Of a stretch of DNA of 59,801 nt, positions 1 to 59,801 are shown piece by piece. How positions within the stretch are numbered: position 1 is the stretch's first letter; every line of letters starts with the position of its first letter. Origin of the DNA: an uncultured Desulfatibacillum sp. (GTDB lineage: Bacteria > Desulfobacterota > Desulfobacteria > Desulfobacterales > SpSt-501); contig CAZNAX010000004.1 of NCBI GenBank assembly GCA_964570965.1, positions 1 to 59,801 of the forward strand. Direction: 5' to 3'. The notes beneath the pieces are model-generated. The model was not told the origin of the DNA and did no database searches. It saw only the letters and a program-made list of their open reading frames with translations. The translations under genes were made by a program, and so were the position numbers.

Positions 1-1
1 C

Positions 2-442
2 ATGGAGCGTTTCCGCGAGAAGAGCCAAGGCCCGATCCTGAGAAAGGCATCGGAGATCTTCAACCGGATCACCTGCGGATCGTTCGAAGGCCTGCGGGCG
101 GAGCAAGGCCCCGACGGCCATCCGGTGCTGGTCGGAGTGCGCCGGCAGGGCAAAGAGGCCGTGGCGGTCGAGGGCATGAGCGATGGAACGGCCGATCAGC
201 TCTTCCTTTCCCTGCGCCTGGCCGGCCTCGATCACTATCTCGATGCGAACGAACCCATGCCGTTCATCGTTGACGATATCCTGATCAAGTTCGACAATGC
301 CCGCGCGGCCGCCGCCCTGCAGGCGCTTGCGGAGCTCTCCGGAAGAACCCAGGTGATCGTCTTCACCCACCACCGGCACCTGGCGGAACTGGCGGCAAGG
401 GACTTGCCCGGATCGGTTCTGATCGAGCATCATCTCAACTAA
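2..442 (+). CDS. C-terminal fragment of YhaN-family SMC/Rad50-like AAA ATPase (5' truncated by window)
   Basis: Signature-like MSDGTADQLFLSLRLA, Walker B PFIVDD, H-loop FTHH; ORF runs off the left edge. Confidence 0.8.
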   Translation: MERFREKSQGPILRKASEIFNRITCGSFEGLRAEQGPDGHPVLVGVRRQGKEAVAVEGMSDGTADQLFLSLRLAGLDHYLDANEPMPFIVDDILIKFDNARAAAALQALAELSGRTQVIVFTHHRHLAELAARDLPGSVLIEHHLN

Positions 443-539
443 ATCGGCGTCAAAAGCGTGCGGGCCCGGAAATACGCCCTGCGTACGGCGCCTGTGCCGG
501 ATCTGGAGAATCAACTCCGGCTTTTTTTAAGGAGCGCTG

Positions 540-1877
540 ATGCAACCCACCACGATTGAACAGATTTCGCACCGGATTTGTGCGTGGCGCCCCGAGGACA
601 TTCCGGATGCCGCCCTGGACCAAGGGGCATGGTGCGTATTGGATCTGCTGGGTGCGGCCATGGCCGGGTGGGAGCAGGGATCTGCGCGCGCGGCGCGCCA
701 TTTCGCCGGCCGGTTTTTCCCGAGCGGACCTGCCACCGTTTGGTTTTCTCGGGATCGTCTGGCGGCGCCGGGTGCGGCTTTCTGCAATGCGGCTGCCGCC
801 AGCGCTTTGGATCTGGACGACGGGAACCGGGCGGCCGGCGGGCATCCGGGCGCAGCGCTCGTTCCCGCAGCGATCGCCGTGGCTCAACACAACCATTCCA
901 GCGGTCACGACGTACTGGCCGCGCTGGTGATCGGTTACGAAACCGCGGTGCGGGCGGCCGCTGCGCGCCATCCAGCCACCCTGGACACGTTTTCGACCGG
1001 ACGCTGGTGCGGATACGGTGCGGCCGCCATCCGCTGCCGGCTGGAGGGCCGAGGGGCCGAGGTCCTGGCGCATGCCATGGCGATCAGCGGGATTCATGCG
1101 CCCCTGCAGTCGGCTTCGGCCTACAGCCGGTTCGGGCATCACACCAAAGAAGGCATCCCCTGGGGAACCCTGACCGGCTTGGCCGCGGTGGACCTGGCCG
1201 CCGTTGGCTTTGCCGGGCCTTTGGACATCTGGGATCACGCCGGCTATTACCGTCCGCAGGACATCTCGCAGGGCTTCGGCGAAGATTGGGCCATTTTAAA
1301 GACCTATTTCAAAGCATATGCCTGCTGCCGTTGGCTGCATGCCGCTCTGGATGCCTGGCAGGATCTGATCGGGCAGGGGCTCTGCGCCGGGGAGACGGAG
1401 CGGGTCGATGTTTTTACCTTCCAACGGGCCGTCGACCTCAACAACCTGCCAGACCCCGCCACGCTGGAGCAGGCCCAGTTTTCTCTGCCGTTCTGCCTGG
1501 CGGCGCTGGCGTTGAAAGGCCCTCATGCGCTATTGCCCCTGTCGGCCGATCTCTTGGGCCGGCCGGAGCTTGCGGCTTTCGCACGAAAGGTCAGCCTGTT
1601 TTGCGACCCGGCGATGGAGTCCGAGTTTCCGGTCCGCGCCGGGGCGCGCCTGGTGGTTCGCACGCCGAAGCGAACCTTCTCCAGAGAAGTGCTTAATCCG
1701 CGGGGAGACCCTGGAAATCCGCTTTCGACCGATGACCTGGTTGCCAAATTTCACAGATTGGCCGGCGTGCGTGCGGACCGCACGCAGGCGGAGGCCGTGC
1801 TGCAAGCGGTCCTGAAGTTGAAAAATGCGGGGATAGGAGAGCTGGCAACCGCATTGCAGGCACTTGAATACGATTGA
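540..1877 (+). CDS. MmgE/PrpD family protein (substrate unknown)
   Basis: NAAAASALDLDDG..GHPG and FKAYACCRWLH motifs, C-terminal PRGDPGNPLS; SD AAGGAG upstream. Confidence 0.85.
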   Translation: MQPTTIEQISHRICAWRPEDIPDAALDQGAWCVLDLLGAAMAGWEQGSARAARHFAGRFFPSGPATVWFSRDRLAAPGAAFCNAAAASALDLDDGNRAAGGHPGAALVPAAIAVAQHNHSSGHDVLAALVIGYETAVRAAAARHPATLDTFSTGRWCGYGAAAIRCRLEGRGAEVLAHAMAISGIHAPLQSASAYSRFGHHTKEGIPWGTLTGLAAVDLAAVGFAGPLDIWDHAGYYRPQDISQGFGEDWAILKTYFKAYACCRWLHAALDAWQDLIGQGLCAGETERVDVFTFQRAVDLNNLPDPATLEQAQFSLPFCLAALALKGPHALLPLSADLLGRPELAAFARKVSLFCDPAMESEFPVRAGARLVVRTPKRTFSREVLNPRGDPGNPLSTDDLVAKFHRLAGVRADRTQAEAVLQAVLKLKNAGIGELATALQALEYD

Positions 1878-2064
1878 CCAAAAGGCAACGAGCCGCGCAC
1901 CCGGAAACGGTTCGTATCCAGCTTGCGTCTGGGCGAGGGCGTCATTTCGCCAGCCACAGCGCGACGGCGAAAACAGATGACCCGGTCAGGAAGAGAAGAA
2001 ACGTCGGAATCAGCAGCAAGCGCTAGGTTCGGCCCATTTCAGCCCAATCATACTGCTCAGACGT

Positions 2065-2595
2065 TCAGCCATGTTCCGGGTCTCTCCGATCGGATCCGCT
2101 CGGGTATCGGATGGCGACAACCGTCAGTTCGACTTCGCCCGCCGGCCGTTTCCATGCCACCGTGTCACCCACCCGGGCCTCGGCCAGAGCCGCAGCCAGG
2201 GGCGAGACCCAGCTGATCTTCCCCTGGGATGCGTCGGCCTCGTCCTCGCCGACAATGGCAAAGGTCATGCGCCGGCCTTCAGATGTTTCCACCTCGACCC
2301 GCGCTCCGAAATGAACCTCATCCTCGGGCCGGCCGACCGGGCCGAACAGTACCGCCCGCCGGATCCGCTCTTCGACGTAACGTAGGTCTCGGTCGACGAC
2401 GCGCATCTCCCTTTTGTCTTCCGCCAGCGCCGAGCCGACCAGCGCGTTACGGCGGGCACGCAGCGCATTGAGGCGGTCGACCAGCTGCTGCAGTCCGACC
2501 GGCGTCACATAGTTCACGTGCGGGCTGTGCACCCGCTCCGGAAGCTCTTCGATGATCTGATCACCGTCCGGTTCTCTTACAAAGGCGCGGCTCAT
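2065..2595 (-). CDS. GreA/GreB-family transcription factor (MSRAFV-type, truncated coiled-coil tip)
   Basis: VHFGARV, IVGEDEAD, ISWVSPLAAAL, GDTV of the Gre C-terminal domain; start moved to MSRAF at 2595. Confidence 0.8.
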   Translation of the reverse strand: MSRAFVREPDGDQIIEELPERVHSPHVNYVTPVGLQQLVDRLNALRARRNALVGSALAEDKREMRVVDRDLRYVEERIRRAVLFGPVGRPEDEVHFGARVEVETSEGRRMTFAIVGEDEADASQGKISWVSPLAAALAEARVGDTVAWKRPAGEVELTVVAIRYPSGSDRRDPEHG

Positions 2596-2738
2596 TCGAC
2601 CCTCTGCATGCGTGCAGCCGGCGTCCGGCCGCAAACTTCAGCCGCCAGCCGGCGTTGTATCGAATCGTATCGAATTCTCATAAAACATGTAAGCCTTTTT
2701 TTTGGCAAAGCGACGACCAGTCTACTTCAACGTACAGC

Positions 2739-2767
2739 TTGTGAAATCGCAGGAGGCCGGGTAGAAT
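2739..2767 (+). promoter_or_regulatory. Candidate sigma70 promoter for transketolase-like gene
   Basis: TTGTGA-N17-TAGAAT about 90 nt upstream of ATG 2858, SD AAAGGAG. Confidence 0.5.
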
Positions 2768-2857
2768 CGAAATAAAAAACGACTCATCATTCCGGAGAGA
2801 TCCCCGGCGACCGGCAAAAACAGGCGCCATAGCGCCAACGGAAGAAAGGAGACCGGC

Positions 2858-5209
2858 ATGAGTTTTCAACTTGGCCCCAGACGCGGCGTCTTCATCGATA
2901 TCGGACAGGAAAATCGGCAACGGCCGCTAGCTGCAGATGACTTGGCCTATTTTGAGCAACTCGACCTGATGTATCGTTCGCTGTGCGCCATGCTGTACAA
3001 TTATGTTCCGATGTCCGGGCATCCCGGCGGTTCGATTTCTTCGGGCAGACTGGTGGCCGGGATCGTCTTCGACATGTTGGACTACGATCCCTCCCATCCG
3101 GATCGGGAAGACGCCGATATCGTATCCTACGGGGCGGGGCACAAGACCCTCGGTCTTTATGCCATGTGGGCGCTGCGCAATGAAGTGATGCGCCTCGGAG
3201 CGCCCGAGCTTCTCCCTGTGGATGAAAAACACCAGCTGCGACTGGAGGACCTGCTCGGCTTCCGGCGCAATTCACTGGCGAAGACCCCGCTTTTCCTCAA
3301 ATTCCGGACCAAGGCGTTGGACGGGCATCCGACCCCGGCCACCCCGTTTCTGCGGCTGGCCACCGGAGCGTCGGGGGTCGGGGTTGCGGCATCGCTCGGC
3401 CTGGCCTTCGGCGCGATGGATTATTACGGCGGCAATGCGCCGCGCGTTCATATCGTCGAAGGGGAGGGCGGGATGACGCCCGGCAGAGTCGGCGAAGCCA
3501 TGGCCGCCGCCGGGACGGCCTGTCTCAAGAACGCGATCCTGCATGTCGACTGGAATCAGGCCTCCATCGATTCCAACCGGGTTTGCCGGGACGGGGACTC
3601 CCCGGGTGAATACGTCCAGTGGAACCCGGTCGAATTCGCCCTGCTGCACGACTGGAACGCCATTCTGGTCCCGGACGGCATGAATTTCGAACAAGTCATC
3701 GCCGCCCAGCGGCGGGCCGGGGCCATGTCCAATGACCAGCCCACCGCCATCGTCTATCGCACCCATAAAGGCTGGCAGTACGGCATCGAGGGCCGTGCGT
3801 CGCACGGCGCCGGCCACGGCCTGTGCGCCGATGGTTTTTTCAAGGCGGTCGCACCCTTCATTACATCGACCGGAGCAACCCTGCCGCGCTGCGAAAGCGC
3901 CAACCAGCGCTGCCGGACCGGCCGATCTCCGGAAATTCTCGAAGAATGCTTCTGGGAGGCCTTGACGGTGATCCGCAGCGCCCTCGAAAAGAACCATTCC
4001 TTGGTGGCAGCGCTGGCGCAGCGGCTGCGCGATGCGCGGCGCCGGCTGGAAGACCGGTCCCGCCGCCCCCGCCCGCAGGCTCCGGCGGTTGAGGCTGTTT
4101 TCGATCTGGCCGCAGCAACCAAGATCCGCATACCGCCCGAGCTGACCCTGACACCGGGCCAGCCGGCCACCCTGAGAGGCGAGCTCGGCCGCGTCCTTCA
4201 GTATTATAATCTTGCCAGCCGGGGTGCCGTGCTGACGGCATCCGCCGACTTGTACGGTTCCACCAGCGTCAACACCATCGGCCAGGGTTTTGCGCAAGGC
4301 TGGTACAACGCCGCCTCGAATCCGAATTCGCGGATGCTGGTAACCGGTGGGATTTGCGAAGACGCCATGAGCGGCATTCTGGCCGGTATTTCAACATACG
4401 GGCGTCATCTGGGGGTAGGGTCTTCCTACGGCGCCTTCCTTGCCGGTCTCGGGCATGTCGCCGCCCGCCTGCACGCCATCGGCAATCAGGCCCGGCAGGC
4501 GGTCTTCCAGGAACCGTACCGGCCCTTTGTCCTGGTGTGTGCACACGCGGGCGTCAAGACCGGCGAGGACGGCCCTACGCACGCCGATCCCCAGGCCCTG
4601 CAACTCCTCCAGGGAAACTTTCCCCTCGGCACCATGATCACGCTCACGCCCTGGGACCCCCAGGAGATCTGGACCCTCATGTCGGTTGCCTTGGCTCAGC
4701 GCCCGGCGGTGATCGCGCCCTTTGTCACCCGGCCTTCGGAAACGGTGCTGGATCGGCAGGCGTTGGGGCTGGCACCGGCCACTGCCGCGGCCACGGGCGT
4801 GTATCTCCTGCGCCGGGCGGAAGGGAAACGCGACGGCTCGCTGGTGCTTCAGGGCAGTGATGTCGGCTATGCTTTCATTGAGCAAACGCTGCCGCTTCTC
4901 AAGGCCAATGGTATCGATCTGGATGTGTTCTATGTCGCCAGCGCGGAGCTTTTCGATCTCCTGCCTTCCGCGGAACGGGAAACGATCTATCCCGAGGCAT
5001 CCGCCCAGGAGGCCATGGGGATCACCGGGTTCACGCTTCCGACCATGGAGCGCTGGGTCTGCTCCGGTCGCGGCCGGCAAATGACCCTGCACCCGTTCCG
5101 CAAAGGTCATTTCCTCGGTAGCGGCCAGGCCGACCAGGTGCTGGCGGAGGCCGGGCTGGACGGGGAGAGCCAGTATCAGGCCATTCGACGCTATCTGGAG
5201 GAGGCTTAA
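2858..5209 (+). CDS. Divergent transketolase-like ThDP-dependent enzyme
   Basis: SGHPGGSIS, GHK, DGHP, GEG..WN (GDG..N variant), GICEDAM, GEDGPTH motifs; 783 aa. Confidence 0.75.
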   Translation: MSFQLGPRRGVFIDIGQENRQRPLAADDLAYFEQLDLMYRSLCAMLYNYVPMSGHPGGSISSGRLVAGIVFDMLDYDPSHPDREDADIVSYGAGHKTLGLYAMWALRNEVMRLGAPELLPVDEKHQLRLEDLLGFRRNSLAKTPLFLKFRTKALDGHPTPATPFLRLATGASGVGVAASLGLAFGAMDYYGGNAPRVHIVEGEGGMTPGRVGEAMAAAGTACLKNAILHVDWNQASIDSNRVCRDGDSPGEYVQWNPVEFALLHDWNAILVPDGMNFEQVIAAQRRAGAMSNDQPTAIVYRTHKGWQYGIEGRASHGAGHGLCADGFFKAVAPFITSTGATLPRCESANQRCRTGRSPEILEECFWEALTVIRSALEKNHSLVAALAQRLRDARRRLEDRSRRPRPQAPAVEAVFDLAAATKIRIPPELTLTPGQPATLRGELGRVLQYYNLASRGAVLTASADLYGSTSVNTIGQGFAQGWYNAASNPNSRMLVTGGICEDAMSGILAGISTYGRHLGVGSSYGAFLAGLGHVAARLHAIGNQARQAVFQEPYRPFVLVCAHAGVKTGEDGPTHADPQALQLLQGNFPLGTMITLTPWDPQEIWTLMSVALAQRPAVIAPFVTRPSETVLDRQALGLAPATAAATGVYLLRRAEGKRDGSLVLQGSDVGYAFIEQTLPLLKANGIDLDVFYVASAELFDLLPSAERETIYPEASAQEAMGITGFTLPTMERWVCSGRGRQMTLHPFRKGHFLGSGQADQVLAEAGLDGESQYQAIRRYLEEA

Positions 5210-5526
5210 AGCAACAGTCGATACCCAAAAAAAGCGCCGAGGCCGACGGCGATGGTCGCCAGCAGATTGCGGGTGCGGATTCCGGCGGCCGTGGTCACGA
5301 GTGCGGCAACCAGGTAAGGATTCGAAAAGGACAGATGCCACTCTCCTTTCGGCAGCAATACGGCAGGGAGAGTGATGGCGGTCAGGACGGCCGGAGGAAT
5401 GAACTTGAGCGAGGCTTCGATCCAGGGGGCCATTCGAATCCGGTCCGCCAGCGCAAAGAGAACGTAACGGATACCGAAGGTAACGGCCATCATTCCCGCT
5501 ATCAGGATGCATTCGCTCGCCGTCAT
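5206..5526 (-). CDS. azlD: AzlD-family branched-chain amino acid exporter small subunit
   Basis: [31 protein letters not shown]; ATGA overlap with azlC stop. Confidence 0.85.
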
Positions 5527-6284
5527 GACGCAAGCGCTCGTTTCGCTTTTTTCAAGTTGCGTTCGGTCATGAGGCCGGCAGCGATCCCCACGAACGCGGA
5601 TACAACGATCCCCAGTTTGTAGGGCAGGTTCAAGCTCAGCAGCGACGCCGCCCCGGCCGCCAAAATGCAGACCGCCACGGGAGTGGTTTTGACGAAAGGG
5701 ATGATCATGCCGATGAAGGTGATGGGCATGGCCACATCCAGCCCCCAATCGGAGGCATCCGGGATCTTTTTTCCCAGCATCAATCCACTCAAGCACCAGA
5801 ACTGCCAGTTCAGATACATGGCGACCGACGAGCCGAGCTGATACCAGTGCTTTTCGGCAGAGGCATCCCCCTGCCGAAACCGATGCACCGTCACGGCGAA
5901 GGTTTCATCCGTCAGCCAGAATGCCAGCGGAATGCGCCATTTTTGGGAGAGGTCTTTCAGGTAGGGCACTAGCGTGGCGCTGTAGAGCATGTGCCGTAGA
6001 TTGACGATCAGGGTCGTCAAGACGATGATTGCCACCGGCGTCTGAGCCGCCACCAGCCCCACCGCGATAAACTGCGAGGAGCCCGCAAAGACAAAGGCCG
6101 ACATCGCCATGGCTGCCGCCGGGGACAACCCCGACGTCGCGGCCACGGCACCGTAAATCAACCCGAACGGGAAGGCGCCCAGAAGCAGCGGCAGCGTATC
6201 CCGTACCCCCCGGATGAATTCCTGTTTTCGCAGTGACAGCGCCACCCCTCCCGGGTGGCTTTTTCCGGCGTCGGTCACAAGCAT
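5523..6284 (-). CDS. azlC: AzlC-family branched-chain amino acid exporter permease
   Basis: [23 protein letters not shown] motifs; start uncertain (ATG 6284 or a downstream GTG). Confidence 0.85.
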
Positions 6285-6466
6285 CTCCCCCGGCCTGCAG
6301 GCGGGAAATCCGGCTGCAGACGTCAGGCCTTGTTTCATTATAGCGGCAAATCCTAATTTTATAGCGCATTTCACCGCTGCCTCCAATTCAAATAATTATG
6401 GATAGTCAGCGTGCGCGATCCCCAAGGAACCCCTGCGAGCATCTGAGCGTACATTCGAATAGAGAT

Positions 6467-6482
6467 CGGTATGTAACTTGCA
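6467..6482 (+). promoter_or_regulatory. Candidate sigma54 (-24/-12) promoter for pilus ATPase operon
   Basis: CGGTATG-TAAC-TTGCA, exact GG-N10-GC spacing, about 95 nt upstream of ATG 6578. Confidence 0.5.
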
Positions 6483-6577
6483 TGGACCCGGGAGGGATTG
6501 AACGCACCTCCTCTCGGCATGATGCCGGCGGCTGGGGTGCCATCTTCTTCTTTCGAATCAAGCGGATGAGGGGGTCT

Positions 6578-8230
6578 ATGAAAAAACGCATAGGCGATAT
6601 TCTGATGGAGATGGGTTTTCTCGGCCAGGACCAGCTCAATATGGCCTTGATGGAGACCCAGAAGACGGGCATCATGCTCGGTGACGTCTTGCGCCGGCTG
6701 GACTGGGTCACCGAGGAAGACCTGCAGATGGCCATTGCCGTTCAAAGCGGTGCCCAAATCCTGGATACCGAAAAAGTGGCTGTCGATCCCAGTCTGGCTT
6801 CGAAAATTCCGATCGAAGTCGTCAACGAACACGGCATGTTACCATTTGCGATAGAGGACGGTACTCTCAACGTCGCCTGCAGCAACCCCTTCGATGTGAT
6901 TGCCCGCGACAAACTGGAGCGCCTGACCGGCTGCCGAGTCAAAACCTTTATCGCCCGCCGATCCTGGATCGCCGGTGCGACCGACCTCTATTACAAGACG
7001 GCCCAGAACATCGACCAGGAGATCGAAGCGATCACGTATTCCGGCAACGGTCAAAACGTCTTCAAGGACGACCAGATTGTGACGCTGTCCGATTTGCTGA
7101 TCGAAAAGGGAAACGTGCTCGGCGCCAGCGATATTCATGTCGTGCCGGACAGCAATCTGGTGCGCATCTATTATCGGATCGACGGGGTTCTTCACCAGAA
7201 GCATCTGTTCGCCCGAGCCTTCCTGCAACCGCTGCTCACCCGTTACAAAATCATGGCGGACATGGATATCTCCAATCCGAACATCCCCCACGACGGTCGC
7301 ATCCGGTACAAGGGCCGCGTGGGGGAATTCGACATCCGGGTGTCCACTTTTCCCACCCAGCTGGGGGAAACCGTCGTGATGCGGCTTCTGATCCACAATA
7401 AGCTGGCCAAGGATTTGAGGGATCTGGGGTTTGAAAACGAAGATCTGATGCGGTTTAAAGCCGCTATCCATCGGCCTCACGGCCTGATTCTGACGACCGG
7501 CCCGACCGGATCCGGCAAGACCACCACGTTGTATTGCGCCCTGATGACGGTGAACAGCCCCAGCATCAACTGCATGACCGTTGAAGATCCCATCGAATAC
7601 GGCATTCCGACCGTTCGGCAGACCGCTGTCAACCCCAAGGCCGGGTTGACGTTCGGCAATGCTTTGCGCTCGGCCCTGCGGCAAGACCCGGATGTCATTC
7701 TCGTGGGGGAGATCCGCGACAGGGAAACCGCGGATTTGGCGTTGCAGGCCTCATTGACCGGCCATCTCGTATTCTCCACGCTGCACACCAATGATGCGGC
7801 CGCGGCGATTAACCGCCTGCTCGACATCGGGGTGAACGCCGGAATTCTCGCCTCGGCCCTGTCGCTGGTCGTCGCCCAACGCCTGGTGAGGCTGCTGTGT
7901 CCCCAATGCATGCTTCGCCGGCCGATCCAAACGGAGGTTCTAAAACTGTTTCAAGACAGAGAGCTATCGCCGCCCACGGAGAGCGCTCATCCGGCCGGCT
8001 GCGACAGCTGCTACCACTCAGGCTATCGCGGGCGCAACGGCGTCTATGAGGTCATTCAGATCGACCGTGCGATCGCCGGCCTTATTTTCTCCGGAGCGCT
8101 GAACCAGGATATCAAAGATGCCGCCGTTCGGGCCGGCACCCATTTGATGTTCAAACAGGCCTTAAAAAAAGTGGCCCAACAGGTGACTTCGATTGAAGAA
8201 GTTTCCCGGGTGATCGCCGACCATGAGTAG
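6578..8230 (+). CDS. GspE/PilB/MshE-family pilus assembly ATPase with N-terminal MshEN domain
   Basis: RIGDIL..MG.L...QL..AL, Walker A GPTGSGKTT, EDPIE, LRQDPDVILVGEIRD, TGH..STLH, CPQC..CDSC zinc motif. Confidence 0.92.
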   Translation: MKKRIGDILMEMGFLGQDQLNMALMETQKTGIMLGDVLRRLDWVTEEDLQMAIAVQSGAQILDTEKVAVDPSLASKIPIEVVNEHGMLPFAIEDGTLNVACSNPFDVIARDKLERLTGCRVKTFIARRSWIAGATDLYYKTAQNIDQEIEAITYSGNGQNVFKDDQIVTLSDLLIEKGNVLGASDIHVVPDSNLVRIYYRIDGVLHQKHLFARAFLQPLLTRYKIMADMDISNPNIPHDGRIRYKGRVGEFDIRVSTFPTQLGETVVMRLLIHNKLAKDLRDLGFENEDLMRFKAAIHRPHGLILTTGPTGSGKTTTLYCALMTVNSPSINCMTVEDPIEYGIPTVRQTAVNPKAGLTFGNALRSALRQDPDVILVGEIRDRETADLALQASLTGHLVFSTLHTNDAAAAINRLLDIGVNAGILASALSLVVAQRLVRLLCPQCMLRRPIQTEVLKLFQDRELSPPTESAHPAGCDSCYHSGYRGRNGVYEVIQIDRAIAGLIFSGALNQDIKDAAVRAGTHLMFKQALKKVAQQVTSIEEVSRVIADHE

Positions 8231-9440
8231 CTACCATTACAAAGCCATCGACGACTCCGGTCGTGTGGTGAAGGGCCACGTGGCCGCGTTCAACGAGGCG
8301 GATGTCGAGCAGGAATTGAAGCGGCGCGGGCTTTTCCTGATTGAGAGCACGGCGCGCAGTGAAAGCCTGGGATCCAAATGGCTCAGCCGCCGGCGCATCC
8401 GGTCCAAGATGCTGATCGAGTTCTACCACCGGTTCGCCCAGACGCTTGAAATCGGACTGCCCATTTTATCCAGCCTGGAGGAAATCGGGCGTTCGCTGCC
8501 CTGCCGGGTATTAAAAGGCGTGGTCGGTGAAGTGCAGTTTGCCGTTGAAGCCGGCAGCAGCCTGCAGGAAGCCATGCACCGCTATCCCTGGGCGTTTCAA
8601 CCGCTCGATCTGGCGATGATCAGCATGGGCGAAAAGAGCGGGGTCCTGCCGAAGTGCCTCAGGGACTTGGCGACCTATCATGAGTGGAAGGCCGAAATTC
8701 GCGCGGTTTTCAAGAAAGCCTTGCTGTACCCGGCGTTCATCGGCTGCGCGATTGCCGCCGTGATCGGCGTGTGGATCGGCTACGTTTTGCCGCAGATGGT
8801 CAAGGTGTTGTCGGAATTGGGTGTGGCTCTGCCTTGGGTGACGACCCTCCTTCTGGACGCGAGCACTTTTTTAAAGGCTGAATGGATGTGGCTGGCCAGC
8901 GGCATGCTGCTTGGCGGCAGCGCTTTTTATCTCTATCAACGCACGGATTCCGGGCGACTGGCGGTTCACCGCCGCCTATTGGCGTTACCGGTCATCGGGG
9001 GCATCGTTCGCAATATGGCCCTCACACGCCTCTGTCATAATTTTGCCACCATGCTCGCCGCTGGCATGACGATCAACAGCATTTTTCAGACCTTGTCCCG
9101 TCGAGCCATGGGCAATCGCTATCTGGAAGAACGATTGGCTGCAGCACACCAAGAGATCGAACGGGGCGAGTCGATTGCAGGGGGCCTTGAGAAGGCGGGC
9201 GGCTTCCCGTCGCTTCTGCTGGGAGCCATCCGTAACGGCGAAACCACCGGAACGATCGATGCATCGTTCAAACGCATGGGCGAACATTATGATCGCGAGG
9301 TCAAGCGCACCATGCAGGTGCTGGTCAATGGCATTGAACCGGTCGCTATTTTTGCCCTTGGCGGAGTTTTCGGAATCATCGTGCTGTCGATCATGCTGCC
9401 GCTATATGACGTGATGGGTGATTTGGGCAAGGCCTACTGA
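8223..9440 (+). CDS. GspF/PilC/MshG-family inner membrane platform protein
   Basis: Two T2SSF repeats (GEKSG.L, LLYP, GETTG.ID, IEPVAI..LGG), three TM segments; overlaps ATPase stop. Confidence 0.92.
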   Translation: MSSYHYKAIDDSGRVVKGHVAAFNEADVEQELKRRGLFLIESTARSESLGSKWLSRRRIRSKMLIEFYHRFAQTLEIGLPILSSLEEIGRSLPCRVLKGVVGEVQFAVEAGSSLQEAMHRYPWAFQPLDLAMISMGEKSGVLPKCLRDLATYHEWKAEIRAVFKKALLYPAFIGCAIAAVIGVWIGYVLPQMVKVLSELGVALPWVTTLLLDASTFLKAEWMWLASGMLLGGSAFYLYQRTDSGRLAVHRRLLALPVIGGIVRNMALTRLCHNFATMLAAGMTINSIFQTLSRRAMGNRYLEERLAAAHQEIERGESIAGGLEKAGGFPSLLLGAIRNGETTGTIDASFKRMGEHYDREVKRTMQVLVNGIEPVAIFALGGVFGIIVLSIMLPLYDVMGDLGKAY

Positions 9441-9461
9441 AGAACCGCGGACCGGAGGCCA

Positions 9462-10346
9462 TTAGGGAAGGGTGATCGTGACGCCCCGGCCGGCGAGCGC
9501 GATGGGCGTGGGTGGATTCGAAGCGACCGGCGTGGCGCAACCGCCGGAGCCGCTGCAGAGCACTAAACGACTGCCGGAAAGAACGCTGTAAACGCTGGAG
9601 CTGCCGGTCGCCTGGCTCCCCAGATCCGACCCCTGGTTGGCATCGTAGACATATACGGTCGAGCCGCTGTGGTTGTTGACCGCCAGGGATAGATACTCGC
9701 AAAGGCAGCTGTAAAGCTCGTTGCCGCCCACATAGACGACCAGGTCGTCAAACCCGGCCACCGGAGGATGGCGAAGGTAGTTCGGGGTTCCATCCGTGTT
9801 GTCGCCTTGGTGGGTCCCGGCCGCCAGATCGTCAAAAACATTGCCGTCGCCATCGGCGTCCATGGGGCCGGCGCTGGCCAGGATCGCTGCAATCGGGAAC
9901 GTTGCCGCTGCCCCGTCGGCATCCACCACTTGAGGCGTTCCGGTCAACCCCGTGCGCAACGCGGAGCAAGCCGATGCGCGATTGGTCCCCAAGTTCGGGT
10001 TGAGCGCGTAACGCAGGGGTCTTTTATAGGCATCGGTCGGGGCGGTCACCAAGGTCCGGTAGGGCAGGGTGCCGCTGACCACCCCGCTGTTTTCAAGGCC
10101 GTCGCCGTCGCTGTCCGCATACGGCAGCCGTCCCGTCCGCTCGGCAAAGACGAGCAGGTTTGTGTGAGTGTCTTTCAGGTAGGACAGGGCTTCCGTACGG
10201 GCCTTGCGCTCGGTCAGCACGCGCATCAACGAGACGCCGCCGCCGGCCAGAATACCGATGATGACCATGACGACGGCGATTTCAATCAGCGTGAATCCGC
10301 GCAGATCCCCGCGAACCCTGGGACCGATCCTGATAGGCGCTTTCAT
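9462..10346 (-). CDS. Type IV prepilin-like protein (minor pilin/pseudopilin)
   Basis: Class III signal LRG|FTLIE with Glu5, hydrophobic helix, GRLPYAD..G.LPY..L..D motif. Confidence 0.88.
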   Translation of the reverse strand: MKAPIRIGPRVRGDLRGFTLIEIAVVMVIIGILAGGGVSLMRVLTERKARTEALSYLKDTHTNLLVFAERTGRLPYADSDGDGLENSGVVSGTLPYRTLVTAPTDAYKRPLRYALNPNLGTNRASACSALRTGLTGTPQVVDADGAAATFPIAAILASAGPMDADGDGNVFDDLAAGTHQGDNTDGTPNYLRHPPVAGFDDLVVYVGGNELYSCLCEYLSLAVNNHSGSTVYVYDANQGSDLGSQATGSSSVYSVLSGSRLVLCSGSGGCATPVASNPPTPIALAGRGVTITLP

Positions 10347-10387
10347 TCCGTGTCACCGGCCACCCGATCCCCGCCTCGGCGCAGCCA

Positions 10388-10969
10388 TCAGAAAAGCATG
10401 TAAAAAGTGGCCAGGTTGGTTCCATTCGTATAGGCCGCGCTGCCGGAAATCGACCCGGTCTGCCAGTTGCCGTCATCGTATTTGGTGTCAATTTCGAGGC
10501 AGACATCGGCCGGAAGGTTGTAGAACAGAAGATAGTGGGTCAGTGGGGTGGCGTTTCCCGGAGGGTTGACCCATTGGACCTCAACCGTATCTCCAAACGG
10601 ATGCGTGGGCGCGTTGGTTCCGTTGAAGGTCCCGGAGATCAATCCGGCCAGGCTCAGATCGCGAAAAACTTCGAAGCGTTCGGCAGCTTCGATCTGGCCG
10701 TTCCCGTTACCCTCCGCATCAGCGCCGTTGGGCGGGATGGGCGCCAGGTTTTCATCGCCGGGATAAACGCCATATTTGTCATAAAACGTCATGACCCCTG
10801 CACGCAATTCGTCGGCCAGCTTGACGACGCGCTTGACCTTGGCGTTCTGCACCATGGCCTGACCCTTCAGAACGCCGCCGATCAGCAGCCCAATGATCAC
10901 CAGAACGATAGCGATTTCAACCAGGGTAAACCCCGCCTGGTCCTTTCGAATTTTTCTGATCGTAGCCAT
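10388..10969 (-). CDS. Type IV prepilin (probable major pilin)
   Basis: QAG|FTLVEIAIVLVIIGLLIGGVLKGQ; three tandem ATGs (10975/10972/10969), last best spaced from SD AAAGGA. Confidence 0.88.
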   Translation of the reverse strand: MATIRKIRKDQAGFTLVEIAIVLVIIGLLIGGVLKGQAMVQNAKVKRVVKLADELRAGVMTFYDKYGVYPGDENLAPIPPNGADAEGNGNGQIEAAERFEVFRDLSLAGLISGTFNGTNAPTHPFGDTVEVQWVNPPGNATPLTHYLLFYNLPADVCLEIDTKYDDGNWQTGSISGSAAYTNGTNLATFYMLF

Positions 10970-11017
10970 CATCATGTTCCTTTCACGCTCTAAATGAATT
11001 GCCTTGGTACAAAATCC

Positions 11018-11045
11018 TTATCGGCCGACCCAGCGAAAAACTTTA
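11018..11045 (-). promoter_or_regulatory. Candidate sigma28 (FliA) promoter upstream of pilin
   Basis: TAAAGTTT-N12-GCCGATAA; both boxes match consensus, spacer 1 nt longer than the E. coli canon. Confidence 0.65.
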
Positions 11046-11083
11046 CCCAACAAAAATATTCGTATGGCGAGGGCCTGCGGCGC

Positions 11084-12598
11084 TCAACTGGTTTCTTTGA
11101 TGTAGGGTGTGATCAGGATGACCAGTTCAACGTTTTCTTCGGATGTTTCGATATGTTTGAACAGCCTTCCAAGAAACGGCAGATCCGCCAGCAGCGGCAA
11201 TCCCTCATGGTTGAGTTTGCGAAGCTTGCTGATTAAGCCGGCCAGCACCACGGATTGGCCGCCTCGCACCCGGACCGTGGTGGCCAGTTCCTGCAGATCG
11301 ATGACCGGATTGGAAATCGTCTGAGGGGCGCCCGCGCCCGAGGTCGGGATCTCCAGGACGACTTCACGTTGGATACGGGTCAGAGTGGGCACGATGTTCA
11401 TCGTCACCAGGCCGTCGCTTGAAATCAGGGGAGTGATCCCCAGTTGCAGGCCCAGGAGGGCTCTTTTGATCGAGGTACCGATGGTGACGACCCCGGTCTC
11501 GAGATCGCGATCCACCCCATCGATGTCGGTGTAAGGAAACTGGGAGCCGACCGTCAGCACGGCGGACTGCCGGTTGATCACCGAAATGTGGGGGTTGGCG
11601 AGGACGGCCACATCCCCTTGGGTGCGCAAGAAGTCCAGTACGGCTGAAAAACGGGACGTGTTGCTTTTCGCGATTTGCCCATCGCTGTTGAATTCCAGCG
11701 TGAAAATATCCGGCAGGAGGGACGAGCCGGAGGTGAAATCCACGTTGAGTTTGGTCCAGTCGATGCCGGTCTTTTGGTCGTCCTTTAAAATGACTTCCAT
11801 GATTTTGGCCTCGATAAAGACCTGCCGATGCAGCGATTCGCTCAGCGAATCCAGAAAACGCACCATCGCGGCGATCCGGCTCGGGGTGTCCGCCATGTAG
11901 ATCACGCCCGAGTTGCGATTGATGCGCAGGATGGCATCCGGCGATTTGAGACCCTCCAGCGCCTCGCCCAGCGCTCCCCACAGGTCCGAGCTTTGCTCGG
12001 GTTTTTTGGCCTTGACCTGATACTTCCCGGCGACACTCGTGCTGTTCACGCCGGACGCCAGCAAATCCCCGCCCACTTCGATATTGGTTTCACCGGTAAG
12101 ATCCAGATGATCGAGGTGATAAATCTTTTCCGCAAAGCGCTGAATATGCAGGGCGCCTTCACTGATACGCCATGCATAGCCGGCGCCGTTGACGACCATC
12201 ATGTCCAGCGCCTGGTTTAATGTCACCTTGTTGAGGCGCACGGTAATGCTGCGGGTCAGATCGATGTCGGCATCGACGATCAGGTTGTAATCGGAATCCT
12301 TCGTCAGCGCCGCCAAGGCCTCGCCGAGCGAGGCCTTTTGAAAGGTGATGGAGTAGAGCCGGGCGGACGGTTCAAGCTGCTGTTCGACCGGTAGCGGTTT
12401 CTCCTGAAGCGGCGCCGGCCTGGGAACCCGGAGGCGTTTCTCTTTTTCCAGGTCGCGCGCGGGCTGTTGCGCCTTGAGATCCTCTTGCACCACCGGACGG
12501 GGAGCCGGCAGGACGCATGCGCTGAGGACCAGTGTCAATCCGCAAAAGAGGAGCAGACGATGAATCCATAGTGATAGGGTCATTGCGTTTCGCATCAT
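11084..12598 (-). CDS. MshL-like lipoprotein secretin (GspD/PilQ family)
   Basis: Lipobox LSAC, STN-like domain, QVFIEAKIMEV, GLQLGITP, VVLAGLI, LPFLGRLF, ELVILITP. Confidence 0.9.
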   Translation of the reverse strand: MMRNAMTLSLWIHRLLLFCGLTLVLSACVLPAPRPVVQEDLKAQQPARDLEKEKRLRVPRPAPLQEKPLPVEQQLEPSARLYSITFQKASLGEALAALTKDSDYNLIVDADIDLTRSITVRLNKVTLNQALDMMVVNGAGYAWRISEGALHIQRFAEKIYHLDHLDLTGETNIEVGGDLLASGVNSTSVAGKYQVKAKKPEQSSDLWGALGEALEGLKSPDAILRINRNSGVIYMADTPSRIAAMVRFLDSLSESLHRQVFIEAKIMEVILKDDQKTGIDWTKLNVDFTSGSSLLPDIFTLEFNSDGQIAKSNTSRFSAVLDFLRTQGDVAVLANPHISVINRQSAVLTVGSQFPYTDIDGVDRDLETGVVTIGTSIKRALLGLQLGITPLISSDGLVTMNIVPTLTRIQREVVLEIPTSGAGAPQTISNPVIDLQELATTVRVRGGQSVVLAGLISKLRKLNHEGLPLLADLPFLGRLFKHIETSEENVELVILITPYIKETS

Positions 12599-12616
12599 TA
12601 CGGTCTCGAGGTTGGG

Positions 12617-13147
12617 TTAAGGCTTTTGGCTGATGGAATAGTAGACCTCCGGCGCCGGGATAAACCAGCGCTGGTCCCGCTGGCGCAGCACAACTCCTTG
12701 CGAGGATATCTCCTCGATGCGGCGTTCGGCGATGAATTCCTTTTCCGCATATACGGTTCCATCCAATACCGCGCGGTAATGCCCTGCACCCGTGCCGGTG
12801 GCCACCCGCAGGATACCCGTGAGCCGGGGAAGCAGCGCTGTGCCGGGCGGCGTATTTATTTCGTCGACACCGGCCGGAAGGGCGGGGGACGGAAGAGCGG
12901 TGGGTTGCTGCAGCCGGACCCAGGCGATCGGCGGTTCCAGAAATGGTTCGGAACCCATTCGCCGCGCGGACATGAGTTCATCGAAGTGGGAAAGGCGGAG
13001 TCGCAGCTGATTTACGATGGCCGGGCTTGCGGCCAGGGGTTGAAACTCGAGCCGGCTGAGCTTGAAAAGATTGGCTCCCAGCAAGATAAAGGCCGCCACC
13101 AGCCATGCGCCGATATACATTCGCCGGTTGTTCGCAACGATTCTCAT
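12617..13147 (-). CDS. MshK/PilP/GspC-like pilus assembly protein
   Basis: N-terminal TM, Pro-rich linker, beta domain LTGIL..AVLDG..IEEISSQGVVL; position directly before secretin. Confidence 0.55.
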   Translation of the reverse strand: MRIVANNRRMYIGAWLVAAFILLGANLFKLSRLEFQPLAASPAIVNQLRLRLSHFDELMSARRMGSEPFLEPPIAWVRLQQPTALPSPALPAGVDEINTPPGTALLPRLTGILRVATGTGAGHYRAVLDGTVYAEKEFIAERRIEEISSQGVVLRQRDQRWFIPAPEVYYSISQKP

Positions 13148-13160
13148 GATGAATCCGCCG

Positions 13161-13715
13161 TTAAAGAGCGGAGCGAGCCATCGGCTCGTTCGGCTTTGAT
13201 TCGTTCAGCGCGTCCGGGTGAATTCGGCAACGCAGCAACAGGGCCAGTTCGCAGGTGCCTGTCCCCTTTTTAGGATCGAATTTGAGGGTTATCTGCTTCT
13301 GGTGCAGGAAGCGCTGCGGGGTAAGGGCCGTTAAAAAATGGACGATTCTTTCGATGGGTCCGGAAAAAGACAAGTTCAGCGATAGCCTTTCAGATCCCTT
13401 TTGGGGCGGTGCCAGCGTCATCTGGCTCATGTTGAGCTCCAGCCGGGATGCCAGCTCGCCTATAATGCTTTTGGCGGTCAGCATGCCCAGCTGAACCGAT
13501 TCGGCCGCAATAAACAATTTCGCATGCTCTTCCTGGATGCGAGCCAGCTTGCGGGCGTTTTGCTGCTGGAAGATCAACTCTCTGCGCAATGCCTGGTTTT
13601 GAGCTTGGATGGATAATATGGTGTCGATCGCTTGGTGATTCCAAAAGGCACTAAACAGCGCGCCAGCCCAGATGACACCCGTCCACAGCCATCGGTTCTT
13701 GAGCAAAGCAGTCAT
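13161..13715 (-). CDS. MshJ/PilO/GspM-like alignment protein
   Basis: N-terminal TM, coiled coil, ferredoxin-like LSLNLSFSGP..IVHFL; ATGA overlap with upstream gene. Confidence 0.55.
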   Translation of the reverse strand: MTALLKNRWLWTGVIWAGALFSAFWNHQAIDTILSIQAQNQALRRELIFQQQNARKLARIQEEHAKLFIAAESVQLGMLTAKSIIGELASRLELNMSQMTLAPPQKGSERLSLNLSFSGPIERIVHFLTALTPQRFLHQKQITLKFDPKKGTGTCELALLLRCRIHPDALNESKPNEPMARSAL

Positions 13716-15085
13716 GGCAGGTTGATCTTCCAAGCAATCTTGTAGTGCGTTTGAACGGTTTGGCTTTTCGCCTCCTCCAGATTGAAAACCACGTCTTCAA
13801 TCGTAAGCGGCGGATCCAATTTGAGGTGTCGATTCATATTTTCAATCAGCGCTCTCAACCGATTCCGGAACTGGTCGACCGAATCTGCGGCTACGGTTGC
13901 GGCCAGGTCCAGACGCAATGCATCCGAATCCATTTTAAACTCGTCGATCAAGACCTCTTCCGGAAGCGCGGAAACAATTTTTAAAATCGTATCAGCACCG
14001 GAAGGTCGTTTGGCGTCTTCGGTCAGCTCGATCAGGGCCGCATCGTAGTCCGCGAGCGCCAGGGGCTGTTGGTAGCGCATTTGGCTGCGGGCTCCCATTT
14101 CGTCCTGCAGCCGTCGCTCCAGCCACAGATACTCTCCGATAAAAAAAAGAAACAGCAAGGCGGCGACCAGCATGCCCGCCCACTGAACCGGACGCCATTT
14201 CACCTCCTGTTGGATTCTGCGGTGGGTGACGCTGTAAGCATCGCCTGGCGCCGGAACATCCCCTGGTTCCAACAGATCTTCGAGATGCGCCAGTTCGCGC
14301 GGCAGAGCACTTGTTGCGCCGGTCCCGGCGATCCTCTGCACCGGCCGGCCCAAAAACTCGGACAGCCGCTGCTGGAATCCCGCAGCATCTCCGATCAGAT
14401 AAATCATGTTCAAATCGGATTTGGCTTTCTGAGAAAAAAGGTAGATCGACTGGTTGACCTCGAAGAGCAACGCGTCCCACCGCTCGGCAGACTCCGCTAG
14501 CGCCACCGCGCGCGAAAACAGAAAGTTTCCGTGAAAGTAAAAATAGAGAAACGCTTCATGCGGGTGAAGATGGATCAGCAAAGCTGCCTGGGTCGAGAAT
14601 TCGGTGCCCCGGCGCTTGAAACGCTCCTCCCACAGCAGCGCCGCGGTAGTGATCCAGCGCGGCGGTAGACCGGTTTTGCACAGAGCCTCATAAAGGCCAA
14701 AGGAACTTGGTTCGAAGAGGTGAAAGACTCTGACACCGGCGCCTTCCAAGTCTCTTTGCTGAAAGAGATAGCTGGAAAGATAGGGGGCCAACGGGAGGTG
14801 GGGGTAGGTGGTCTTAAGTTTTCGCTCGATGAACGGCTTGATCAAAGAATCTCTTTTGGACTTAAACGAAAAAAATTCATGCTTAAACCAGTGATCCGGA
14901 ACAATTAGAAGTATTTCAGAACGGGTTTGTTGGAAAGTTGATAACATCCGGGAATCGAACTCATGCGACACAAATTGCGGCAGGCTCAGTTCGACCCATC
15001 CGAAATCTCGATTCAGGCCGCAGGTCTCCGAGAAGAATATTTTCTTATCGGTGGCGGCAATCAGGCGATTTTTTTTATGGAACAT
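13712..15085 (-). CDS. MshI/GspL-like (PilM-PilN fusion type) assembly protein
   Basis: Cytoplasmic actin-like region (AFLYFYFHGNFLFSR, LLFEVNQSI.LF), TM near residue 305, periplasmic PilN-like tail. Confidence 0.6.
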   Translation of the reverse strand: MFHKKNRLIAATDKKIFFSETCGLNRDFGWVELSLPQFVSHEFDSRMLSTFQQTRSEILLIVPDHWFKHEFFSFKSKRDSLIKPFIERKLKTTYPHLPLAPYLSSYLFQQRDLEGAGVRVFHLFEPSSFGLYEALCKTGLPPRWITTAALLWEERFKRRGTEFSTQAALLIHLHPHEAFLYFYFHGNFLFSRAVALAESAERWDALLFEVNQSIYLFSQKAKSDLNMIYLIGDAAGFQQRLSEFLGRPVQRIAGTGATSALPRELAHLEDLLEPGDVPAPGDAYSVTHRRIQQEVKWRPVQWAGMLVAALLFLFFIGEYLWLERRLQDEMGARSQMRYQQPLALADYDAALIELTEDAKRPSGADTILKIVSALPEEVLIDEFKMDSDALRLDLAATVAADSVDQFRNRLRALIENMNRHLKLDPPLTIEDVVFNLEEAKSQTVQTHYKIAWKINLP

Positions 15086-15147
15086 CCCGGGTCGCTTTTC
15101 TGACGATCTGCTAAAAATGGATTATTTGAGCATGGTAAACTATCCAG

Positions 15148-15162
15148 GCAAAAATTATGCCA
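15148..15162 (-). promoter_or_regulatory. Candidate sigma54 promoter for mshI-J-K-L-like operon
   Basis: TGGCATA-ATTT-TTGC, near-consensus -24/-12, about 62 nt upstream of ATG 15085, AT-rich upstream DNA. Confidence 0.65.
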
Positions 15163-15367
15163 TATGCTGGTTGCGAATAAGAAAGATCAGGGCCGATCGT
15201 AAAAGGCCCGCTTTCGGATCGTTCCGAAGATTTATAACATTTTGTAATTGCTATTATTTTTAGGAAATAGACGCCTGCGGGCCGGCTCATTCAGCCGTTC
15301 GTCGCTGATCCGGTGGCTGTTTTTTTTGGGGAAGCGTCAAAAAACCGTGCACGCGATGACCGACGGG

Positions 15368-17245
15368 TTAGGTTGCAATGGCGGCTCGAACGACGTTCGA
15401 CAGTTCGGCCAGCTGGTAGGGCTTTTGGAGAAAACCGTCGGTATGTCGGAGCAAGTTCCCGCTTTCGACATGTGCCAGACTGTATCCGCTGGACAGGATG
15501 ACCTTGGTCGCGGGATGGTTTTTCCGGATGATTCCGAGCAACTGGTCCGCCCCGATGTCGGGCATCACCATATCCATGATCACCATGTCGATCTTGCTCG
15601 TATGCGGATGGAACCTGTCGGAGGCCTCCTGACCGGAACGGGCTACGATGACGGCGTAACCCAAGCGTTCCAGCATTTTGGTAACCGTTACGAGAACCAC
15701 TTCCTCATCGTCGATCACCATCACCGTTGCAATTGGCGGCGTCGCCGGCTGGGGAGCTTGCGCTCGATAACAACAGCATTTATTTCGGCCCGTATTCTTG
15801 GCTTCGTACAGCGCCTCATCGGCCTTTTTGATGAGGCCTTCCACATCCACTTCGCGAGCGCTCTCCATGGCCGCGACGCCGAAGCTCATGCTCACGGCGA
15901 TGGGCTTGTCATTGTAGCGCAGCTTCAGCGACTCAACGCCCTTGCGCAACCGTTCCGCCGCTTTCATGGCGTCGCCGGGTTCGGTCATCGGCAGGATAAT
16001 GGCGAATTCTTCACCGCCGTAGCGAGCGATTTGGTCCGATTCGCGCAGCATCAGTTTGAGCTGCGCCGAGACACACCGCAGGGCATGGTCACCGGCGAGA
16101 TGTCCAAAAAAATCATTGATGGATTTGAAATGGTCGATATCGGCCATGATGATCGAGAGCGGCGTGTTGTAGCGGATCGCACGCCTCATTTCGTGTTGAA
16201 GATTCTCCAAAAAGCGGTTGTGGTTGTTTAGCTGGGTCATGCTGTCCAGGCCGAGCTGCAGCTTGATTCTTTCCAGATCCTGACTCTGGGTGTGGACCTG
16301 ATCCACGAGTTCGGTGGTCAGCTCAGCCAGCTCGTTTCGGGACGTCTCGATGATGTCGATATACTCTTTTTCGTCGACCTGGATCTCAAAGATCGGGAAA
16401 ATACCTTTTATGTCCGCCAAAATCTGCTCTGCAATCGCATACGGGTCGACTGCCGATGTCATTCCATAGGCGCTCATTGCTTTTTCGATCGGGGCGTACG
16501 CCGAGCTTGGGTGGTGATTCGCATGATTAAACAAGTCGATGTACAAAGAAGACAGGTGCAGGATCTTAGCCTGGAATTCAATATCGCCGGAGGGTTGGCT
16601 CAACCGCTCGGGGGCATGATGCGCGCCGATTGGCGCTGAAAAAGCGGGGGGCAGCCCCCAGCCATGGGTGATGTACTCGCCCACCTCCATGTGGTTGAAT
16701 TTGAGCAGCGCGCTTTCGATTTCATGCAGGGCCGTCCCGTTCGACCGGGCCTTGGCCAGCACCTCGCCGTAGGCGGCGGGCATGGATTGGGACATGATCA
16801 ACATGCCGATGTCTTGCAGCAACCCCAGAAAAAAGGCGTTTTCGCCATGCTGTTTGTTGGCTTTTTCGGTAATCAGCCGGGCTGCGACTGCTCCGATGAG
16901 AGAATCCTTCCAAAACTGGACATGATCAAAACACCCATTGGTTTTATTCGAAAAATTATTGATCAGAGAAAAACTGAGGGCGAGGTTTTTGACCGCATTC
17001 ATGCCGAGGTACATCATCGCCTGATGAACGGAGGTGATCTGATTGGACAATCCGTAAAACGACGAATTCACCACTTGCAGCACTTTTGCACTCAGCGGTG
17101 CATCGGAGGAGATGATCTCCGAAATTTCCCGAATGTTGGGTATCTCGCGGCGCATCGCCTGCAAAATTCGAATGGCCACACCCGGCAGAGTGGGAAGCTT
17201 GCCAATTTTACGCGCAATGTCTTTGAGTGACGCATGTGCCTGCAT
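15368..17245 (-). CDS. HDOD-GGDEF-REC diguanylate cyclase
   Basis: LPTLP..A, ISSDAPLSAKVLQVVNS, GLLQDIG (HDOD); DIDHFKSIND.FGH.AGD, RESD I-site, GGEEF; C-terminal REC with DD, D, SSGY, KPY. Confidence 0.92.
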   Translation of the reverse strand: MQAHASLKDIARKIGKLPTLPGVAIRILQAMRREIPNIREISEIISSDAPLSAKVLQVVNSSFYGLSNQITSVHQAMMYLGMNAVKNLALSFSLINNFSNKTNGCFDHVQFWKDSLIGAVAARLITEKANKQHGENAFFLGLLQDIGMLIMSQSMPAAYGEVLAKARSNGTALHEIESALLKFNHMEVGEYITHGWGLPPAFSAPIGAHHAPERLSQPSGDIEFQAKILHLSSLYIDLFNHANHHPSSAYAPIEKAMSAYGMTSAVDPYAIAEQILADIKGIFPIFEIQVDEKEYIDIIETSRNELAELTTELVDQVHTQSQDLERIKLQLGLDSMTQLNNHNRFLENLQHEMRRAIRYNTPLSIIMADIDHFKSINDFFGHLAGDHALRCVSAQLKLMLRESDQIARYGGEEFAIILPMTEPGDAMKAAERLRKGVESLKLRYNDKPIAVSMSFGVAAMESAREVDVEGLIKKADEALYEAKNTGRNKCCCYRAQAPQPATPPIATVMVIDDEEVVLVTVTKMLERLGYAVIVARSGQEASDRFHPHTSKIDMVIMDMVMPDIGADQLLGIIRKNHPATKVILSSGYSLAHVESGNLLRHTDGFLQKPYQLAELSNVVRAAIAT

Positions 17246-17300
17246 CCAAGGTTCTCCCGTATGAAAGTCTGATTAGGATGAAACACTATGATCTAAGACA

Positions 17301-17328
17301 GTATCGGATGATTTGCTGAAAACCTTTA
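17301..17328 (-). promoter_or_regulatory. Weak candidate sigma28 promoter for HDOD-GGDEF-REC gene
   Basis: TAAAGGTT-N12-TCCGATAC, same spacing as the pilin promoter. Confidence 0.4.
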
Positions 17329-17525
17329 CCTGCGAATGCAGGGGGAGGGGTGGGGGGCGGATAAACGTGGCGAGAGAATCCGGACGTTGCGTGGAAATGT
17401 GGAGGCGATGTGCCGGCAGACCTGTTTCGGATCGACCGTGGCTGTGGTCGGAGAGAACAGCGCCTTTTGCCGGGTTCGGGCGTTGGGCTCGAGCTGGCTC
17501 AATGGCAGTTCATCTCGCATCGGGT

Positions 17526-17552
17526 TCAAGATCCTATGAAACCGGCCGATAG
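17526..17552 (+). promoter_or_regulatory. Candidate sigma28 promoter for unknown gene pair
   Basis: TCAA-N15-GCCGATAG, 35 nt upstream of ATG 17588. Confidence 0.6.
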
Positions 17553-17587
17553 TTTCACTTGAGCGTTCGTTCATATCGCACTTCAAT

Positions 17588-18922
17588 ATGACCGGTATGG
17601 AAACCGACTTCAAGACCGATTTTGAATCTCTGGAACCGAGCGACCTGAGATTCGGAGATGCCGAATCTCCGGAACCAGCCGGGCTGCCTCCCGCCGCTGC
17701 GGATTTTCCGGAACCCGCCGGAAAAACCCCCGCCAAACGCCGTCTTTTCCGCCCGGCGCTGGCCATGCTTGCCTTGGTTGGTGCGATTTCTGCCGGTGTC
17801 TGGCTGTATGCGCGCCCGCCGGGGCTGGCAGCAACCCGGGTTGCAAGCACATCTCCGTCCGAGTCGGCCATCGACGCTGCCAGCGCATCCGCCCCGGCGG
17901 CCGTTGCACCGAGCTCCGAAACAACCGAAGATTCAAGCGGTTGGGCGATCAAACTGAGAGAAGTCGATGAGGTGCGGCGCCTGCTTCACGTCAAGAAAGA
18001 TGCCATCCTGCGAGTGCAGCAGGATTACCGCTACGGCATCCTCGAACTCGAGGAAGAAACCAAGCATCTTCTGAAGCAGGCCCGCATCGATTCGCTGGTC
18101 CTCGCCCGCAAGAACAGCGAGGTCGATTTGCTGCTGCAAAACATCCAACGGCGTCAGATGTACAGTGAAGCGCTCGCTCAGCCGCTGCAGTGGATCGATG
18201 CGGCCAGCGAAGAGCTTCTATATCTGAAGCGCCGAGCGTCGATCGACCTTCTGGTGGCGGCAGTCGCGGAGGGCATCGATATGCAGCGGCATCTATACGA
18301 CATGGATCTGGCCCTGCAAAAGTTCCAGCCGACCGCGAGCCGGCTTGCAATCCATCCAGGGCCGATGACCGCAGCATCCCTGGACGTCATTGCCAAGCGG
18401 CTGATTGAACAATCCAAGCTCATGCAAGTGGTACCCGGCGACGACCGTAATCGGGAGATCGTGGCGGAGGTTTGCAGCGGAAACCTGACGGCGGCGGGAG
18501 AGTTGTCGAGGCTCAGCCTCAAGGGCGCCCGCTGCTTGGCGGAATCCGATGCGAAGCAACTGTTTCTGAATCGTGTGACGGAGCTGACTCCGCTCGCCGC
18601 ACAGAAGCTCTCGGAATGGCCGGGCGAATGGCTCTGCTTGAACGGCCTTGCCAAGCTCCAGGCGGATGTCGCCGCACACCTTTTTGCATGGCAGGGCGCC
18701 TGGATTTCTTTGAACGGGCTCGGCGAGCTATCGGTCGAAGCGGGCCAACACGTGGCCGGATGGAACGGCCGGCAATTGGAACTCATGGGGCTGCACAGCC
18801 CATTCAGTGCGGAGCACCTAATGCGGTGGGAGGCTGCCGGAGGCCGCTTGTTCGTTCCGGACACCCTCCGCCGCGCCATCGACCTTGCGGTCGGAAAAGC
18901 CCCTGGGAATTCGGACTCATGA
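17588..18922 (+). CDS. Hypothetical membrane-anchored protein: TM, coiled coil, 24-aa LRR-like repeats
   Basis: Acidic Pro-rich N-terminus, TM ALAMLALVGAISAGVWLY, repeats of L..L....A..L..W.G.WL.LNG. Confidence 0.75.
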   Translation: MTGMETDFKTDFESLEPSDLRFGDAESPEPAGLPPAAADFPEPAGKTPAKRRLFRPALAMLALVGAISAGVWLYARPPGLAATRVASTSPSESAIDAASASAPAAVAPSSETTEDSSGWAIKLREVDEVRRLLHVKKDAILRVQQDYRYGILELEEETKHLLKQARIDSLVLARKNSEVDLLLQNIQRRQMYSEALAQPLQWIDAASEELLYLKRRASIDLLVAAVAEGIDMQRHLYDMDLALQKFQPTASRLAIHPGPMTAASLDVIAKRLIEQSKLMQVVPGDDRNREIVAEVCSGNLTAAGELSRLSLKGARCLAESDAKQLFLNRVTELTPLAAQKLSEWPGEWLCLNGLAKLQADVAAHLFAWQGAWISLNGLGELSVEAGQHVAGWNGRQLELMGLHSPFSAEHLMRWEAAGGRLFVPDTLRRAIDLAVGKAPGNSDS

Positions 18923-19497
18923 TGGTCCTGCTCATCCGCAAGACGACGGAGATCGTCGGATGGATTCTGTTAGCGGTTTGCGCCTGCCTGGCATCCGACG
19001 GGGAACCCGGGGGGGAGCTCAACCGGGCCTTGGAGGAGATCAAGAGCACCGCCCGGCTCATCGACGACAGGTCCGCCACGGCGGCGGCGGTGCAGGGGCA
19101 GCTGCAAGTCCAGGCCGAAGCGCTATCGGCCGAAATCCGTCAGGAACGCCGCCGCTGCAGCGCCGGCAGCTTCCAACAGGCTCTTCAGATCAACCGCATC
19201 CGCTACGATTTGCTGGCGCTGCAACAGGTGACGGGCTATCTGGGTCAACTGGAAGAACGGCTCTCCCACCTGCGCACCGCCGCAAACACCTTGAACGTCT
19301 ACCGCGATCAGGTTCGGGATGATCGCCTCATCCTTCGGGCGTTAAATGACCTCGATAGCTCCGAGCTTCTGCGGCAGGTGCAGGAGGCCGTCGGCGAATA
19401 CCGTCGGCAGAGCGGCGCTCCGCTCCTGAAGGTTCCGGCCGCCCACCGTCCCCCCGAGCTTGAAATGCTGTGGAACGACCTCGTAAAGGCCCGTTGA
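18919..19497 (+). CDS. Hypothetical exported/membrane coiled-coil protein, paralogous to the upstream gene's helical domain
   Basis: ATGA overlap with upstream stop; hydrophobic N-terminus IVGWILLAVCACLA; helical repeats. Confidence 0.65.
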   Translation: MMVLLIRKTTEIVGWILLAVCACLASDGEPGGELNRALEEIKSTARLIDDRSATAAAVQGQLQVQAEALSAEIRQERRRCSAGSFQQALQINRIRYDLLALQQVTGYLGQLEERLSHLRTAANTLNVYRDQVRDDRLILRALNDLDSSELLRQVQEAVGEYRRQSGAPLLKVPAAHRPPELEMLWNDLVKAR

Positions 19498-19512
19498 CCG
19501 CCCTATCCCCCT

Positions 19513-19869
19513 TTACAGCAGCTTCTGGTCGATCAGGTGCTGCATGGCGCGTTGGCCGATGGTGGTCACGGCGCTGATGGCCTGGACCACGTGGTAGGTC
19601 GCCTCGGAGAGCACACCGGAGTTCATCATCACCAGCGCCGCGTTGAGGCTCTTGTCGATACTGCCCCACATCTCCGGCGACGTCATTTTCTTGGACAGAT
19701 GGATCTCGTTGGCGATCATCCCGATCAGCGGCCGAAGAAAGCGTTCCGCGGCATGGCGGTCATGTTCGGGCACCCCGTTGTAAATTTCAAGCAACTGGGA
19801 GACCATGAGCAGGCCGGCCTTGGCTTTCTCGCTTTGAGAGTAAGCTAAAATGGCATCTTTGGTTTCCAT
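19513..19869 (-). CDS. Hypothetical all-helical protein
   Basis: 118 aa, SD GAGG upstream, amphipathic helices, fits the gap between flanking genes. Confidence 0.7.
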   Translation of the reverse strand: METKDAILAYSQSEKAKAGLLMVSQLLEIYNGVPEHDRHAAERFLRPLIGMIANEIHLSKKMTSPEMWGSIDKSLNAALVMMNSGVLSEATYHVVQAISAVTTIGQRAMQHLIDQKLL

Positions 19870-19918
19870 GCGGTGGTTCCTCGAAAGGGGCCTTCCGTTG
19901 CGCGGTCGACGCCGCGGG

Positions 19919-20668
19919 TCAGGCCCGGTTGATCATGGCTGCCACGTAACCGGCTCCAAAACCATTGTCGATGTTGACGACGGCCACGTTGGAACTGCAG
20001 CTGTTCAACATGGCGAAAAGGGCGGTCAAACCACCCAGGCTGACACCGTAACCGATACTCGTCGGCACCGCAATGACCGGACGGCTGACCATGCCGGCCA
20101 CCACGCTGGGAAGTGCTCCCTCCATGCCGGCCACCACGATTAGGACGCTGGCTCTCTCCAGCATCTCCCGATGCCGAAAGAGCCGGTGGATGCCGGCGAC
20201 TCCCACATCGATGACCTTTTCCACCCGGTTGCCCATGGCCTGAGCGGTGATGACCGCTTCCATCGCCACCGGCAGATCGGAGGTTCCGGCGGCGATCACC
20301 AGGATGGTTCCTCGGCCCCGGGATGCCGGGCTCGCCGAGGACCATACGAGCATGCGTGCGTCGGGATGATACTGCGTGTCGGGCAGCCGCGCCTGGACCT
20401 CCCGGGCCTTGCCGGAGTCGACGCGCGTAGCGAGAATCAGGTTTTCTTGCGAACTCATGCACTGCATGATGCCGGCGATCTGTTCGGCGGATTTGCCTTC
20501 ACCGTAAATGACTTCGGGAAAGCCCTTGCGCAGACTGCGGTGATGGTCGACGTGGGCGTAGCCGAGGTCCTGGCAAGCCAGATGTTCGAGCTGCTGCGCA
20601 GCGCGCTGCGGCGTCTGAGCGCCGGCCGCAACCGCCTGGAGCAGTTTCAGCAGAGAGTCCTGGTTCAT
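19919..20668 (-). CDS. larB: Nickel pincer cofactor biosynthesis protein LarB (PurE-like)
   Basis: DHHRSLRKGFPEVIYGEGK, AGTSDLPVA.EA, DVGVAGIHRL, AGMEGALPSVV, PTSIGYG, VNIDNGFGA. Confidence 0.92.
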   Translation of the reverse strand: MNQDSLLKLLQAVAAGAQTPQRAAQQLEHLACQDLGYAHVDHHRSLRKGFPEVIYGEGKSAEQIAGIMQCMSSQENLILATRVDSGKAREVQARLPDTQYHPDARMLVWSSASPASRGRGTILVIAAGTSDLPVAMEAVITAQAMGNRVEKVIDVGVAGIHRLFRHREMLERASVLIVVAGMEGALPSVVAGMVSRPVIAVPTSIGYGVSLGGLTALFAMLNSCSSNVAVVNIDNGFGAGYVAAMINRA

Positions 20669-20716
20669 TTTCGCTGCGAGCTACCCTGGTTGGTCTGATA
20701 CCGCGGCCGGCACAGT

Positions 20717-21607
20717 TTATTCGACCGGTTGTTCCCGGATGCCACCGGTGAGCGGCGGAAGGGAAGGGGCCGCGGATGAAGACTTGGAGCCGAAGGCTCT
20801 TTCGACTTGTTCCAGACGCCGTTGGAATGTGTTGAGGCTCTTGTCGATTCGAGCGATTTCCTGATCGAGCGCAATCTGATAGAGGCGCTTGGCCTTGAGA
20901 ACCTCCAGCTCCAGGGCGTCCCGGTCCAGCTTGCGAGCCTGCAGACTGCCTAAATCGGATTTGATTTTATCCAGCTCGGCCCGGGAGCGATCCATAAAAC
21001 CGGCCAAGCCGGTGAGATCCTTGCCGAGGCTGCCTTCGAGCTTCTGCAGGCGCGCTGACAGCGCCTGCATGTCAGTCCGCAGGGTCGTGCTGACCCCGAG
21101 TTCTTCGCGAAACGGCGCCAAGGCCTGCAACTCCTTGGTGAGCCCCTGGACATTCTTGCTGATGGCGGCCAGGGCCTCCTCTTGACGTTTGGCGGCCTCT
21201 TCGATCTCCGTCTTGTCGGCTTTGGTGGCGTTCAGCTTTTGCATCGCCGCAGCACCCTGGCGCACTTCTTCCAGCAGCGCCTGCAGCTTGGTTTGCGCCT
21301 GACCCGTCTGCGCCAGCGCCGTCTCCATGTCGCTCAGCCGGGCGTTCATCGCCGCTGTCCTTTGATCGATATCGGCTGCAATACTTTCCACCGACCGAAG
21401 ATCGCTGCTCTGGGTGCGGAGCAAGCGGTCGGCCAAGTCTTGGTAGGCCACATAAATAACGATCGCGATCAGGCTCGGCAGCAGCAGCGTCACAAAGCTG
21501 ATTCGCTGACTCAGCCGATTCACTCGCTTTTTGAGTTCTTCGTCCGCTACGGCGAGTTCAGGTTCCTCGTCTTTCGGTTCGAAGCGAAATCGGTCTTGGC
21601 TGGCCAT
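20717..21607 (-). CDS. Hypothetical single-pass membrane long coiled-coil protein
   Basis: One TM (ISFVTLLLPSLIAIVIYVAY) then about 220 aa of heptad repeats. Confidence 0.75.
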   Translation of the reverse strand: MASQDRFRFEPKDEEPELAVADEELKKRVNRLSQRISFVTLLLPSLIAIVIYVAYQDLADRLLRTQSSDLRSVESIAADIDQRTAAMNARLSDMETALAQTGQAQTKLQALLEEVRQGAAAMQKLNATKADKTEIEEAAKRQEEALAAISKNVQGLTKELQALAPFREELGVSTTLRTDMQALSARLQKLEGSLGKDLTGLAGFMDRSRAELDKIKSDLGSLQARKLDRDALELEVLKAKRLYQIALDQEIARIDKSLNTFQRRLEQVERAFGSKSSSAAPSLPPLTGGIREQPVE

Positions 21608-21630
21608 CTAGCGTGCGGTTCCTCCGCAAG

Positions 21631-23160
21631 TCACTCCCATTCGATCGTGCTCGGCGGTTTGGAGCTGATATCGTAAACCACCCGATTCACTCCATCCACT
21701 TCGTTGATGATTCGATTGGAGACCCGAGCGAGCAATTCGTGCGGAAGACGGGCCCAATCGGCTGTCATCGCATCACGGCTGGTTACAGCTCGGATGGCGG
21801 CGATATTCTCGTACGTGCGGGCGTCGCCCATGACTCCCACGCTTTTGATCGGCAGCAGGACGGCAAAGGACTGCCACAGCTTTTGGTAAAGGCCATCGTT
21901 GCGGATTTCAGCGAGAAGGATTTCGTCGACATTGCGCAAAATGTTCAGACGGCGCGCCGTGATTTCTCCGAGGACGCGAATGGCCAAGCCGGGGCCGGGG
22001 AAGGGCTGTCGCCAGACCAGGTCTTCCGGCAATCCGACCTGCTTGCCCAGCTTGCGGACTTCGTCCTTGAAAAGATATTTGAGCGGTTCGATCAGCTTCA
22101 GTTTCATGCGTTTCGGCAGGCCGCCGACGTTATGGTGCGACTTGATCACCGCGGAGGGGCCTCCGAAAGCTGAAACCGATTCGATGACATCGGGGTACAG
22201 CGTTCCCTGAGCCAAAAATTCAGCCCCCTTGATCTTGCGGGCTTCGCTTTCGAACACCTCCATGAAGATTCGGCCGATGATTTTGCGCTTGCGTTCGGGG
22301 TCGGTCACGCCGCGCAGCGCCTGCAAAAAAAGGGGGGCGGCGTTTACGAAGCGAATGTTGATCTGCAAATGCTGCCGGAGAGTTTGCTTGAGCTGAGCGG
22401 CTTCATTTTTCCGCAACAGGCCGTTGTCGACGAAGATGCAGGTGAGTTGCCTCCCGATGCTCTGGTGAAGGAGCATCGCCGTCACCGAGGAATCCACTCC
22501 TCCGCTCAGCCCCAGCAGAACCTTCTTGTCGCCGACCGTCCGCTGGATGTCCGCGATGGCCTCTTTGGCGAACGACTTCATGGTCCAGGACCGCTTGCAG
22601 CCGCAGATGTCGAAAAGAAAATTCTTCAGCATGACCCGGCCCATCGGTGTGTGATCCACCTCGGGGTGGAATTGGACGCCCATGAGCTTGCGACGGTCGT
22701 CGCAGGCCGCGGCGAAGGCCGTATTGGCGGTAGACGCCGTGGCCGCGAAGCCCTCCGGCAATCGCTGGATGGAATCGCCATGGCTCATCCAGCAGGTCGT
22801 GGTGCGGTCGACTCCTTTGAACAACCCATCGACATCCTTGACGGAAAGCTCGGCGAACCCGTACTCCCGCTTCTGGGCGCGCTCGACGCGGCCGCCCAGG
22901 GCGGCCACCATGAACTGCATCCCGTAGCAGATTCCCAAAACGGGAATGCCCAGATCAAATAAAACCGGGTCGATCTTGGGGCTGCCGGCTCCATAAATGC
23001 TGGAAGGCCCGCCGGAGAGAATAATCCCCTGCGGCGAGTGGCGCCGGATGGCTTCCAAGGCAGCGCCCGGTGCCTCGATCTGGCAGAAGACGCGATTCTC
23101 CCTCACGCGGCGGGCAATCAATTGGTTGTATTGCGCTCCGAAATCGATGATGATGATCAT
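21631..23160 (-). CDS. guaA: GMP synthase (glutamine-hydrolysing)
   Basis: IDFGAQY, GICYGMQ, QFHPEV, LSGGVDSS, QGTLYPDVIES, KSHHNVGG, SKPPSTIEWE. Confidence 0.98.
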   Translation of the reverse strand: MIIIIDFGAQYNQLIARRVRENRVFCQIEAPGAALEAIRRHSPQGIILSGGPSSIYGAGSPKIDPVLFDLGIPVLGICYGMQFMVAALGGRVERAQKREYGFAELSVKDVDGLFKGVDRTTTCWMSHGDSIQRLPEGFAATASTANTAFAAACDDRRKLMGVQFHPEVDHTPMGRVMLKNFLFDICGCKRSWTMKSFAKEAIADIQRTVGDKKVLLGLSGGVDSSVTAMLLHQSIGRQLTCIFVDNGLLRKNEAAQLKQTLRQHLQINIRFVNAAPLFLQALRGVTDPERKRKIIGRIFMEVFESEARKIKGAEFLAQGTLYPDVIESVSAFGGPSAVIKSHHNVGGLPKRMKLKLIEPLKYLFKDEVRKLGKQVGLPEDLVWRQPFPGPGLAIRVLGEITARRLNILRNVDEILLAEIRNDGLYQKLWQSFAVLLPIKSVGVMGDARTYENIAAIRAVTSRDAMTADWARLPHELLARVSNRIINEVDGVNRVVYDISSKPPSTIEWE

Positions 23161-23224
23161 GATCGTGCTGCATCTCCCGAGGCATGCTGGATCTGGATCA
23201 ATTACCATTTGCGCTGAATTATCG

Positions 23225-23253
23225 AATATGGTAAACACGCCCGGAAAAGTCAA
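23225..23253 (-). promoter_or_regulatory. Candidate sigma70 promoter for guaA
   Basis: TTGACT-N17-CATATT on minus strand. Confidence 0.45.
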
Positions 23254-23329
23254 CCGCAAAATACATGGGGTGGTTCGCCCGCCGCGCTGAAATCCACTTA
23301 CGCTTCATCAACCGAGGGGAACAGGACTC

Positions 23330-23893
23330 ATGTTCGAGAGCAGTGATTTGCGAAAAGGCCTGAAAATCGAATACGAGGGCGATCCGTACATCGTCGTTCA
23401 GTTTGATTTCGTGAAACCGGGAAAGGGGCAGGCGCTCTACAAATGCCGCTTGAAGAATATGCTCAGCGGCATTCAGTTCGATCGAACCTTCCGGTCGGGT
23501 GAAAAATTCGGAGAGCCGAACCTGGAAGAAAAGCAGATGGAGTTTCTTTATAAAGACGGCGACAAATTTTGCTTTATGAACACCTCCACTTTTGAACAAG
23601 AGTTTGTGGGAGAGGATCAAGTGGGGGAGGCGCGAAATTTTCTCAAGGAAAATACCGTTTGCGCCGTCCTTTTTTACCGGGAGCGTCCGATTGGGATTAC
23701 GCTGCCCACCTTCATGAACTTGCGCATCCTCAAGGCGGATCCGTGGGTCAAGGGAGATACCGCCTCCGGCGACTCCAAACCGGCGACGCTGGAAACCGGT
23801 TATGTGGTGCAGGTACCGACTTTTCTGGAGGAAGGCCAGCTTATCAAAATTGACACGCGCACCGGGTCCTACGTGGAACGCGTTAAAGTTTAG
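23330..23893 (+). CDS. efp: Elongation factor P
   Basis: VKPGKGQA, KGDTASG..KPATLETG, IKIDTRTG.YVER. Confidence 0.98.
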   Translation: MFESSDLRKGLKIEYEGDPYIVVQFDFVKPGKGQALYKCRLKNMLSGIQFDRTFRSGEKFGEPNLEEKQMEFLYKDGDKFCFMNTSTFEQEFVGEDQVGEARNFLKENTVCAVLFYRERPIGITLPTFMNLRILKADPWVKGDTASGDSKPATLETGYVVQVPTFLEEGQLIKIDTRTGSYVERVKV

Positions 23894-23952
23894 GGGGCGG
23901 GAGGCAGACGCATCGACGGCGCGCCGCTGCCACGGTTTCGTGGCCCTTGCGG

Positions 23953-24714
23953 CTAGGCGGATGCGTCGTCGGCTCGTCCAACCGCGGCACCGGCGCTGCC
24001 GGATGATGCGGCCGACCGGTTGAAAAACTGAAGCTTCACCGATCCGATCGCGATGATATCCAGATCCCTCAGCATAACCGACTTCTTGATGGGCTGATCG
24101 TTAACCCGGGGCTTGCAAATCCCGCCGGCATAACTCAAGTAGTACCCGTCCGGCCGCTGACTGATGGTGGCGGCCGTCCAACCGACCAGCAACCCCTTGA
24201 CCACGATCTCGGAGGTCGGGGCCTTTCCGATTTTGATGAGCTTGCTGAAAAGATCCAGTTGGCCCTGGCCGCCGGACAAATACTCAAGATAGCCCGAGGC
24301 ATCGTCATGTCGCAGCAGCGGTTTCGGAACCACCGGAGCGCTTTTCTGCACCATCAAGCGGTAGTTGCTGGTATCCATCACCATGGTTTTGTCGATTTCA
24401 GCCGGAGTGCCGGCGGCGGCGTCCTCCTCGGTTGAAAAAACCAGAAAATGTTTTCCGATACTGACGATATCGCCATTTTTCAACCAATGGGAATTAACCA
24501 GGCGCTCGTTGACGAACGAACCGTTTTTGCTCTGAAGGTCCACCAGTACAAAGGCATCACCGACCGAATCGATCTTGGCATGATGCCCTGAGACCGCCAG
24601 GTTTTCGATGACGATGTCATTATCCTTGCGCCTGCCAATCGTCAGTGATTTGCCCTTGTCGACGAGATACCGGCCGAGAACGTTGTCTTTGAATTTGAGT
24701 GTAATGTTTGGCAT
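23953..24714 (-). CDS. Tandem FHA-domain protein
   Basis: FHA1 IGR..ND..VSGHHA..DLQSKNGS intact; FHA2 IGK..TS..VGWTAA degenerate; DKTMVM linker. Confidence 0.88.
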   Translation of the reverse strand: MPNITLKFKDNVLGRYLVDKGKSLTIGRRKDNDIVIENLAVSGHHAKIDSVGDAFVLVDLQSKNGSFVNERLVNSHWLKNGDIVSIGKHFLVFSTEEDAAAGTPAEIDKTMVMDTSNYRLMVQKSAPVVPKPLLRHDDASGYLEYLSGGQGQLDLFSKLIKIGKAPTSEIVVKGLLVGWTAATISQRPDGYYLSYAGGICKPRVNDQPIKKSVMLRDLDIIAIGSVKLQFFNRSAASSGSAGAAVGRADDASA

Positions 24715-24747
24715 TCGTAGCAATTTCCTGCAGACTTTCAAGCGATT

Positions 24748-25548
24748 TCAGTTAGCTGCTAGTCGCTGCCGCACCTGATAAACCCATTTTATGAAAACCG
24801 AGCGATGTTGGCGCCGCACGCCGGCCACTCGCAGAACGACGGCCGAAATATTGTCGTCACCGCCGCGTTCGTTGGCCAATTGCACCATCGCGCGACACGC
24901 GGAACCCGGAGGATGGGCGGTGGTGAGCGACATGATTTCCCGCGGCGCAACCTTGGTGCTCAATCCGTCCGAACAGATGACCAGTTGATCGTCCTTGAAG
25001 CAGTTCAATTCACAGATATCGGCCTCGACCAGGCTCTTCGGACCCACCGCGCGCGTCAGAATGTTGCCCATGGAGGGAACCTGCGCATCTGCCGGCAGCG
25101 CGGCCTGGAGGGTGTGGGGGACCGAGAGCAAATTAATCGTTCCGTTTCGCACCAGAAAGATCGGGCTGTCCCCTACGTTGGCCGCGATCACCGTGTCTTC
25201 GGAAAAATACACCGCGGCCACCGTTGATCCCATCCCGCGATAGTCGTCATGTTCGGTGGCGGTTTGGTGCACGACTCGGTTGGACCATTCGATTCCTGCC
25301 AGCAGTCGATGCGCCTGGGAAGAGAGGTTGCCAGGCAGGCCCGTATGGTTGTCTGGGTCCTGACCTTTGGCCAGAAAATCGCATATGGATTGCACGACCA
25401 AGGTGCTGGCGACTTCTCCGGCCCGGTGGCCACCCATTCCGTCGGCCACCAAATACAATCCCCGGGCATCATCGACAAGGATGCGGTCTTCGTTGGACTG
25501 CCTTTTCTTGCCAACGTCGGAAATGCCAGCTGATTCAACAATCACCAT
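24748..25548 (-). CDS. PP2C/Stp1-family Ser/Thr protein phosphatase
   Basis: DVGKKRQSNED, VADGMGGH, NVGDS, CSDGL, GGDDNIS. Confidence 0.93.
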   Translation of the reverse strand: MVIVESAGISDVGKKRQSNEDRILVDDARGLYLVADGMGGHRAGEVASTLVVQSICDFLAKGQDPDNHTGLPGNLSSQAHRLLAGIEWSNRVVHQTATEHDDYRGMGSTVAAVYFSEDTVIAANVGDSPIFLVRNGTINLLSVPHTLQAALPADAQVPSMGNILTRAVGPKSLVEADICELNCFKDDQLVICSDGLSTKVAPREIMSLTTAHPPGSACRAMVQLANERGGDDNISAVVLRVAGVRRQHRSVFIKWVYQVRQRLAAN

Positions 25549-25557
25549 ACCATCGTT

Positions 25558-25586
25558 ATTCTATTCGCAAACGGCTGTGAGGTCAA
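25558..25586 (-). promoter_or_regulatory. Candidate sigma70 promoter for PP2C-FHA operon (near-leaderless)
   Basis: TTGACC-N17-TAGAAT, -10 box 9 nt from ATG 25548. Confidence 0.6.
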
Positions 25587-25653
25587 GAAGCAGAGGCCTG
25601 AATATGGTTTTATCCTATTGTAATTTATAACAAACCTGCCAAGTTATCTGCTC

Positions 25654-25682
25654 TTGACAAAACCAAACGGTTTAAGTAGGTT
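25654..25682 (+). promoter_or_regulatory. Candidate sigma70 promoter for ihf-rec operon
   Basis: TTGACA-N17-TAGGTT. Confidence 0.6.
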
Positions 25683-25736
25683 TCGATCCACTCGACGTTA
25701 CGACCGAAACGTTTTTCACGCCTGGAACCGGCGCAC

Positions 25737-26030
25737 ATGACCCTGACCAAGGCCCAAATTGCGGATGTCATCCACCAGGATCTTGGTTTTCCCAAAAACC
25801 GGTCCGCCGAGGTTCTGGAGCTTCTGCTGGAGCTGATCAAGAACAAACTGGAGAATGGTGAAGACGTTCTCGTCAGCGGATTCGGAAAGTTTTGTGTCCG
25901 GTTGAAAAAAGAACGCCGGGGGCGGAATCCAGCGACCGGCCAAGACCTGCTCCTATCCGGCCGCAAGGTGATTACGTTCCGCTGCTCTCACTTGCTCCGA
26001 AAGAGAATCAACGACGATTTTCCCTCCTGA
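25737..26030 (+). CDS. ihfA: Integration host factor alpha-like subunit
   Basis: MTLTKA, VLVSGFGKF, GRNPATG, RKVITF. Confidence 0.88.
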   Translation: MTLTKAQIADVIHQDLGFPKNRSAEVLELLLELIKNKLENGEDVLVSGFGKFCVRLKKERRGRNPATGQDLLLSGRKVITFRCSHLLRKRINDDFPS

Positions 26031-26154
26031 AGCGGATCGCGTCAATCCTGGCTCTTAAATGCCGGTCATTGGGTTGAGCGCGGCCGGGTATGCCTTCGTC
26101 AGCAACACCGTTCGGCAGAAGAGGGCTTCCGCCATCATTCGTGGACAGAAACTC

Positions 26155-29100
26155 ATGTCGGGGTTTTTTATATTTACGAGCAACCGCATGGAGGCGTTGG
26201 TGGAACGCCTGGCGGAGGTGGTGCGAGCGCCCCTGTCCTCAGCCATGGCTCCCGAGGTCGTCATTGTCCAGAGCCGAGGCATGGAGCGCTGGTTGTCGAT
26301 GGAGCTGGCCCGCCTGAACGGCATCAGCGGAAATGTCCGGTTCCCATTCCCCAACGCTTTTCTGGAGACGGTGTTCCAAACCGTATCGGCCGTTGATCCG
26401 ACGGGGCCCTCAGCCTTCGACCCCGACGTCCTGGCTTTCCGCATCATGGGCTTCATCGGAGAGCATTCCGATCACCCCGATTTTGCGCCCTTGCGGCATT
26501 TTCTGGCGGGAGATTCGAAAGGGGGGAAGCGCTACCAGCTCGCGCGCAGGACCGCCGATCTCTTTGACCAGTACCTCGTTTTCCGCCCCGAGCTGATTGA
26601 TCGCTGGGAATCAGGGCAAATTCTAAATTCGACCCATCACCGCTGGCAGGCATTGATCTGGCGCGAGCTGGTGCGGCTCACACCGGGGGTGCACCGGATC
26701 TGTCGGCGTCGCCTGCTGGCCGAGGCCATTCGTAGAGGCGTCCACGGGTTGGCTGCGCTACCCCTACGGGTGTCGTTGTTCGGCGTCTCGTACCTTCCCC
26801 GATTTCACCTGGACATCTTCGCAGAGCTCTCCGGGGTCATCGATGTGCACGTGTTCTGCATGAACCCCTGCCGCGAATACTGGGCCGATATCGTCTCCGA
26901 ACGCGCCGTCCAAAAAGCTCAGCGGCGGATAGGAGAGAGCGAAAGCGTTGAGAGCCGCCTGCACCTGGAGCTCGGCAACCGGCTGCTGGCCTCGCTGGGG
27001 ACCCTCGGGCGGAATTTCTTAGACATCCTCACCGATTTTTCCGGCCAGCAGACCGACGTGTTTGTCGAGCCTGGCGGACAATCCCTTCTGGGCCGGATCC
27101 AGTCCGATATCCTGAACCTAAGAGACCCTCACCCGGACCCGGCGCCCTGCGCCGACGAATCCATACGGATTCACGCCTGCCACAGCCCCATGCGCGAGGT
27201 CGAAGTTCTGCAGGATCAACTGCTGGCGATGTTCGAGGCGGATCCGCAGCTGCAGCCCGACGACATCGTCGTCATGACCCCGGATATCGACGCCTACGCC
27301 CCCTTCATTTCAGCGGTGTTCGGCGCCCCGGCCAACCTCCGGCAGCACATCCCATTCGCCATCGCCGACCGCCGCCCCGACCGGGAAAGCGGCTGCCTTC
27401 GGGCCTTTTTCTTGCTGTTCGATCTCCTGGACAGTCGGTTCGGCGCCAGCGACGTGCTGCGCCTGCTGGAGGCCCCGGCGGTATTGAAGCGCTTCGGCCT
27501 GGAAAACGCCCATCGGCACCGTGTGGAGCAGTGGATCCGGGCGGCGCGCATCTGCTGGGGCGAGGACGAAGCCACCCAAATCGCACTGGGTCTTCCGGCG
27601 CATCCGCACAATACCTGGAGGGCCGGAATCGAACGTCTGCTTCTAGGCTATGCGCTGCCGTCCCGCGAAACCGAGGTGTTCCACGGAATTCGTGGCCATG
27701 ACGCCATCGAGGGCAGCGACGCACGCGTGATCGGCCCGTTCCTGGATTTCCTGGAGCAGGTGTTTGCCTTTTCCGGCCGGTTGCGCCGGGCCCGAGGGCT
27801 GGAGGAATGGCGCAGCGACATCCGTGATATGCTATCCGCCTTTTTTCCGGATGACGACGAAACTCAACCCGACCTGCAGCGCATCCGCCGGATGCTGGAT
27901 GAGATGGCCGACACCGCCGCAGCGGCCGGATTTACTACGGAAGTCTCTGCGGAAGTCGTGCGCGGGTTCCTGTCCGAGCGGCTCGAAGGGGAAGGCGCCG
28001 GCCGGGGGTTCATGGCGGGCGGGGTGACCTTTTGCGCCATGCTGCCAATGCGCTCCATCCCGTTCAAGGCGGTCTGCCTCATTGGAATGAACCATGATGC
28101 TTACCCCCGCGAAAGCCGGCTGCTGACCTTTGACCTGATCGGCCAGGCGCCGCGCCCGGGTGATCGTTCGCGGCGGGACGACGACAAATACCTCTTTCTC
28201 GAGTCGCTGCTGTCCGCTCGCCGCTGGTTCTACATCAGCTACGTGGGGCAGAGCATCCAGGACAACAGCCCCGTGCCGCCCTCCGTCGTCGTCAGCGAGC
28301 TTATCGATGTGCTCCAGTCGGGCTACGGTCTGGCCGCGGATGCTGCCGGCCGGGGCCTGGTCACCCGTCACCGGCTGCAGGCGTTTTCCAGCGACTATTT
28401 TCGGGAGGGGGCGGGCCTCTTCAGCTACTCCGCTGAGGACATGCAGGCGTGTGCCGCGGCGGCGGATGCCGCCGCACCCCAGCCGTTTGTGACCGGGCCG
28501 ATCCCATTGACGAACGAGGATGCGTCGTCCTGGAGCCGGTTGGACCTCGGACAGCTGGCAGTTTTCTTCGGGAACCCGGCCAGATTCCTCGTCCGGAACC
28601 GGTTGGCTGTGCGCCTCGATCCGCCGGAGGCGTCGGCGAAGGACAGCGAACCTTTTTCCCTGGAGGGGATCGAGCGGTTCGACATGGGCTGCCGCATGCT
28701 CGATCAGCGGCTGAGGGGCCTCCAACGCCGGGACGTTTTCCCGGCGCTGCGCGCCGACGGCCGACTGCCCCACGGGGCGATGGGCGAGGTGGAATTCAAC
28801 CGCCTATGGGCCGAGGTAGAAGGATTCGCCCGTCGTCTCGAGCCGCTGCGTCAGGCAGGCTCTCCGAAAATGATCGATACGCGGTGGGACATCGCCGGGT
28901 TCAGCCTGGCGGCGCGGGTTAACGGGGTGACGGACACCGGCTGCCTGCGCTACCGCTTCGGCAAGCTCCGCGCCAAGGACTATCTGGAACTTTGGCTGCA
29001 GCATCTGGCCCTCTGCCTGGCCGCCCCCGGGCAGGGCGAATGCGAAAGCGTTTACGTTTGCACCGACCGCACCCTGAGGCTGAGGCGGGTCCCGGACAGC

Positions 29101-29403
29101 CGGTCCATTTTGGAAGAGCTTCTGGGCATCTATCGGCAGGGCCTTGAGCGACCGCTGTGCTTTTTCCCGAAGTCATCGCTGGAGTATGCCCGCGTGCTGC
29201 GCACAACATCCTCCTCCCGCCGGGCGCTAGGATCTGCCCGCAGCATCTGGGACGGCAACGGGATCCAGGAGGGAGAAGGTGCGGACCCTTACTACCGGCG
29301 CTGTTTTGAAACCGACGATCCCCTGGGCGCGGAATTCGAGGAACTGAGCCGACGAGTATTTGATCCCCTTTTAGCGTTTGCCAAGAGCGAGAGACTGGCG
29401 TGA
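26155..29403 (+). CDS. recC: Exodeoxyribonuclease V gamma subunit
   Basis: SNRME.L, VQSRGMERWL, NPCREYW.DI, CHSPMREVEVL, VMTPDI, AMLPMRSIPF, RRDDDKYLFLE. Confidence 0.96.
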   Translation: MSGFFIFTSNRMEALVERLAEVVRAPLSSAMAPEVVIVQSRGMERWLSMELARLNGISGNVRFPFPNAFLETVFQTVSAVDPTGPSAFDPDVLAFRIMGFIGEHSDHPDFAPLRHFLAGDSKGGKRYQLARRTADLFDQYLVFRPELIDRWESGQILNSTHHRWQALIWRELVRLTPGVHRICRRRLLAEAIRRGVHGLAALPLRVSLFGVSYLPRFHLDIFAELSGVIDVHVFCMNPCREYWADIVSERAVQKAQRRIGESESVESRLHLELGNRLLASLGTLGRNFLDILTDFSGQQTDVFVEPGGQSLLGRIQSDILNLRDPHPDPAPCADESIRIHACHSPMREVEVLQDQLLAMFEADPQLQPDDIVVMTPDIDAYAPFISAVFGAPANLRQHIPFAIADRRPDRESGCLRAFFLLFDLLDSRFGASDVLRLLEAPAVLKRFGLENAHRHRVEQWIRAARICWGEDEATQIALGLPAHPHNTWRAGIERLLLGYALPSRETEVFHGIRGHDAIEGSDARVIGPFLDFLEQVFAFSGRLRRARGLEEWRSDIRDMLSAFFPDDDETQPDLQRIRRMLDEMADTAAAAGFTTEVSAEVVRGFLSERLEGEGAGRGFMAGGVTFCAMLPMRSIPFKAVCLIGMNHDAYPRESRLLTFDLIGQAPRPGDRSRRDDDKYLFLESLLSARRWFYISYVGQSIQDNSPVPPSVVVSELIDVLQSGYGLAADAAGRGLVTRHRLQAFSSDYFREGAGLFSYSAEDMQACAAAADAAAPQPFVTGPIPLTNEDASSWSRLDLGQLAVFFGNPARFLVRNRLAVRLDPPEASAKDSEPFSLEGIERFDMGCRMLDQRLRGLQRRDVFPALRADGRLPHGAMGEVEFNRLWAEVEGFARRLEPLRQAGSPKMIDTRWDIAGFSLAARVNGVTDTGCLRYRFGKLRAKDYLELWLQHLALCLAAPGQGECESVYVCTDRTLRLRRVPDSRSILEELLGIYRQGLERPLCFFPKSSLEYARVLRTTSSSRRALGSARSIWDGNGIQEGEGADPYYRRCFETDDPLGAEFEELSRRVFDPLLAFAKSERLA

Positions 29404-30557
29404 TGGAAAGCGGTTCGATCATAGGCATTCTGCGAAGCGTGCCGGAAACGGCCGCCCTGAAACCCGGAGACCGGCTGAACGTTAAGGTTTTGGAGGTCTT
29501 TGAAAACCAGCGCGCACTGGTGGACCTGGGTCGCTTCCGGGCGCTGGCCGATATCGCCTTCCCCGTGGCAGCAGGCGATGAGTTGCGGGTGCGGGTCCAG
29601 CAGACGGAGGGCCAGCTGCGGCTCCAGCTGCTGCCGGCTTCCGGTCCAGCTGCGCCCGAAGCCGCTGGCGCCGGCGGACCGGCGCGGGCGGCTTCGGCGG
29701 CAGCGCTCCAAACGGTTCATGTGCACATCGAGCAGCTGTCCGGTGCGATGCAGCGGCTGCCGAATGCGCCGCAGCTGCCGGCCGAATTCCGGCAAATGGT
29801 GGAAGCCTTGGGGATTTTTTTGAAGCCGCTCGATGCGGGTTCGCGCCCCGAGGCGCTGGCCCGCAAGCTCGGGGAATTCTGCGAGGATTCCGGGCTGTTC
29901 CTGGAACATCGGCTGGCAGGTGCCGTCAAGCGGACAGACGGCGAAGCCGGAGGGAAGTCGGCGCCGGAGTGTGGATCGGCGGGGGGATCGGAACGAATTC
30001 TGGCAACCGACCTCAAGTCCCGACTGCTTTTTCTTAAAGCCTTTTTTCAAAGCGAAGTCGGCCGGCAACTGATCCGTGACAGCCGGGAAGCGGCCGGCCT
30101 GGCTGGAGCGGCCGGTGAGCTGCTGGCCGATATCCGCGCCGGCCAGGAGCAGTTGACTCAGCCGGCCGGCGCGTCACACCCTTTCCAGATGGTGCATTTT
30201 GACCTGCCCATGGCGGGCGAACGTTGCCAGGCGGAATTGAAAATCGCCTATGCCCGGCGGGCGGGCGGCCGCAGGGATGAGGGGTATCGTGCAGCGATCC
30301 TGCTTGAACTCGATCAAATGGGAGCGGTCCGCGCCGATCTCATCCTGCAGGGCCATCGTCTTAACGTGTCCGTCTTTGTTTCCAACGCCCGGATGCGGGA
30401 TCTGGTCAACCGGCACGCGCCCGAGGTGCAACACGCACTGGCACCGTTTTTTGAACACGTAACCTTTCAAGTGTCGGTTTCGTCCCGGAAAATTGCCGGA
30501 TTTTTGAGCGAGGATTGGCGGTCCGCGGGTGAAACCCAAGTGGATGTGCGCGTATGA
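29400..30557 (+). CDS. FliK-like (flagellar hook-length control C-terminal domain) protein
   Basis: C-terminal LELDQMGAVRADL..LNVSVFV..LV..H..EV..AL; N-terminal small beta barrel; followed by FlhB_C gene; GTGA overlap with recC. Confidence 0.7.
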   Translation: MMESGSIIGILRSVPETAALKPGDRLNVKVLEVFENQRALVDLGRFRALADIAFPVAAGDELRVRVQQTEGQLRLQLLPASGPAAPEAAGAGGPARAASAAALQTVHVHIEQLSGAMQRLPNAPQLPAEFRQMVEALGIFLKPLDAGSRPEALARKLGEFCEDSGLFLEHRLAGAVKRTDGEAGGKSAPECGSAGGSERILATDLKSRLLFLKAFFQSEVGRQLIRDSREAAGLAGAAGELLADIRAGQEQLTQPAGASHPFQMVHFDLPMAGERCQAELKIAYARRAGGRRDEGYRAAILLELDQMGAVRADLILQGHRLNVSVFVSNARMRDLVNRHAPEVQHALAPFFEHVTFQVSVSSRKIAGFLSEDWRSAGETQVDVRV

Positions 30558-30829
30558 AACCGGAAAAGCCGATCCGAGCCGTAGCCCTGCGGTACGATCG
30601 CACCCAAAACGGAGCTCCCCGAGTGGTCGCCAAGGGCCGGGGGCAAGCGGCGGAAAACATCATCGCCCTCGCCCGGGAGCACGGGGTGCCGCTGCATGAA
30701 GATTCAAATCTGGCGGCCACGTTGAGCGCCCTTGATATCGAAACGGAGATCCCACCGGAGCTTTACCGGGCGGTGGCGGAAGTCCTGGCATTCATCTACC
30801 GATTGAACGGGAAGCACCCCCGGCCTTGA
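30554..30829 (+). CDS. Stand-alone FlhB C-terminal (EscU/YscU/HrcU, FlhX/YlqH-like) protein
   Basis: AVALRYD..GAPRVVAKG.G..AE.II.LA.EHGVP..ED, EIPPELYRAVAEVLAFIY. Confidence 0.92.
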   Translation: MKPEKPIRAVALRYDRTQNGAPRVVAKGRGQAAENIIALAREHGVPLHEDSNLAATLSALDIETEIPPELYRAVAEVLAFIYRLNGKHPRP

Positions 30830-33800
30830 CGCCCTTCGACCTCATTCGCACCCCCTTGAAGGGGGCCAGCCTCATCGAGGCGGCGGCCGGCACCGGCAAG
30901 ACGTTCACCATCGAGGGACTTTACGTCCGGCTGGTGCTCGAAAAGCAGCTGCCTGTCGAGCAGATCCTCGTGGTGACGTTCACCCGCGCGGCCACCGCCG
31001 AGCTGCGGGATAGGATCTACAAGCGCCTGGCCAAAGCGCGTGACGCTTTTGCCGGAGCCCCCGTCGACGACGACGAGCTCCTGCGACAGCTGGCTGCCGG
31101 CCACGTCAACCCCGTCCAGGCGGGGCGCCTGCTGCGCCAGGCGCTGATGGATTTCGACCGCGCTGCCATTTACACGATCCACGGGTTTTGCCAGCGGGTG
31201 CTATACGAAAACGCGTTCGAGACCGCCAGCGCTTTCAATGCGGAACTGCTCCGGGACCAGACCCCGATCCTGGTCGAAGTGGTGGAGGATTTCTGGCGCC
31301 GGTGGGTTTGCGGCCAAGCGCCGGAGTTCCTGCAATGGGCCCAAGGCACCCTGGGTGACCCGGGCTGCCTGCTGGAACTGGCCTGGAAATCGACCGCGGC
31401 TGAATTCGCGGTGACCCCCCGGCGTGATGAGCCTTGCCTGCGGGCCGCAACGCTTGATGCCTTTCGACAGCGGCGGCAAGAACTCGCGGCATGTTGGCGC
31501 GCCGGCCGCGACGATATCCGCCGCATTCTCATGAATGCGCCGCTGAACGGCGTTCGGTTCGGCAGCCTGACGCCCGGGGAAGGCGGCGGGCCGTCGGGGC
31601 GGGAGCGGGTCGTCCGGGGATTGGTCGATGCCATGGATGCTACCTGCGCGCACGAATCCTCCGATTTCCCGCCGGTGGCCGCGGTCTTGAAGCTAAGCTC
31701 GTCCCATCTTGCCCGCGCGACGCTCCGCCGCCGGCAGGCTCCGTCCCACTCGGTCTTCGACGCCTGCGAGGCGCTTCATCGGGCCGCACAGGCGCTGGCT
31801 CCGGAAATGACCGGGCAGCTGCACTATCTCAAATCGCGCTTGCTCGACGTTGTGCCAGCCGACTTGGAACGGCGCAAGTCCGAAAAGGGGTGGGTGTCCT
31901 TCGACGATCTGCTGCGGCGGCTGGCCCGGACGCTGGACACCGGCAGGGGCGAAGCGCTGGCCGATGCCGTGCGCCGGCGTTATCAGGCCGCACTGGTGGA
32001 CGAGTTCCAGGACACCGACGATCTCCAGTACGCTGTGTTCTCGCGGCTGTTTTCATCGCCGCACCACCTGCTCTTCATGATCGGCGACCCCAAGCAGGCC
32101 ATCTATGGATTTCGCGGGGCGGATATTTTTTCCTACCTACGCGCCGCCCAGGGAGCCGACGCGCGTTTCACCCTCATCCGCAACTGGCGGTCTTCACCCG
32201 GTCTGGTGCAGGCGGTCAACACGCTTTTTTCGCAATCGGCCGCGCCCTTTCTTTTTCCCGGGATCGACTTCGTCCCGGGCCAGGCCGCCCGGGACGAAGC
32301 GACAGCGATGGCGGCGGAGCCTGCGATGATCATCTGGCACTTAGATTCCCGACCGCACCGCGACGACGGCAAAGCCCTGACCAAGCCGCATGCGCAAGCG
32401 CTGATCGCCCGTGCCGTGACCCTGGAAATCCAGCGGCTGACCGCGTCCGGCCCCGCCGCCGTCCGGACCGGCGACATTGCCGTACTGGTGCGGACCAACA
32501 GCCAGGCCGCGTTGATGAAAGCGCATCTCTCTGCGGCCAGGGTCCCTTCGGTCATCTACAGCACGGCCAACGTGTTCGACTCGACCGATGCCCACGAACT
32601 GCTGGCCGTGCTATCCAGCATCGCCGAACCCCAGAGCGCGTCTAAACTGAAAACGGCGCTGGCCACTCATCTGCTGGGCCTTTCCGCCGGCGAAATCGCC
32701 GCCGGAGACCGGGCCGAGGATTCATGGGAGCCGCGCATCCGGAGGCATTGGGAGTATTTCCGCCTGTGGCACGAACGCGGGTTTCCATCCATGTTCCGGC
32801 AATTCCTGTCCGGTGAGGCGGTGAAGCGGCGCCTTCTCTGCCTGCCGGACGGCGAGCGCCGTCTGACCAACCTTCTGCACCTGGCCGAGATTGTCCACCG
32901 TGCCGCCGGTGAGGAAAACCTCGGTCTGGCCGGTCTGGTGACGTGGCTTGCCCGTCACGTCGATCCCCACGCGCAACGCTCCGAGGAAACCCAGCTGCGA
33001 CTGGAAAGCGATGAGCTCGCCGTCAAGATCGTCACCGTCCACCGCAGCAAGGGGCTGGAATATCCGGTGGTGTTTTGCCCGTTCGCCTGGTCCGGTTCCG
33101 CTTTGCGGGGCGGCGATGTCTTTTATCACGATCCCGCGAACGGTAATCGCCTGACGGCCGACATCAGCGGCGATATGGATTCGCCCCACCGGCTCCGCGC
33201 CCAAAACGAGATCCTGGCCGAAAATCTAAGAATGCTCTATGTTGCCGTGACCCGCGGGCGGGAGCGCTGCTATCTCGCCTGGGGCCGGATCAACTCCGCC
33301 GAAACATCGGCGCTGGCCTACCTGTTGCGCTCTGACGCCTCGGCGACGGACGCCGCCCTCGAAAGCGACTGGATCGGGCGGCTGAGGAAAGAATTCAATT
33401 CCATCGGAGACGATGAGGTTCGGAGCCGGCTGGACGATCTCGCCGCCGCCTCGGACGGCGCCATCGTGATCCGCCGGCTGCCGGAGCAGCCGCCATCGAA
33501 AAGCGCGGATGAAGCCCGGGTGTCCCTTCAGCTAGCCTGCCGCGAATTCCGCGGAACGATCGACCGCACTCGGTCCCTGACCAGCTATTCCGCTCTCGCG
33601 GCGGCAGGCCCCGCCGAAACACCGGACCGCGATGGCGGTTACCCGGCGGTGGCCGGCGGAGCCCCGGCGCAGGATTCCCGCCCCGCCGCCGCCGACGCCA
33701 ACGGTATGGCAGATTTCCCGACGGGCGCGCGGGCCGGTACGTTTTTTCACTCTATCTTCGAAACGATCGATTTCACCCGACCGGTTTGCCGGACGGTCGT

Positions 33801-34446
33801 TTCCCGAAAGCTCAGGGAGTTCGGATTCGAGCCGTCCTGGACGGAACCCGTCTGCCGCATGATCGCCGAAGTTCTTGAGGTGCCGCTGTTCGCCGGTGCA
33901 TCTGCGGTGCGCCTGGCCGAGGTGGGCCTCAGCCGGCGGGTCAGCGAGATGGAATTCTACTTCCCGCTGAACCTGGTGACTCCGGCGCTCCTGGAAGAGG
34001 TTTTCGCGCGCTACGGGACACCGCCGGCATTTGAGGAAACGCCGATGGCCGCCGGCATCGAGCCCCTGCACTTCGCGCCGACGCGCGGCTTTATGAAAGG
34101 CTTCATCGACCTGGTATTCGAACACGGCGGGCGGTACTACCTGGTTGACTGGAAATCGAATCGTTTGGGCGCAGCGCCGGAAGCATATCACCGCAACCAA
34201 CTGCGCGCCGTGATGTGCGAGCATCGCTACGACCTGCAGTATCACATCTACACCTTGGCGTTGCACCAGTACCTGCGATGGCGAGTTCGCGGCTACGAGT
34301 ATGCTCGAGACTTCGGCGGGGTATGCTATGTTTTTCTGCGCGGAGTCAGCTGCGATTACGGGCCGGATTACGGGCTTTTCTGCAACCGGCCCGAACCCCG
34401 GCTGGTCCACGCGTTGGGAGAGGCGCTGATACCGGACTATGTCTGA
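30826..34446 (+). CDS. recB: Exodeoxyribonuclease V beta subunit
   Basis: AAAGTGKT, VVTFTRAATAEL, VDEFQDTD, IGDPKQAIY.FRGAD, TVHRSKGLEY, GFIDL..LVDWKSN nuclease; TTG start. Confidence 0.97.
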   Translation: MTPFDLIRTPLKGASLIEAAAGTGKTFTIEGLYVRLVLEKQLPVEQILVVTFTRAATAELRDRIYKRLAKARDAFAGAPVDDDELLRQLAAGHVNPVQAGRLLRQALMDFDRAAIYTIHGFCQRVLYENAFETASAFNAELLRDQTPILVEVVEDFWRRWVCGQAPEFLQWAQGTLGDPGCLLELAWKSTAAEFAVTPRRDEPCLRAATLDAFRQRRQELAACWRAGRDDIRRILMNAPLNGVRFGSLTPGEGGGPSGRERVVRGLVDAMDATCAHESSDFPPVAAVLKLSSSHLARATLRRRQAPSHSVFDACEALHRAAQALAPEMTGQLHYLKSRLLDVVPADLERRKSEKGWVSFDDLLRRLARTLDTGRGEALADAVRRRYQAALVDEFQDTDDLQYAVFSRLFSSPHHLLFMIGDPKQAIYGFRGADIFSYLRAAQGADARFTLIRNWRSSPGLVQAVNTLFSQSAAPFLFPGIDFVPGQAARDEATAMAAEPAMIIWHLDSRPHRDDGKALTKPHAQALIARAVTLEIQRLTASGPAAVRTGDIAVLVRTNSQAALMKAHLSAARVPSVIYSTANVFDSTDAHELLAVLSSIAEPQSASKLKTALATHLLGLSAGEIAAGDRAEDSWEPRIRRHWEYFRLWHERGFPSMFRQFLSGEAVKRRLLCLPDGERRLTNLLHLAEIVHRAAGEENLGLAGLVTWLARHVDPHAQRSEETQLRLESDELAVKIVTVHRSKGLEYPVVFCPFAWSGSALRGGDVFYHDPANGNRLTADISGDMDSPHRLRAQNEILAENLRMLYVAVTRGRERCYLAWGRINSAETSALAYLLRSDASATDAALESDWIGRLRKEFNSIGDDEVRSRLDDLAAASDGAIVIRRLPEQPPSKSADEARVSLQLACREFRGTIDRTRSLTSYSALAAAGPAETPDRDGGYPAVAGGAPAQDSRPAAADANGMADFPTGARAGTFFHSIFETIDFTRPVCRTVVSRKLREFGFEPSWTEPVCRMIAEVLEVPLFAGASAVRLAEVGLSRRVSEMEFYFPLNLVTPALLEEVFARYGTPPAFEETPMAAGIEPLHFAPTRGFMKGFIDLVFEHGGRYYLVDWKSNRLGAAPEAYHRNQLRAVMCEHRYDLQYHIYTLALHQYLRWRVRGYEYARDFGGVCYVFLRGVSCDYGPDYGLFCNRPEPRLVHALGEALIPDYV

Positions 34447-36262
34447 TCGAATCGAGAACAAACTGTTTTCAGCCCTCGACCTGCACTTCGCCAGGTTCAT
34501 CAGCCGCTTCGGCGGAGCAGACACCGAGAGCCTGTACCCGGCAGCGGCGCTGGTCAGCCGCGCTACCGGCAACGGCGACGTCTGCCTGGATCTCCAAGCC
34601 TGGGCGGGAAAACCAGTCGATGGCCTACCGGGGGCGGCGGCGTGCCCGCCCGCGGACCGCTGGGCCTCCGCCCTGGGCACCTGCCCGGCGGTCGGGCGCC
34701 CGGGGGAGCGCCGGCCGCTGGTGCTGGACGAGGGCAACCGCCTCTACCTTTACCGCTACTGGGAATACGAAAACCGCCTGGCCGCCCGCATTCTAGAGCG
34801 CGCCGGCTGCCCGCCGGAGCACCTCGACCCCGCGTGCCTGCAGGCTGCCATCCGGTGTAATTTCGCCGACGGCGGACCGGAGACCGACTGGCAGGTGGTG
34901 GCCGTTGCCGTGGCTCTGCTCAAGCGCTTTGCCGTGATCACCGGCGGGCCGGGAACCGGCAAGACCACGACGGTCGCCAAGATCATCTCCGTGTGGGAGG
35001 ATATACACCAGGGGCGGTCGACCCGCGTGCTGCTGGCCGCGCCCACCGGCAAAGCCGCGGCCAGACTCAAGGAATCCCTGCGGCAGCGTCCGGCGCGGCC
35101 GGTGCGGACAGACGGCTGCGGTCCACTGCCGCCGCACGAGGTTTACACTCTGCATCGCCTTCTCAGGCCCGTGCCCGGCACCCCCCTGTTCCGCCACAAC
35201 GCCGAGAACCCTCTGCCGGTCGACCTGATGATCGTCGACGAAGTCTCCATGGTCGATCTGGCCCTTATGGCCAAGCTGGTGGACGCGCTGCCCGGATCGG
35301 CCCGACTGGTGCTGATCGGTGACAGAGACCAGCTCGCATCGGTGGAGGCCGGTTCGGTGTTGGGAGACATCTGCGGCCGGACGCACCGCCCGGGGTTCTC
35401 ACCTGAGTTCGGGGATTTGATTCGGCGCGTGACCGGTCAGGTCGTCCCCATCCAATCGGACCGCCGTCCGCTGCAGGATAGCATCGTAGAGCTGCAGACC
35501 AGCCATCGGTTTTCCGCCGACAGCGCCATCGGGGCCCTCAGCCGGGCTGTGAACCAGGGCGATGCGCCTGGCACGCTGGCCATTCTGGCGCGGACCGCAG
35601 ACGGAGCCCTCACCTGGCAGGAGCCGCAGCCCGGGCGCAACGGCATGGCCGAGTTGGAACAGCACCTGACGGCAGGCTACGCGGCGTACCGGGCACAGGG
35701 GGACCCCCACCGAATCCTGCAGGAACTCGGCCGGTTCAAGGTGCTCTGCGCCCACCGGGCCGGTTTCAACGGCGTGGAGGCGGTCAACCGGCTGGTGGAG
35801 CGGGTTCTGATGCGTCAGGGGAAAATCCGGATCAACCCGCGCCGCAGCAGCCCCTGGTATTCCGGCCGTCCGATCCTGGTCACCCAGAACGACTACAGTC
35901 TGGGGCTTTTCAACGGAGACATCGGAGTCACCCTGAGCGATTCGGCCGAGATCCCTGAACGTCTGGCCGTCTTTTTCGCGGATGCGGCCGGAGGCCTGCG
36001 CCGCTTCCTGCCGTACCGCCTGCCCGAACACGAAACGGTTTACGCCATGACGGTGCACAAAAGCCAGGGGTCTGAATTCGAAGACGTGCTGCTGATCCTG
36101 CCGGCCGAGGACTCTCCGGTGCTTTCCCGTGAACTATTATACACCGCCCTGACCCGGGCGCGGAAGCGTTTTACACTCTTCGGTCGGCGTGAGGTTCTCA
36201 CGACCGCCATTCACCGCCGCATCGAGCGCACCTCAGGTCTGCGCGAAGCGCTCTGGGGGTAG
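34439..36262 (+). CDS. recD: Exodeoxyribonuclease V alpha subunit
   Basis: GGPGTGKTT, LAAPTGKAAARL, VDEVSMVD, GDRDQLASV, NGDIG, MTVHKSQGSEF. Confidence 0.97.
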   Translation: MSDRIENKLFSALDLHFARFISRFGGADTESLYPAAALVSRATGNGDVCLDLQAWAGKPVDGLPGAAACPPADRWASALGTCPAVGRPGERRPLVLDEGNRLYLYRYWEYENRLAARILERAGCPPEHLDPACLQAAIRCNFADGGPETDWQVVAVAVALLKRFAVITGGPGTGKTTTVAKIISVWEDIHQGRSTRVLLAAPTGKAAARLKESLRQRPARPVRTDGCGPLPPHEVYTLHRLLRPVPGTPLFRHNAENPLPVDLMIVDEVSMVDLALMAKLVDALPGSARLVLIGDRDQLASVEAGSVLGDICGRTHRPGFSPEFGDLIRRVTGQVVPIQSDRRPLQDSIVELQTSHRFSADSAIGALSRAVNQGDAPGTLAILARTADGALTWQEPQPGRNGMAELEQHLTAGYAAYRAQGDPHRILQELGRFKVLCAHRAGFNGVEAVNRLVERVLMRQGKIRINPRRSSPWYSGRPILVTQNDYSLGLFNGDIGVTLSDSAEIPERLAVFFADAAGGLRRFLPYRLPEHETVYAMTVHKSQGSEFEDVLLILPAEDSPVLSRELLYTALTRARKRFTLFGRREVLTTAIHRRIERTSGLREALWG

Positions 36263-36409
36263 CTGCGGCCGGCGACCCTCGATCGGCGCTTCCAAGACGA
36301 AAAACTTCGCTGCTCCAAGAGCGGCTTGCGGCGGCCATATTTACCCGCTGCGCCGGGTGTGCTATTTTTGAACCAGCGATGGGCCATCGATGCATACAAG
36401 GAAACCAGA

Positions 36410-36925
36410 ATGATGAACGCTGGCATTAGAACAGGCATCGGGTTTGATTTCCACCGGCTGGTTGCGGGCCGCTCGCTCGTTCTGGGCGGAGTCCCGATTC
36501 CCTATGAAAAGGGACTCTTGGGTCATTCCGATGCGGATGTGTTGGTCCATGCCATTTGCGACGCCCTGCTCGGGGCCGGTGGTCTGGACGACATCGGCAT
36601 TCACTTCCCGGACAGCGATCCTGCCTACCAGGGGATTTCCAGCCTGGAGCTTCTAAGAAGGACCTGCACGCTCATCGCCGCCGACGGATTCCGGATCGTC
36701 AACGTAGATGCCGTCGTGCTGGCCGAAGCGCCCCAGATCATGCCGTTTCGCCGCGAGATATCGAGCCGGATTCTTCAGGCCATGCAGATCGCTGCCCCGC
36801 AGGCTTTCAATCTCAAGGCCACAACCACCGAAGGCTGCGGAATGATCGGGCGCGGAGAGGGAATCGGCGCCATGGCCACCGCGTTGATCGAACGCCGGCG
36901 GGCGGATCGGCACGGGGGGGCATGA
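36410..36925 (+). CDS. ispF: 2-C-methyl-D-erythritol 2,4-cyclodiphosphate synthase
   Basis: GIGFDFH, GHSDADV..HA..DALLGA, DIG.HFP, KATTTEG. Confidence 0.96.
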
Positions 36926-38916
36926 GCGCTTTTCAGCTGAAGTCCGCGTTCGAGCCGGCCGGCGACCAACCGTCCGCCATCGAAGCGCTCTACCGGCACC
37001 TGGCCGCCGGCCGAAAGCACAGCGTTCTTTTAGGGGTCACCGGCTCCGGCAAGACCTTCACGATGGCGCAGGTCATCGCACGGATCAACCGCCCGACGCT
37101 CGTGATTGCACCGAACAAGACCCTGGCGGCCCAGCTCTACAGCGAATTCCGCCTGCTGTTCCCCGATAATGCGGTCGAATATTTCGTCAGCTACTACGAC
37201 TACTACCAACCGGAGGCCTACATCCCGACTTCGGACACTTACATCGCCAAGGATTCCTCCATCAACGACATGATCGACAAGCTGCGGCACTCCGCCACGC
37301 GCTCCGTCCTATCGCGCCGCGATGTGCTGGTGGTGGCGAGCGTTTCCTGTATTTACGGTCTCGGCGCTCCGGAAGACTACCTGTCCATGCGGGTGGAGAT
37401 CGAGGCCGGTGCCGAGTTCAGCCGAGAACAGCTGCTGGCTGATCTCGTCGCCATGCATTATGAACGCAAAGATCATGATTTCTTTCGGGGAACCTTCCGG
37501 GTGCGGGGAGACCGCGTCGAAATTTTTCCAGCCTACGAAGAAGACCGGGCCGTCCGGGTGGATTTTTTCGGCGACACGGTGGAGGGCGTCGCCGAGATCG
37601 ATGCCCTGCGCAACACGGTCCTGCGTCGACTCCAGCGCGGCGTCATTTTTCCGGCCAGCCACTACGTCACCCAGAAGACCACCCAGCAAAAGGCCATGCA
37701 GACCATCCGCACCGAGCTGAGCCGCCGCATTGATTTTTTTCGCGACCAAGGCAAGCTGCTGGAGGCGCAGCGGATCGAGGAGCGCACGCATTTCGACCTG
37801 GAGATGATTCAAGAGTTGGGCTATTGCAACGGCATCGAAAACTACTCCAGACACTTGACCGGCCGCCGGGCGGGGGAGCCGCCGCCGACCCTGCTCGATT
37901 ACTTTCCGAGGGATTTTCTGCTGTTCATCGACGAGAGCCACATCGCCGTGCCCCAGCTCCGGGGGATGTACCGCGGGGATCGCTCGCGCAAGGAAACTCT
38001 GGTGGCGTACGGCTTCCGTCTGCCGTCGGCCCTGGACAACCGGCCGCTGATGTTCGAAGAGTCGCAGTCCCGCTTCAACCAGGTGGTCTACGTTTCCGCC
38101 ACCCCGGCGGAGCATGAGATGCGCCGATCGGGGGATGCCGTCGTCGAGCTCATCGTGCGGCCGACGGGACTGGTCGACCCCGTGATGGAGGTCCGCAGCG
38201 CACGCCACCAGGTCGACGACCTGCACGATGAAATCCGCATCCGGCAACAGCGCCGCGAGCGCGTGCTGGTGACCACCCTCACCAAGCGCATGGCGGAAGA
38301 CCTTACCGAATACTATGCGGACCTCGGGCTCAAGGTCCGCTACCTGCATTCGGACATCACCACCCTGGAGCGCATGGACATCATCCGGGATCTGCGGCTG
38401 GGACACTTTGACGTCCTGGTGGGCATCAACCTGCTGCGCGAAGGCCTCGACATCCCCGAAGTGTCCCTGGTGGCCATTCTGGACGCAGACAAAGAGGGAT
38501 TCCTGCGATCGACCCGGTCGCTCATTCAGACCTGCGGCCGCGCGGCGCGCAATGCCAACGGGCTGGTCATTCTCTACGCCGACAGGGTCACCCCCTCGAT
38601 GCAGCAGACCATCGACGAAACCAACCGCCGCCGCCAGATTCAACATGCTTACAATCAGGCCCACGGCATCACGCCCACATCGGTGCACAAGGCGATCGCC
38701 GGGGCCTTCGATTTCGCCGCCGGACCGCTGGCGCCGACGGCCGGCCGGGTCGGCGAAGAACCTGCTGTCTATGATTCCCTGGACGAGGTCGACGCCGAGA
38801 TCCGCCGGCTCGAAAACCAGATGCATCAGGCGGCCAAGGAGCTGGATTTCGAACGGGCGGCCGAGCTGCGGGACCGCATCCTGGGCTTGCAGCGGCTGAT
38901 CGTTCTGGAGACATGA
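36922..38916 (+). CDS. uvrB: Excinuclease ABC subunit B
   Basis: [63 protein letters not shown] domain. Confidence 0.98.
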
Positions 38917-40778
38917 ACGCGCCTTCGCAACCGCCGCCGCCCGCCGCCCCTGCCCAGAAGGCGGCCGCCGCCCCCTTGGAACCCGGTGTCTACCTGATGA
39001 AGGCGGCCGACGGCCGAATCTTGTATGTCGGCAAGGCGCGCAGTCTTCGCAAGCGCTTGTCGGCCTATTTCAAAACAAGCACTCATTCCGGCTCCAAGAT
39101 CCATGCGCTGGTGGCGCGGATCGCCGACATCGAGATCATCCTGACCCGCACCGAAAAAGAAGCTCTCATCCTCGAGTCCAACCTCATCAAGCGCCACCGG
39201 CCCCGCTTCAACGTGGTCCTCAAGGACGACAAGCGCTACCCCTCCCTGCGGCTGGATCCGAAAGAAGCCTATGCCCGCTTCAGCGTCGTGCGGAAGATCG
39301 GCGGGGATGAGGCGCTTTATTTCGGACCATTCGCCTCCGCGCAGGCCGTGCGCGCAACCCTCAAGGTGCTCAACCGAACCTTCAAACTGCGCAAGTGCAA
39401 GGCGAACGAATTCCGCACCCGCACCCGGCCCTGCCTGCACTGTCAGATGAACGGCTGTCTGGCGCCCTGCTGTCGGGATGTCGCCCCCGAGGTCTATCGT
39501 GAACACGTTCAGGAGGCGGTTCTCTTCCTGAAGGGACGCACCCAGGAGCTGCTGGGAAAGATTCGCGGGGATATGGAGGCGGCTGCCGCTGCTCAGGAAT
39601 ATGAAAAGGCGGCGCGGCTGAGGGACAAGCTGTTTGCGTTGCAGCGGACTACCGAGAAACAGGTTGCGGTGACCACCGACTTTATGGACCGGGACGTCTT
39701 CGCGGCGGCTTCCGCCGATGGCGCCGCCGTGATCACCTATCTGGAGGTTCGCGGCGGCTTTTTGACAGGCTCCCGCCACTTCGGCTTTCCCGAGAGCATG
39801 GCTGCCGAAGATGAGATGCTGGGCGTTTTCATCCGCCAGTTTTACGAGGACCGTGCGCTGGTGCCGGGGGAGCTTTTCGTGTCGCATGCGCTCGATGACC
39901 AGGAGTGGATCGAGCAATGGTTGACCGCACAGAAAGGCAAGCGGGTGCAGATTCACCGGCCGGAGCGCGGCGAAAAGGCACGCTTGCTGGAGATGGCCTT
40001 GAACAACGCCCGCACGGAACTCGACGCTCTGCTGTCCCGACGCTCCAGCGGGGCCGCGCTGTTGTTGCGGCTGCAACGTCGTCTGGAGCTCTTGCGCTGT
40101 CCGCAGCGCATCGAATGTGTCGACAACTCGACCCTCATGGGATCAGACCCCGTGGCCGGCCTCGTGGTGTTTGTGGACGGCCGGCCGGAACCGGCCGCCT
40201 ACCGCCGATACCGGATCACCGGCGTGGCCGTGCCGGATGATTATGCGTCCATGTCGGAGATTCTAAGGCGCCGACTGGGAAAGGGGCCGGCATCCGAGCC
40301 GTTTCCCGACCTGTTGATGGTGGACGGCGGCAAGGGGCAACTCGGCACGGCCATGGCGGTCATGAAGGATTTGCAAATCGAAGGGCGCATGGATGTCATC
40401 GGGATCGCCAAAAAGGACTCGGAGCGGGGGGAGGTGCAAGACAAAATTTTCCTCCCCGGACGGTCGAATCCGGTAAATTTCGGCCGCGAGGGCGATCTGC
40501 TGCTTTTTCTCCAGCGCATACGGGACGAAGCGCACCGCCACGCCGTTGCCTTCCATCGACGACGGCATCGGGCGACCGTCCTGACATCGGCGCTGGACGC
40601 GATCCCCGGCGTCGGCAAGGTGCGCAAAGCCCAGCTGATCGATCATTTCGGCAGCTTTGAAGCGATCCGGGCAGCACCGCTCGCTGAACTGAGCGCGCTG
40701 CCCGGTTTCAATCGGAAACTGGCCGAAGCGGTGAAGGCTGTACTTGGCTCGGACCTTGACGGCCGGAACGCAACGTGA
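38913..40778 (+). CDS. uvrC: Excinuclease ABC subunit C
   Basis: PGVYLM..YVGKA GIY-YIG, four-Cys cluster, [28 protein letters not shown], HhH. Confidence 0.97.
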
Positions 40779-40782
40779 GGAA

Positions 40783-41733
<951 letters not shown>

Positions 41734-42018
41734 TTACGGCCGTTGATGGAAGCTGGTGCAGCCGCCGCCGGGCGCCGCGGACCCGATGGCCGGCCTTACA
41801 TTTTAAACACGCAGCGGAACATCCAGGTGTCTACGCGCATATACGATCGGATCAGAGAGGAATTTTTGGTTACCACAATTCATGCGATTGTCAACAGAAT
41901 TCATGGGTTGAAAGGTCTGAAGCGTCCATGACGGCAAACGACTCCGATCAAAAAAAACGAAGCGTCGCGCGCTGCGGCGCCGGTTGCCGCGCGGTGCTAA
42001 GCCGCAGGGGTTTTTGCT

Positions 42019-42046
42019 TTGCGCCCATCAAACCTTGTGATATGAT
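42019..42046 (+). promoter_or_regulatory. Candidate extended -10 promoter, leaderless mglA
   Basis: TTGCGC-N16, TGnTATGAT ending 6 nt before ATG 42053; no SD. Confidence 0.5.
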
Positions 42047-42052
42047 GATAAA

Positions 42053-42661
42053 ATGGCTGTCGTAAATCTCAAGAAGCACCAGATCGAGTGCAAGATCGTC
42101 TACTATGGTCCGGCGCGGTGCGGCAAGACCACCAACCTGGAATATATCCATCGGACCTTCTCCCAGCATGTCCGGGGGCAAATGATCTCCATTGATACCG
42201 AGGGGGATCGGACCTTGTTTTTCGATTTCTTGCCGCTGGAACTTGGAAAGGTCAAAGGGTGCGATGTGCGCGTGCAGCTTTACACCGTGCCGGGACAGGT
42301 CCGGTACGCCTCCACCCGCAAGCTGGTCCTCCGCGGGGCGGACGGAGTGGTTTTCGTTGCCGACTCGCTTGAGGTGCGGCGTGAACAGAATATGTTGGCG
42401 TTGAAGGACCTTCAACAGAATCTGCGGGACTACCATCTGAGCATTTTTAAACTCCCATTGGTGATGCAGTTCAACAAACGCGATTTGGCCGAAGCCGATA
42501 TCCCGCTGATGCCGATCGAGCAGATGGCCCACGAGTTGAACCGCCAGCTGAAAGCGCCTGCTCTGCCGGCGGCGGCCCTGAACGGGAAGGGGGTCGGCAA
42601 GACACTGCAGGAATGCCTTCGGCTCGTGCTGCGCAAGCTTCAGCAGGAGTTGAATTTTTGA
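42053..42661 (+). CDS. mglA: MglA-family small GTPase
   Basis: KIVYYGPARCGKTTNL, DRTLFFDFLPL, QLYTVPGQV, GADGVVFVADS, QFNKRD. Confidence 0.9.
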   Translation: MAVVNLKKHQIECKIVYYGPARCGKTTNLEYIHRTFSQHVRGQMISIDTEGDRTLFFDFLPLELGKVKGCDVRVQLYTVPGQVRYASTRKLVLRGADGVVFVADSLEVRREQNMLALKDLQQNLRDYHLSIFKLPLVMQFNKRDLAEADIPLMPIEQMAHELNRQLKAPALPAAALNGKGVGKTLQECLRLVLRKLQQELNF

Positions 42662-42715
42662 ACGCCTCGGATCCCCCCGCCAACAAGGGCGTGAGCCCGC
42701 CTGCGTGCGAACTTT

Positions 42716-43909
42716 ATGGCGTCTGATTTCGATTTTTCCGGAAAGCTGAGCTTCCTGAACCTCGGCGAGCTGCTGCAACTGCTCGGCAGCAGCTCCGCCA
42801 CCGGCACCCTGCGGGTCTACAGTCCCTTCCGGGCGGAAGCCGGCCGGGTCGTTTTCGAAAACGGAAACCCCGTCGATGCAACGGACGGGGCCCAGTCCGG
42901 TGCGGCGGCTCTTTTCACCCTTTTCGGCTGGATGGAGGGACGATTCGAATTTACTCGGGAGAGGGTGGCGTGTAAGCGAACCATCCAAAAGGGCCGGATG
43001 GAGCTCATTTTAGACGGCCTGCGCCTGCTCGATGAAGGCAAGATCGCCAAGCTCGGACCGGCGCCTTCGACGGCAGCCTCCAGCCAAGTGGAAGCCCCGG
43101 TATCCGCCGGCCGCTCATCGGACATGCCCCCGATCATCAAGGGGCCCTTGGTCGACTACGCCTACGTCATCGACGAGGAGAGCTTTTACGACGGGGATGA
43201 AATCGTGCACGAGGGCGCCCACGGGAACTGGATCTGGGTGATCCTGGAAGGGGCCGCCGAAATCATCAAAACCACACCGAAGGGCCCGCTTAAGCTGCTG
43301 CGGGTGGGCGATGGCGCTTTTCTCGGCAGCGTGGCGTCTCTGCTCATCGGCGACAATGTCCGCAGCACCACCGTCGTCGCCTGCGGAAACGTTCAGCTGG
43401 GCATGCTGGACTCCCAGCTGCTGGCCGGTGAGCTGGCCAATCTTTCGGCGGATTTCAAAAGTCTGATCAAGAGCCTGGACAACCGTCTGAGGTGCGTGAC
43501 CGGGATCGGCGCCGACGCCCATGCGCGCACCACGACCTTCATGGATCTAATCAAGGGAAAAAAAATGGCCCTCAAGGAAGGCCAGCATGAGGAGCGGCTG
43601 TTCCGGATTCGCAACGGCGAAGTGATCGTCGCCCGCAGCCTGGGTGCTGGTCATGTCCCGCTGGCCCAGCTCCAGAAAGGCGATTTTTTCGGGCATATCC
43701 CGTTTCTGACGATCGGCCATGAGCCTTTCGCAGCGGCCGTGTTTTCCTCCCCCGACCTTAAATTGGCGGCGGTGGACTCACAGAAGATAACCGCCGAATA
43801 CAAACAGCTGTCGGCTACCCTGCGCAACATCATCGAGTACCTGGCCGCTTGCATCTCGGCGACAACCTTGGTAACTATCAATCGGGTCAGCCGGTCCGGC
43901 ATCCGGTAA
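42716..43909 (+). CDS. DUF4388 (PatA_N) domain plus two cNMP-binding-like domains
   Basis: FSGKL..L.LGELLQLL..TG.L..GRV.F..G.PVDA..L..W.EG.FEF; EG..G.W.WVILEG..FLG..RSTTV; second GDFFG domain. Confidence 0.85.
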   Translation: MASDFDFSGKLSFLNLGELLQLLGSSSATGTLRVYSPFRAEAGRVVFENGNPVDATDGAQSGAAALFTLFGWMEGRFEFTRERVACKRTIQKGRMELILDGLRLLDEGKIAKLGPAPSTAASSQVEAPVSAGRSSDMPPIIKGPLVDYAYVIDEESFYDGDEIVHEGAHGNWIWVILEGAAEIIKTTPKGPLKLLRVGDGAFLGSVASLLIGDNVRSTTVVACGNVQLGMLDSQLLAGELANLSADFKSLIKSLDNRLRCVTGIGADAHARTTTFMDLIKGKKMALKEGQHEERLFRIRNGEVIVARSLGAGHVPLAQLQKGDFFGHIPFLTIGHEPFAAAVFSSPDLKLAAVDSQKITAEYKQLSATLRNIIEYLAACISATTLVTINRVSRSGIR

Positions 43910-43943
43910 TCGGTCTGCGACCTTTGAGGAGCGCCCTAAACCA

Positions 43944-44288
43944 ATGAAGAACGAAGAAAAGCGCAAACATCAACGCTTCAGTTCGCTTAACCTCTCCTAT
44001 GTTTGCCTGGACGAGGACCAAAAAGCGGTGAAACAGGGCATGGGACGTACGTTGAACCTCTCTGAATCCGGGATTTTGCTGGAAACGCATTTCCCGATCG
44101 CAGAGGCCCATCACGTCATTCTCAGCATCGGCCTCGGCGATGACCTGGTAGATCTCCGGGGGCGGCCGGTGCATGTGCACGATGCGGGGCAGGGGACCTA
44201 TGAAATCGGGATCGAGTTCGTCGAACCCGACGAAAAAGCGCTGCGCGCCGTGAGGCAATTCGTTCAATCCCTCTCGCGGGAGGAATAG
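43944..44288 (+). CDS. Single-domain PilZ protein
   Basis: RKHQR (RxxxR) and NLSESG (D/NxSxxG), IGIEF. Confidence 0.9.
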
Positions 44289-44340
44289 CCGGCCTCTGCG
44301 GCGGAGCGGTGTCGTTCCAACTTCAGGAAGGGTGCGCGTG

Positions 44341-45237
44341 ATGAATCCAGTGATCAGCCGAACGGATTTCCCTGATCTGAAACTTTTGAAGCGCGGCAAA
44401 GTGCGGGACATGTATGATCTGGGCGAACACCTGCTGATGGTGGCGACCGATCGGATTTCCGCCTTCGATGTCGTCATGCACGAGCCGATCCCGGACAAAG
44501 GCATCATCCTGACTCAAATTTCGCTTTTCTGGTTCGAGATGATGCGGTCGACCGTTGCTAATCACGTCGTCGCCAGCGATGTGGACGAATACCCCAAGAT
44601 CTGCCGGCCTTACGCCGCTTCGCTAAAGGGCCGAAGCCTGCTGGTCAAGAAAGCCGTTCCGCTGCCCATTGAGTGCGTGGCCCGCGGGTATATTTCCGGC
44701 TCCGGCTGGAGCTCCTACCTGCAGTCCGGCGAGGTCTGCGGCATCCGCCTGCCGAGGGGATTAAAGGAATCCGACCGGCTGGCGGAGCCCATCTTCACCC
44801 CGGCCACCAAGGAGGAAGCCGGGATGCACGACATCAACGTCGATTTTGAGGAGGCACGCAAGCGCATCGGTTCGGAGTTGTCCGCGCGCGTGCGCGATTT
44901 GACCCTGACGCTTTACCGGAGAGGCGCTGCTTTTGCCGAAACGAAGGGGATCATTATCGCCGACACCAAATTCGAATTCGGCCTCGTCGGTGATGAGCTC
45001 ATCCTCATCGACGAGCTGCTGACCCCGGACTCATCCCGCTTCTGGCCGGAGGCTTCCTATCAACCGGGCGGCCCGCAACAAAGCTACGACAAACAGTACA
45101 TGCGCGATTACCTGATATCCACCCGCTGGAATAAAACTCCGCCGCCTCCGACCCTGCCGGAGGAGGTCATCCGCAACACCCGCCTCAAATACCTCGAAGC
45201 GCTCAGACAGCTGAGCGGCAGCAGCCATGGCCTCTGA
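44341..45237 (+). CDS. purC: Phosphoribosylaminoimidazole-succinocarboxamide synthase
   Basis: [57 protein letters not shown]. Confidence 0.97.
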
Positions 45238-46237
45238 GTGTCTCGGATCGGATGGAGAAGGCTCCCGCATCGTCCCATTGACGGATATCGACTCTGAAGA
45301 TGAGCGTTTCCGAATCACCACCCTCCGCGAAAGCGCTGGTTTGCAGAAATCCATCCACCGGTTTGGACTGTGCCCGCCGCCGCTGGTTGCACCGGATGAC
45401 GGCGGCTTTATCATCGTAAGCGGCTTTCGGCGGGTGAACGCCTGTCAGGCGCTGGGATGGAATTCGATCCCTGTGCGGCTTCTCCGATCGGCATCCGGCT
45501 ATGAGCTTGCCCTAAAAGCCGTTGCCGAAAATTCACTGGAACGACCGCTGAATCTCATCGAAACCTCCCGAGCCTTGAACCTGCTCGAGCAGGCCGCTGG
45601 CGACGGTCGACTCGCCGATGCGGACGCCTTGGCCCTCGGGCTCCCGACCCACCGGGGCGTGACGTCGCAGTTGAAGCGCCTCTGCCGGATGCCGGTCGAG
45701 GTTCAGGGCGGCGTCCTGGAGGGGGCGCTTTCCTTTGCCATGGCCTGTGAGCTCGGTTGCATGGAAGAGGGGCTCGCGACCGCCTTTGCCCGTCTGTTTC
45801 GCCGGCTCAAGCCTAGTCTGAACAAACAGCGGGAAATCGTAAGCCGGGTCGCGGAGATCGCCGTTCGGGAGAGAATCGATCCGCGGCAGGTCCTGGACGA
45901 ATGCGGGTTGATGCATACAACCGGACCCGCGGACCCGGAGCGCAACCAGCAGATTCATGCCATCCGCCGACGGCTGCGACAACGCCGCTATCCGGCGGTT
46001 GCGGCCGCGGAGGACAACTTCCTTGCCTTGCGGCAGCGGTTGAAGCTGGGTGAAATGATTCAACTGGCACCGCCCAGGGATTTCGAGGGAGCGGGCTTCA
46101 CCCTGACGCTGAACTTTCAGACTATCGCAGACGTTGCGCACCTGCGCGCCAAGCTGGATGAACTGATCGACCACCCGGACTTCAATCGTCTGCTGACCGG
46201 AAAGGGCAGGGGGTTCGAGGAGTCGTCGGGTTCATGA
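45227..46237 (+). CDS. Orphan ParB/Spo0J-family protein
   Basis: [51 protein letters not shown]; no parA nearby. Confidence 0.8.
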
Positions 46238-47337
46238 AAATCGCCGAGCTCTACGTCGATGCCGCGCTATCCGAACGGCCTGAAGTCGAGGCGGCCCGCC
46301 GCCGGTTCAAGGTGCCGGCCCGCATCGTGCGGAGCGCGGAGGAGGTTTATGCGGCCGTCGCCGCGGCGCAAGACCCCATCGGACACGGCAAACGCGTGCT
46401 CTATCTCACCCGCAACCGGGGCGCCTTCGTCAAGTCCTGCCCCGGCACGCGCCACTACACGTGCTGCGGGTATAAGATCCTGCATATCGGAACCTTCTGC
46501 AGCATGGACTGTTCCTATTGCATCCTGCAGGCGTATTTTCACCCGCCGGTTCTGCAATATTTTCTGAACCATGACGAGATGGACCAGGAGTTGGAACGTC
46601 TCTTCGCCACCCGAACGATCCACCGGCTGGGAACCGGCGAATTCACCGACAGCCTGATCTGGGAGCCCTGGACCGATCTCTCGGCGAGACTGATCCGCAA
46701 ATTTGCCGGTCAGGACAGCTGCGTCCTGGAGCTGAAGACCAAGACCACGGAGATCGACTCGCTGCTGGATCTGCCGCATCGACGTCGAACGATCCTGGCA
46801 TGGTCCCTGAACACCGCTGAGGTCATTCGGACCGAAGAACGGGGGACGACTTCGCTCGATGCACGCCTGAAAGCAGCTGCCCGCGGCGCCGCGCACGGCT
46901 ATCCCCTGGCGTTCCATTTCGATCCGATCGTCATCGCCGACGGCTGCGAGGCGGATTATCGCCGAACCGTCGAGCGTCTGTTCGCCGCCGTCGATCCGCG
47001 CCACATCGTTTGGATCAGCCTGGGAGCCCTGCGCTTCATGCCGGAACTCAAGGCCGTCCTTCGAAAGCGGTTTCAGCACTCACGGATCGTCTACGGCGAG
47101 TTTATCGGCGGCCTGGACGGAAAAATGCGCTACTTCAAGCCGCTGCGCATGAAGGTCTACCGAGACATCGCGGCCGCCATCCGTGCACGGGCGCCTTCGG
47201 TCTGCATCTATCTGTGCATGGAAGACGACGAGGTGTGGCAGCATGCGCTGGGGTTCCAGCCTGACTCCGGCGGCGGGCTGGCCCGCATGCTGGACGAGGC
47301 GGCGGCTCGGCAGTGCCATATGAATCCGGCCGGCTGA
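46234..47337 (+). CDS. Spore photoproduct lyase-like radical SAM enzyme
   Basis: CSMDCSYC, LKTK, WSLN..VI..EE.GT.SL..RL.AA..GYPL.F..DPI. Confidence 0.85.
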   Translation: MKIAELYVDAALSERPEVEAARRRFKVPARIVRSAEEVYAAVAAAQDPIGHGKRVLYLTRNRGAFVKSCPGTRHYTCCGYKILHIGTFCSMDCSYCILQAYFHPPVLQYFLNHDEMDQELERLFATRTIHRLGTGEFTDSLIWEPWTDLSARLIRKFAGQDSCVLELKTKTTEIDSLLDLPHRRRTILAWSLNTAEVIRTEERGTTSLDARLKAAARGAAHGYPLAFHFDPIVIADGCEADYRRTVERLFAAVDPRHIVWISLGALRFMPELKAVLRKRFQHSRIVYGEFIGGLDGKMRYFKPLRMKVYRDIAAAIRARAPSVCIYLCMEDDEVWQHALGFQPDSGGGLARMLDEAAARQCHMNPAG

Positions 47338-47346
47338 GGACGTCCG

Positions 47347-48018
47347 ATGACACGGTTCTGCCGAGAGCGCTTGCTGCATTCGGTTGGCTGGGTTCTGCTG
47401 GTGCTTCTGGGGCTCGCATTCGGGCCTGCTCCGCCGGCGGCGGCCGAAACTGTCCGCGTCAAACGTATCAACGACGGCGACACGGTGCAGTTGGCGGATG
47501 GACGGTTGCTGCGCTACATCGGTATCAACGCACCGGAAATCGACCATGCGCGGCACACGGCCCAACCGTGGGGCTTTGAAGCGCGCACGCAAAATGCCGA
47601 GCTGGTCGCAGGGCAATCGGTGCGGCTGGAATTTGATCTCGAGCGGCTGGACGACTACGGCCGGACCCTGGCTTACGTCTTTCTGTCGGACGGCACGATG
47701 GTCAACGAAAAGCTGCTGCGGTCGGGCGTGGCATTCTGCCTGTTCATGCTGCCGAACATCAAATACGAAAGCCGGCTGCTGGCGGCGCAGCGTGCTGCCA
47801 TGCGGGAGCGGCGGGGCCTGTGGCAGAACTGGCGCGAAGGAGAAGGCCGGTATGTCGGCAACCGCAATTCCCGGCGGTTCCATCTGGCAAGCTGCCCGGA
47901 AGCCAAGCGTATGGCTGCTCGAAACCGCGTGATGTTTTCGAGCCGCTGGGACGCCTTCTGGGCCGGCTACTCCCCCTCCCGTGAATGCCAAGCGGACTTT
48001 TTCATTCCTTCCGATTAA
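47347..48018 (+). CDS. Secreted thermonuclease (SNase) with C-terminal Ada-like metal-binding domain
   Basis: Signal peptide AAA|E, DGDT, RYIGINAPE, DDYGRTLAYV, YVGNRNSRRFH..SC..GY.P..EC. Confidence 0.9.
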   Translation: MTRFCRERLLHSVGWVLLVLLGLAFGPAPPAAAETVRVKRINDGDTVQLADGRLLRYIGINAPEIDHARHTAQPWGFEARTQNAELVAGQSVRLEFDLERLDDYGRTLAYVFLSDGTMVNEKLLRSGVAFCLFMLPNIKYESRLLAAQRAAMRERRGLWQNWREGEGRYVGNRNSRRFHLASCPEAKRMAARNRVMFSSRWDAFWAGYSPSRECQADFFIPSD

Positions 48019-50093
48019 TCTTTTTCCTTGGCCTTGGCCGCCGCCTCAATAATTTTCTGACCGATGTGCGCGGGCACTTCGTCATAGTGCGAGAATTCCA
48101 TCCGGTAGATGCCGCGTCCGCCGGTCATCGAGCGCAGGTCGGGCGCGTAGGTCTGAAATTCAGCCATCGGCACATAGGCGTTGATGATCTGGTTCTTACC
48201 GGCATTTTCCATGCCGAGCACTCGGCCGCGGCGGCTGTTCAGGTCGCCCATGATATCGCCCATGAATTCATCCGGGGCGACTACGGTCACCTTCATGACG
48301 GGTTCGAGCAAAACCGGATCGGCCTGTTCGGCAGCCTTGCGGAACGCCAGCGAGCCGGCGATCTTGAAGGCCATTTCCGAAGAATCCACCGCGTGATAGG
48401 AGCCGTCGTCTACCGTGGCCTTGAAGTCAACGCAGGGGAAGCCGGCCAGAACGCCGCGCTGGGCGGATTCGACGATCCCCTTTTCGACCGCCGGAATGTA
48501 CTGTCGCGGAATCGCCCCGCCCACGATGGCGTCCACATACTCGAATCCCTTGCCGCGGGGCTGAGGTTCGAATTGCACCCAGCAATCGCCGAACTGTCCG
48601 TGGCCGCCGGTTTGCTTCTTGTGGCGACCCTGGACACGGACTTTTTTCTTGATGGTTTCGCGGTACGGCACTTTGGGGATGTTGAGTTGGACTTCTACGT
48701 TGAACTTGCGTTTGAGCCGTTCGACCGTGGTTTCGATATGGATCTGGCCCTGACCGTGCAGAATGATCTCCTTGGTTTCGGCCAGCCGGTCGATCCGCAG
48801 CGAGGGGTCTTCCTCCAGAAGTTTTGACAGCGATATAAAAACCTTGTCTTCATCCCCTTTGGACTTGGGGGCCAACGCGTAGGAAATCAAGGTGGGCAGA
48901 GGAGGGGTGGCGGAGTAAAGAATTTTGTTGGCCTCGTCGCACAGCGTATCCCCCGTGCCGGTCTCTTTCAGCTTGGCGACCGCTACGATCGAACCCGGAC
49001 CTCCGCCGCCGGCCGGCTTCTGCTCCTTGCCGAGGATCACCAGCAGTTGGTTGTAACGTTCGCGCACTTCCTTCTTTGAATTGTAGAAAGTCCCATCCGT
49101 GCCGATGCTTCCGGAAAAGATTCTGAAAACGGTGAGTCGACCGGCGTATGGATCGGTGATGGTTTTGACAACCAGCGCCGAGAACGGAGCATTCGGGTCC
49201 GGCAGGCGCTCGGTTGGGCTAGCGCTAGTCGGATCGGTGCCAGTCCGCGCTCCGCCGTCGATAGGGGAGGGCATGGCGCCGGCGATGAAGTCTAAAAGCA
49301 GGTCGATGCCGATGTTGCCGGTGGCCGACCCGCAGAGGACGGGGGTGAAGGTCCGGGCCAGAATGCCCTTGCGCAGGGCTTGCCTGAGATCTTCCTCGGA
49401 AAGAGTTTCGCCCTCAAGATAGCGTTCGACCAGCGCATCGTCGGCTTCGGCAATGTTTTCAATCAGAGCCTCCCGTTCCGCCTCGACCGTATCTTTCATC
49501 TCCGGCGGGACATCCGTCGTTTTGGCCTTGCCGCCCTCGTCGTAGAGATAGGCCTTCAGGTTGATCAGGTCGACAATTCCCTTGAATTCAGCCTCCGAGC
49601 CGATCGGAAGCTGCAGAATGATCGGCTTGGGCTGGAACATTCCCTTGGCCTCTTCAAAGACCCGGCTAAAATCAGCGCGTTCACGATCCAGTTTGTTGAT
49701 GAAAATCGCCCGCGGCAGTTTGAAGTCCTCAATGAACTCCCATCCCATCTCGGTTTGAACTTTGACGCCGTCCACCGCGTCAATCACGACCACTGCAGCG
49801 TCAGCGGCCTGCAGACAGGTTTTGGTGTCTGAGAAGAAGTTCTGGTCTCCCGGTGTATCAATCAAGGTGACCGAGTGTTTTTTCCAATTCACCTGATGAA
49901 AGCCGGTGCTGATGCTGGAGGTGCGTTTGATCTCTTCGGGTTCGAAATCCAGCGCCGTGTTGCCCTCTTCGATGCGCCCCATGCGGTTGATCACGCCTGC
50001 GTCGAAAAGCATGGCCTCAGCCAGGGAGGTCTTGCCGGCCCCGCCATGGGCCACCAGTGCGATGTTGCGAATGCCTTCGACTTTCTCGCTCAT
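48015..50093 (-). CDS. fusA: Elongation factor G-like paralog (EF-G2 type)
   Basis: AHGGAGKTS, DTPGD, NKLD, EDPSL, GQIHIE, YRETI, KKQTGGHGQFG, GSYHAVDSSEMAF, LRSMTGGRG. Confidence 0.92.
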   Translation of the reverse strand: MSEKVEGIRNIALVAHGGAGKTSLAEAMLFDAGVINRMGRIEEGNTALDFEPEEIKRTSSISTGFHQVNWKKHSVTLIDTPGDQNFFSDTKTCLQAADAAVVVIDAVDGVKVQTEMGWEFIEDFKLPRAIFINKLDRERADFSRVFEEAKGMFQPKPIILQLPIGSEAEFKGIVDLINLKAYLYDEGGKAKTTDVPPEMKDTVEAEREALIENIAEADDALVERYLEGETLSEEDLRQALRKGILARTFTPVLCGSATGNIGIDLLLDFIAGAMPSPIDGGARTGTDPTSASPTERLPDPNAPFSALVVKTITDPYAGRLTVFRIFSGSIGTDGTFYNSKKEVRERYNQLLVILGKEQKPAGGGGPGSIVAVAKLKETGTGDTLCDEANKILYSATPPLPTLISYALAPKSKGDEDKVFISLSKLLEEDPSLRIDRLAETKEIILHGQGQIHIETTVERLKRKFNVEVQLNIPKVPYRETIKKKVRVQGRHKKQTGGHGQFGDCWVQFEPQPRGKGFEYVDAIVGGAIPRQYIPAVEKGIVESAQRGVLAGFPCVDFKATVDDGSYHAVDSSEMAFKIAGSLAFRKAAEQADPVLLEPVMKVTVVAPDEFMGDIMGDLNSRRGRVLGMENAGKNQIINAYVPMAEFQTYAPDLRSMTGGRGIYRMEFSHYDEVPAHIGQKIIEAAAKAKEKD

Positions 50094-50180
50094 TTAACAT
50101 CCTCTCCTCATTGGGTTTTTTACCGAAATCGGATCATAAAGCTTGACTTCTATCCATTTGATCTAAAAAAATCAAGCCCC

Positions 50181-50222
50181 AAAATAATAGGCCGCCCAAC
50201 CGCGGGCGGCCTATTATTTTTT
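50181..50222. terminator. Intrinsic terminator hairpin between tlyA and fusA2
   Basis: Perfect 17-bp inverted repeat AAAATAATAGGCCGCCC/GGGCGGCCTATTATTTT, 6-nt loop, T-run. Confidence 0.8.
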
Positions 50223-50259
50223 GTAATTTTACAGAAATAGACGCAAGCTTGGCACGCGT

Positions 50260-50997
50260 CTATGTGCGCAATAACATGAAAAATTCCTTGTTGCCTTTGG
50301 GACCTGCGAGAGGGGAGGGTGCCGCCTTTGAACATTCAAGGCCGAGGCTGCGGAAAAAATGAGCCAGCTCTTCGATCACCCGGGCGTGCTGTTCCGCGTC
50401 CCTGACAATGCCGCCTTTGCCCACTTGGCCCTTGCCGACCTCAAACTGCGGCTTGATCAAAGGCAAAAGGTGCCCGCCCGGTTTCAAAAACCGGATCACG
50501 GCAGGCACGACGATCTTGAGCGAAATGAACGATGCGTCGATGACGACGAGATCGACGGGATCAGGGATTCTTTCGGTCGGCATATGACGGATGTTGGTCC
50601 GTTCGATGACCACCACGCGCGGGTCCTGCCGGAGGCTCCAAGCCAACTGTCCGTAGCCCACATCGACGGCATAAACCCGGCTCGCCCCGCTTTGCAGGAG
50701 GCAGTCGGTGAAACCGCCGGTGGAGGCGCCGACATCCAGACAAATCCACCCCGACACATCCAGGCCGAAGGCGTTCAGTGCCCCTGCCAGTTTCAATCCA
50801 CCGCGGCTGACATACGTCAGGGGTTCGCCCTTGACTTCGATCCGGCTTTCGGAGCGGGTGGCGGCACCCGGCTTGTCGACGATCCGTCCGTCCACGACCA
50901 CGCTGCCGGACATGATCAGCGCCCGAGCGTGCTCGCGGCTCGGTGTGAGTCCTCTTGCAAGCATGACCAGATCGAGTCTTTGGCGTGAATGCTTCAC
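50260..50997 (-). CDS. tlyA: TlyA-family rRNA 2'-O-methyltransferase
   Basis: S4 domain RLD, YVSRGGLKL, LDVGASTGGFTD, VDVGYGQL, LIKPQFE, GPKGNKEF. Confidence 0.96.
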   Translation of the reverse strand: MKHSRQRLDLVMLARGLTPSREHARALIMSGSVVVDGRIVDKPGAATRSESRIEVKGEPLTYVSRGGLKLAGALNAFGLDVSGWICLDVGASTGGFTDCLLQSGASRVYAVDVGYGQLAWSLRQDPRVVVIERTNIRHMPTERIPDPVDLVVIDASFISLKIVVPAVIRFLKPGGHLLPLIKPQFEVGKGQVGKGGIVRDAEQHARVIEELAHFFRSLGLECSKAAPSPLAGPKGNKEFFMLLRT

Positions 50998-51005
50998 AGG
51001 GTCGG

Positions 51006-52955
51006 TTACGGGCGGACGGCGGCGAGTTGGGTTCGAAAGGAGCGATCGGCGTCGGGCGGAGAATCGTATTGCTGGAGCAAGCGGAGGGCGGCCTTGGAAA
51101 TGGCGGCAGCGTTCAGGCCATACTTGTTGCGCAGCAGCGGTTGAGGGCCGTGTTCCACGAATGCGTCCGGCAGCCCGATGCGCTCCACCGCGACCGAAAT
51201 CAGGCCCGCATCGTTAAACGCTTCGAGCACGGCACTGCCGAAGCCCCCTTGACGCACGTTCTCCTCGATCGTCAAGACCCGGGGAATCCGTCGGGCCAGA
51301 TCGACGGCGAGCGCCGCATCCAACGGTTTCACAAAACGGCAGTCTACCACCGTCGCCTGAACCCCCTGCTCCATCAGCAAGTCGTGAGCTTGGAGGGCCT
51401 CCACCACCGACGCGCCGACCGCCATGAGAACCACATCGCTCCCTTCCATCAGCACCTTGGCCTTGCCGATCGGAATCGGGGTGATGGCGGTGTCAAGAGG
51501 GTTTCCAACCGCCGCCCCTCTGGGGTACCGGAATGCGATCGGGCCGTCGTGCTGAAGCGCCGTGAGCATCATTCGGCGTAACTCGTTTTCGTCGCGGGGG
51601 GCCATGACGACCATGCCGGGCAGGCTGCGCAGATAGGAATAGTCGAAGATTCCGTGGTGGGTGGCGCCGTCCTCGCCGACGAGGCCGCCGCGGTCCAGCG
51701 CGAAGATCACCGGCAAGCGTTCCAGGCAGACATCGTGGAGGATTTGGTCATAGGCGCGCTGCAGGAAGGTGGAATAGATGGCCACGACCGGCCGAAAGCC
51801 TTCCGCCGCCATTCCGGCCGCAAAGGTGACCGCATGCTGCTCGGCGATGCCGACATCGAAAAACCGGTCAGGGTAAAGCCGGGCGAATTCTGAAAGCCCG
51901 GTGCCTTCCGGCATGGCCGCCGTGACCGCGACCAAACGCTCGTCCCGCTGCGCCAGTTCCACCAGCGTCCGGCCGAATACTTCGGTGTAGCTGGGGATGG
52001 GGGGCTTGCGGTCGAGGCAGGTGCCGGTGCCCACATCAAAGCAGCCGCAGCCGTGGAAATAGACGGGGTTTTTCTCTGCGGGTGCGTAGCCCTTGCCCTT
52101 GGTGGTGGTGACGTGCAGCAGGACCGGCTCTCTTATGTATTTGATATTGTTTAAAATATCTATCAAATGGTCGATTTTGTGTCCGTTGATGGGGCCGAAA
52201 TATTCGAAATTGAAAGCCTCGAAAAGCATTCCGGGCGTGACAAACGATTTGAACGATTCCTCGGTTCGCTTGGCGAGCTGGTAGATGTCCTCGCCGATGC
52301 GCGGCAGTTTTTTGAAGAAGAAGCCGAGTTCCCGCCGCAGCTCCTGGAGCTTCTTGGCGGAAAAGGTGCGGCTTAAGAAAGAGGACAACGCACCGACATT
52401 GCGCGAGATGGACATCTCGTTGTCGTTCAGGATCACAATTAGATCGCGCTTGAGGATTCCACCGGCCTGGTTCAACCCCTCGTAGGCCAGCCCGGCCGTG
52501 AGCGAGCCGTCGCCGATCACGGCCACCACCTTGGCGTCTTCTTTTTTTAGAAAGTTGGCGCAGGCCATCCCCAGGCCGGCCGAAATGGAGGTGCCGCTGT
52601 GGCCGGTGGAGAAGCTGTCATAGGGGCTTTCACTGCGGCGGGTGAAGCCCGAAAGCCCGCCGTGCTGCCGCAGGCTGGCAAAGGCGGCGCGGCGGCCGGT
52701 GAGGATCTTGTGGGCATACGCCTGGTGCCCGACATCCCAGATCACCTTGTCCTTGGGTGTTTGGAAGACGTAGTGGACGGCAATGGCGAGTTCGACGGCG
52801 CCCAGGCTCGACGCAAGGTGGCCGCCGGTGTGCGCTACGACTTCGACGATCAGGTTGCGGATTTCGGCGGCGAGCTGCGGCAGCTTCGCCCGCGGGAGGC
52901 TCCTCAGGTCGGCCGGCGAATGAATTTCATCCAGCAGGTTCACGGCTGACGGCAT
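51006..52955 (-). CDS. dxs: 1-deoxy-D-xylulose-5-phosphate synthase
   Basis: [59 protein letters not shown]; start ATG 52955 or GTG 52943. Confidence 0.98.
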
Positions 52956-52965
52956 CTCCTGGTTC

Positions 52966-53844
52966 TTACTTTTTTCTCGCGATGACATAGCTGGCGATGG
53001 CTCGCAGCGCTTCGGCTTCGCGGCCGAAGCCGCCAAGGGCTTCGATCGCCGCGCAGACCAGATTCTGAGCGAATTCCTTGGATTTTTCAAGACCCAATAG
53101 GGCGGGATAGGAATTTTTTCGGCGAGTCCGATCGGTGCCGGCCGCCTTGCCCATGACGGCCGGATCGCCTTCCACATTCAGGATGTCGTCCACCACCTGA
53201 AACGCGAGGCCGATCGCCCGTCCGTATTCCCGAATGGCGTCGACCTGGGCCGCGAGCCCGCCGGCGACGATGGCCCCGCAGGCCAGCGCCGCTTCGATCA
53301 TGGCGCCTGTTTTCAGCGTATGCAGCTTCTGAAGTTCTGCGCTGCTCAGCGTTCGGCCTTCAGACTGCATGTCCAGCATTTGGCCCTGAACCATGCCGGA
53401 TGGGCCGGCGGCGGCGGCAAGGATACGGACGGCTTCCAGAGCGCGTTCCGGCCGCCTGGCTTCCGTGGATGCGAGGACTTGAAAGGCCAGCGTGAGCAGC
53501 GCATCACCCGCCAGAATGGCCGTGGCCTCGTCGAAGGCCACATGGCAGGTCGGCTTGCCTCGCCGCAGCCGGTCGTCATCCATGGCTGGCAGATCGTCGT
53601 GGATCAGGGAGTAGGTGTGGATCATCTCCACGGCGCAGGCGACCGGGAGCACGCTTTGCGGATCTCCACCCACCGCTTCGCTGGCGGCCAGACAGAGATT
53701 GGGCCTCAAGCGTTTGCCGCCGGCCATAAGGGAATGCTGCATGGCTCCCAAAAGCCGGGAGCCGGCGGATGCTTCCAGATGCGCCAGCAGGCAGCGATCG
53801 AGCAGCGCGTTGTTTCGGGAAAGATAGGCGGCAAGATCGAACAT
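52966..53844 (-). CDS. ispA: Polyprenyl (farnesyl/geranylgeranyl) diphosphate synthase
   Basis: [38 protein letters not shown]. Confidence 0.96.
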
Positions 53845-53845
53845 T

Positions 53846-54091
53846 TCAGTCCGCATCCGTTGCATGGTTTTCGGTCGGAAAAGGCTTCTCGACAGATCGC
53901 CCGGCGCTGTCCTGCATCAATAGGGTGATCCTGCGTTCGGTCTCTTCCAGCTTCCGCGAACAGAACCGTGAAAGCTCCATTCCTTCCTCAAACTTCTTGA
54001 TGGCCTGTTCCAGAGGCAGCTCGCCGGACTCGAGCTCAGTCACGATCTGCTCCAGTTGCTTGATGGATTGTTCAAACGTTTTTTTCGCCAT
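53846..54091 (-). CDS. xseB: Exodeoxyribonuclease VII small subunit
   Basis: TFEQSI..LE.IV..LESG.LPLE.AI..FEEG..L. Confidence 0.96.
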   Translation of the reverse strand: MAKKTFEQSIKQLEQIVTELESGELPLEQAIKKFEEGMELSRFCSRKLEETERRITLLMQDSAGRSVEKPFPTENHATDAD

Positions 54092-55487
54092 GAGTGGATT
54101 TCCCCTTTATGTCGCATAACAAGACCCCGCCGGCCAGCAAGACTTCAACATTCTCGTGAATAGATACCTGCTCGGGGTGCGTGATGACGTGCTTTTCCAG
54201 AAGGGTGCGCGTAATGCTGTATCCCCGATCGAGAATCGCCAGGGGATTCAAAGCCTCCAGTTTGATCGTGCGCTCGCGTAGCATTGATTTTTTATTTGAA
54301 ATTACTATAGACAATAATTTTGATAAGTTATTAATATTTAGTTGAAGTTTAGAATGATACTTTTGAACCTGTAATCGGGGTGAAGCAGCGTCGAAGCGAT
54401 GGGAAAGCCAATTCAACCGATCGCCCGAGTGCTGAATCCGCAGCGCCAGCGATCGTTCGAGGCGCGCCCCCAGATCGTCGAGTCTGAGCCATGCCTCCTG
54501 AATTTTTTTTCTTGGATCTTGGAGTCTTAGGTTTAATTGTTTTAAGCTTTGGTTTAGTTTTTCAAGATGCTTCAAAAAGCTGCGATGCAAGGCCTTGTCG
54601 AGCTCGCTAACCTGGCGAAGCAAGGCATTTTTTTCAGGCGCAACCAACTCCGCGGCTGCGGACGGCGTCGGTGCCCGCAGATCCGCAATGAAATCCGCTA
54701 TGGTCACATCGGTTTCATGACCGACGGCCGAAACGACCGGGATTTCGGAATGAAAGATGGCCATGGCCACGGTTTCCGAATTGAACGCCTGCAGATCCTC
54801 GATCGAACCGCCGCCACGGGCCAGGATGATCACATCCGAGTCTGCGCGCTGGTTGACGAGGGTCAAGGCTGCTATGATTTCAGCTTCGGCCCGCGGACCT
54901 TGGACACTGACCGGAACAATTTCGATGCGGAGGTTGGCAAATCGCCGGTTCAGAACGGTGATGATGTCGTGCACCACAGCCCCGGACGGAGATGTGATGA
55001 CGCTGATCTTCGAGGGCATAAAAGGCAGCGGCTTTTTGTGCCGCGGGTCGAAATAACCTTCGGCAGCCAGTCGTCGCTTGAGTGTTTCAAAAGCAAGCTG
55101 CAGGGCACCCAGGCCGGCCGGCTCCAGGTATTCGAGGATCACCTGGTAATTGCCCCTCGGCTCATACACGCTGAGCCGGCCCAGTCCGATGATGCTCATG
55201 CCGTCGGCAACGGTGAAGCGGGCCTGGCGGTATTGCGCGCGAAAGACGACGGCCGCAATTTGCGCGTTTTCGTCCTTAAGAGTGAAATAGCAATGCCCGG
55301 AAGCAGGCATCCGAAAATTGGAAACTTCACCACAAATCCAGACGAAAGGAAAACTGGCCTCCAGAACCGATTTGATCTTGGCTGTTAGCTCCGAAACGGA
55401 ATAAATGGTCTTGGCGGCCTGATTCTGCGCAGGGGCCGCTGGACCCTCGAGCGCTCCAAAATCAAATGGTTTTTCCGGGGGGGTCAT
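54072..55487 (-). CDS. xseA: Exodeoxyribonuclease VII large subunit
   Basis: GEVSNF, SGHCYFTLKD, RGGGSIEDL.AFN, SAVGHETD.TIAD, APTPSAAAE, L.RGYSI. Confidence 0.97.
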   Translation of the reverse strand: MTPPEKPFDFGALEGPAAPAQNQAAKTIYSVSELTAKIKSVLEASFPFVWICGEVSNFRMPASGHCYFTLKDENAQIAAVVFRAQYRQARFTVADGMSIIGLGRLSVYEPRGNYQVILEYLEPAGLGALQLAFETLKRRLAAEGYFDPRHKKPLPFMPSKISVITSPSGAVVHDIITVLNRRFANLRIEIVPVSVQGPRAEAEIIAALTLVNQRADSDVIILARGGGSIEDLQAFNSETVAMAIFHSEIPVVSAVGHETDVTIADFIADLRAPTPSAAAELVAPEKNALLRQVSELDKALHRSFLKHLEKLNQSLKQLNLRLQDPRKKIQEAWLRLDDLGARLERSLALRIQHSGDRLNWLSHRFDAASPRLQVQKYHSKLQLNINNLSKLLSIVISNKKSMLRERTIKLEALNPLAILDRGYSITRTLLEKHVITHPEQVSIHENVEVLLAGGVLLCDIKGKSTHGEKNV

Positions 55488-55514
55488 GCAGGCAGATGAA
55501 TGGCTATTTTAGTT

Positions 55515-55542
55515 ATGTCTGATAAGTTATATTATGTAAACT
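55515..55542 (+). other. dif: Chromosomal dif site (XerCD recombination site)
   Basis: ATGTCTGATAA-GTTATA-TTATGTAAACT: 11-6-11 layout; right arm equals the B. subtilis XerD arm as recalled; intergenic; KOPS converge. Confidence 0.85.
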
Positions 55543-55577
55543 TTTAAAAACCCTTCGGCCTGATTTGAATCGATTCC

Positions 55578-55847
55578 CTATTCCTCCGCATACCGTGCAA
55601 TCATCTCGCGAACTGCAGGAACCAGGTAAACGTCATCATGGGGAAATTTTGAAAGCGCCGACGCCAGCGCGCCGATCTTCTTGCCTAACGGCTTGTGCTT
55701 GTCGATGATAACCAGATGCTTTCCGTGGACGATGCACGCGCCGCTTTTTACCCGAATACCGCTGTTGCGGAAATTATGCTCTTCAACCACAACACCCAGC
55801 CTTTCGGCGAGATCCTTAAGCTCCTGATAGATCTTTTCAGGCTTCAT
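55578..55847 (-). CDS. Hypothetical protein, possible degenerate ImmA/IrrE-like fold
   Basis: LAERLGV.V, SGAC..GK..IIID, GALASAL in place of HExxH. Confidence 0.65.
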   Translation of the reverse strand: MKPEKIYQELKDLAERLGVVVEEHNFRNSGIRVKSGACIVHGKHLVIIDKHKPLGKKIGALASALSKFPHDDVYLVPAVREMIARYAEE

Positions 55848-56000
55848 GATAATCCTTTCTATAGGAGTTGCAGCGCAAAATCAAGAAAGGCTTGCCATTC
55901 GCCCGGCGCCGAATCTTCTTCGAAACAGCTTGAAATATCCGCTGGATGTGTTATTTTTTTGCTCGAACTATAATCTCAAACCCAAACGCAGGAGGTATGG

Positions 56001-56708
56001 ATGGATTCTTTAACCCTTCAAAAGACCCAAGTTCAGGTAAGGGTTAATTCGTTTGTCCGGAGTGTCTACAACTGGATGGCTGTCGGCTTGGGGATAACCG
56101 GCCTGGTGGCGTATTCGGTTGCCAACATGCCGGAAATCCGCAACGTCATATTCGGCTCGGGGATCGTGTTCTTCGGTCTGATCATTGCGCAGTTGGCTCT
56201 GGTTTTTACACTCAGCGCGCGGATCCACCGCATGCAGGCGGGCACGGCGACCTTCCTGTTCGTCCTGTATTCGGCGTTAAACGGCGCCACGCTCTCCTCG
56301 ATTTTTCTGGTTTATGCCCAGTCCAGCATCGCCAGCACGTTTTTTGTTTGTTCCGCGACCTTTGTCGCTTGCAGCGTTTACGGCTGGACCACGCGCCGGG
56401 ATCTGACTTCCATGGGCGGGTTTATGACCATGGGATTGATCGGGATCGTTATCGCCTCCCTGGTCAACCTGTTCATACAGAGCAGCGCCGTGAGTACGAT
56501 TGTGAGCTATATCGGTGTGCTGGTTTTCGTCGGCCTTACCGCTTACGACACGCAAGCCATAAAGAACATGGCGCTAGCGCAGCCTGCTGATATCGATTCC
56601 GGCGCCGTGCGCAAAGGCGCCATCCTGGGCGCGCTGAAGCTCTACCTCGACTTCATCAATCTGTTTCTCATGCTGCTGAGGATATTCGGAGCCGGCCGCG
56701 ACAAGTAA
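56001..56708 (+). CDS. Bax inhibitor-1/YccA family membrane protein
   Basis: VYNWMAVGL, LYSALNG, RDLTSMG, TAYDTQ, GAL.LYLDFINLFL; SD AGGAGG. Confidence 0.93.
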   Translation: MDSLTLQKTQVQVRVNSFVRSVYNWMAVGLGITGLVAYSVANMPEIRNVIFGSGIVFFGLIIAQLALVFTLSARIHRMQAGTATFLFVLYSALNGATLSSIFLVYAQSSIASTFFVCSATFVACSVYGWTTRRDLTSMGGFMTMGLIGIVIASLVNLFIQSSAVSTIVSYIGVLVFVGLTAYDTQAIKNMALAQPADIDSGAVRKGAILGALKLYLDFINLFLMLLRIFGAGRDK

Positions 56709-56740
56709 TGACAAGCAATTTGAATTAGCCTCTGGAAGCT

Positions 56741-56772
56741 AAAAAGGCCTCGGTTTCCCGAGGCCTTTTTTT
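56741..56772. terminator. Bidirectional intrinsic terminator between yccA and glmM
   Basis: AAAAAGGCCTCGG-TTTC-CCGAGGCCTTTTTTT between convergent genes. Confidence 0.88.
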
Positions 56773-56814
56773 ACCCTGCCCGCCGTGCGAATGGATCGCC
56801 ACACGTCGGCGCCA

Positions 56815-58173
56815 TCAGCCGACTGCCTCTCTGATAGCCTTAGAGATGGCGCGTGCGAAGGCCTCGACATCTGCGCGGTCCGGACCCTCTACCATGACCC
56901 GGCACAAGGCTTCGGTGCCCGAGTAGCGCACGAGCACCCGGCCGCTCTCTCCCAAGCGCGATTCCACATCCCGGATGGCCTTTCGAACTCGAGGAAGGCC
57001 TTCCAAATCGGGCTTTGATTTGACGGCAACATTGACGAGGGTCTGAGGAAAGGGGATCATGACCTTTTTCAAGCGTGACAACGGCATGGCTTGCTGTTGG
57101 ATCGCTTGCACCAGCATGAGACCCGAGAGGATTCCGTCGCCGGTGGTATGGTGGTCTGCAAAGATCAGGTGCCCCGAGTCTTCGCCGCCGAGCGAGGCCC
57201 CGGAAGCCCGCATGCCTTCCATCACATAACGATCGCCGACGCGGGTGCTCAAATGCTGGATGCCCAGATTCTTCAAACAACGGCTCAAGCCCACGTTGCT
57301 CATCACGGTGCTGACCACGGTGTTGTTTTTCAGACGCGCTTGCACATGAAGATGCTGCGCGCAGACGGCCAGGACCCGGTCGCCGCTGAGCACCTCGCCT
57401 TGATCGTCGACGGCGATCAGGCGGTCGCCGTCGCCGTCAAATGCCAGCCCGAGGTCGGCGTGGTCCGCCGCGACCTGCCGGGCGAGCCCATCGGGATGCT
57501 GCGAGCCGCATTGGTGGTTGATGTTGATCCCGTCCGGCTGCACATTGATTGCGTGCACTCGGCACCCTACTTCAGCAAAAATACGCGGGGCGATCTCGTG
57601 GGTGGCGCCGTGAGCGCAGTCCAAAACGATCTTAAGGCCGTGGCCGGCGCCGCCGGCGGACGTTTCTGCGGCGCAACCCTTGAGGAAATCGGCGTACAGG
57701 CCGGCAGCTTCGGGATTATGGCAAACCCGGCCGGTTATCGCTTCGCGCGGTTTCAGGCCGGCTGCCGTTCCGGCCAGAACCAGGCCTTCGATTTCTGCTT
57801 CTTTCTCGTCCGACAGCTTGAAGCCGTCGGAACCGAATACCTTTATCCCATTGTCCTGGTAAGGGTTATGCGAGGCGGATACGACGATTCCCGCGCTCGC
57901 TCCGAGCTTTCTGGTTGCGAGCGCGATGCCGGGCGTCGGCAAAACTCCCACGAGTTGCGCGTCTACCCCGGCCGCGCAGATACCGGAAGCCAGGGCGTGC
58001 GCGAGCATGTCGCCCGACATGCGAGTGTCTTGGCCGATTATGACCCGCGGCCGCTCCCCCATCGTTTTGAACAACCAGCCAACCGCCTGGCCTATCTTAA
58101 CTGAAACTTCAGGAATTACAGGGTAACTATTTGCAATTCCACGGATACCATCTGTACCAAATAGCTTGCCCAT
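56815..58173 (-). CDS. glmM: Phosphoglucosamine mutase
   Basis: FGTDGIRG, DTRMSG, SASHNP, DGDGDR, GGEDSGH, RYSGTE..RVMVE. Confidence 0.97.
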   Translation of the reverse strand: MGKLFGTDGIRGIANSYPVIPEVSVKIGQAVGWLFKTMGERPRVIIGQDTRMSGDMLAHALASGICAAGVDAQLVGVLPTPGIALATRKLGASAGIVVSASHNPYQDNGIKVFGSDGFKLSDEKEAEIEGLVLAGTAAGLKPREAITGRVCHNPEAAGLYADFLKGCAAETSAGGAGHGLKIVLDCAHGATHEIAPRIFAEVGCRVHAINVQPDGININHQCGSQHPDGLARQVAADHADLGLAFDGDGDRLIAVDDQGEVLSGDRVLAVCAQHLHVQARLKNNTVVSTVMSNVGLSRCLKNLGIQHLSTRVGDRYVMEGMRASGASLGGEDSGHLIFADHHTTGDGILSGLMLVQAIQQQAMPLSRLKKVMIPFPQTLVNVAVKSKPDLEGLPRVRKAIRDVESRLGESGRVLVRYSGTEALCRVMVEGPDRADVEAFARAISKAIREAVG

Positions 58174-58262
58174 AGCCCCGTCTATAAGTTGGATGTGCTG
58201 GTTGGTCCCGGAGTCAAAACCGGCCCTGTTTCGAAGCCGCAGGCAAAAAAGCTTCCGGCACC

Positions 58263-59435
58263 CTACTCCACGGCCTTGAACGCTGCGGCGACCGCTTCAT
58301 CGACGATTCCCTGCAGCCAGGCCGTCCCTCGTTCGGCGGCTTCAACGTTCAACGCCTGGATTGTACGGATGTAGTCTTTGCCTTCGCGCGCAATAGTTGC
58401 TGACACGTTTTCCTTAAAGGAATCCAACAAGCGGAGCTCGCCCGCGCGTTCGCCCTGCCGAATAAGCCTTTCTTCAAGGACAGGCCAGGCGGCTGCAAGG
58501 GTCGAATCGCCCCCGCCCTTCATCTTCTCGCCCATTTCCCCGAGCCGCTGCAGGCGTTCACCGATCGCCGCCTGGACCGTGCGCAAAAGCCCATCGAGAA
58601 GTTCCTGCGGGAACTCGACGCCCACGAACAGAACGCGAACTTCCCGATACCAATACTTTAGAGCCAGCAGATTGCCGATATATATCAGATTGTTTTTGAT
58701 GATCCGGGAGGCACCTGAATATCTGCCCGACCGGAATTCGATGTTCCCCCCCCTGAGGGCTCCGCCGAAAATAAGGCGGTCCGGCCGCAGCTCGTCCTTG
58801 CGCAGGATGGTGCCGGCCGCAGCAGTGATCCCGTAATTGAGGCGGACCGGGCCGACCACGCCCCCCTGCCCTCCCAGGAATATCGGCCGCTGATTCAGCA
58901 TGACCCCGCGCGGAACATCGCCGATCAGGGAGGGAGTGGCCTTGTCCTGGTTGGGAGTGAAGTTGAAATGGATGTATGAACTTCCGACTTCGCTGTGGTC
59001 CTTGCGGCCCGTGCCGCCGGCCATGAGGCAGTCGCAGAAATTGATCAGGCTGCCGAGGGTGACGAACGGAAACAGAATGGTCTGCTTCAGGCCGACCGTG
59101 TGGGCGATGCTGGCGTATTCTTCCAGGATGGTGCCTTCGCGCACGTGGGCACCCGATCCGCAGCCAGCGCCGGTCAGGAAAACCGCGTCCTTGAAATATC
59201 CGCCCTTGAGCTCGACGTTCGCGCCGACGTAACAGTTCTCCATCGTCACGGGCGCTTCGGCTCCGATTCGGGCGCCTGGCAGAATCAGGGTCCGCTCCCC
59301 GAAAATCCGGCAGCCGGAATGAACGACCGTGCCCTCACCCGCTATCCGCTCAACGTCCACCTCCGGGCCGATTTCGATCCCGGCCGTTGCGGGCATTTGG
59401 ACGCCGCGGCGCAAGAGTTGATTGAGGATCTCCAT
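58263..59435 (-). CDS. Stand-alone GlmU-like left-handed beta-helix (acetyltransferase domain) with C-terminal helical extension
   Basis: Hexapeptide repeats, AHVREGT, FLGG..VVGPV, AAGTIL; no N-terminal uridyltransferase domain; directly upstream of glmM. Confidence 0.7.
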   Translation of the reverse strand: MEILNQLLRRGVQMPATAGIEIGPEVDVERIAGEGTVVHSGCRIFGERTLILPGARIGAEAPVTMENCYVGANVELKGGYFKDAVFLTGAGCGSGAHVREGTILEEYASIAHTVGLKQTILFPFVTLGSLINFCDCLMAGGTGRKDHSEVGSSYIHFNFTPNQDKATPSLIGDVPRGVMLNQRPIFLGGQGGVVGPVRLNYGITAAAGTILRKDELRPDRLIFGGALRGGNIEFRSGRYSGASRIIKNNLIYIGNLLALKYWYREVRVLFVGVEFPQELLDGLLRTVQAAIGERLQRLGEMGEKMKGGGDSTLAAAWPVLEERLIRQGERAGELRLLDSFKENVSATIAREGKDYIRTIQALNVEAAERGTAWLQGIVDEAVAAAFKAVE

Positions 59436-59438
59436 TAG

Positions 59439-59801
59439 CTATCCAAAAACCTCGCTCGCCAAAAAATCCGCAGGGTTCATAACCCATGTTCCATCGGAGA
59501 GCTTGTAGGCAACTTTCGTGCGGCATACCACAAACTTTTCTTTAATACGCCTCCGCTCCGCACCGGCCAAAGCGCGCAGACCGGATGCATCCGCAATATC
59601 GGGGTGCTCTTTGAATTTGCACTCGACGGCAACAATCTTCCCCCCGGCCTGCTCGATGACCAGGTCGACTTCCGGACCATTGGCCGTACGCCAGAAGTTG
59701 ACCGGCGCCAAATTTCCGCGAGATGCCGCCTGTTTCACGATTTGGCCAAAAACATGGGTCTCCCAGAAAGCGCCTGCATGCGACGAGGCGAACAGTTCTT
59801 C
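59439..59801 (-). CDS. C-terminal fragment of AAA_14/DUF4143 ATPase (truncated by window)
   Basis: GAFWETHV, FWRT..G.EVDLVIE, AVECK PD-(D/E)xK-like; frame open to right edge. Confidence 0.85.
   Translation of the reverse strand, partial: EELFASSHAGAFWETHVFGQIVKQAASRGNLAPVNFWRTANGPEVDLVIEQAGGKIVAVECKFKEHPDIADASGLRALAGAERRRIKEKFVVCRTKVAYKLSDGTWVMNPADFLASEVFG

Follow-up and report, generated by a model that had tools for sequence, protein, structure and literature searches.

An SPL-fold radical SAM enzyme outside spore photoproduct lyase proper, with four conserved pocket cysteines and a ParB/Noc-like partner

The window, a stretch of 59,801 nucleotides from an uncultured Desulfatibacillum sp., carries two adjacent genes that are the subject of this analysis (Table 1). 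The first encodes a ParB/Noc-like protein, referred to hereafter as the partner, and its stop codon overlaps the start codon of the second (ATGA), which encodes a radical SAM enzyme with the fold of spore photoproduct lyase (SPL).

Table 1. Features of the partner-enzyme locus, in window coordinates.
Feature	Coordinates	Strand	Basis
ParB/Noc-like partner gene, 336 aa	45227..46237	+	ParB_N near threshold; AF2/Foldseek; similarity to fusion P0127
'RRYP' helical module of partner, ~aa 196-262, containing LRQRRYP	45812..46012	+	Alignment with enzyme N-terminal extensions; HMM
SPL-fold radical SAM enzyme, 367 aa	46234..47337	+	Pfam SPL match; AF2 model; Foldseek
Cys loop CPGTRHYTCC, codons 69-78 (C69/C77/C78)	46438..46467	+	Profile alignment; MAFFT alignment; family conservation
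Radical SAM motif CSMDCSYCI, codons 89-97	46498..46524	+	Alignments; indexing of translation; family conservation
RLGTGEFTDS, codons 131-140 (Glu136 at SPL Cys140/141 position)	46624..46653	+	Alignments; family conservation
C-terminal extension, codons 326-367 (Y326-L-C328-M-E330, then ~40-residue helical tail)	47209..47334	+	Alignment; family conservation; model

The enzyme scored 83.6 bits against the Pfam SPL model (PF20903, cut-off 27) and fell below the threshold of Pfam Radical_SAM (21.8 vs 29.5). The features of a radical SAM enzyme are all present: CxxxCxxC, an aromatic residue before the third cysteine, and the SAM-binding residues. An AF2 model (pLDDT 97) matched the SPL structures 4rh0 and 4fhc in Foldseek with TM scores of 0.79 and 0.85, respectively, the next radical SAM matches lying at about 0.45, and a profile of 127 family sequences matched 4rh0 at positions 4-329 (E 4.7e-43). 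By its score above the Pfam gathering threshold and its full-length structural match, the enzyme has the SPL fold. An earlier note on this DNA, made from the letters alone, had described it as SPL-like and different from SplB, and the equivalog models agree: 100.7 bits for TIGR04070 (SPL proper, cut-off 400) and 33.5 bits for TIGR03886 (SPL-family protein, cut-off 437.55). Because both scores are far under the cut-offs, this is not an orthodox SPL; it lies outside SPL proper and belongs to a large uncharacterized subfamily of the SPL family. The subfamily comprises at least 7,055 clusters at 90% identity and 486 representatives at 50% identity (E <1e-30), and its hosts, mostly anaerobic, are spread over several phyla, with genomes from Desulfobacterales, KSB1, Elusimicrobia, Leptonema and Bacteroidota.

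Residues were located by direct indexing of the translation, in which KSCPGTRHYTCCGY corresponds to residues 67-80 (C69, C77, C78), GTFCSMDCSYCILQA to residues 86-100 (C89, C93, C96, I97) and IHRLGTGEFTDSL to residues 129-141 (E136). The residues read in the earlier note (CxxxCxxC, Ile97, RLGTGEFTDS and C69/C77/C78) are thus all in place. Conservation was scored in 140 diverse family representatives with 35-55% identity, and its level shows that these features are not accidental. The three cluster cysteines, C89, C93 and C96, were present in 140 of 140 and Y95 in 139; R131, G135 and D139 were also invariant (140/140 each), and E136 was found in 134. T138 and D139 correspond in the alignments to Ser142 and Asp143, which bind SAM in SPL; K170 and S191, which like D139 are invariant or nearly so, align with the SAM-binding Lys174 and Ser195.

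Three alignments were used to compare the enzyme with SPL: a phmmer search against the PDB chains of Geobacillus thermodenitrificans (Gt) SPL, the 127-sequence profile against the same chains, and a MAFFT alignment with Bacillus and Clostridium SplB. All three placed I97 opposite Tyr98 of Gt SPL (Tyr99 of B. subtilis) and E136, not a cysteine, opposite Cys140 (Cys141 of B. subtilis), and the replacements given in the earlier note hold. Within the family, residue 97 was I in 66 sequences, F in 34, Y in 23, V in 11 and A in 5, and the loss of tyrosine there is accordingly no defining feature. In the MAFFT alignment a glutamate also occupied the Cys141 site of Deinococcus and Kitasatospora SPL-family proteins. 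The further claim that the enzyme lacks the H-atom relay stood only in part: Cys141 and Tyr99 of the Bacillus type are indeed replaced, but C69 occupies the donor site of the Clostridium type. It aligned exactly with Ser76 of Gt SPL. In Clostridium SPLs this position is taken by the conserved donor cysteine, and the engineered S76C/C140A variant of the Geobacillus enzyme (4rh0) likewise has its donor cysteine there (PMC3467042). A donor cysteine is therefore possibly retained, and C69 may serve as a Clostridium-type H donor.

The substrate pocket differs from that of SPL in several places. In Gt SPL, Ser76 lies 4.2 A from the 3' thymidine and Tyr339 forms a hydrogen bond with the 5' base of the lesion (PMC3467042). 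The Tyr339 region is replaced in the enzyme by Y326-L-C328, with C328 aligned within 1-2 residues of Tyr339. The base-binding Arg193 is Ala189, and the stretches of SPL that contain Glu268 and the hairpin tip Arg304/Tyr305 have no counterpart in the family profile. The ligands of the lesion phosphate were kept (R267 for Arg273, K297 for Lys309). Five residues, E136, E166, K168, H228 and D230, are family-specific and line the barrel.

The Cys loop is made up of the counterpart of the SPL base-binding loop (Ser76-Lys77-Pro-Ser79 in Gt) and part of a six-residue insertion. Among the 140 representatives C69 was present in 139, C78 in 140 and C77 in 109, and P70, which makes a Cys-Pro motif with C69, in 131. 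Cys71 was present in 29 of the 31 representatives that lack C77, a ligand swap with a Fisher p of 2e-23 (not phylogeny-corrected) and 14 or more changes in an approximate NJ tree. The pair G71-C77 was among the top 20 covarying pairs; mutual information over 276 sequences was too shallow to show which residues of the Cys loop touch the C-terminus and recovered only G71-C77 and Y75-I97. The three-cysteine motif CPGTx4CC of the earlier note is thus real and conserved, but the set comprises four cysteines, C328 having been overlooked. C328 was present in all 139 sequences with a residue at that column, as were Y326, M329 and E330. None of the canonical or other SPL-family proteins compared has the C-terminal extension to which it belongs, and six of six outgroup SPLs end in ...Y[FIWA][TIF] precisely where the family runs on with YLCME. 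In the AF2 model the extension forms helices at 332-339 and 348-360, and the sole two isolated beta-bridges of the model, at residues 76 and 330, are suggestive of the Cys loop and the C-terminal tail meeting at the active site.

C69, C77 (or Cys71), C78 and C328 give the enzyme the three to four extra conserved cysteines outside CxxxCxxC that mark auxiliary-cluster enzymes. The conservation pattern, the swap included, fits the earlier suggestion that the extra cysteines bind metal, and the exchange of Cys71 for C77 argues for a four-Cys metal site. At the site that the 3' thymine occupies in SPL, the four cysteines probably bind a second metal center, an auxiliary Fe-S cluster being the likeliest kind. 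As C69 stands at a proven Clostridium donor position, it is perhaps a donor rather than a ligand, which would leave three ligands. In LipA (compare MoaA and MiaB), the auxiliary cluster is bound by an N-terminal Cys motif and a ligand from the C-terminal tail. By analogy, and not by homology beyond the common core, the enzyme would resemble LipA in three respects: its extra cysteines immediately precede the first strand of the core, the far C-terminus would contribute one ligand, and the site would be beside the substrate; it differs in subfamily (Foldseek TM about 0.45) and in motif spacing, and there is no sign of sulfur donation.

The closest known systems each share part of these features. 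The enzyme is 22-23% identical to Bacillus/Geobacillus SplB (4fhc; TIGR04070) and has in common with it CxxxCxxC, the tyrosine before the third cysteine, the SAM ligands (Asp143, Lys174, Ser195) and the phosphate ligands (Arg273, Lys309); it differs from it in the two relay replacements (Cys140/141 to Glu136, Tyr98/99 to Ile97), in the loss of Arg193, Glu268 and the tip Arg304/Tyr305, and in the gain of the six-residue CC insertion and the C-terminal extension with C328. Clostridium-type SplB and 4rh0, like the enzyme, have no cysteine at the 141 site and have one at the Ser76 equivalent, which is why 4rh0 is the top PDB match; unlike the enzyme, Clostridium SPL has Tyr99, a long hairpin and a short C-terminus, and has neither the CC insertion nor C328. 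The Deinococcus and Kitasatospora proteins, annotated by NCBI as 'spore photoproduct lyase family protein' and presumably of the TIGR03886 type, come from non-sporulating hosts and share the glutamate at the Cys141 position (VGENSD/IGENGD vs GTGEFTD), but they keep Tyr99 and are without the Cys loop, the insertion, the HFDP and LELK motifs and the C-terminal extension.

A zinc site or a thiol/disulfide relay is also compatible with the same cysteine conservation. One alternative, which we regard as unlikely, combines zinc with lesion repair: the enzyme would be a dark-repair thymine-dimer lyase, of spore-photoproduct type, in non-sporulating anaerobes, with C69 as the donor and C77, C78, C328 and a fourth ligand holding a structural zinc only. 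Such a lyase would account for the alignment of C69 with the cysteine of 'SCKPS' in C. botulinum SplB and with S76C of the rescued mutant 4rh0 (PMC3467042), and it agrees with the absence of Cys141 from Clostridium SPLs too and with the retention of R267/K297 and the SAM-binding residues. The genes recBCD and uvrBC, 5-20 kb upstream of the enzyme, are also in keeping with repair. On the other hand, the relay position Tyr98/99 is unconserved (I/F/Y/V/A), the base-binding Arg193, Glu268 and the hairpin-tip Tyr305 are missing, five family-specific charged residues run along the barrel, and the equivalog score is 100.7 against 400. Moreover, the cysteines lie in the pocket, whereas structural zinc is usually peripheral, and the hosts, from dark sediments and soils, form no spores and so are without the spore DNA state in which the spore photoproduct arises.

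The partner scored 24.3 bits for Pfam ParB_N, slightly under the cut-off of 26.3. The top Foldseek matches of its AF2 model (pLDDT 87.6) were the N-terminal and HTH domains of Noc (7nfu), ParB (7bnk/6sdk) and KorB (8qa9), with E values down to 2e-8, and it has the ParB N-terminal domain, the HTH fold and the GFRR arginine patch of the ParB/Noc group. It is like the CTP-dependent DNA clamps ParB, Noc and KorB in the fold of its N-terminal ParB and HTH domains and in the GxRR patch (SGFRRVNA); it differs from them in having Phe for the Glu of the GERR box, in carrying the RRYP module instead of the C-terminal dimerization domain, and in its pairing with, or fusion to, a radical SAM enzyme. In the fusion protein P0127, the first 296 aa aligned with residues 18-313 of the partner (E 7e-25). 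This full ParB-enzyme fusion is one metagenomic gene call. The RRYP module is itself fused to the enzyme N-terminus in other phyla, and the N-terminal extensions aligned with the partner were those of P0204, P0206-09, P0216, P0218, P0245, P0250, P0256, P0258, P0265, P0240 and P0251. Matches to an HMM of the module were found in 41 of 88 loci, and a search with the module profile brought up no new architectures, just 10 fragments. The partner itself was in the upstream flank of 34 of 70 genome loci, and also in one KSB1 locus; it was absent from that flank in about half of the loci. SplA is the partner of the Bacillus enzyme; at 1.7 bits, a relationship between it and the RRYP module was rejected.

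The synteny data are drawn mostly from one order. In Desulfobacterales purC is directly upstream of the partner, its stop overlapping the partner start, and an SNase gene was found at most 700 nt downstream of the enzyme in 54 of 72 loci. The SNase was rejected as a functional partner: it has an apparent signal peptide at its N-terminus (by sequence reading) and is absent from KSB1, Elusimicrobia and Leptonema-type loci, and its adjacency is most likely inherited synteny. An origin in phages or plasmids and a role in defense were likewise rejected, since no relatives of the enzyme were found in IMG/VR, plasmids carried only distant canonical SPLs and no family members, and the enzyme matched none of the PADLOC anti-phage defense models. 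In two Elusimicrobia-type representatives a PNP_UDP_1 domain of the adenine-nucleosidase/phosphorylase type is fused to the enzyme, which could reflect SAM as a co-substrate or, equally, a nucleoside-type substrate.

Such fusions raise a second alternative, that the substrate is a free nucleotide, a nucleoside or another phosphorylated small molecule and that the ParB-like partner acts through its NTP-binding domain and not as a DNA clamp. The overlap of purC with the partner gene, the glycosyltransferase and aldo-keto-reductase neighbors that recur in distant lineages and the shortened DNA-flipping hairpin are consistent with this. We nevertheless find it decidedly improbable: among the top structural matches of the partner is the DNA-binding HTH domain of Noc, ParB and KorB, the SPL lesion-phosphate ligands are conserved, the purC linkage is confined to one order, and removal of 5'-deoxyadenosine would account equally well for the PNP fusions. 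A metal-free relay, in which C69 gives the H atom and its thiyl forms a disulfide radical anion with C78, C77 or C328 that takes the place of the SPL Cys-Tyr relay, would suit C69 at the donor position, the conserved adjacent and nearby cysteines and the loss of Tyr97 from most members, which fits another route of disposal for the thiyl radical, but appears very doubtful, given that four strictly conserved cysteines with a count-preserving 71-for-77 swap are more typical of a metal site, that the Cys-Pro motif is reminiscent of Fe-S ligands and that, to our knowledge, such a relay has no precedent in the SPL fold.

The interpretation we prefer is that of an SPL-fold radical SAM enzyme outside SPL proper, with a pocket rebuilt around a four-Cys metal site and a ParB/Noc-like DNA-binding partner, and we give it an even chance as a whole. 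With a four-Cys pocket site and a ParB-like DNA-binding partner both gained, the enzyme probably carries out a reaction on DNA different from that of SPL. The fold, the motifs and their conservation, the ligand swap, the gene fusions and the place outside SPL proper are direct results; from these features we infer metal binding, DNA as the substrate, the SAM stoichiometry and the reaction itself. The enzyme would be radical SAM-active, with the [4Fe-4S]/SAM core retained from SPL, and its pocket would have been rebuilt by the six-residue insertion and the C-terminal extension of about 40 residues, which together would supply C69, C77 (or Cys71), C78 and C328. The ParB/Noc-like partner would bring the enzyme to DNA, the smaller pocket would admit a single nucleotide or lesion, and the 5'-deoxyadenosyl radical would attack it. 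The reaction might then be completed by the second center, acting as an electron sink or source, a substrate anchor or a sulfur source, or by the C69 thiol, and SAM would be consumed rather than regenerated through a Cys-Tyr relay. The fullest form of the proposal, a second kind of DNA-directed radical SAM enzyme that unites the SPL fold, an auxiliary Fe-S cluster in the pocket, ParB/Noc-like delivery and new DNA chemistry, we hold to be a speculative and unlikely one. Under it, 5,6-dihydropyrimidine lesions might be directly re-oxidized to normal bases, with H abstraction at C6 as in SPL and the auxiliary cluster taking up the electron; alternatively, a base might undergo radical adenosylation or thiolation, with stoichiometric consumption of SAM.

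SPL is the textbook radical SAM DNA-repair enzyme. It has been called the sole DNA-associated radical SAM enzyme known before the phage enzyme reported in the same paper (PMC8989533). A literature search that covered few subscription journals found nothing relevant on the subfamily, on ParB combined with radical SAM enzymes or on SPL homologues with auxiliary clusters. Family members are labeled 'DNA photolyase' or 'spore photoproduct lyase' in the databases, and these labels are unsupported by the evidence presented here. The enzyme offers a defined set of residues for testing (C69, C77, C78, C328, E136, H228 and D230). If the four-Cys site is an auxiliary cluster in the lesion pocket, the family would add both a type of radical chemistry new to nucleic acids and a new role for ParB-type partners, and even the conservative outcome would be useful, as it would correct a widespread annotation.

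The enzyme adopts the fold of spore photoproduct lyase (SPL), with an intact radical SAM core, yet lies outside SPL proper. It matched the Pfam SPL family (PF20903) at 83.6 bits against a cut-off of 27, but reached neither curated NCBIfam SPL model, TIGR04070 (spore photoproduct lyase; 100.7 bits, cut-off 400) or TIGR03886 (33.5 bits, cut-off 437.55), and five other family members scanned also fell below both cut-offs. The only full-length Foldseek match of an AF2 model (127-sequence alignment as input; pLDDT 97, pTM 0.94) was SPL (TMq 0.79, TMt 0.85, 22-23% identity), while other radical SAM enzymes reached only about 0.45. The SAM ligands of SPL (Asp143, Lys174, Ser195) are kept as D139, K170 and S191. 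This family is a large one: at least 7,055 clusters turned up at E <= 1e-5 in a word-index search, and 50%-identity representatives, searched exhaustively with HMMER, contained 2,063 matches, 486 of them with E < 1e-30. Public annotation labels family members 'DNA photolyase', 'spore photoproduct lyase' or 'SPL family radical SAM protein'.

Coordinates of features in the window, in the enzyme and at loci of relatives
Feature	Location	Strand	Remark
recC	window 26059-29403		Pfam
recB	window 30826-34446		Pfam
recD	window 34439-36262		Pfam
uvrB	window 36556-38916		Pfam
uvrC	window 38913-40778		Pfam
Small Ras-like GTPase	window 42053-42661
DUF4388 + cNMP-binding protein	window 42716-43909
PilZ-domain protein	window 43944-44288
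purC/partner overlap	window 45227-45237		11 nt
ParB/Noc-like partner	window 45227-46237	+	overlaps enzyme start codon (ATGA)
Enzyme	window 46234-47337	+	intact, 367 aa
Cys loop	enzyme residues 67-80		KSCPGTRHYTCCGY; C69, C77, C78; indexed on translation
Y75	window 46456-46458
Cluster motif	enzyme residues 89-97		CSMDCSYCI; indexed on translation
I97	window 46522-46524
Segment with E136	enzyme residues 131-140		RLGTGEFTDS; indexed on translation
Staphylococcal-nuclease-domain protein	window 47347-48018		Pfam SNase, 81 bits
TetR-like or cytidylate-kinase-like insertion	L019, L021, L022, L035, L041, L043, L046 (about 4000-4950); L044, L075		read by eye
PNP_UDP_1 + RRYP + enzyme fusion	L082 1845-3851		P0240, P0251
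Glycosyltransferase or aldo/keto reductase neighbours	L083-L085 3130-7585; L081 2899-3726; L082 3806-4753
Deinococcus and Kitasatospora proteins	L093 271-1332; L094 139-1332		VGENSD/IGENGD

The earlier note described an SPL-like enzyme lacking the canonical H-atom relay and bearing an extra Cys motif, and every residue that it named was found on indexing the translation. The enzyme was compared with SPL in three alignments. One came from phmmer and one from a 127-member family profile (E 4.7e-43, profile positions 4-329), both against Geobacillus thermodenitrificans SPL chains in the PDB; the third, made with MAFFT, included SplB of Bacillus pseudomycoides and of Clostridium botulinum from plasmid records. 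In all three, I97 stood opposite Tyr98 (Tyr99 in B. subtilis) and E136, rather than a Cys, opposite Cys140/141; Y95 is the counterpart of the conserved SPL Tyr96. Among 140 full-length representatives (35-55% identity to the enzyme), E136 was present in 134 and replaced by Q, D or N in the remainder, while position 97 was I (66), F (34), Y (23), V (11) or A (5). Glu also occupies the Cys141 position in Deinococcus and Kitasatospora 'SPL family' proteins, which retain Tyr99 in the MAFFT alignment, and is thus common to two uncharacterised SPL-fold branches.

The loss of the relay therefore holds for the Bacillus type, but a donor Cys of the Clostridium type may be present. Clostridium SPLs have Ala at the 140/141 site and a conserved Cys instead at the position equivalent to Ser76, which lies 4.2 A from the 3' thymidine; the 3' thymine is gripped by the backbone of the Ser76-Lys77-Ser79 loop (PMC3467042). 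C69 aligned exactly with Ser76 of Geobacillus SPL and shared a column with the Cys of C. botulinum 'FQSCKPSAHY', and the top PDB match was 4rh0, an S76C/C140A mutant. These matches would suit a true SP-type lyase with C69 as donor and a structural Zn site. We consider that assignment unlikely; Arg193 (Ala189 in the enzyme) and Glu268 of SPL are lost, and the family carries charged barrel-strand residues of its own, E166/K168 (LELK for RFV in SPL) and H228/D230 (HFDP for VAP).

The enzyme is tied to a ParB/Noc-like partner by gene overlap, synteny and fusion. The partner scored narrowly below the Pfam ParB_N cut-off, and its predicted structure (pLDDT 87.6) matched the N-terminal and HTH domains of Noc, ParB and KorB; its arginine patch, SGFRRVNA, has Phe where the ParB GERR box has Glu. 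In the best 80 of at least 480 genomic stretches confirmed as relatives, the partner was found in the upstream flank at 34 of 70 informative loci, directly adjacent at 22. The link exceeds synteny, because fusions occur. P0127, a representative of 705 aa, is a complete partner-enzyme fusion that aligned to the window partner over 296 residues (E 7e-25), and at least 12 representatives carry an N-terminal extension of 100-125 residues homologous to the C-terminal 'RRYP' module of the partner (LNKQREI..L..EIA.RE...LRQRRYP). In two Elusimicrobia-type representatives this module is preceded by a PNP_UDP_1 domain weakly similar to HpnG, DeoD, AMP nucleosidase and MTA/SAH nucleosidase, and this domain might remove 5'-deoxyadenosine or act on an adenosylated product. 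We infer that the substrate is DNA; R267 and K297 preserve the intra-lesion phosphate ligands of SPL (Arg273, Lys309). A small-molecule nucleotide as substrate, which the nucleosidase-type fusions would favour and the ParB/Noc-like partner speaks against, seems quite improbable.

The best 80 loci (of at least 480) came almost entirely from Desulfobacterales/Desulfobacterota MAGs and shared the recurrent order PilZ-PurC-ParB-like-enzyme-SNase-(EF-G). The PilZ-PurC synteny was kept across Desulfobacterales loci, and in the window the genes for the Ras-like GTPase, the DUF4388 plus cNMP-binding protein and the PilZ-domain protein lie just upstream of purC (SAICAR synthetase). The purC frame overlaps the partner start, so purC, partner and enzyme may be co-transcribed. 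By eye, a TetR-like regulator (~213 aa) or a cytidylate-kinase-like protein was seen between partner and enzyme in several Desulfobacterales genomes; the same regulator also preceded the enzyme where the partner was missing. A DNA-repair block (window 26059-40778) precedes the enzyme at a distance of 5-20 kb. SNase was downstream in 54 of 72 Desulfobacterales loci and not in other phyla. In the window its N-terminus resembles a signal peptide (…LLVLLGLAFGPAPPAAAE), its Cys-containing C-terminal tail (RFHLASCPEAK…SPSRECQ) has no Pfam match, and PADLOC labels it 'SNc+LTD'; no PADLOC model matched the enzyme. The family also extends to KSB1, Bacteroidota, Elusimicrobia and Leptonema, while searches of IMG/VR and of plasmids yielded no member. 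The window sequence originates from freshwater-sediment and soil metagenomes. The order in a KSB1 genome was glycosyltransferase-ParB-like-enzyme-aldo/keto reductase. At few loci, a family-2 glycosyltransferase directly precedes partner or fusion (KSB1, P0127) and an aldo/keto reductase directly follows (KSB1, Elusimicrobia-type). A 2013 survey linked other SplB-like clades to ImuB-C, DUF4130 and UDG, not ParB (PMC3765255), and a literature search, mostly outside subscription journals, turned up no account of the branch, the Cys motif or the ParB-like partner.

The enzyme has 11 cysteines (69, 77, 78, 89, 93, 96, 163, 238, 324, 328, 361). The extra cysteines noted earlier, C69 (139/140), C77 (109/140) and C78 (140/140), are real and conserved, but the set was incomplete: C328, within Y326-L-C-M-E330, was overlooked as the fourth (139/139). 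C89, C93, C96, R131, G135, D139, E166, K170, H228, D230, P231, S262 and R267 were each present in 140/140 representatives, and Y95 and K168 in 139/140; C238 and C361 were not conserved beyond the Desulfobacterales clade. Compared with SPL, the family gains a six-residue insertion behind the base-binding loop, bearing C77/C78, and a C-terminal extension, and its hairpin is six residues shorter, without the Arg304/Tyr305 tip. All six outgroup SPL-family proteins stop (...YFT, ...YII, ...YWT, ...YAF) precisely where the family runs on with YLCME and about 40 residues. Since Tyr339 at the SPL C-terminus H-bonds the 5' dihydrothymine (PMC3467042), C328 would likewise lie at the active site, 1-2 residues from the Tyr339 position in a register that is uncertain at that terminus. 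The only isolated beta-bridge residues in the AF2 model were 76 and 330, a hint of pairing between the Cys loop and the YLCME segment. The alignments thus place the conserved four-cysteine set at the putative lesion pocket. Separately, position 75, which aligns with the conserved aromatic of the SPL 'SAEY' loop, covaries with position 97: Tyr75 occurred in 54 of 82 sequences with aliphatic 97 and in only 1 of 23 with Tyr97, which suggests that the two side chains pack against each other in the pocket.

Of the 31 representatives without C77, 29 have Cys71 ('CPCT....xC' instead of 'CPGT....CC'), a residue found alongside C77 in only 4 of 109. For this exchange (Fisher p = 2e-23, uncorrected for relatedness) parsimony on a rough NJ tree gave a minimum of 14 changes, and G71-C77 was among the top 20 covarying pairs of a 276-sequence alignment. 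One ligand position shifts while the count stays at four, as expected of a metal site; a thiol relay without metal is highly improbable. The four cysteines would thus hold a second metal centre. We favour an Fe-S cluster, because this is a radical SAM enzyme with a Cys-Pro motif and with candidate ligands within the pocket, drawn from an N-terminal segment and the C-terminal tail. Lipoyl synthase draws its cluster ligands from the same two regions. As such a site would occupy the 3'-thymine pocket, the DNA is probably engaged as a single flipped nucleotide. SAM would serve as co-substrate, since the family lacks a conserved Tyr relay and an adenine-nucleosidase-type domain is joined to the enzyme in some members.
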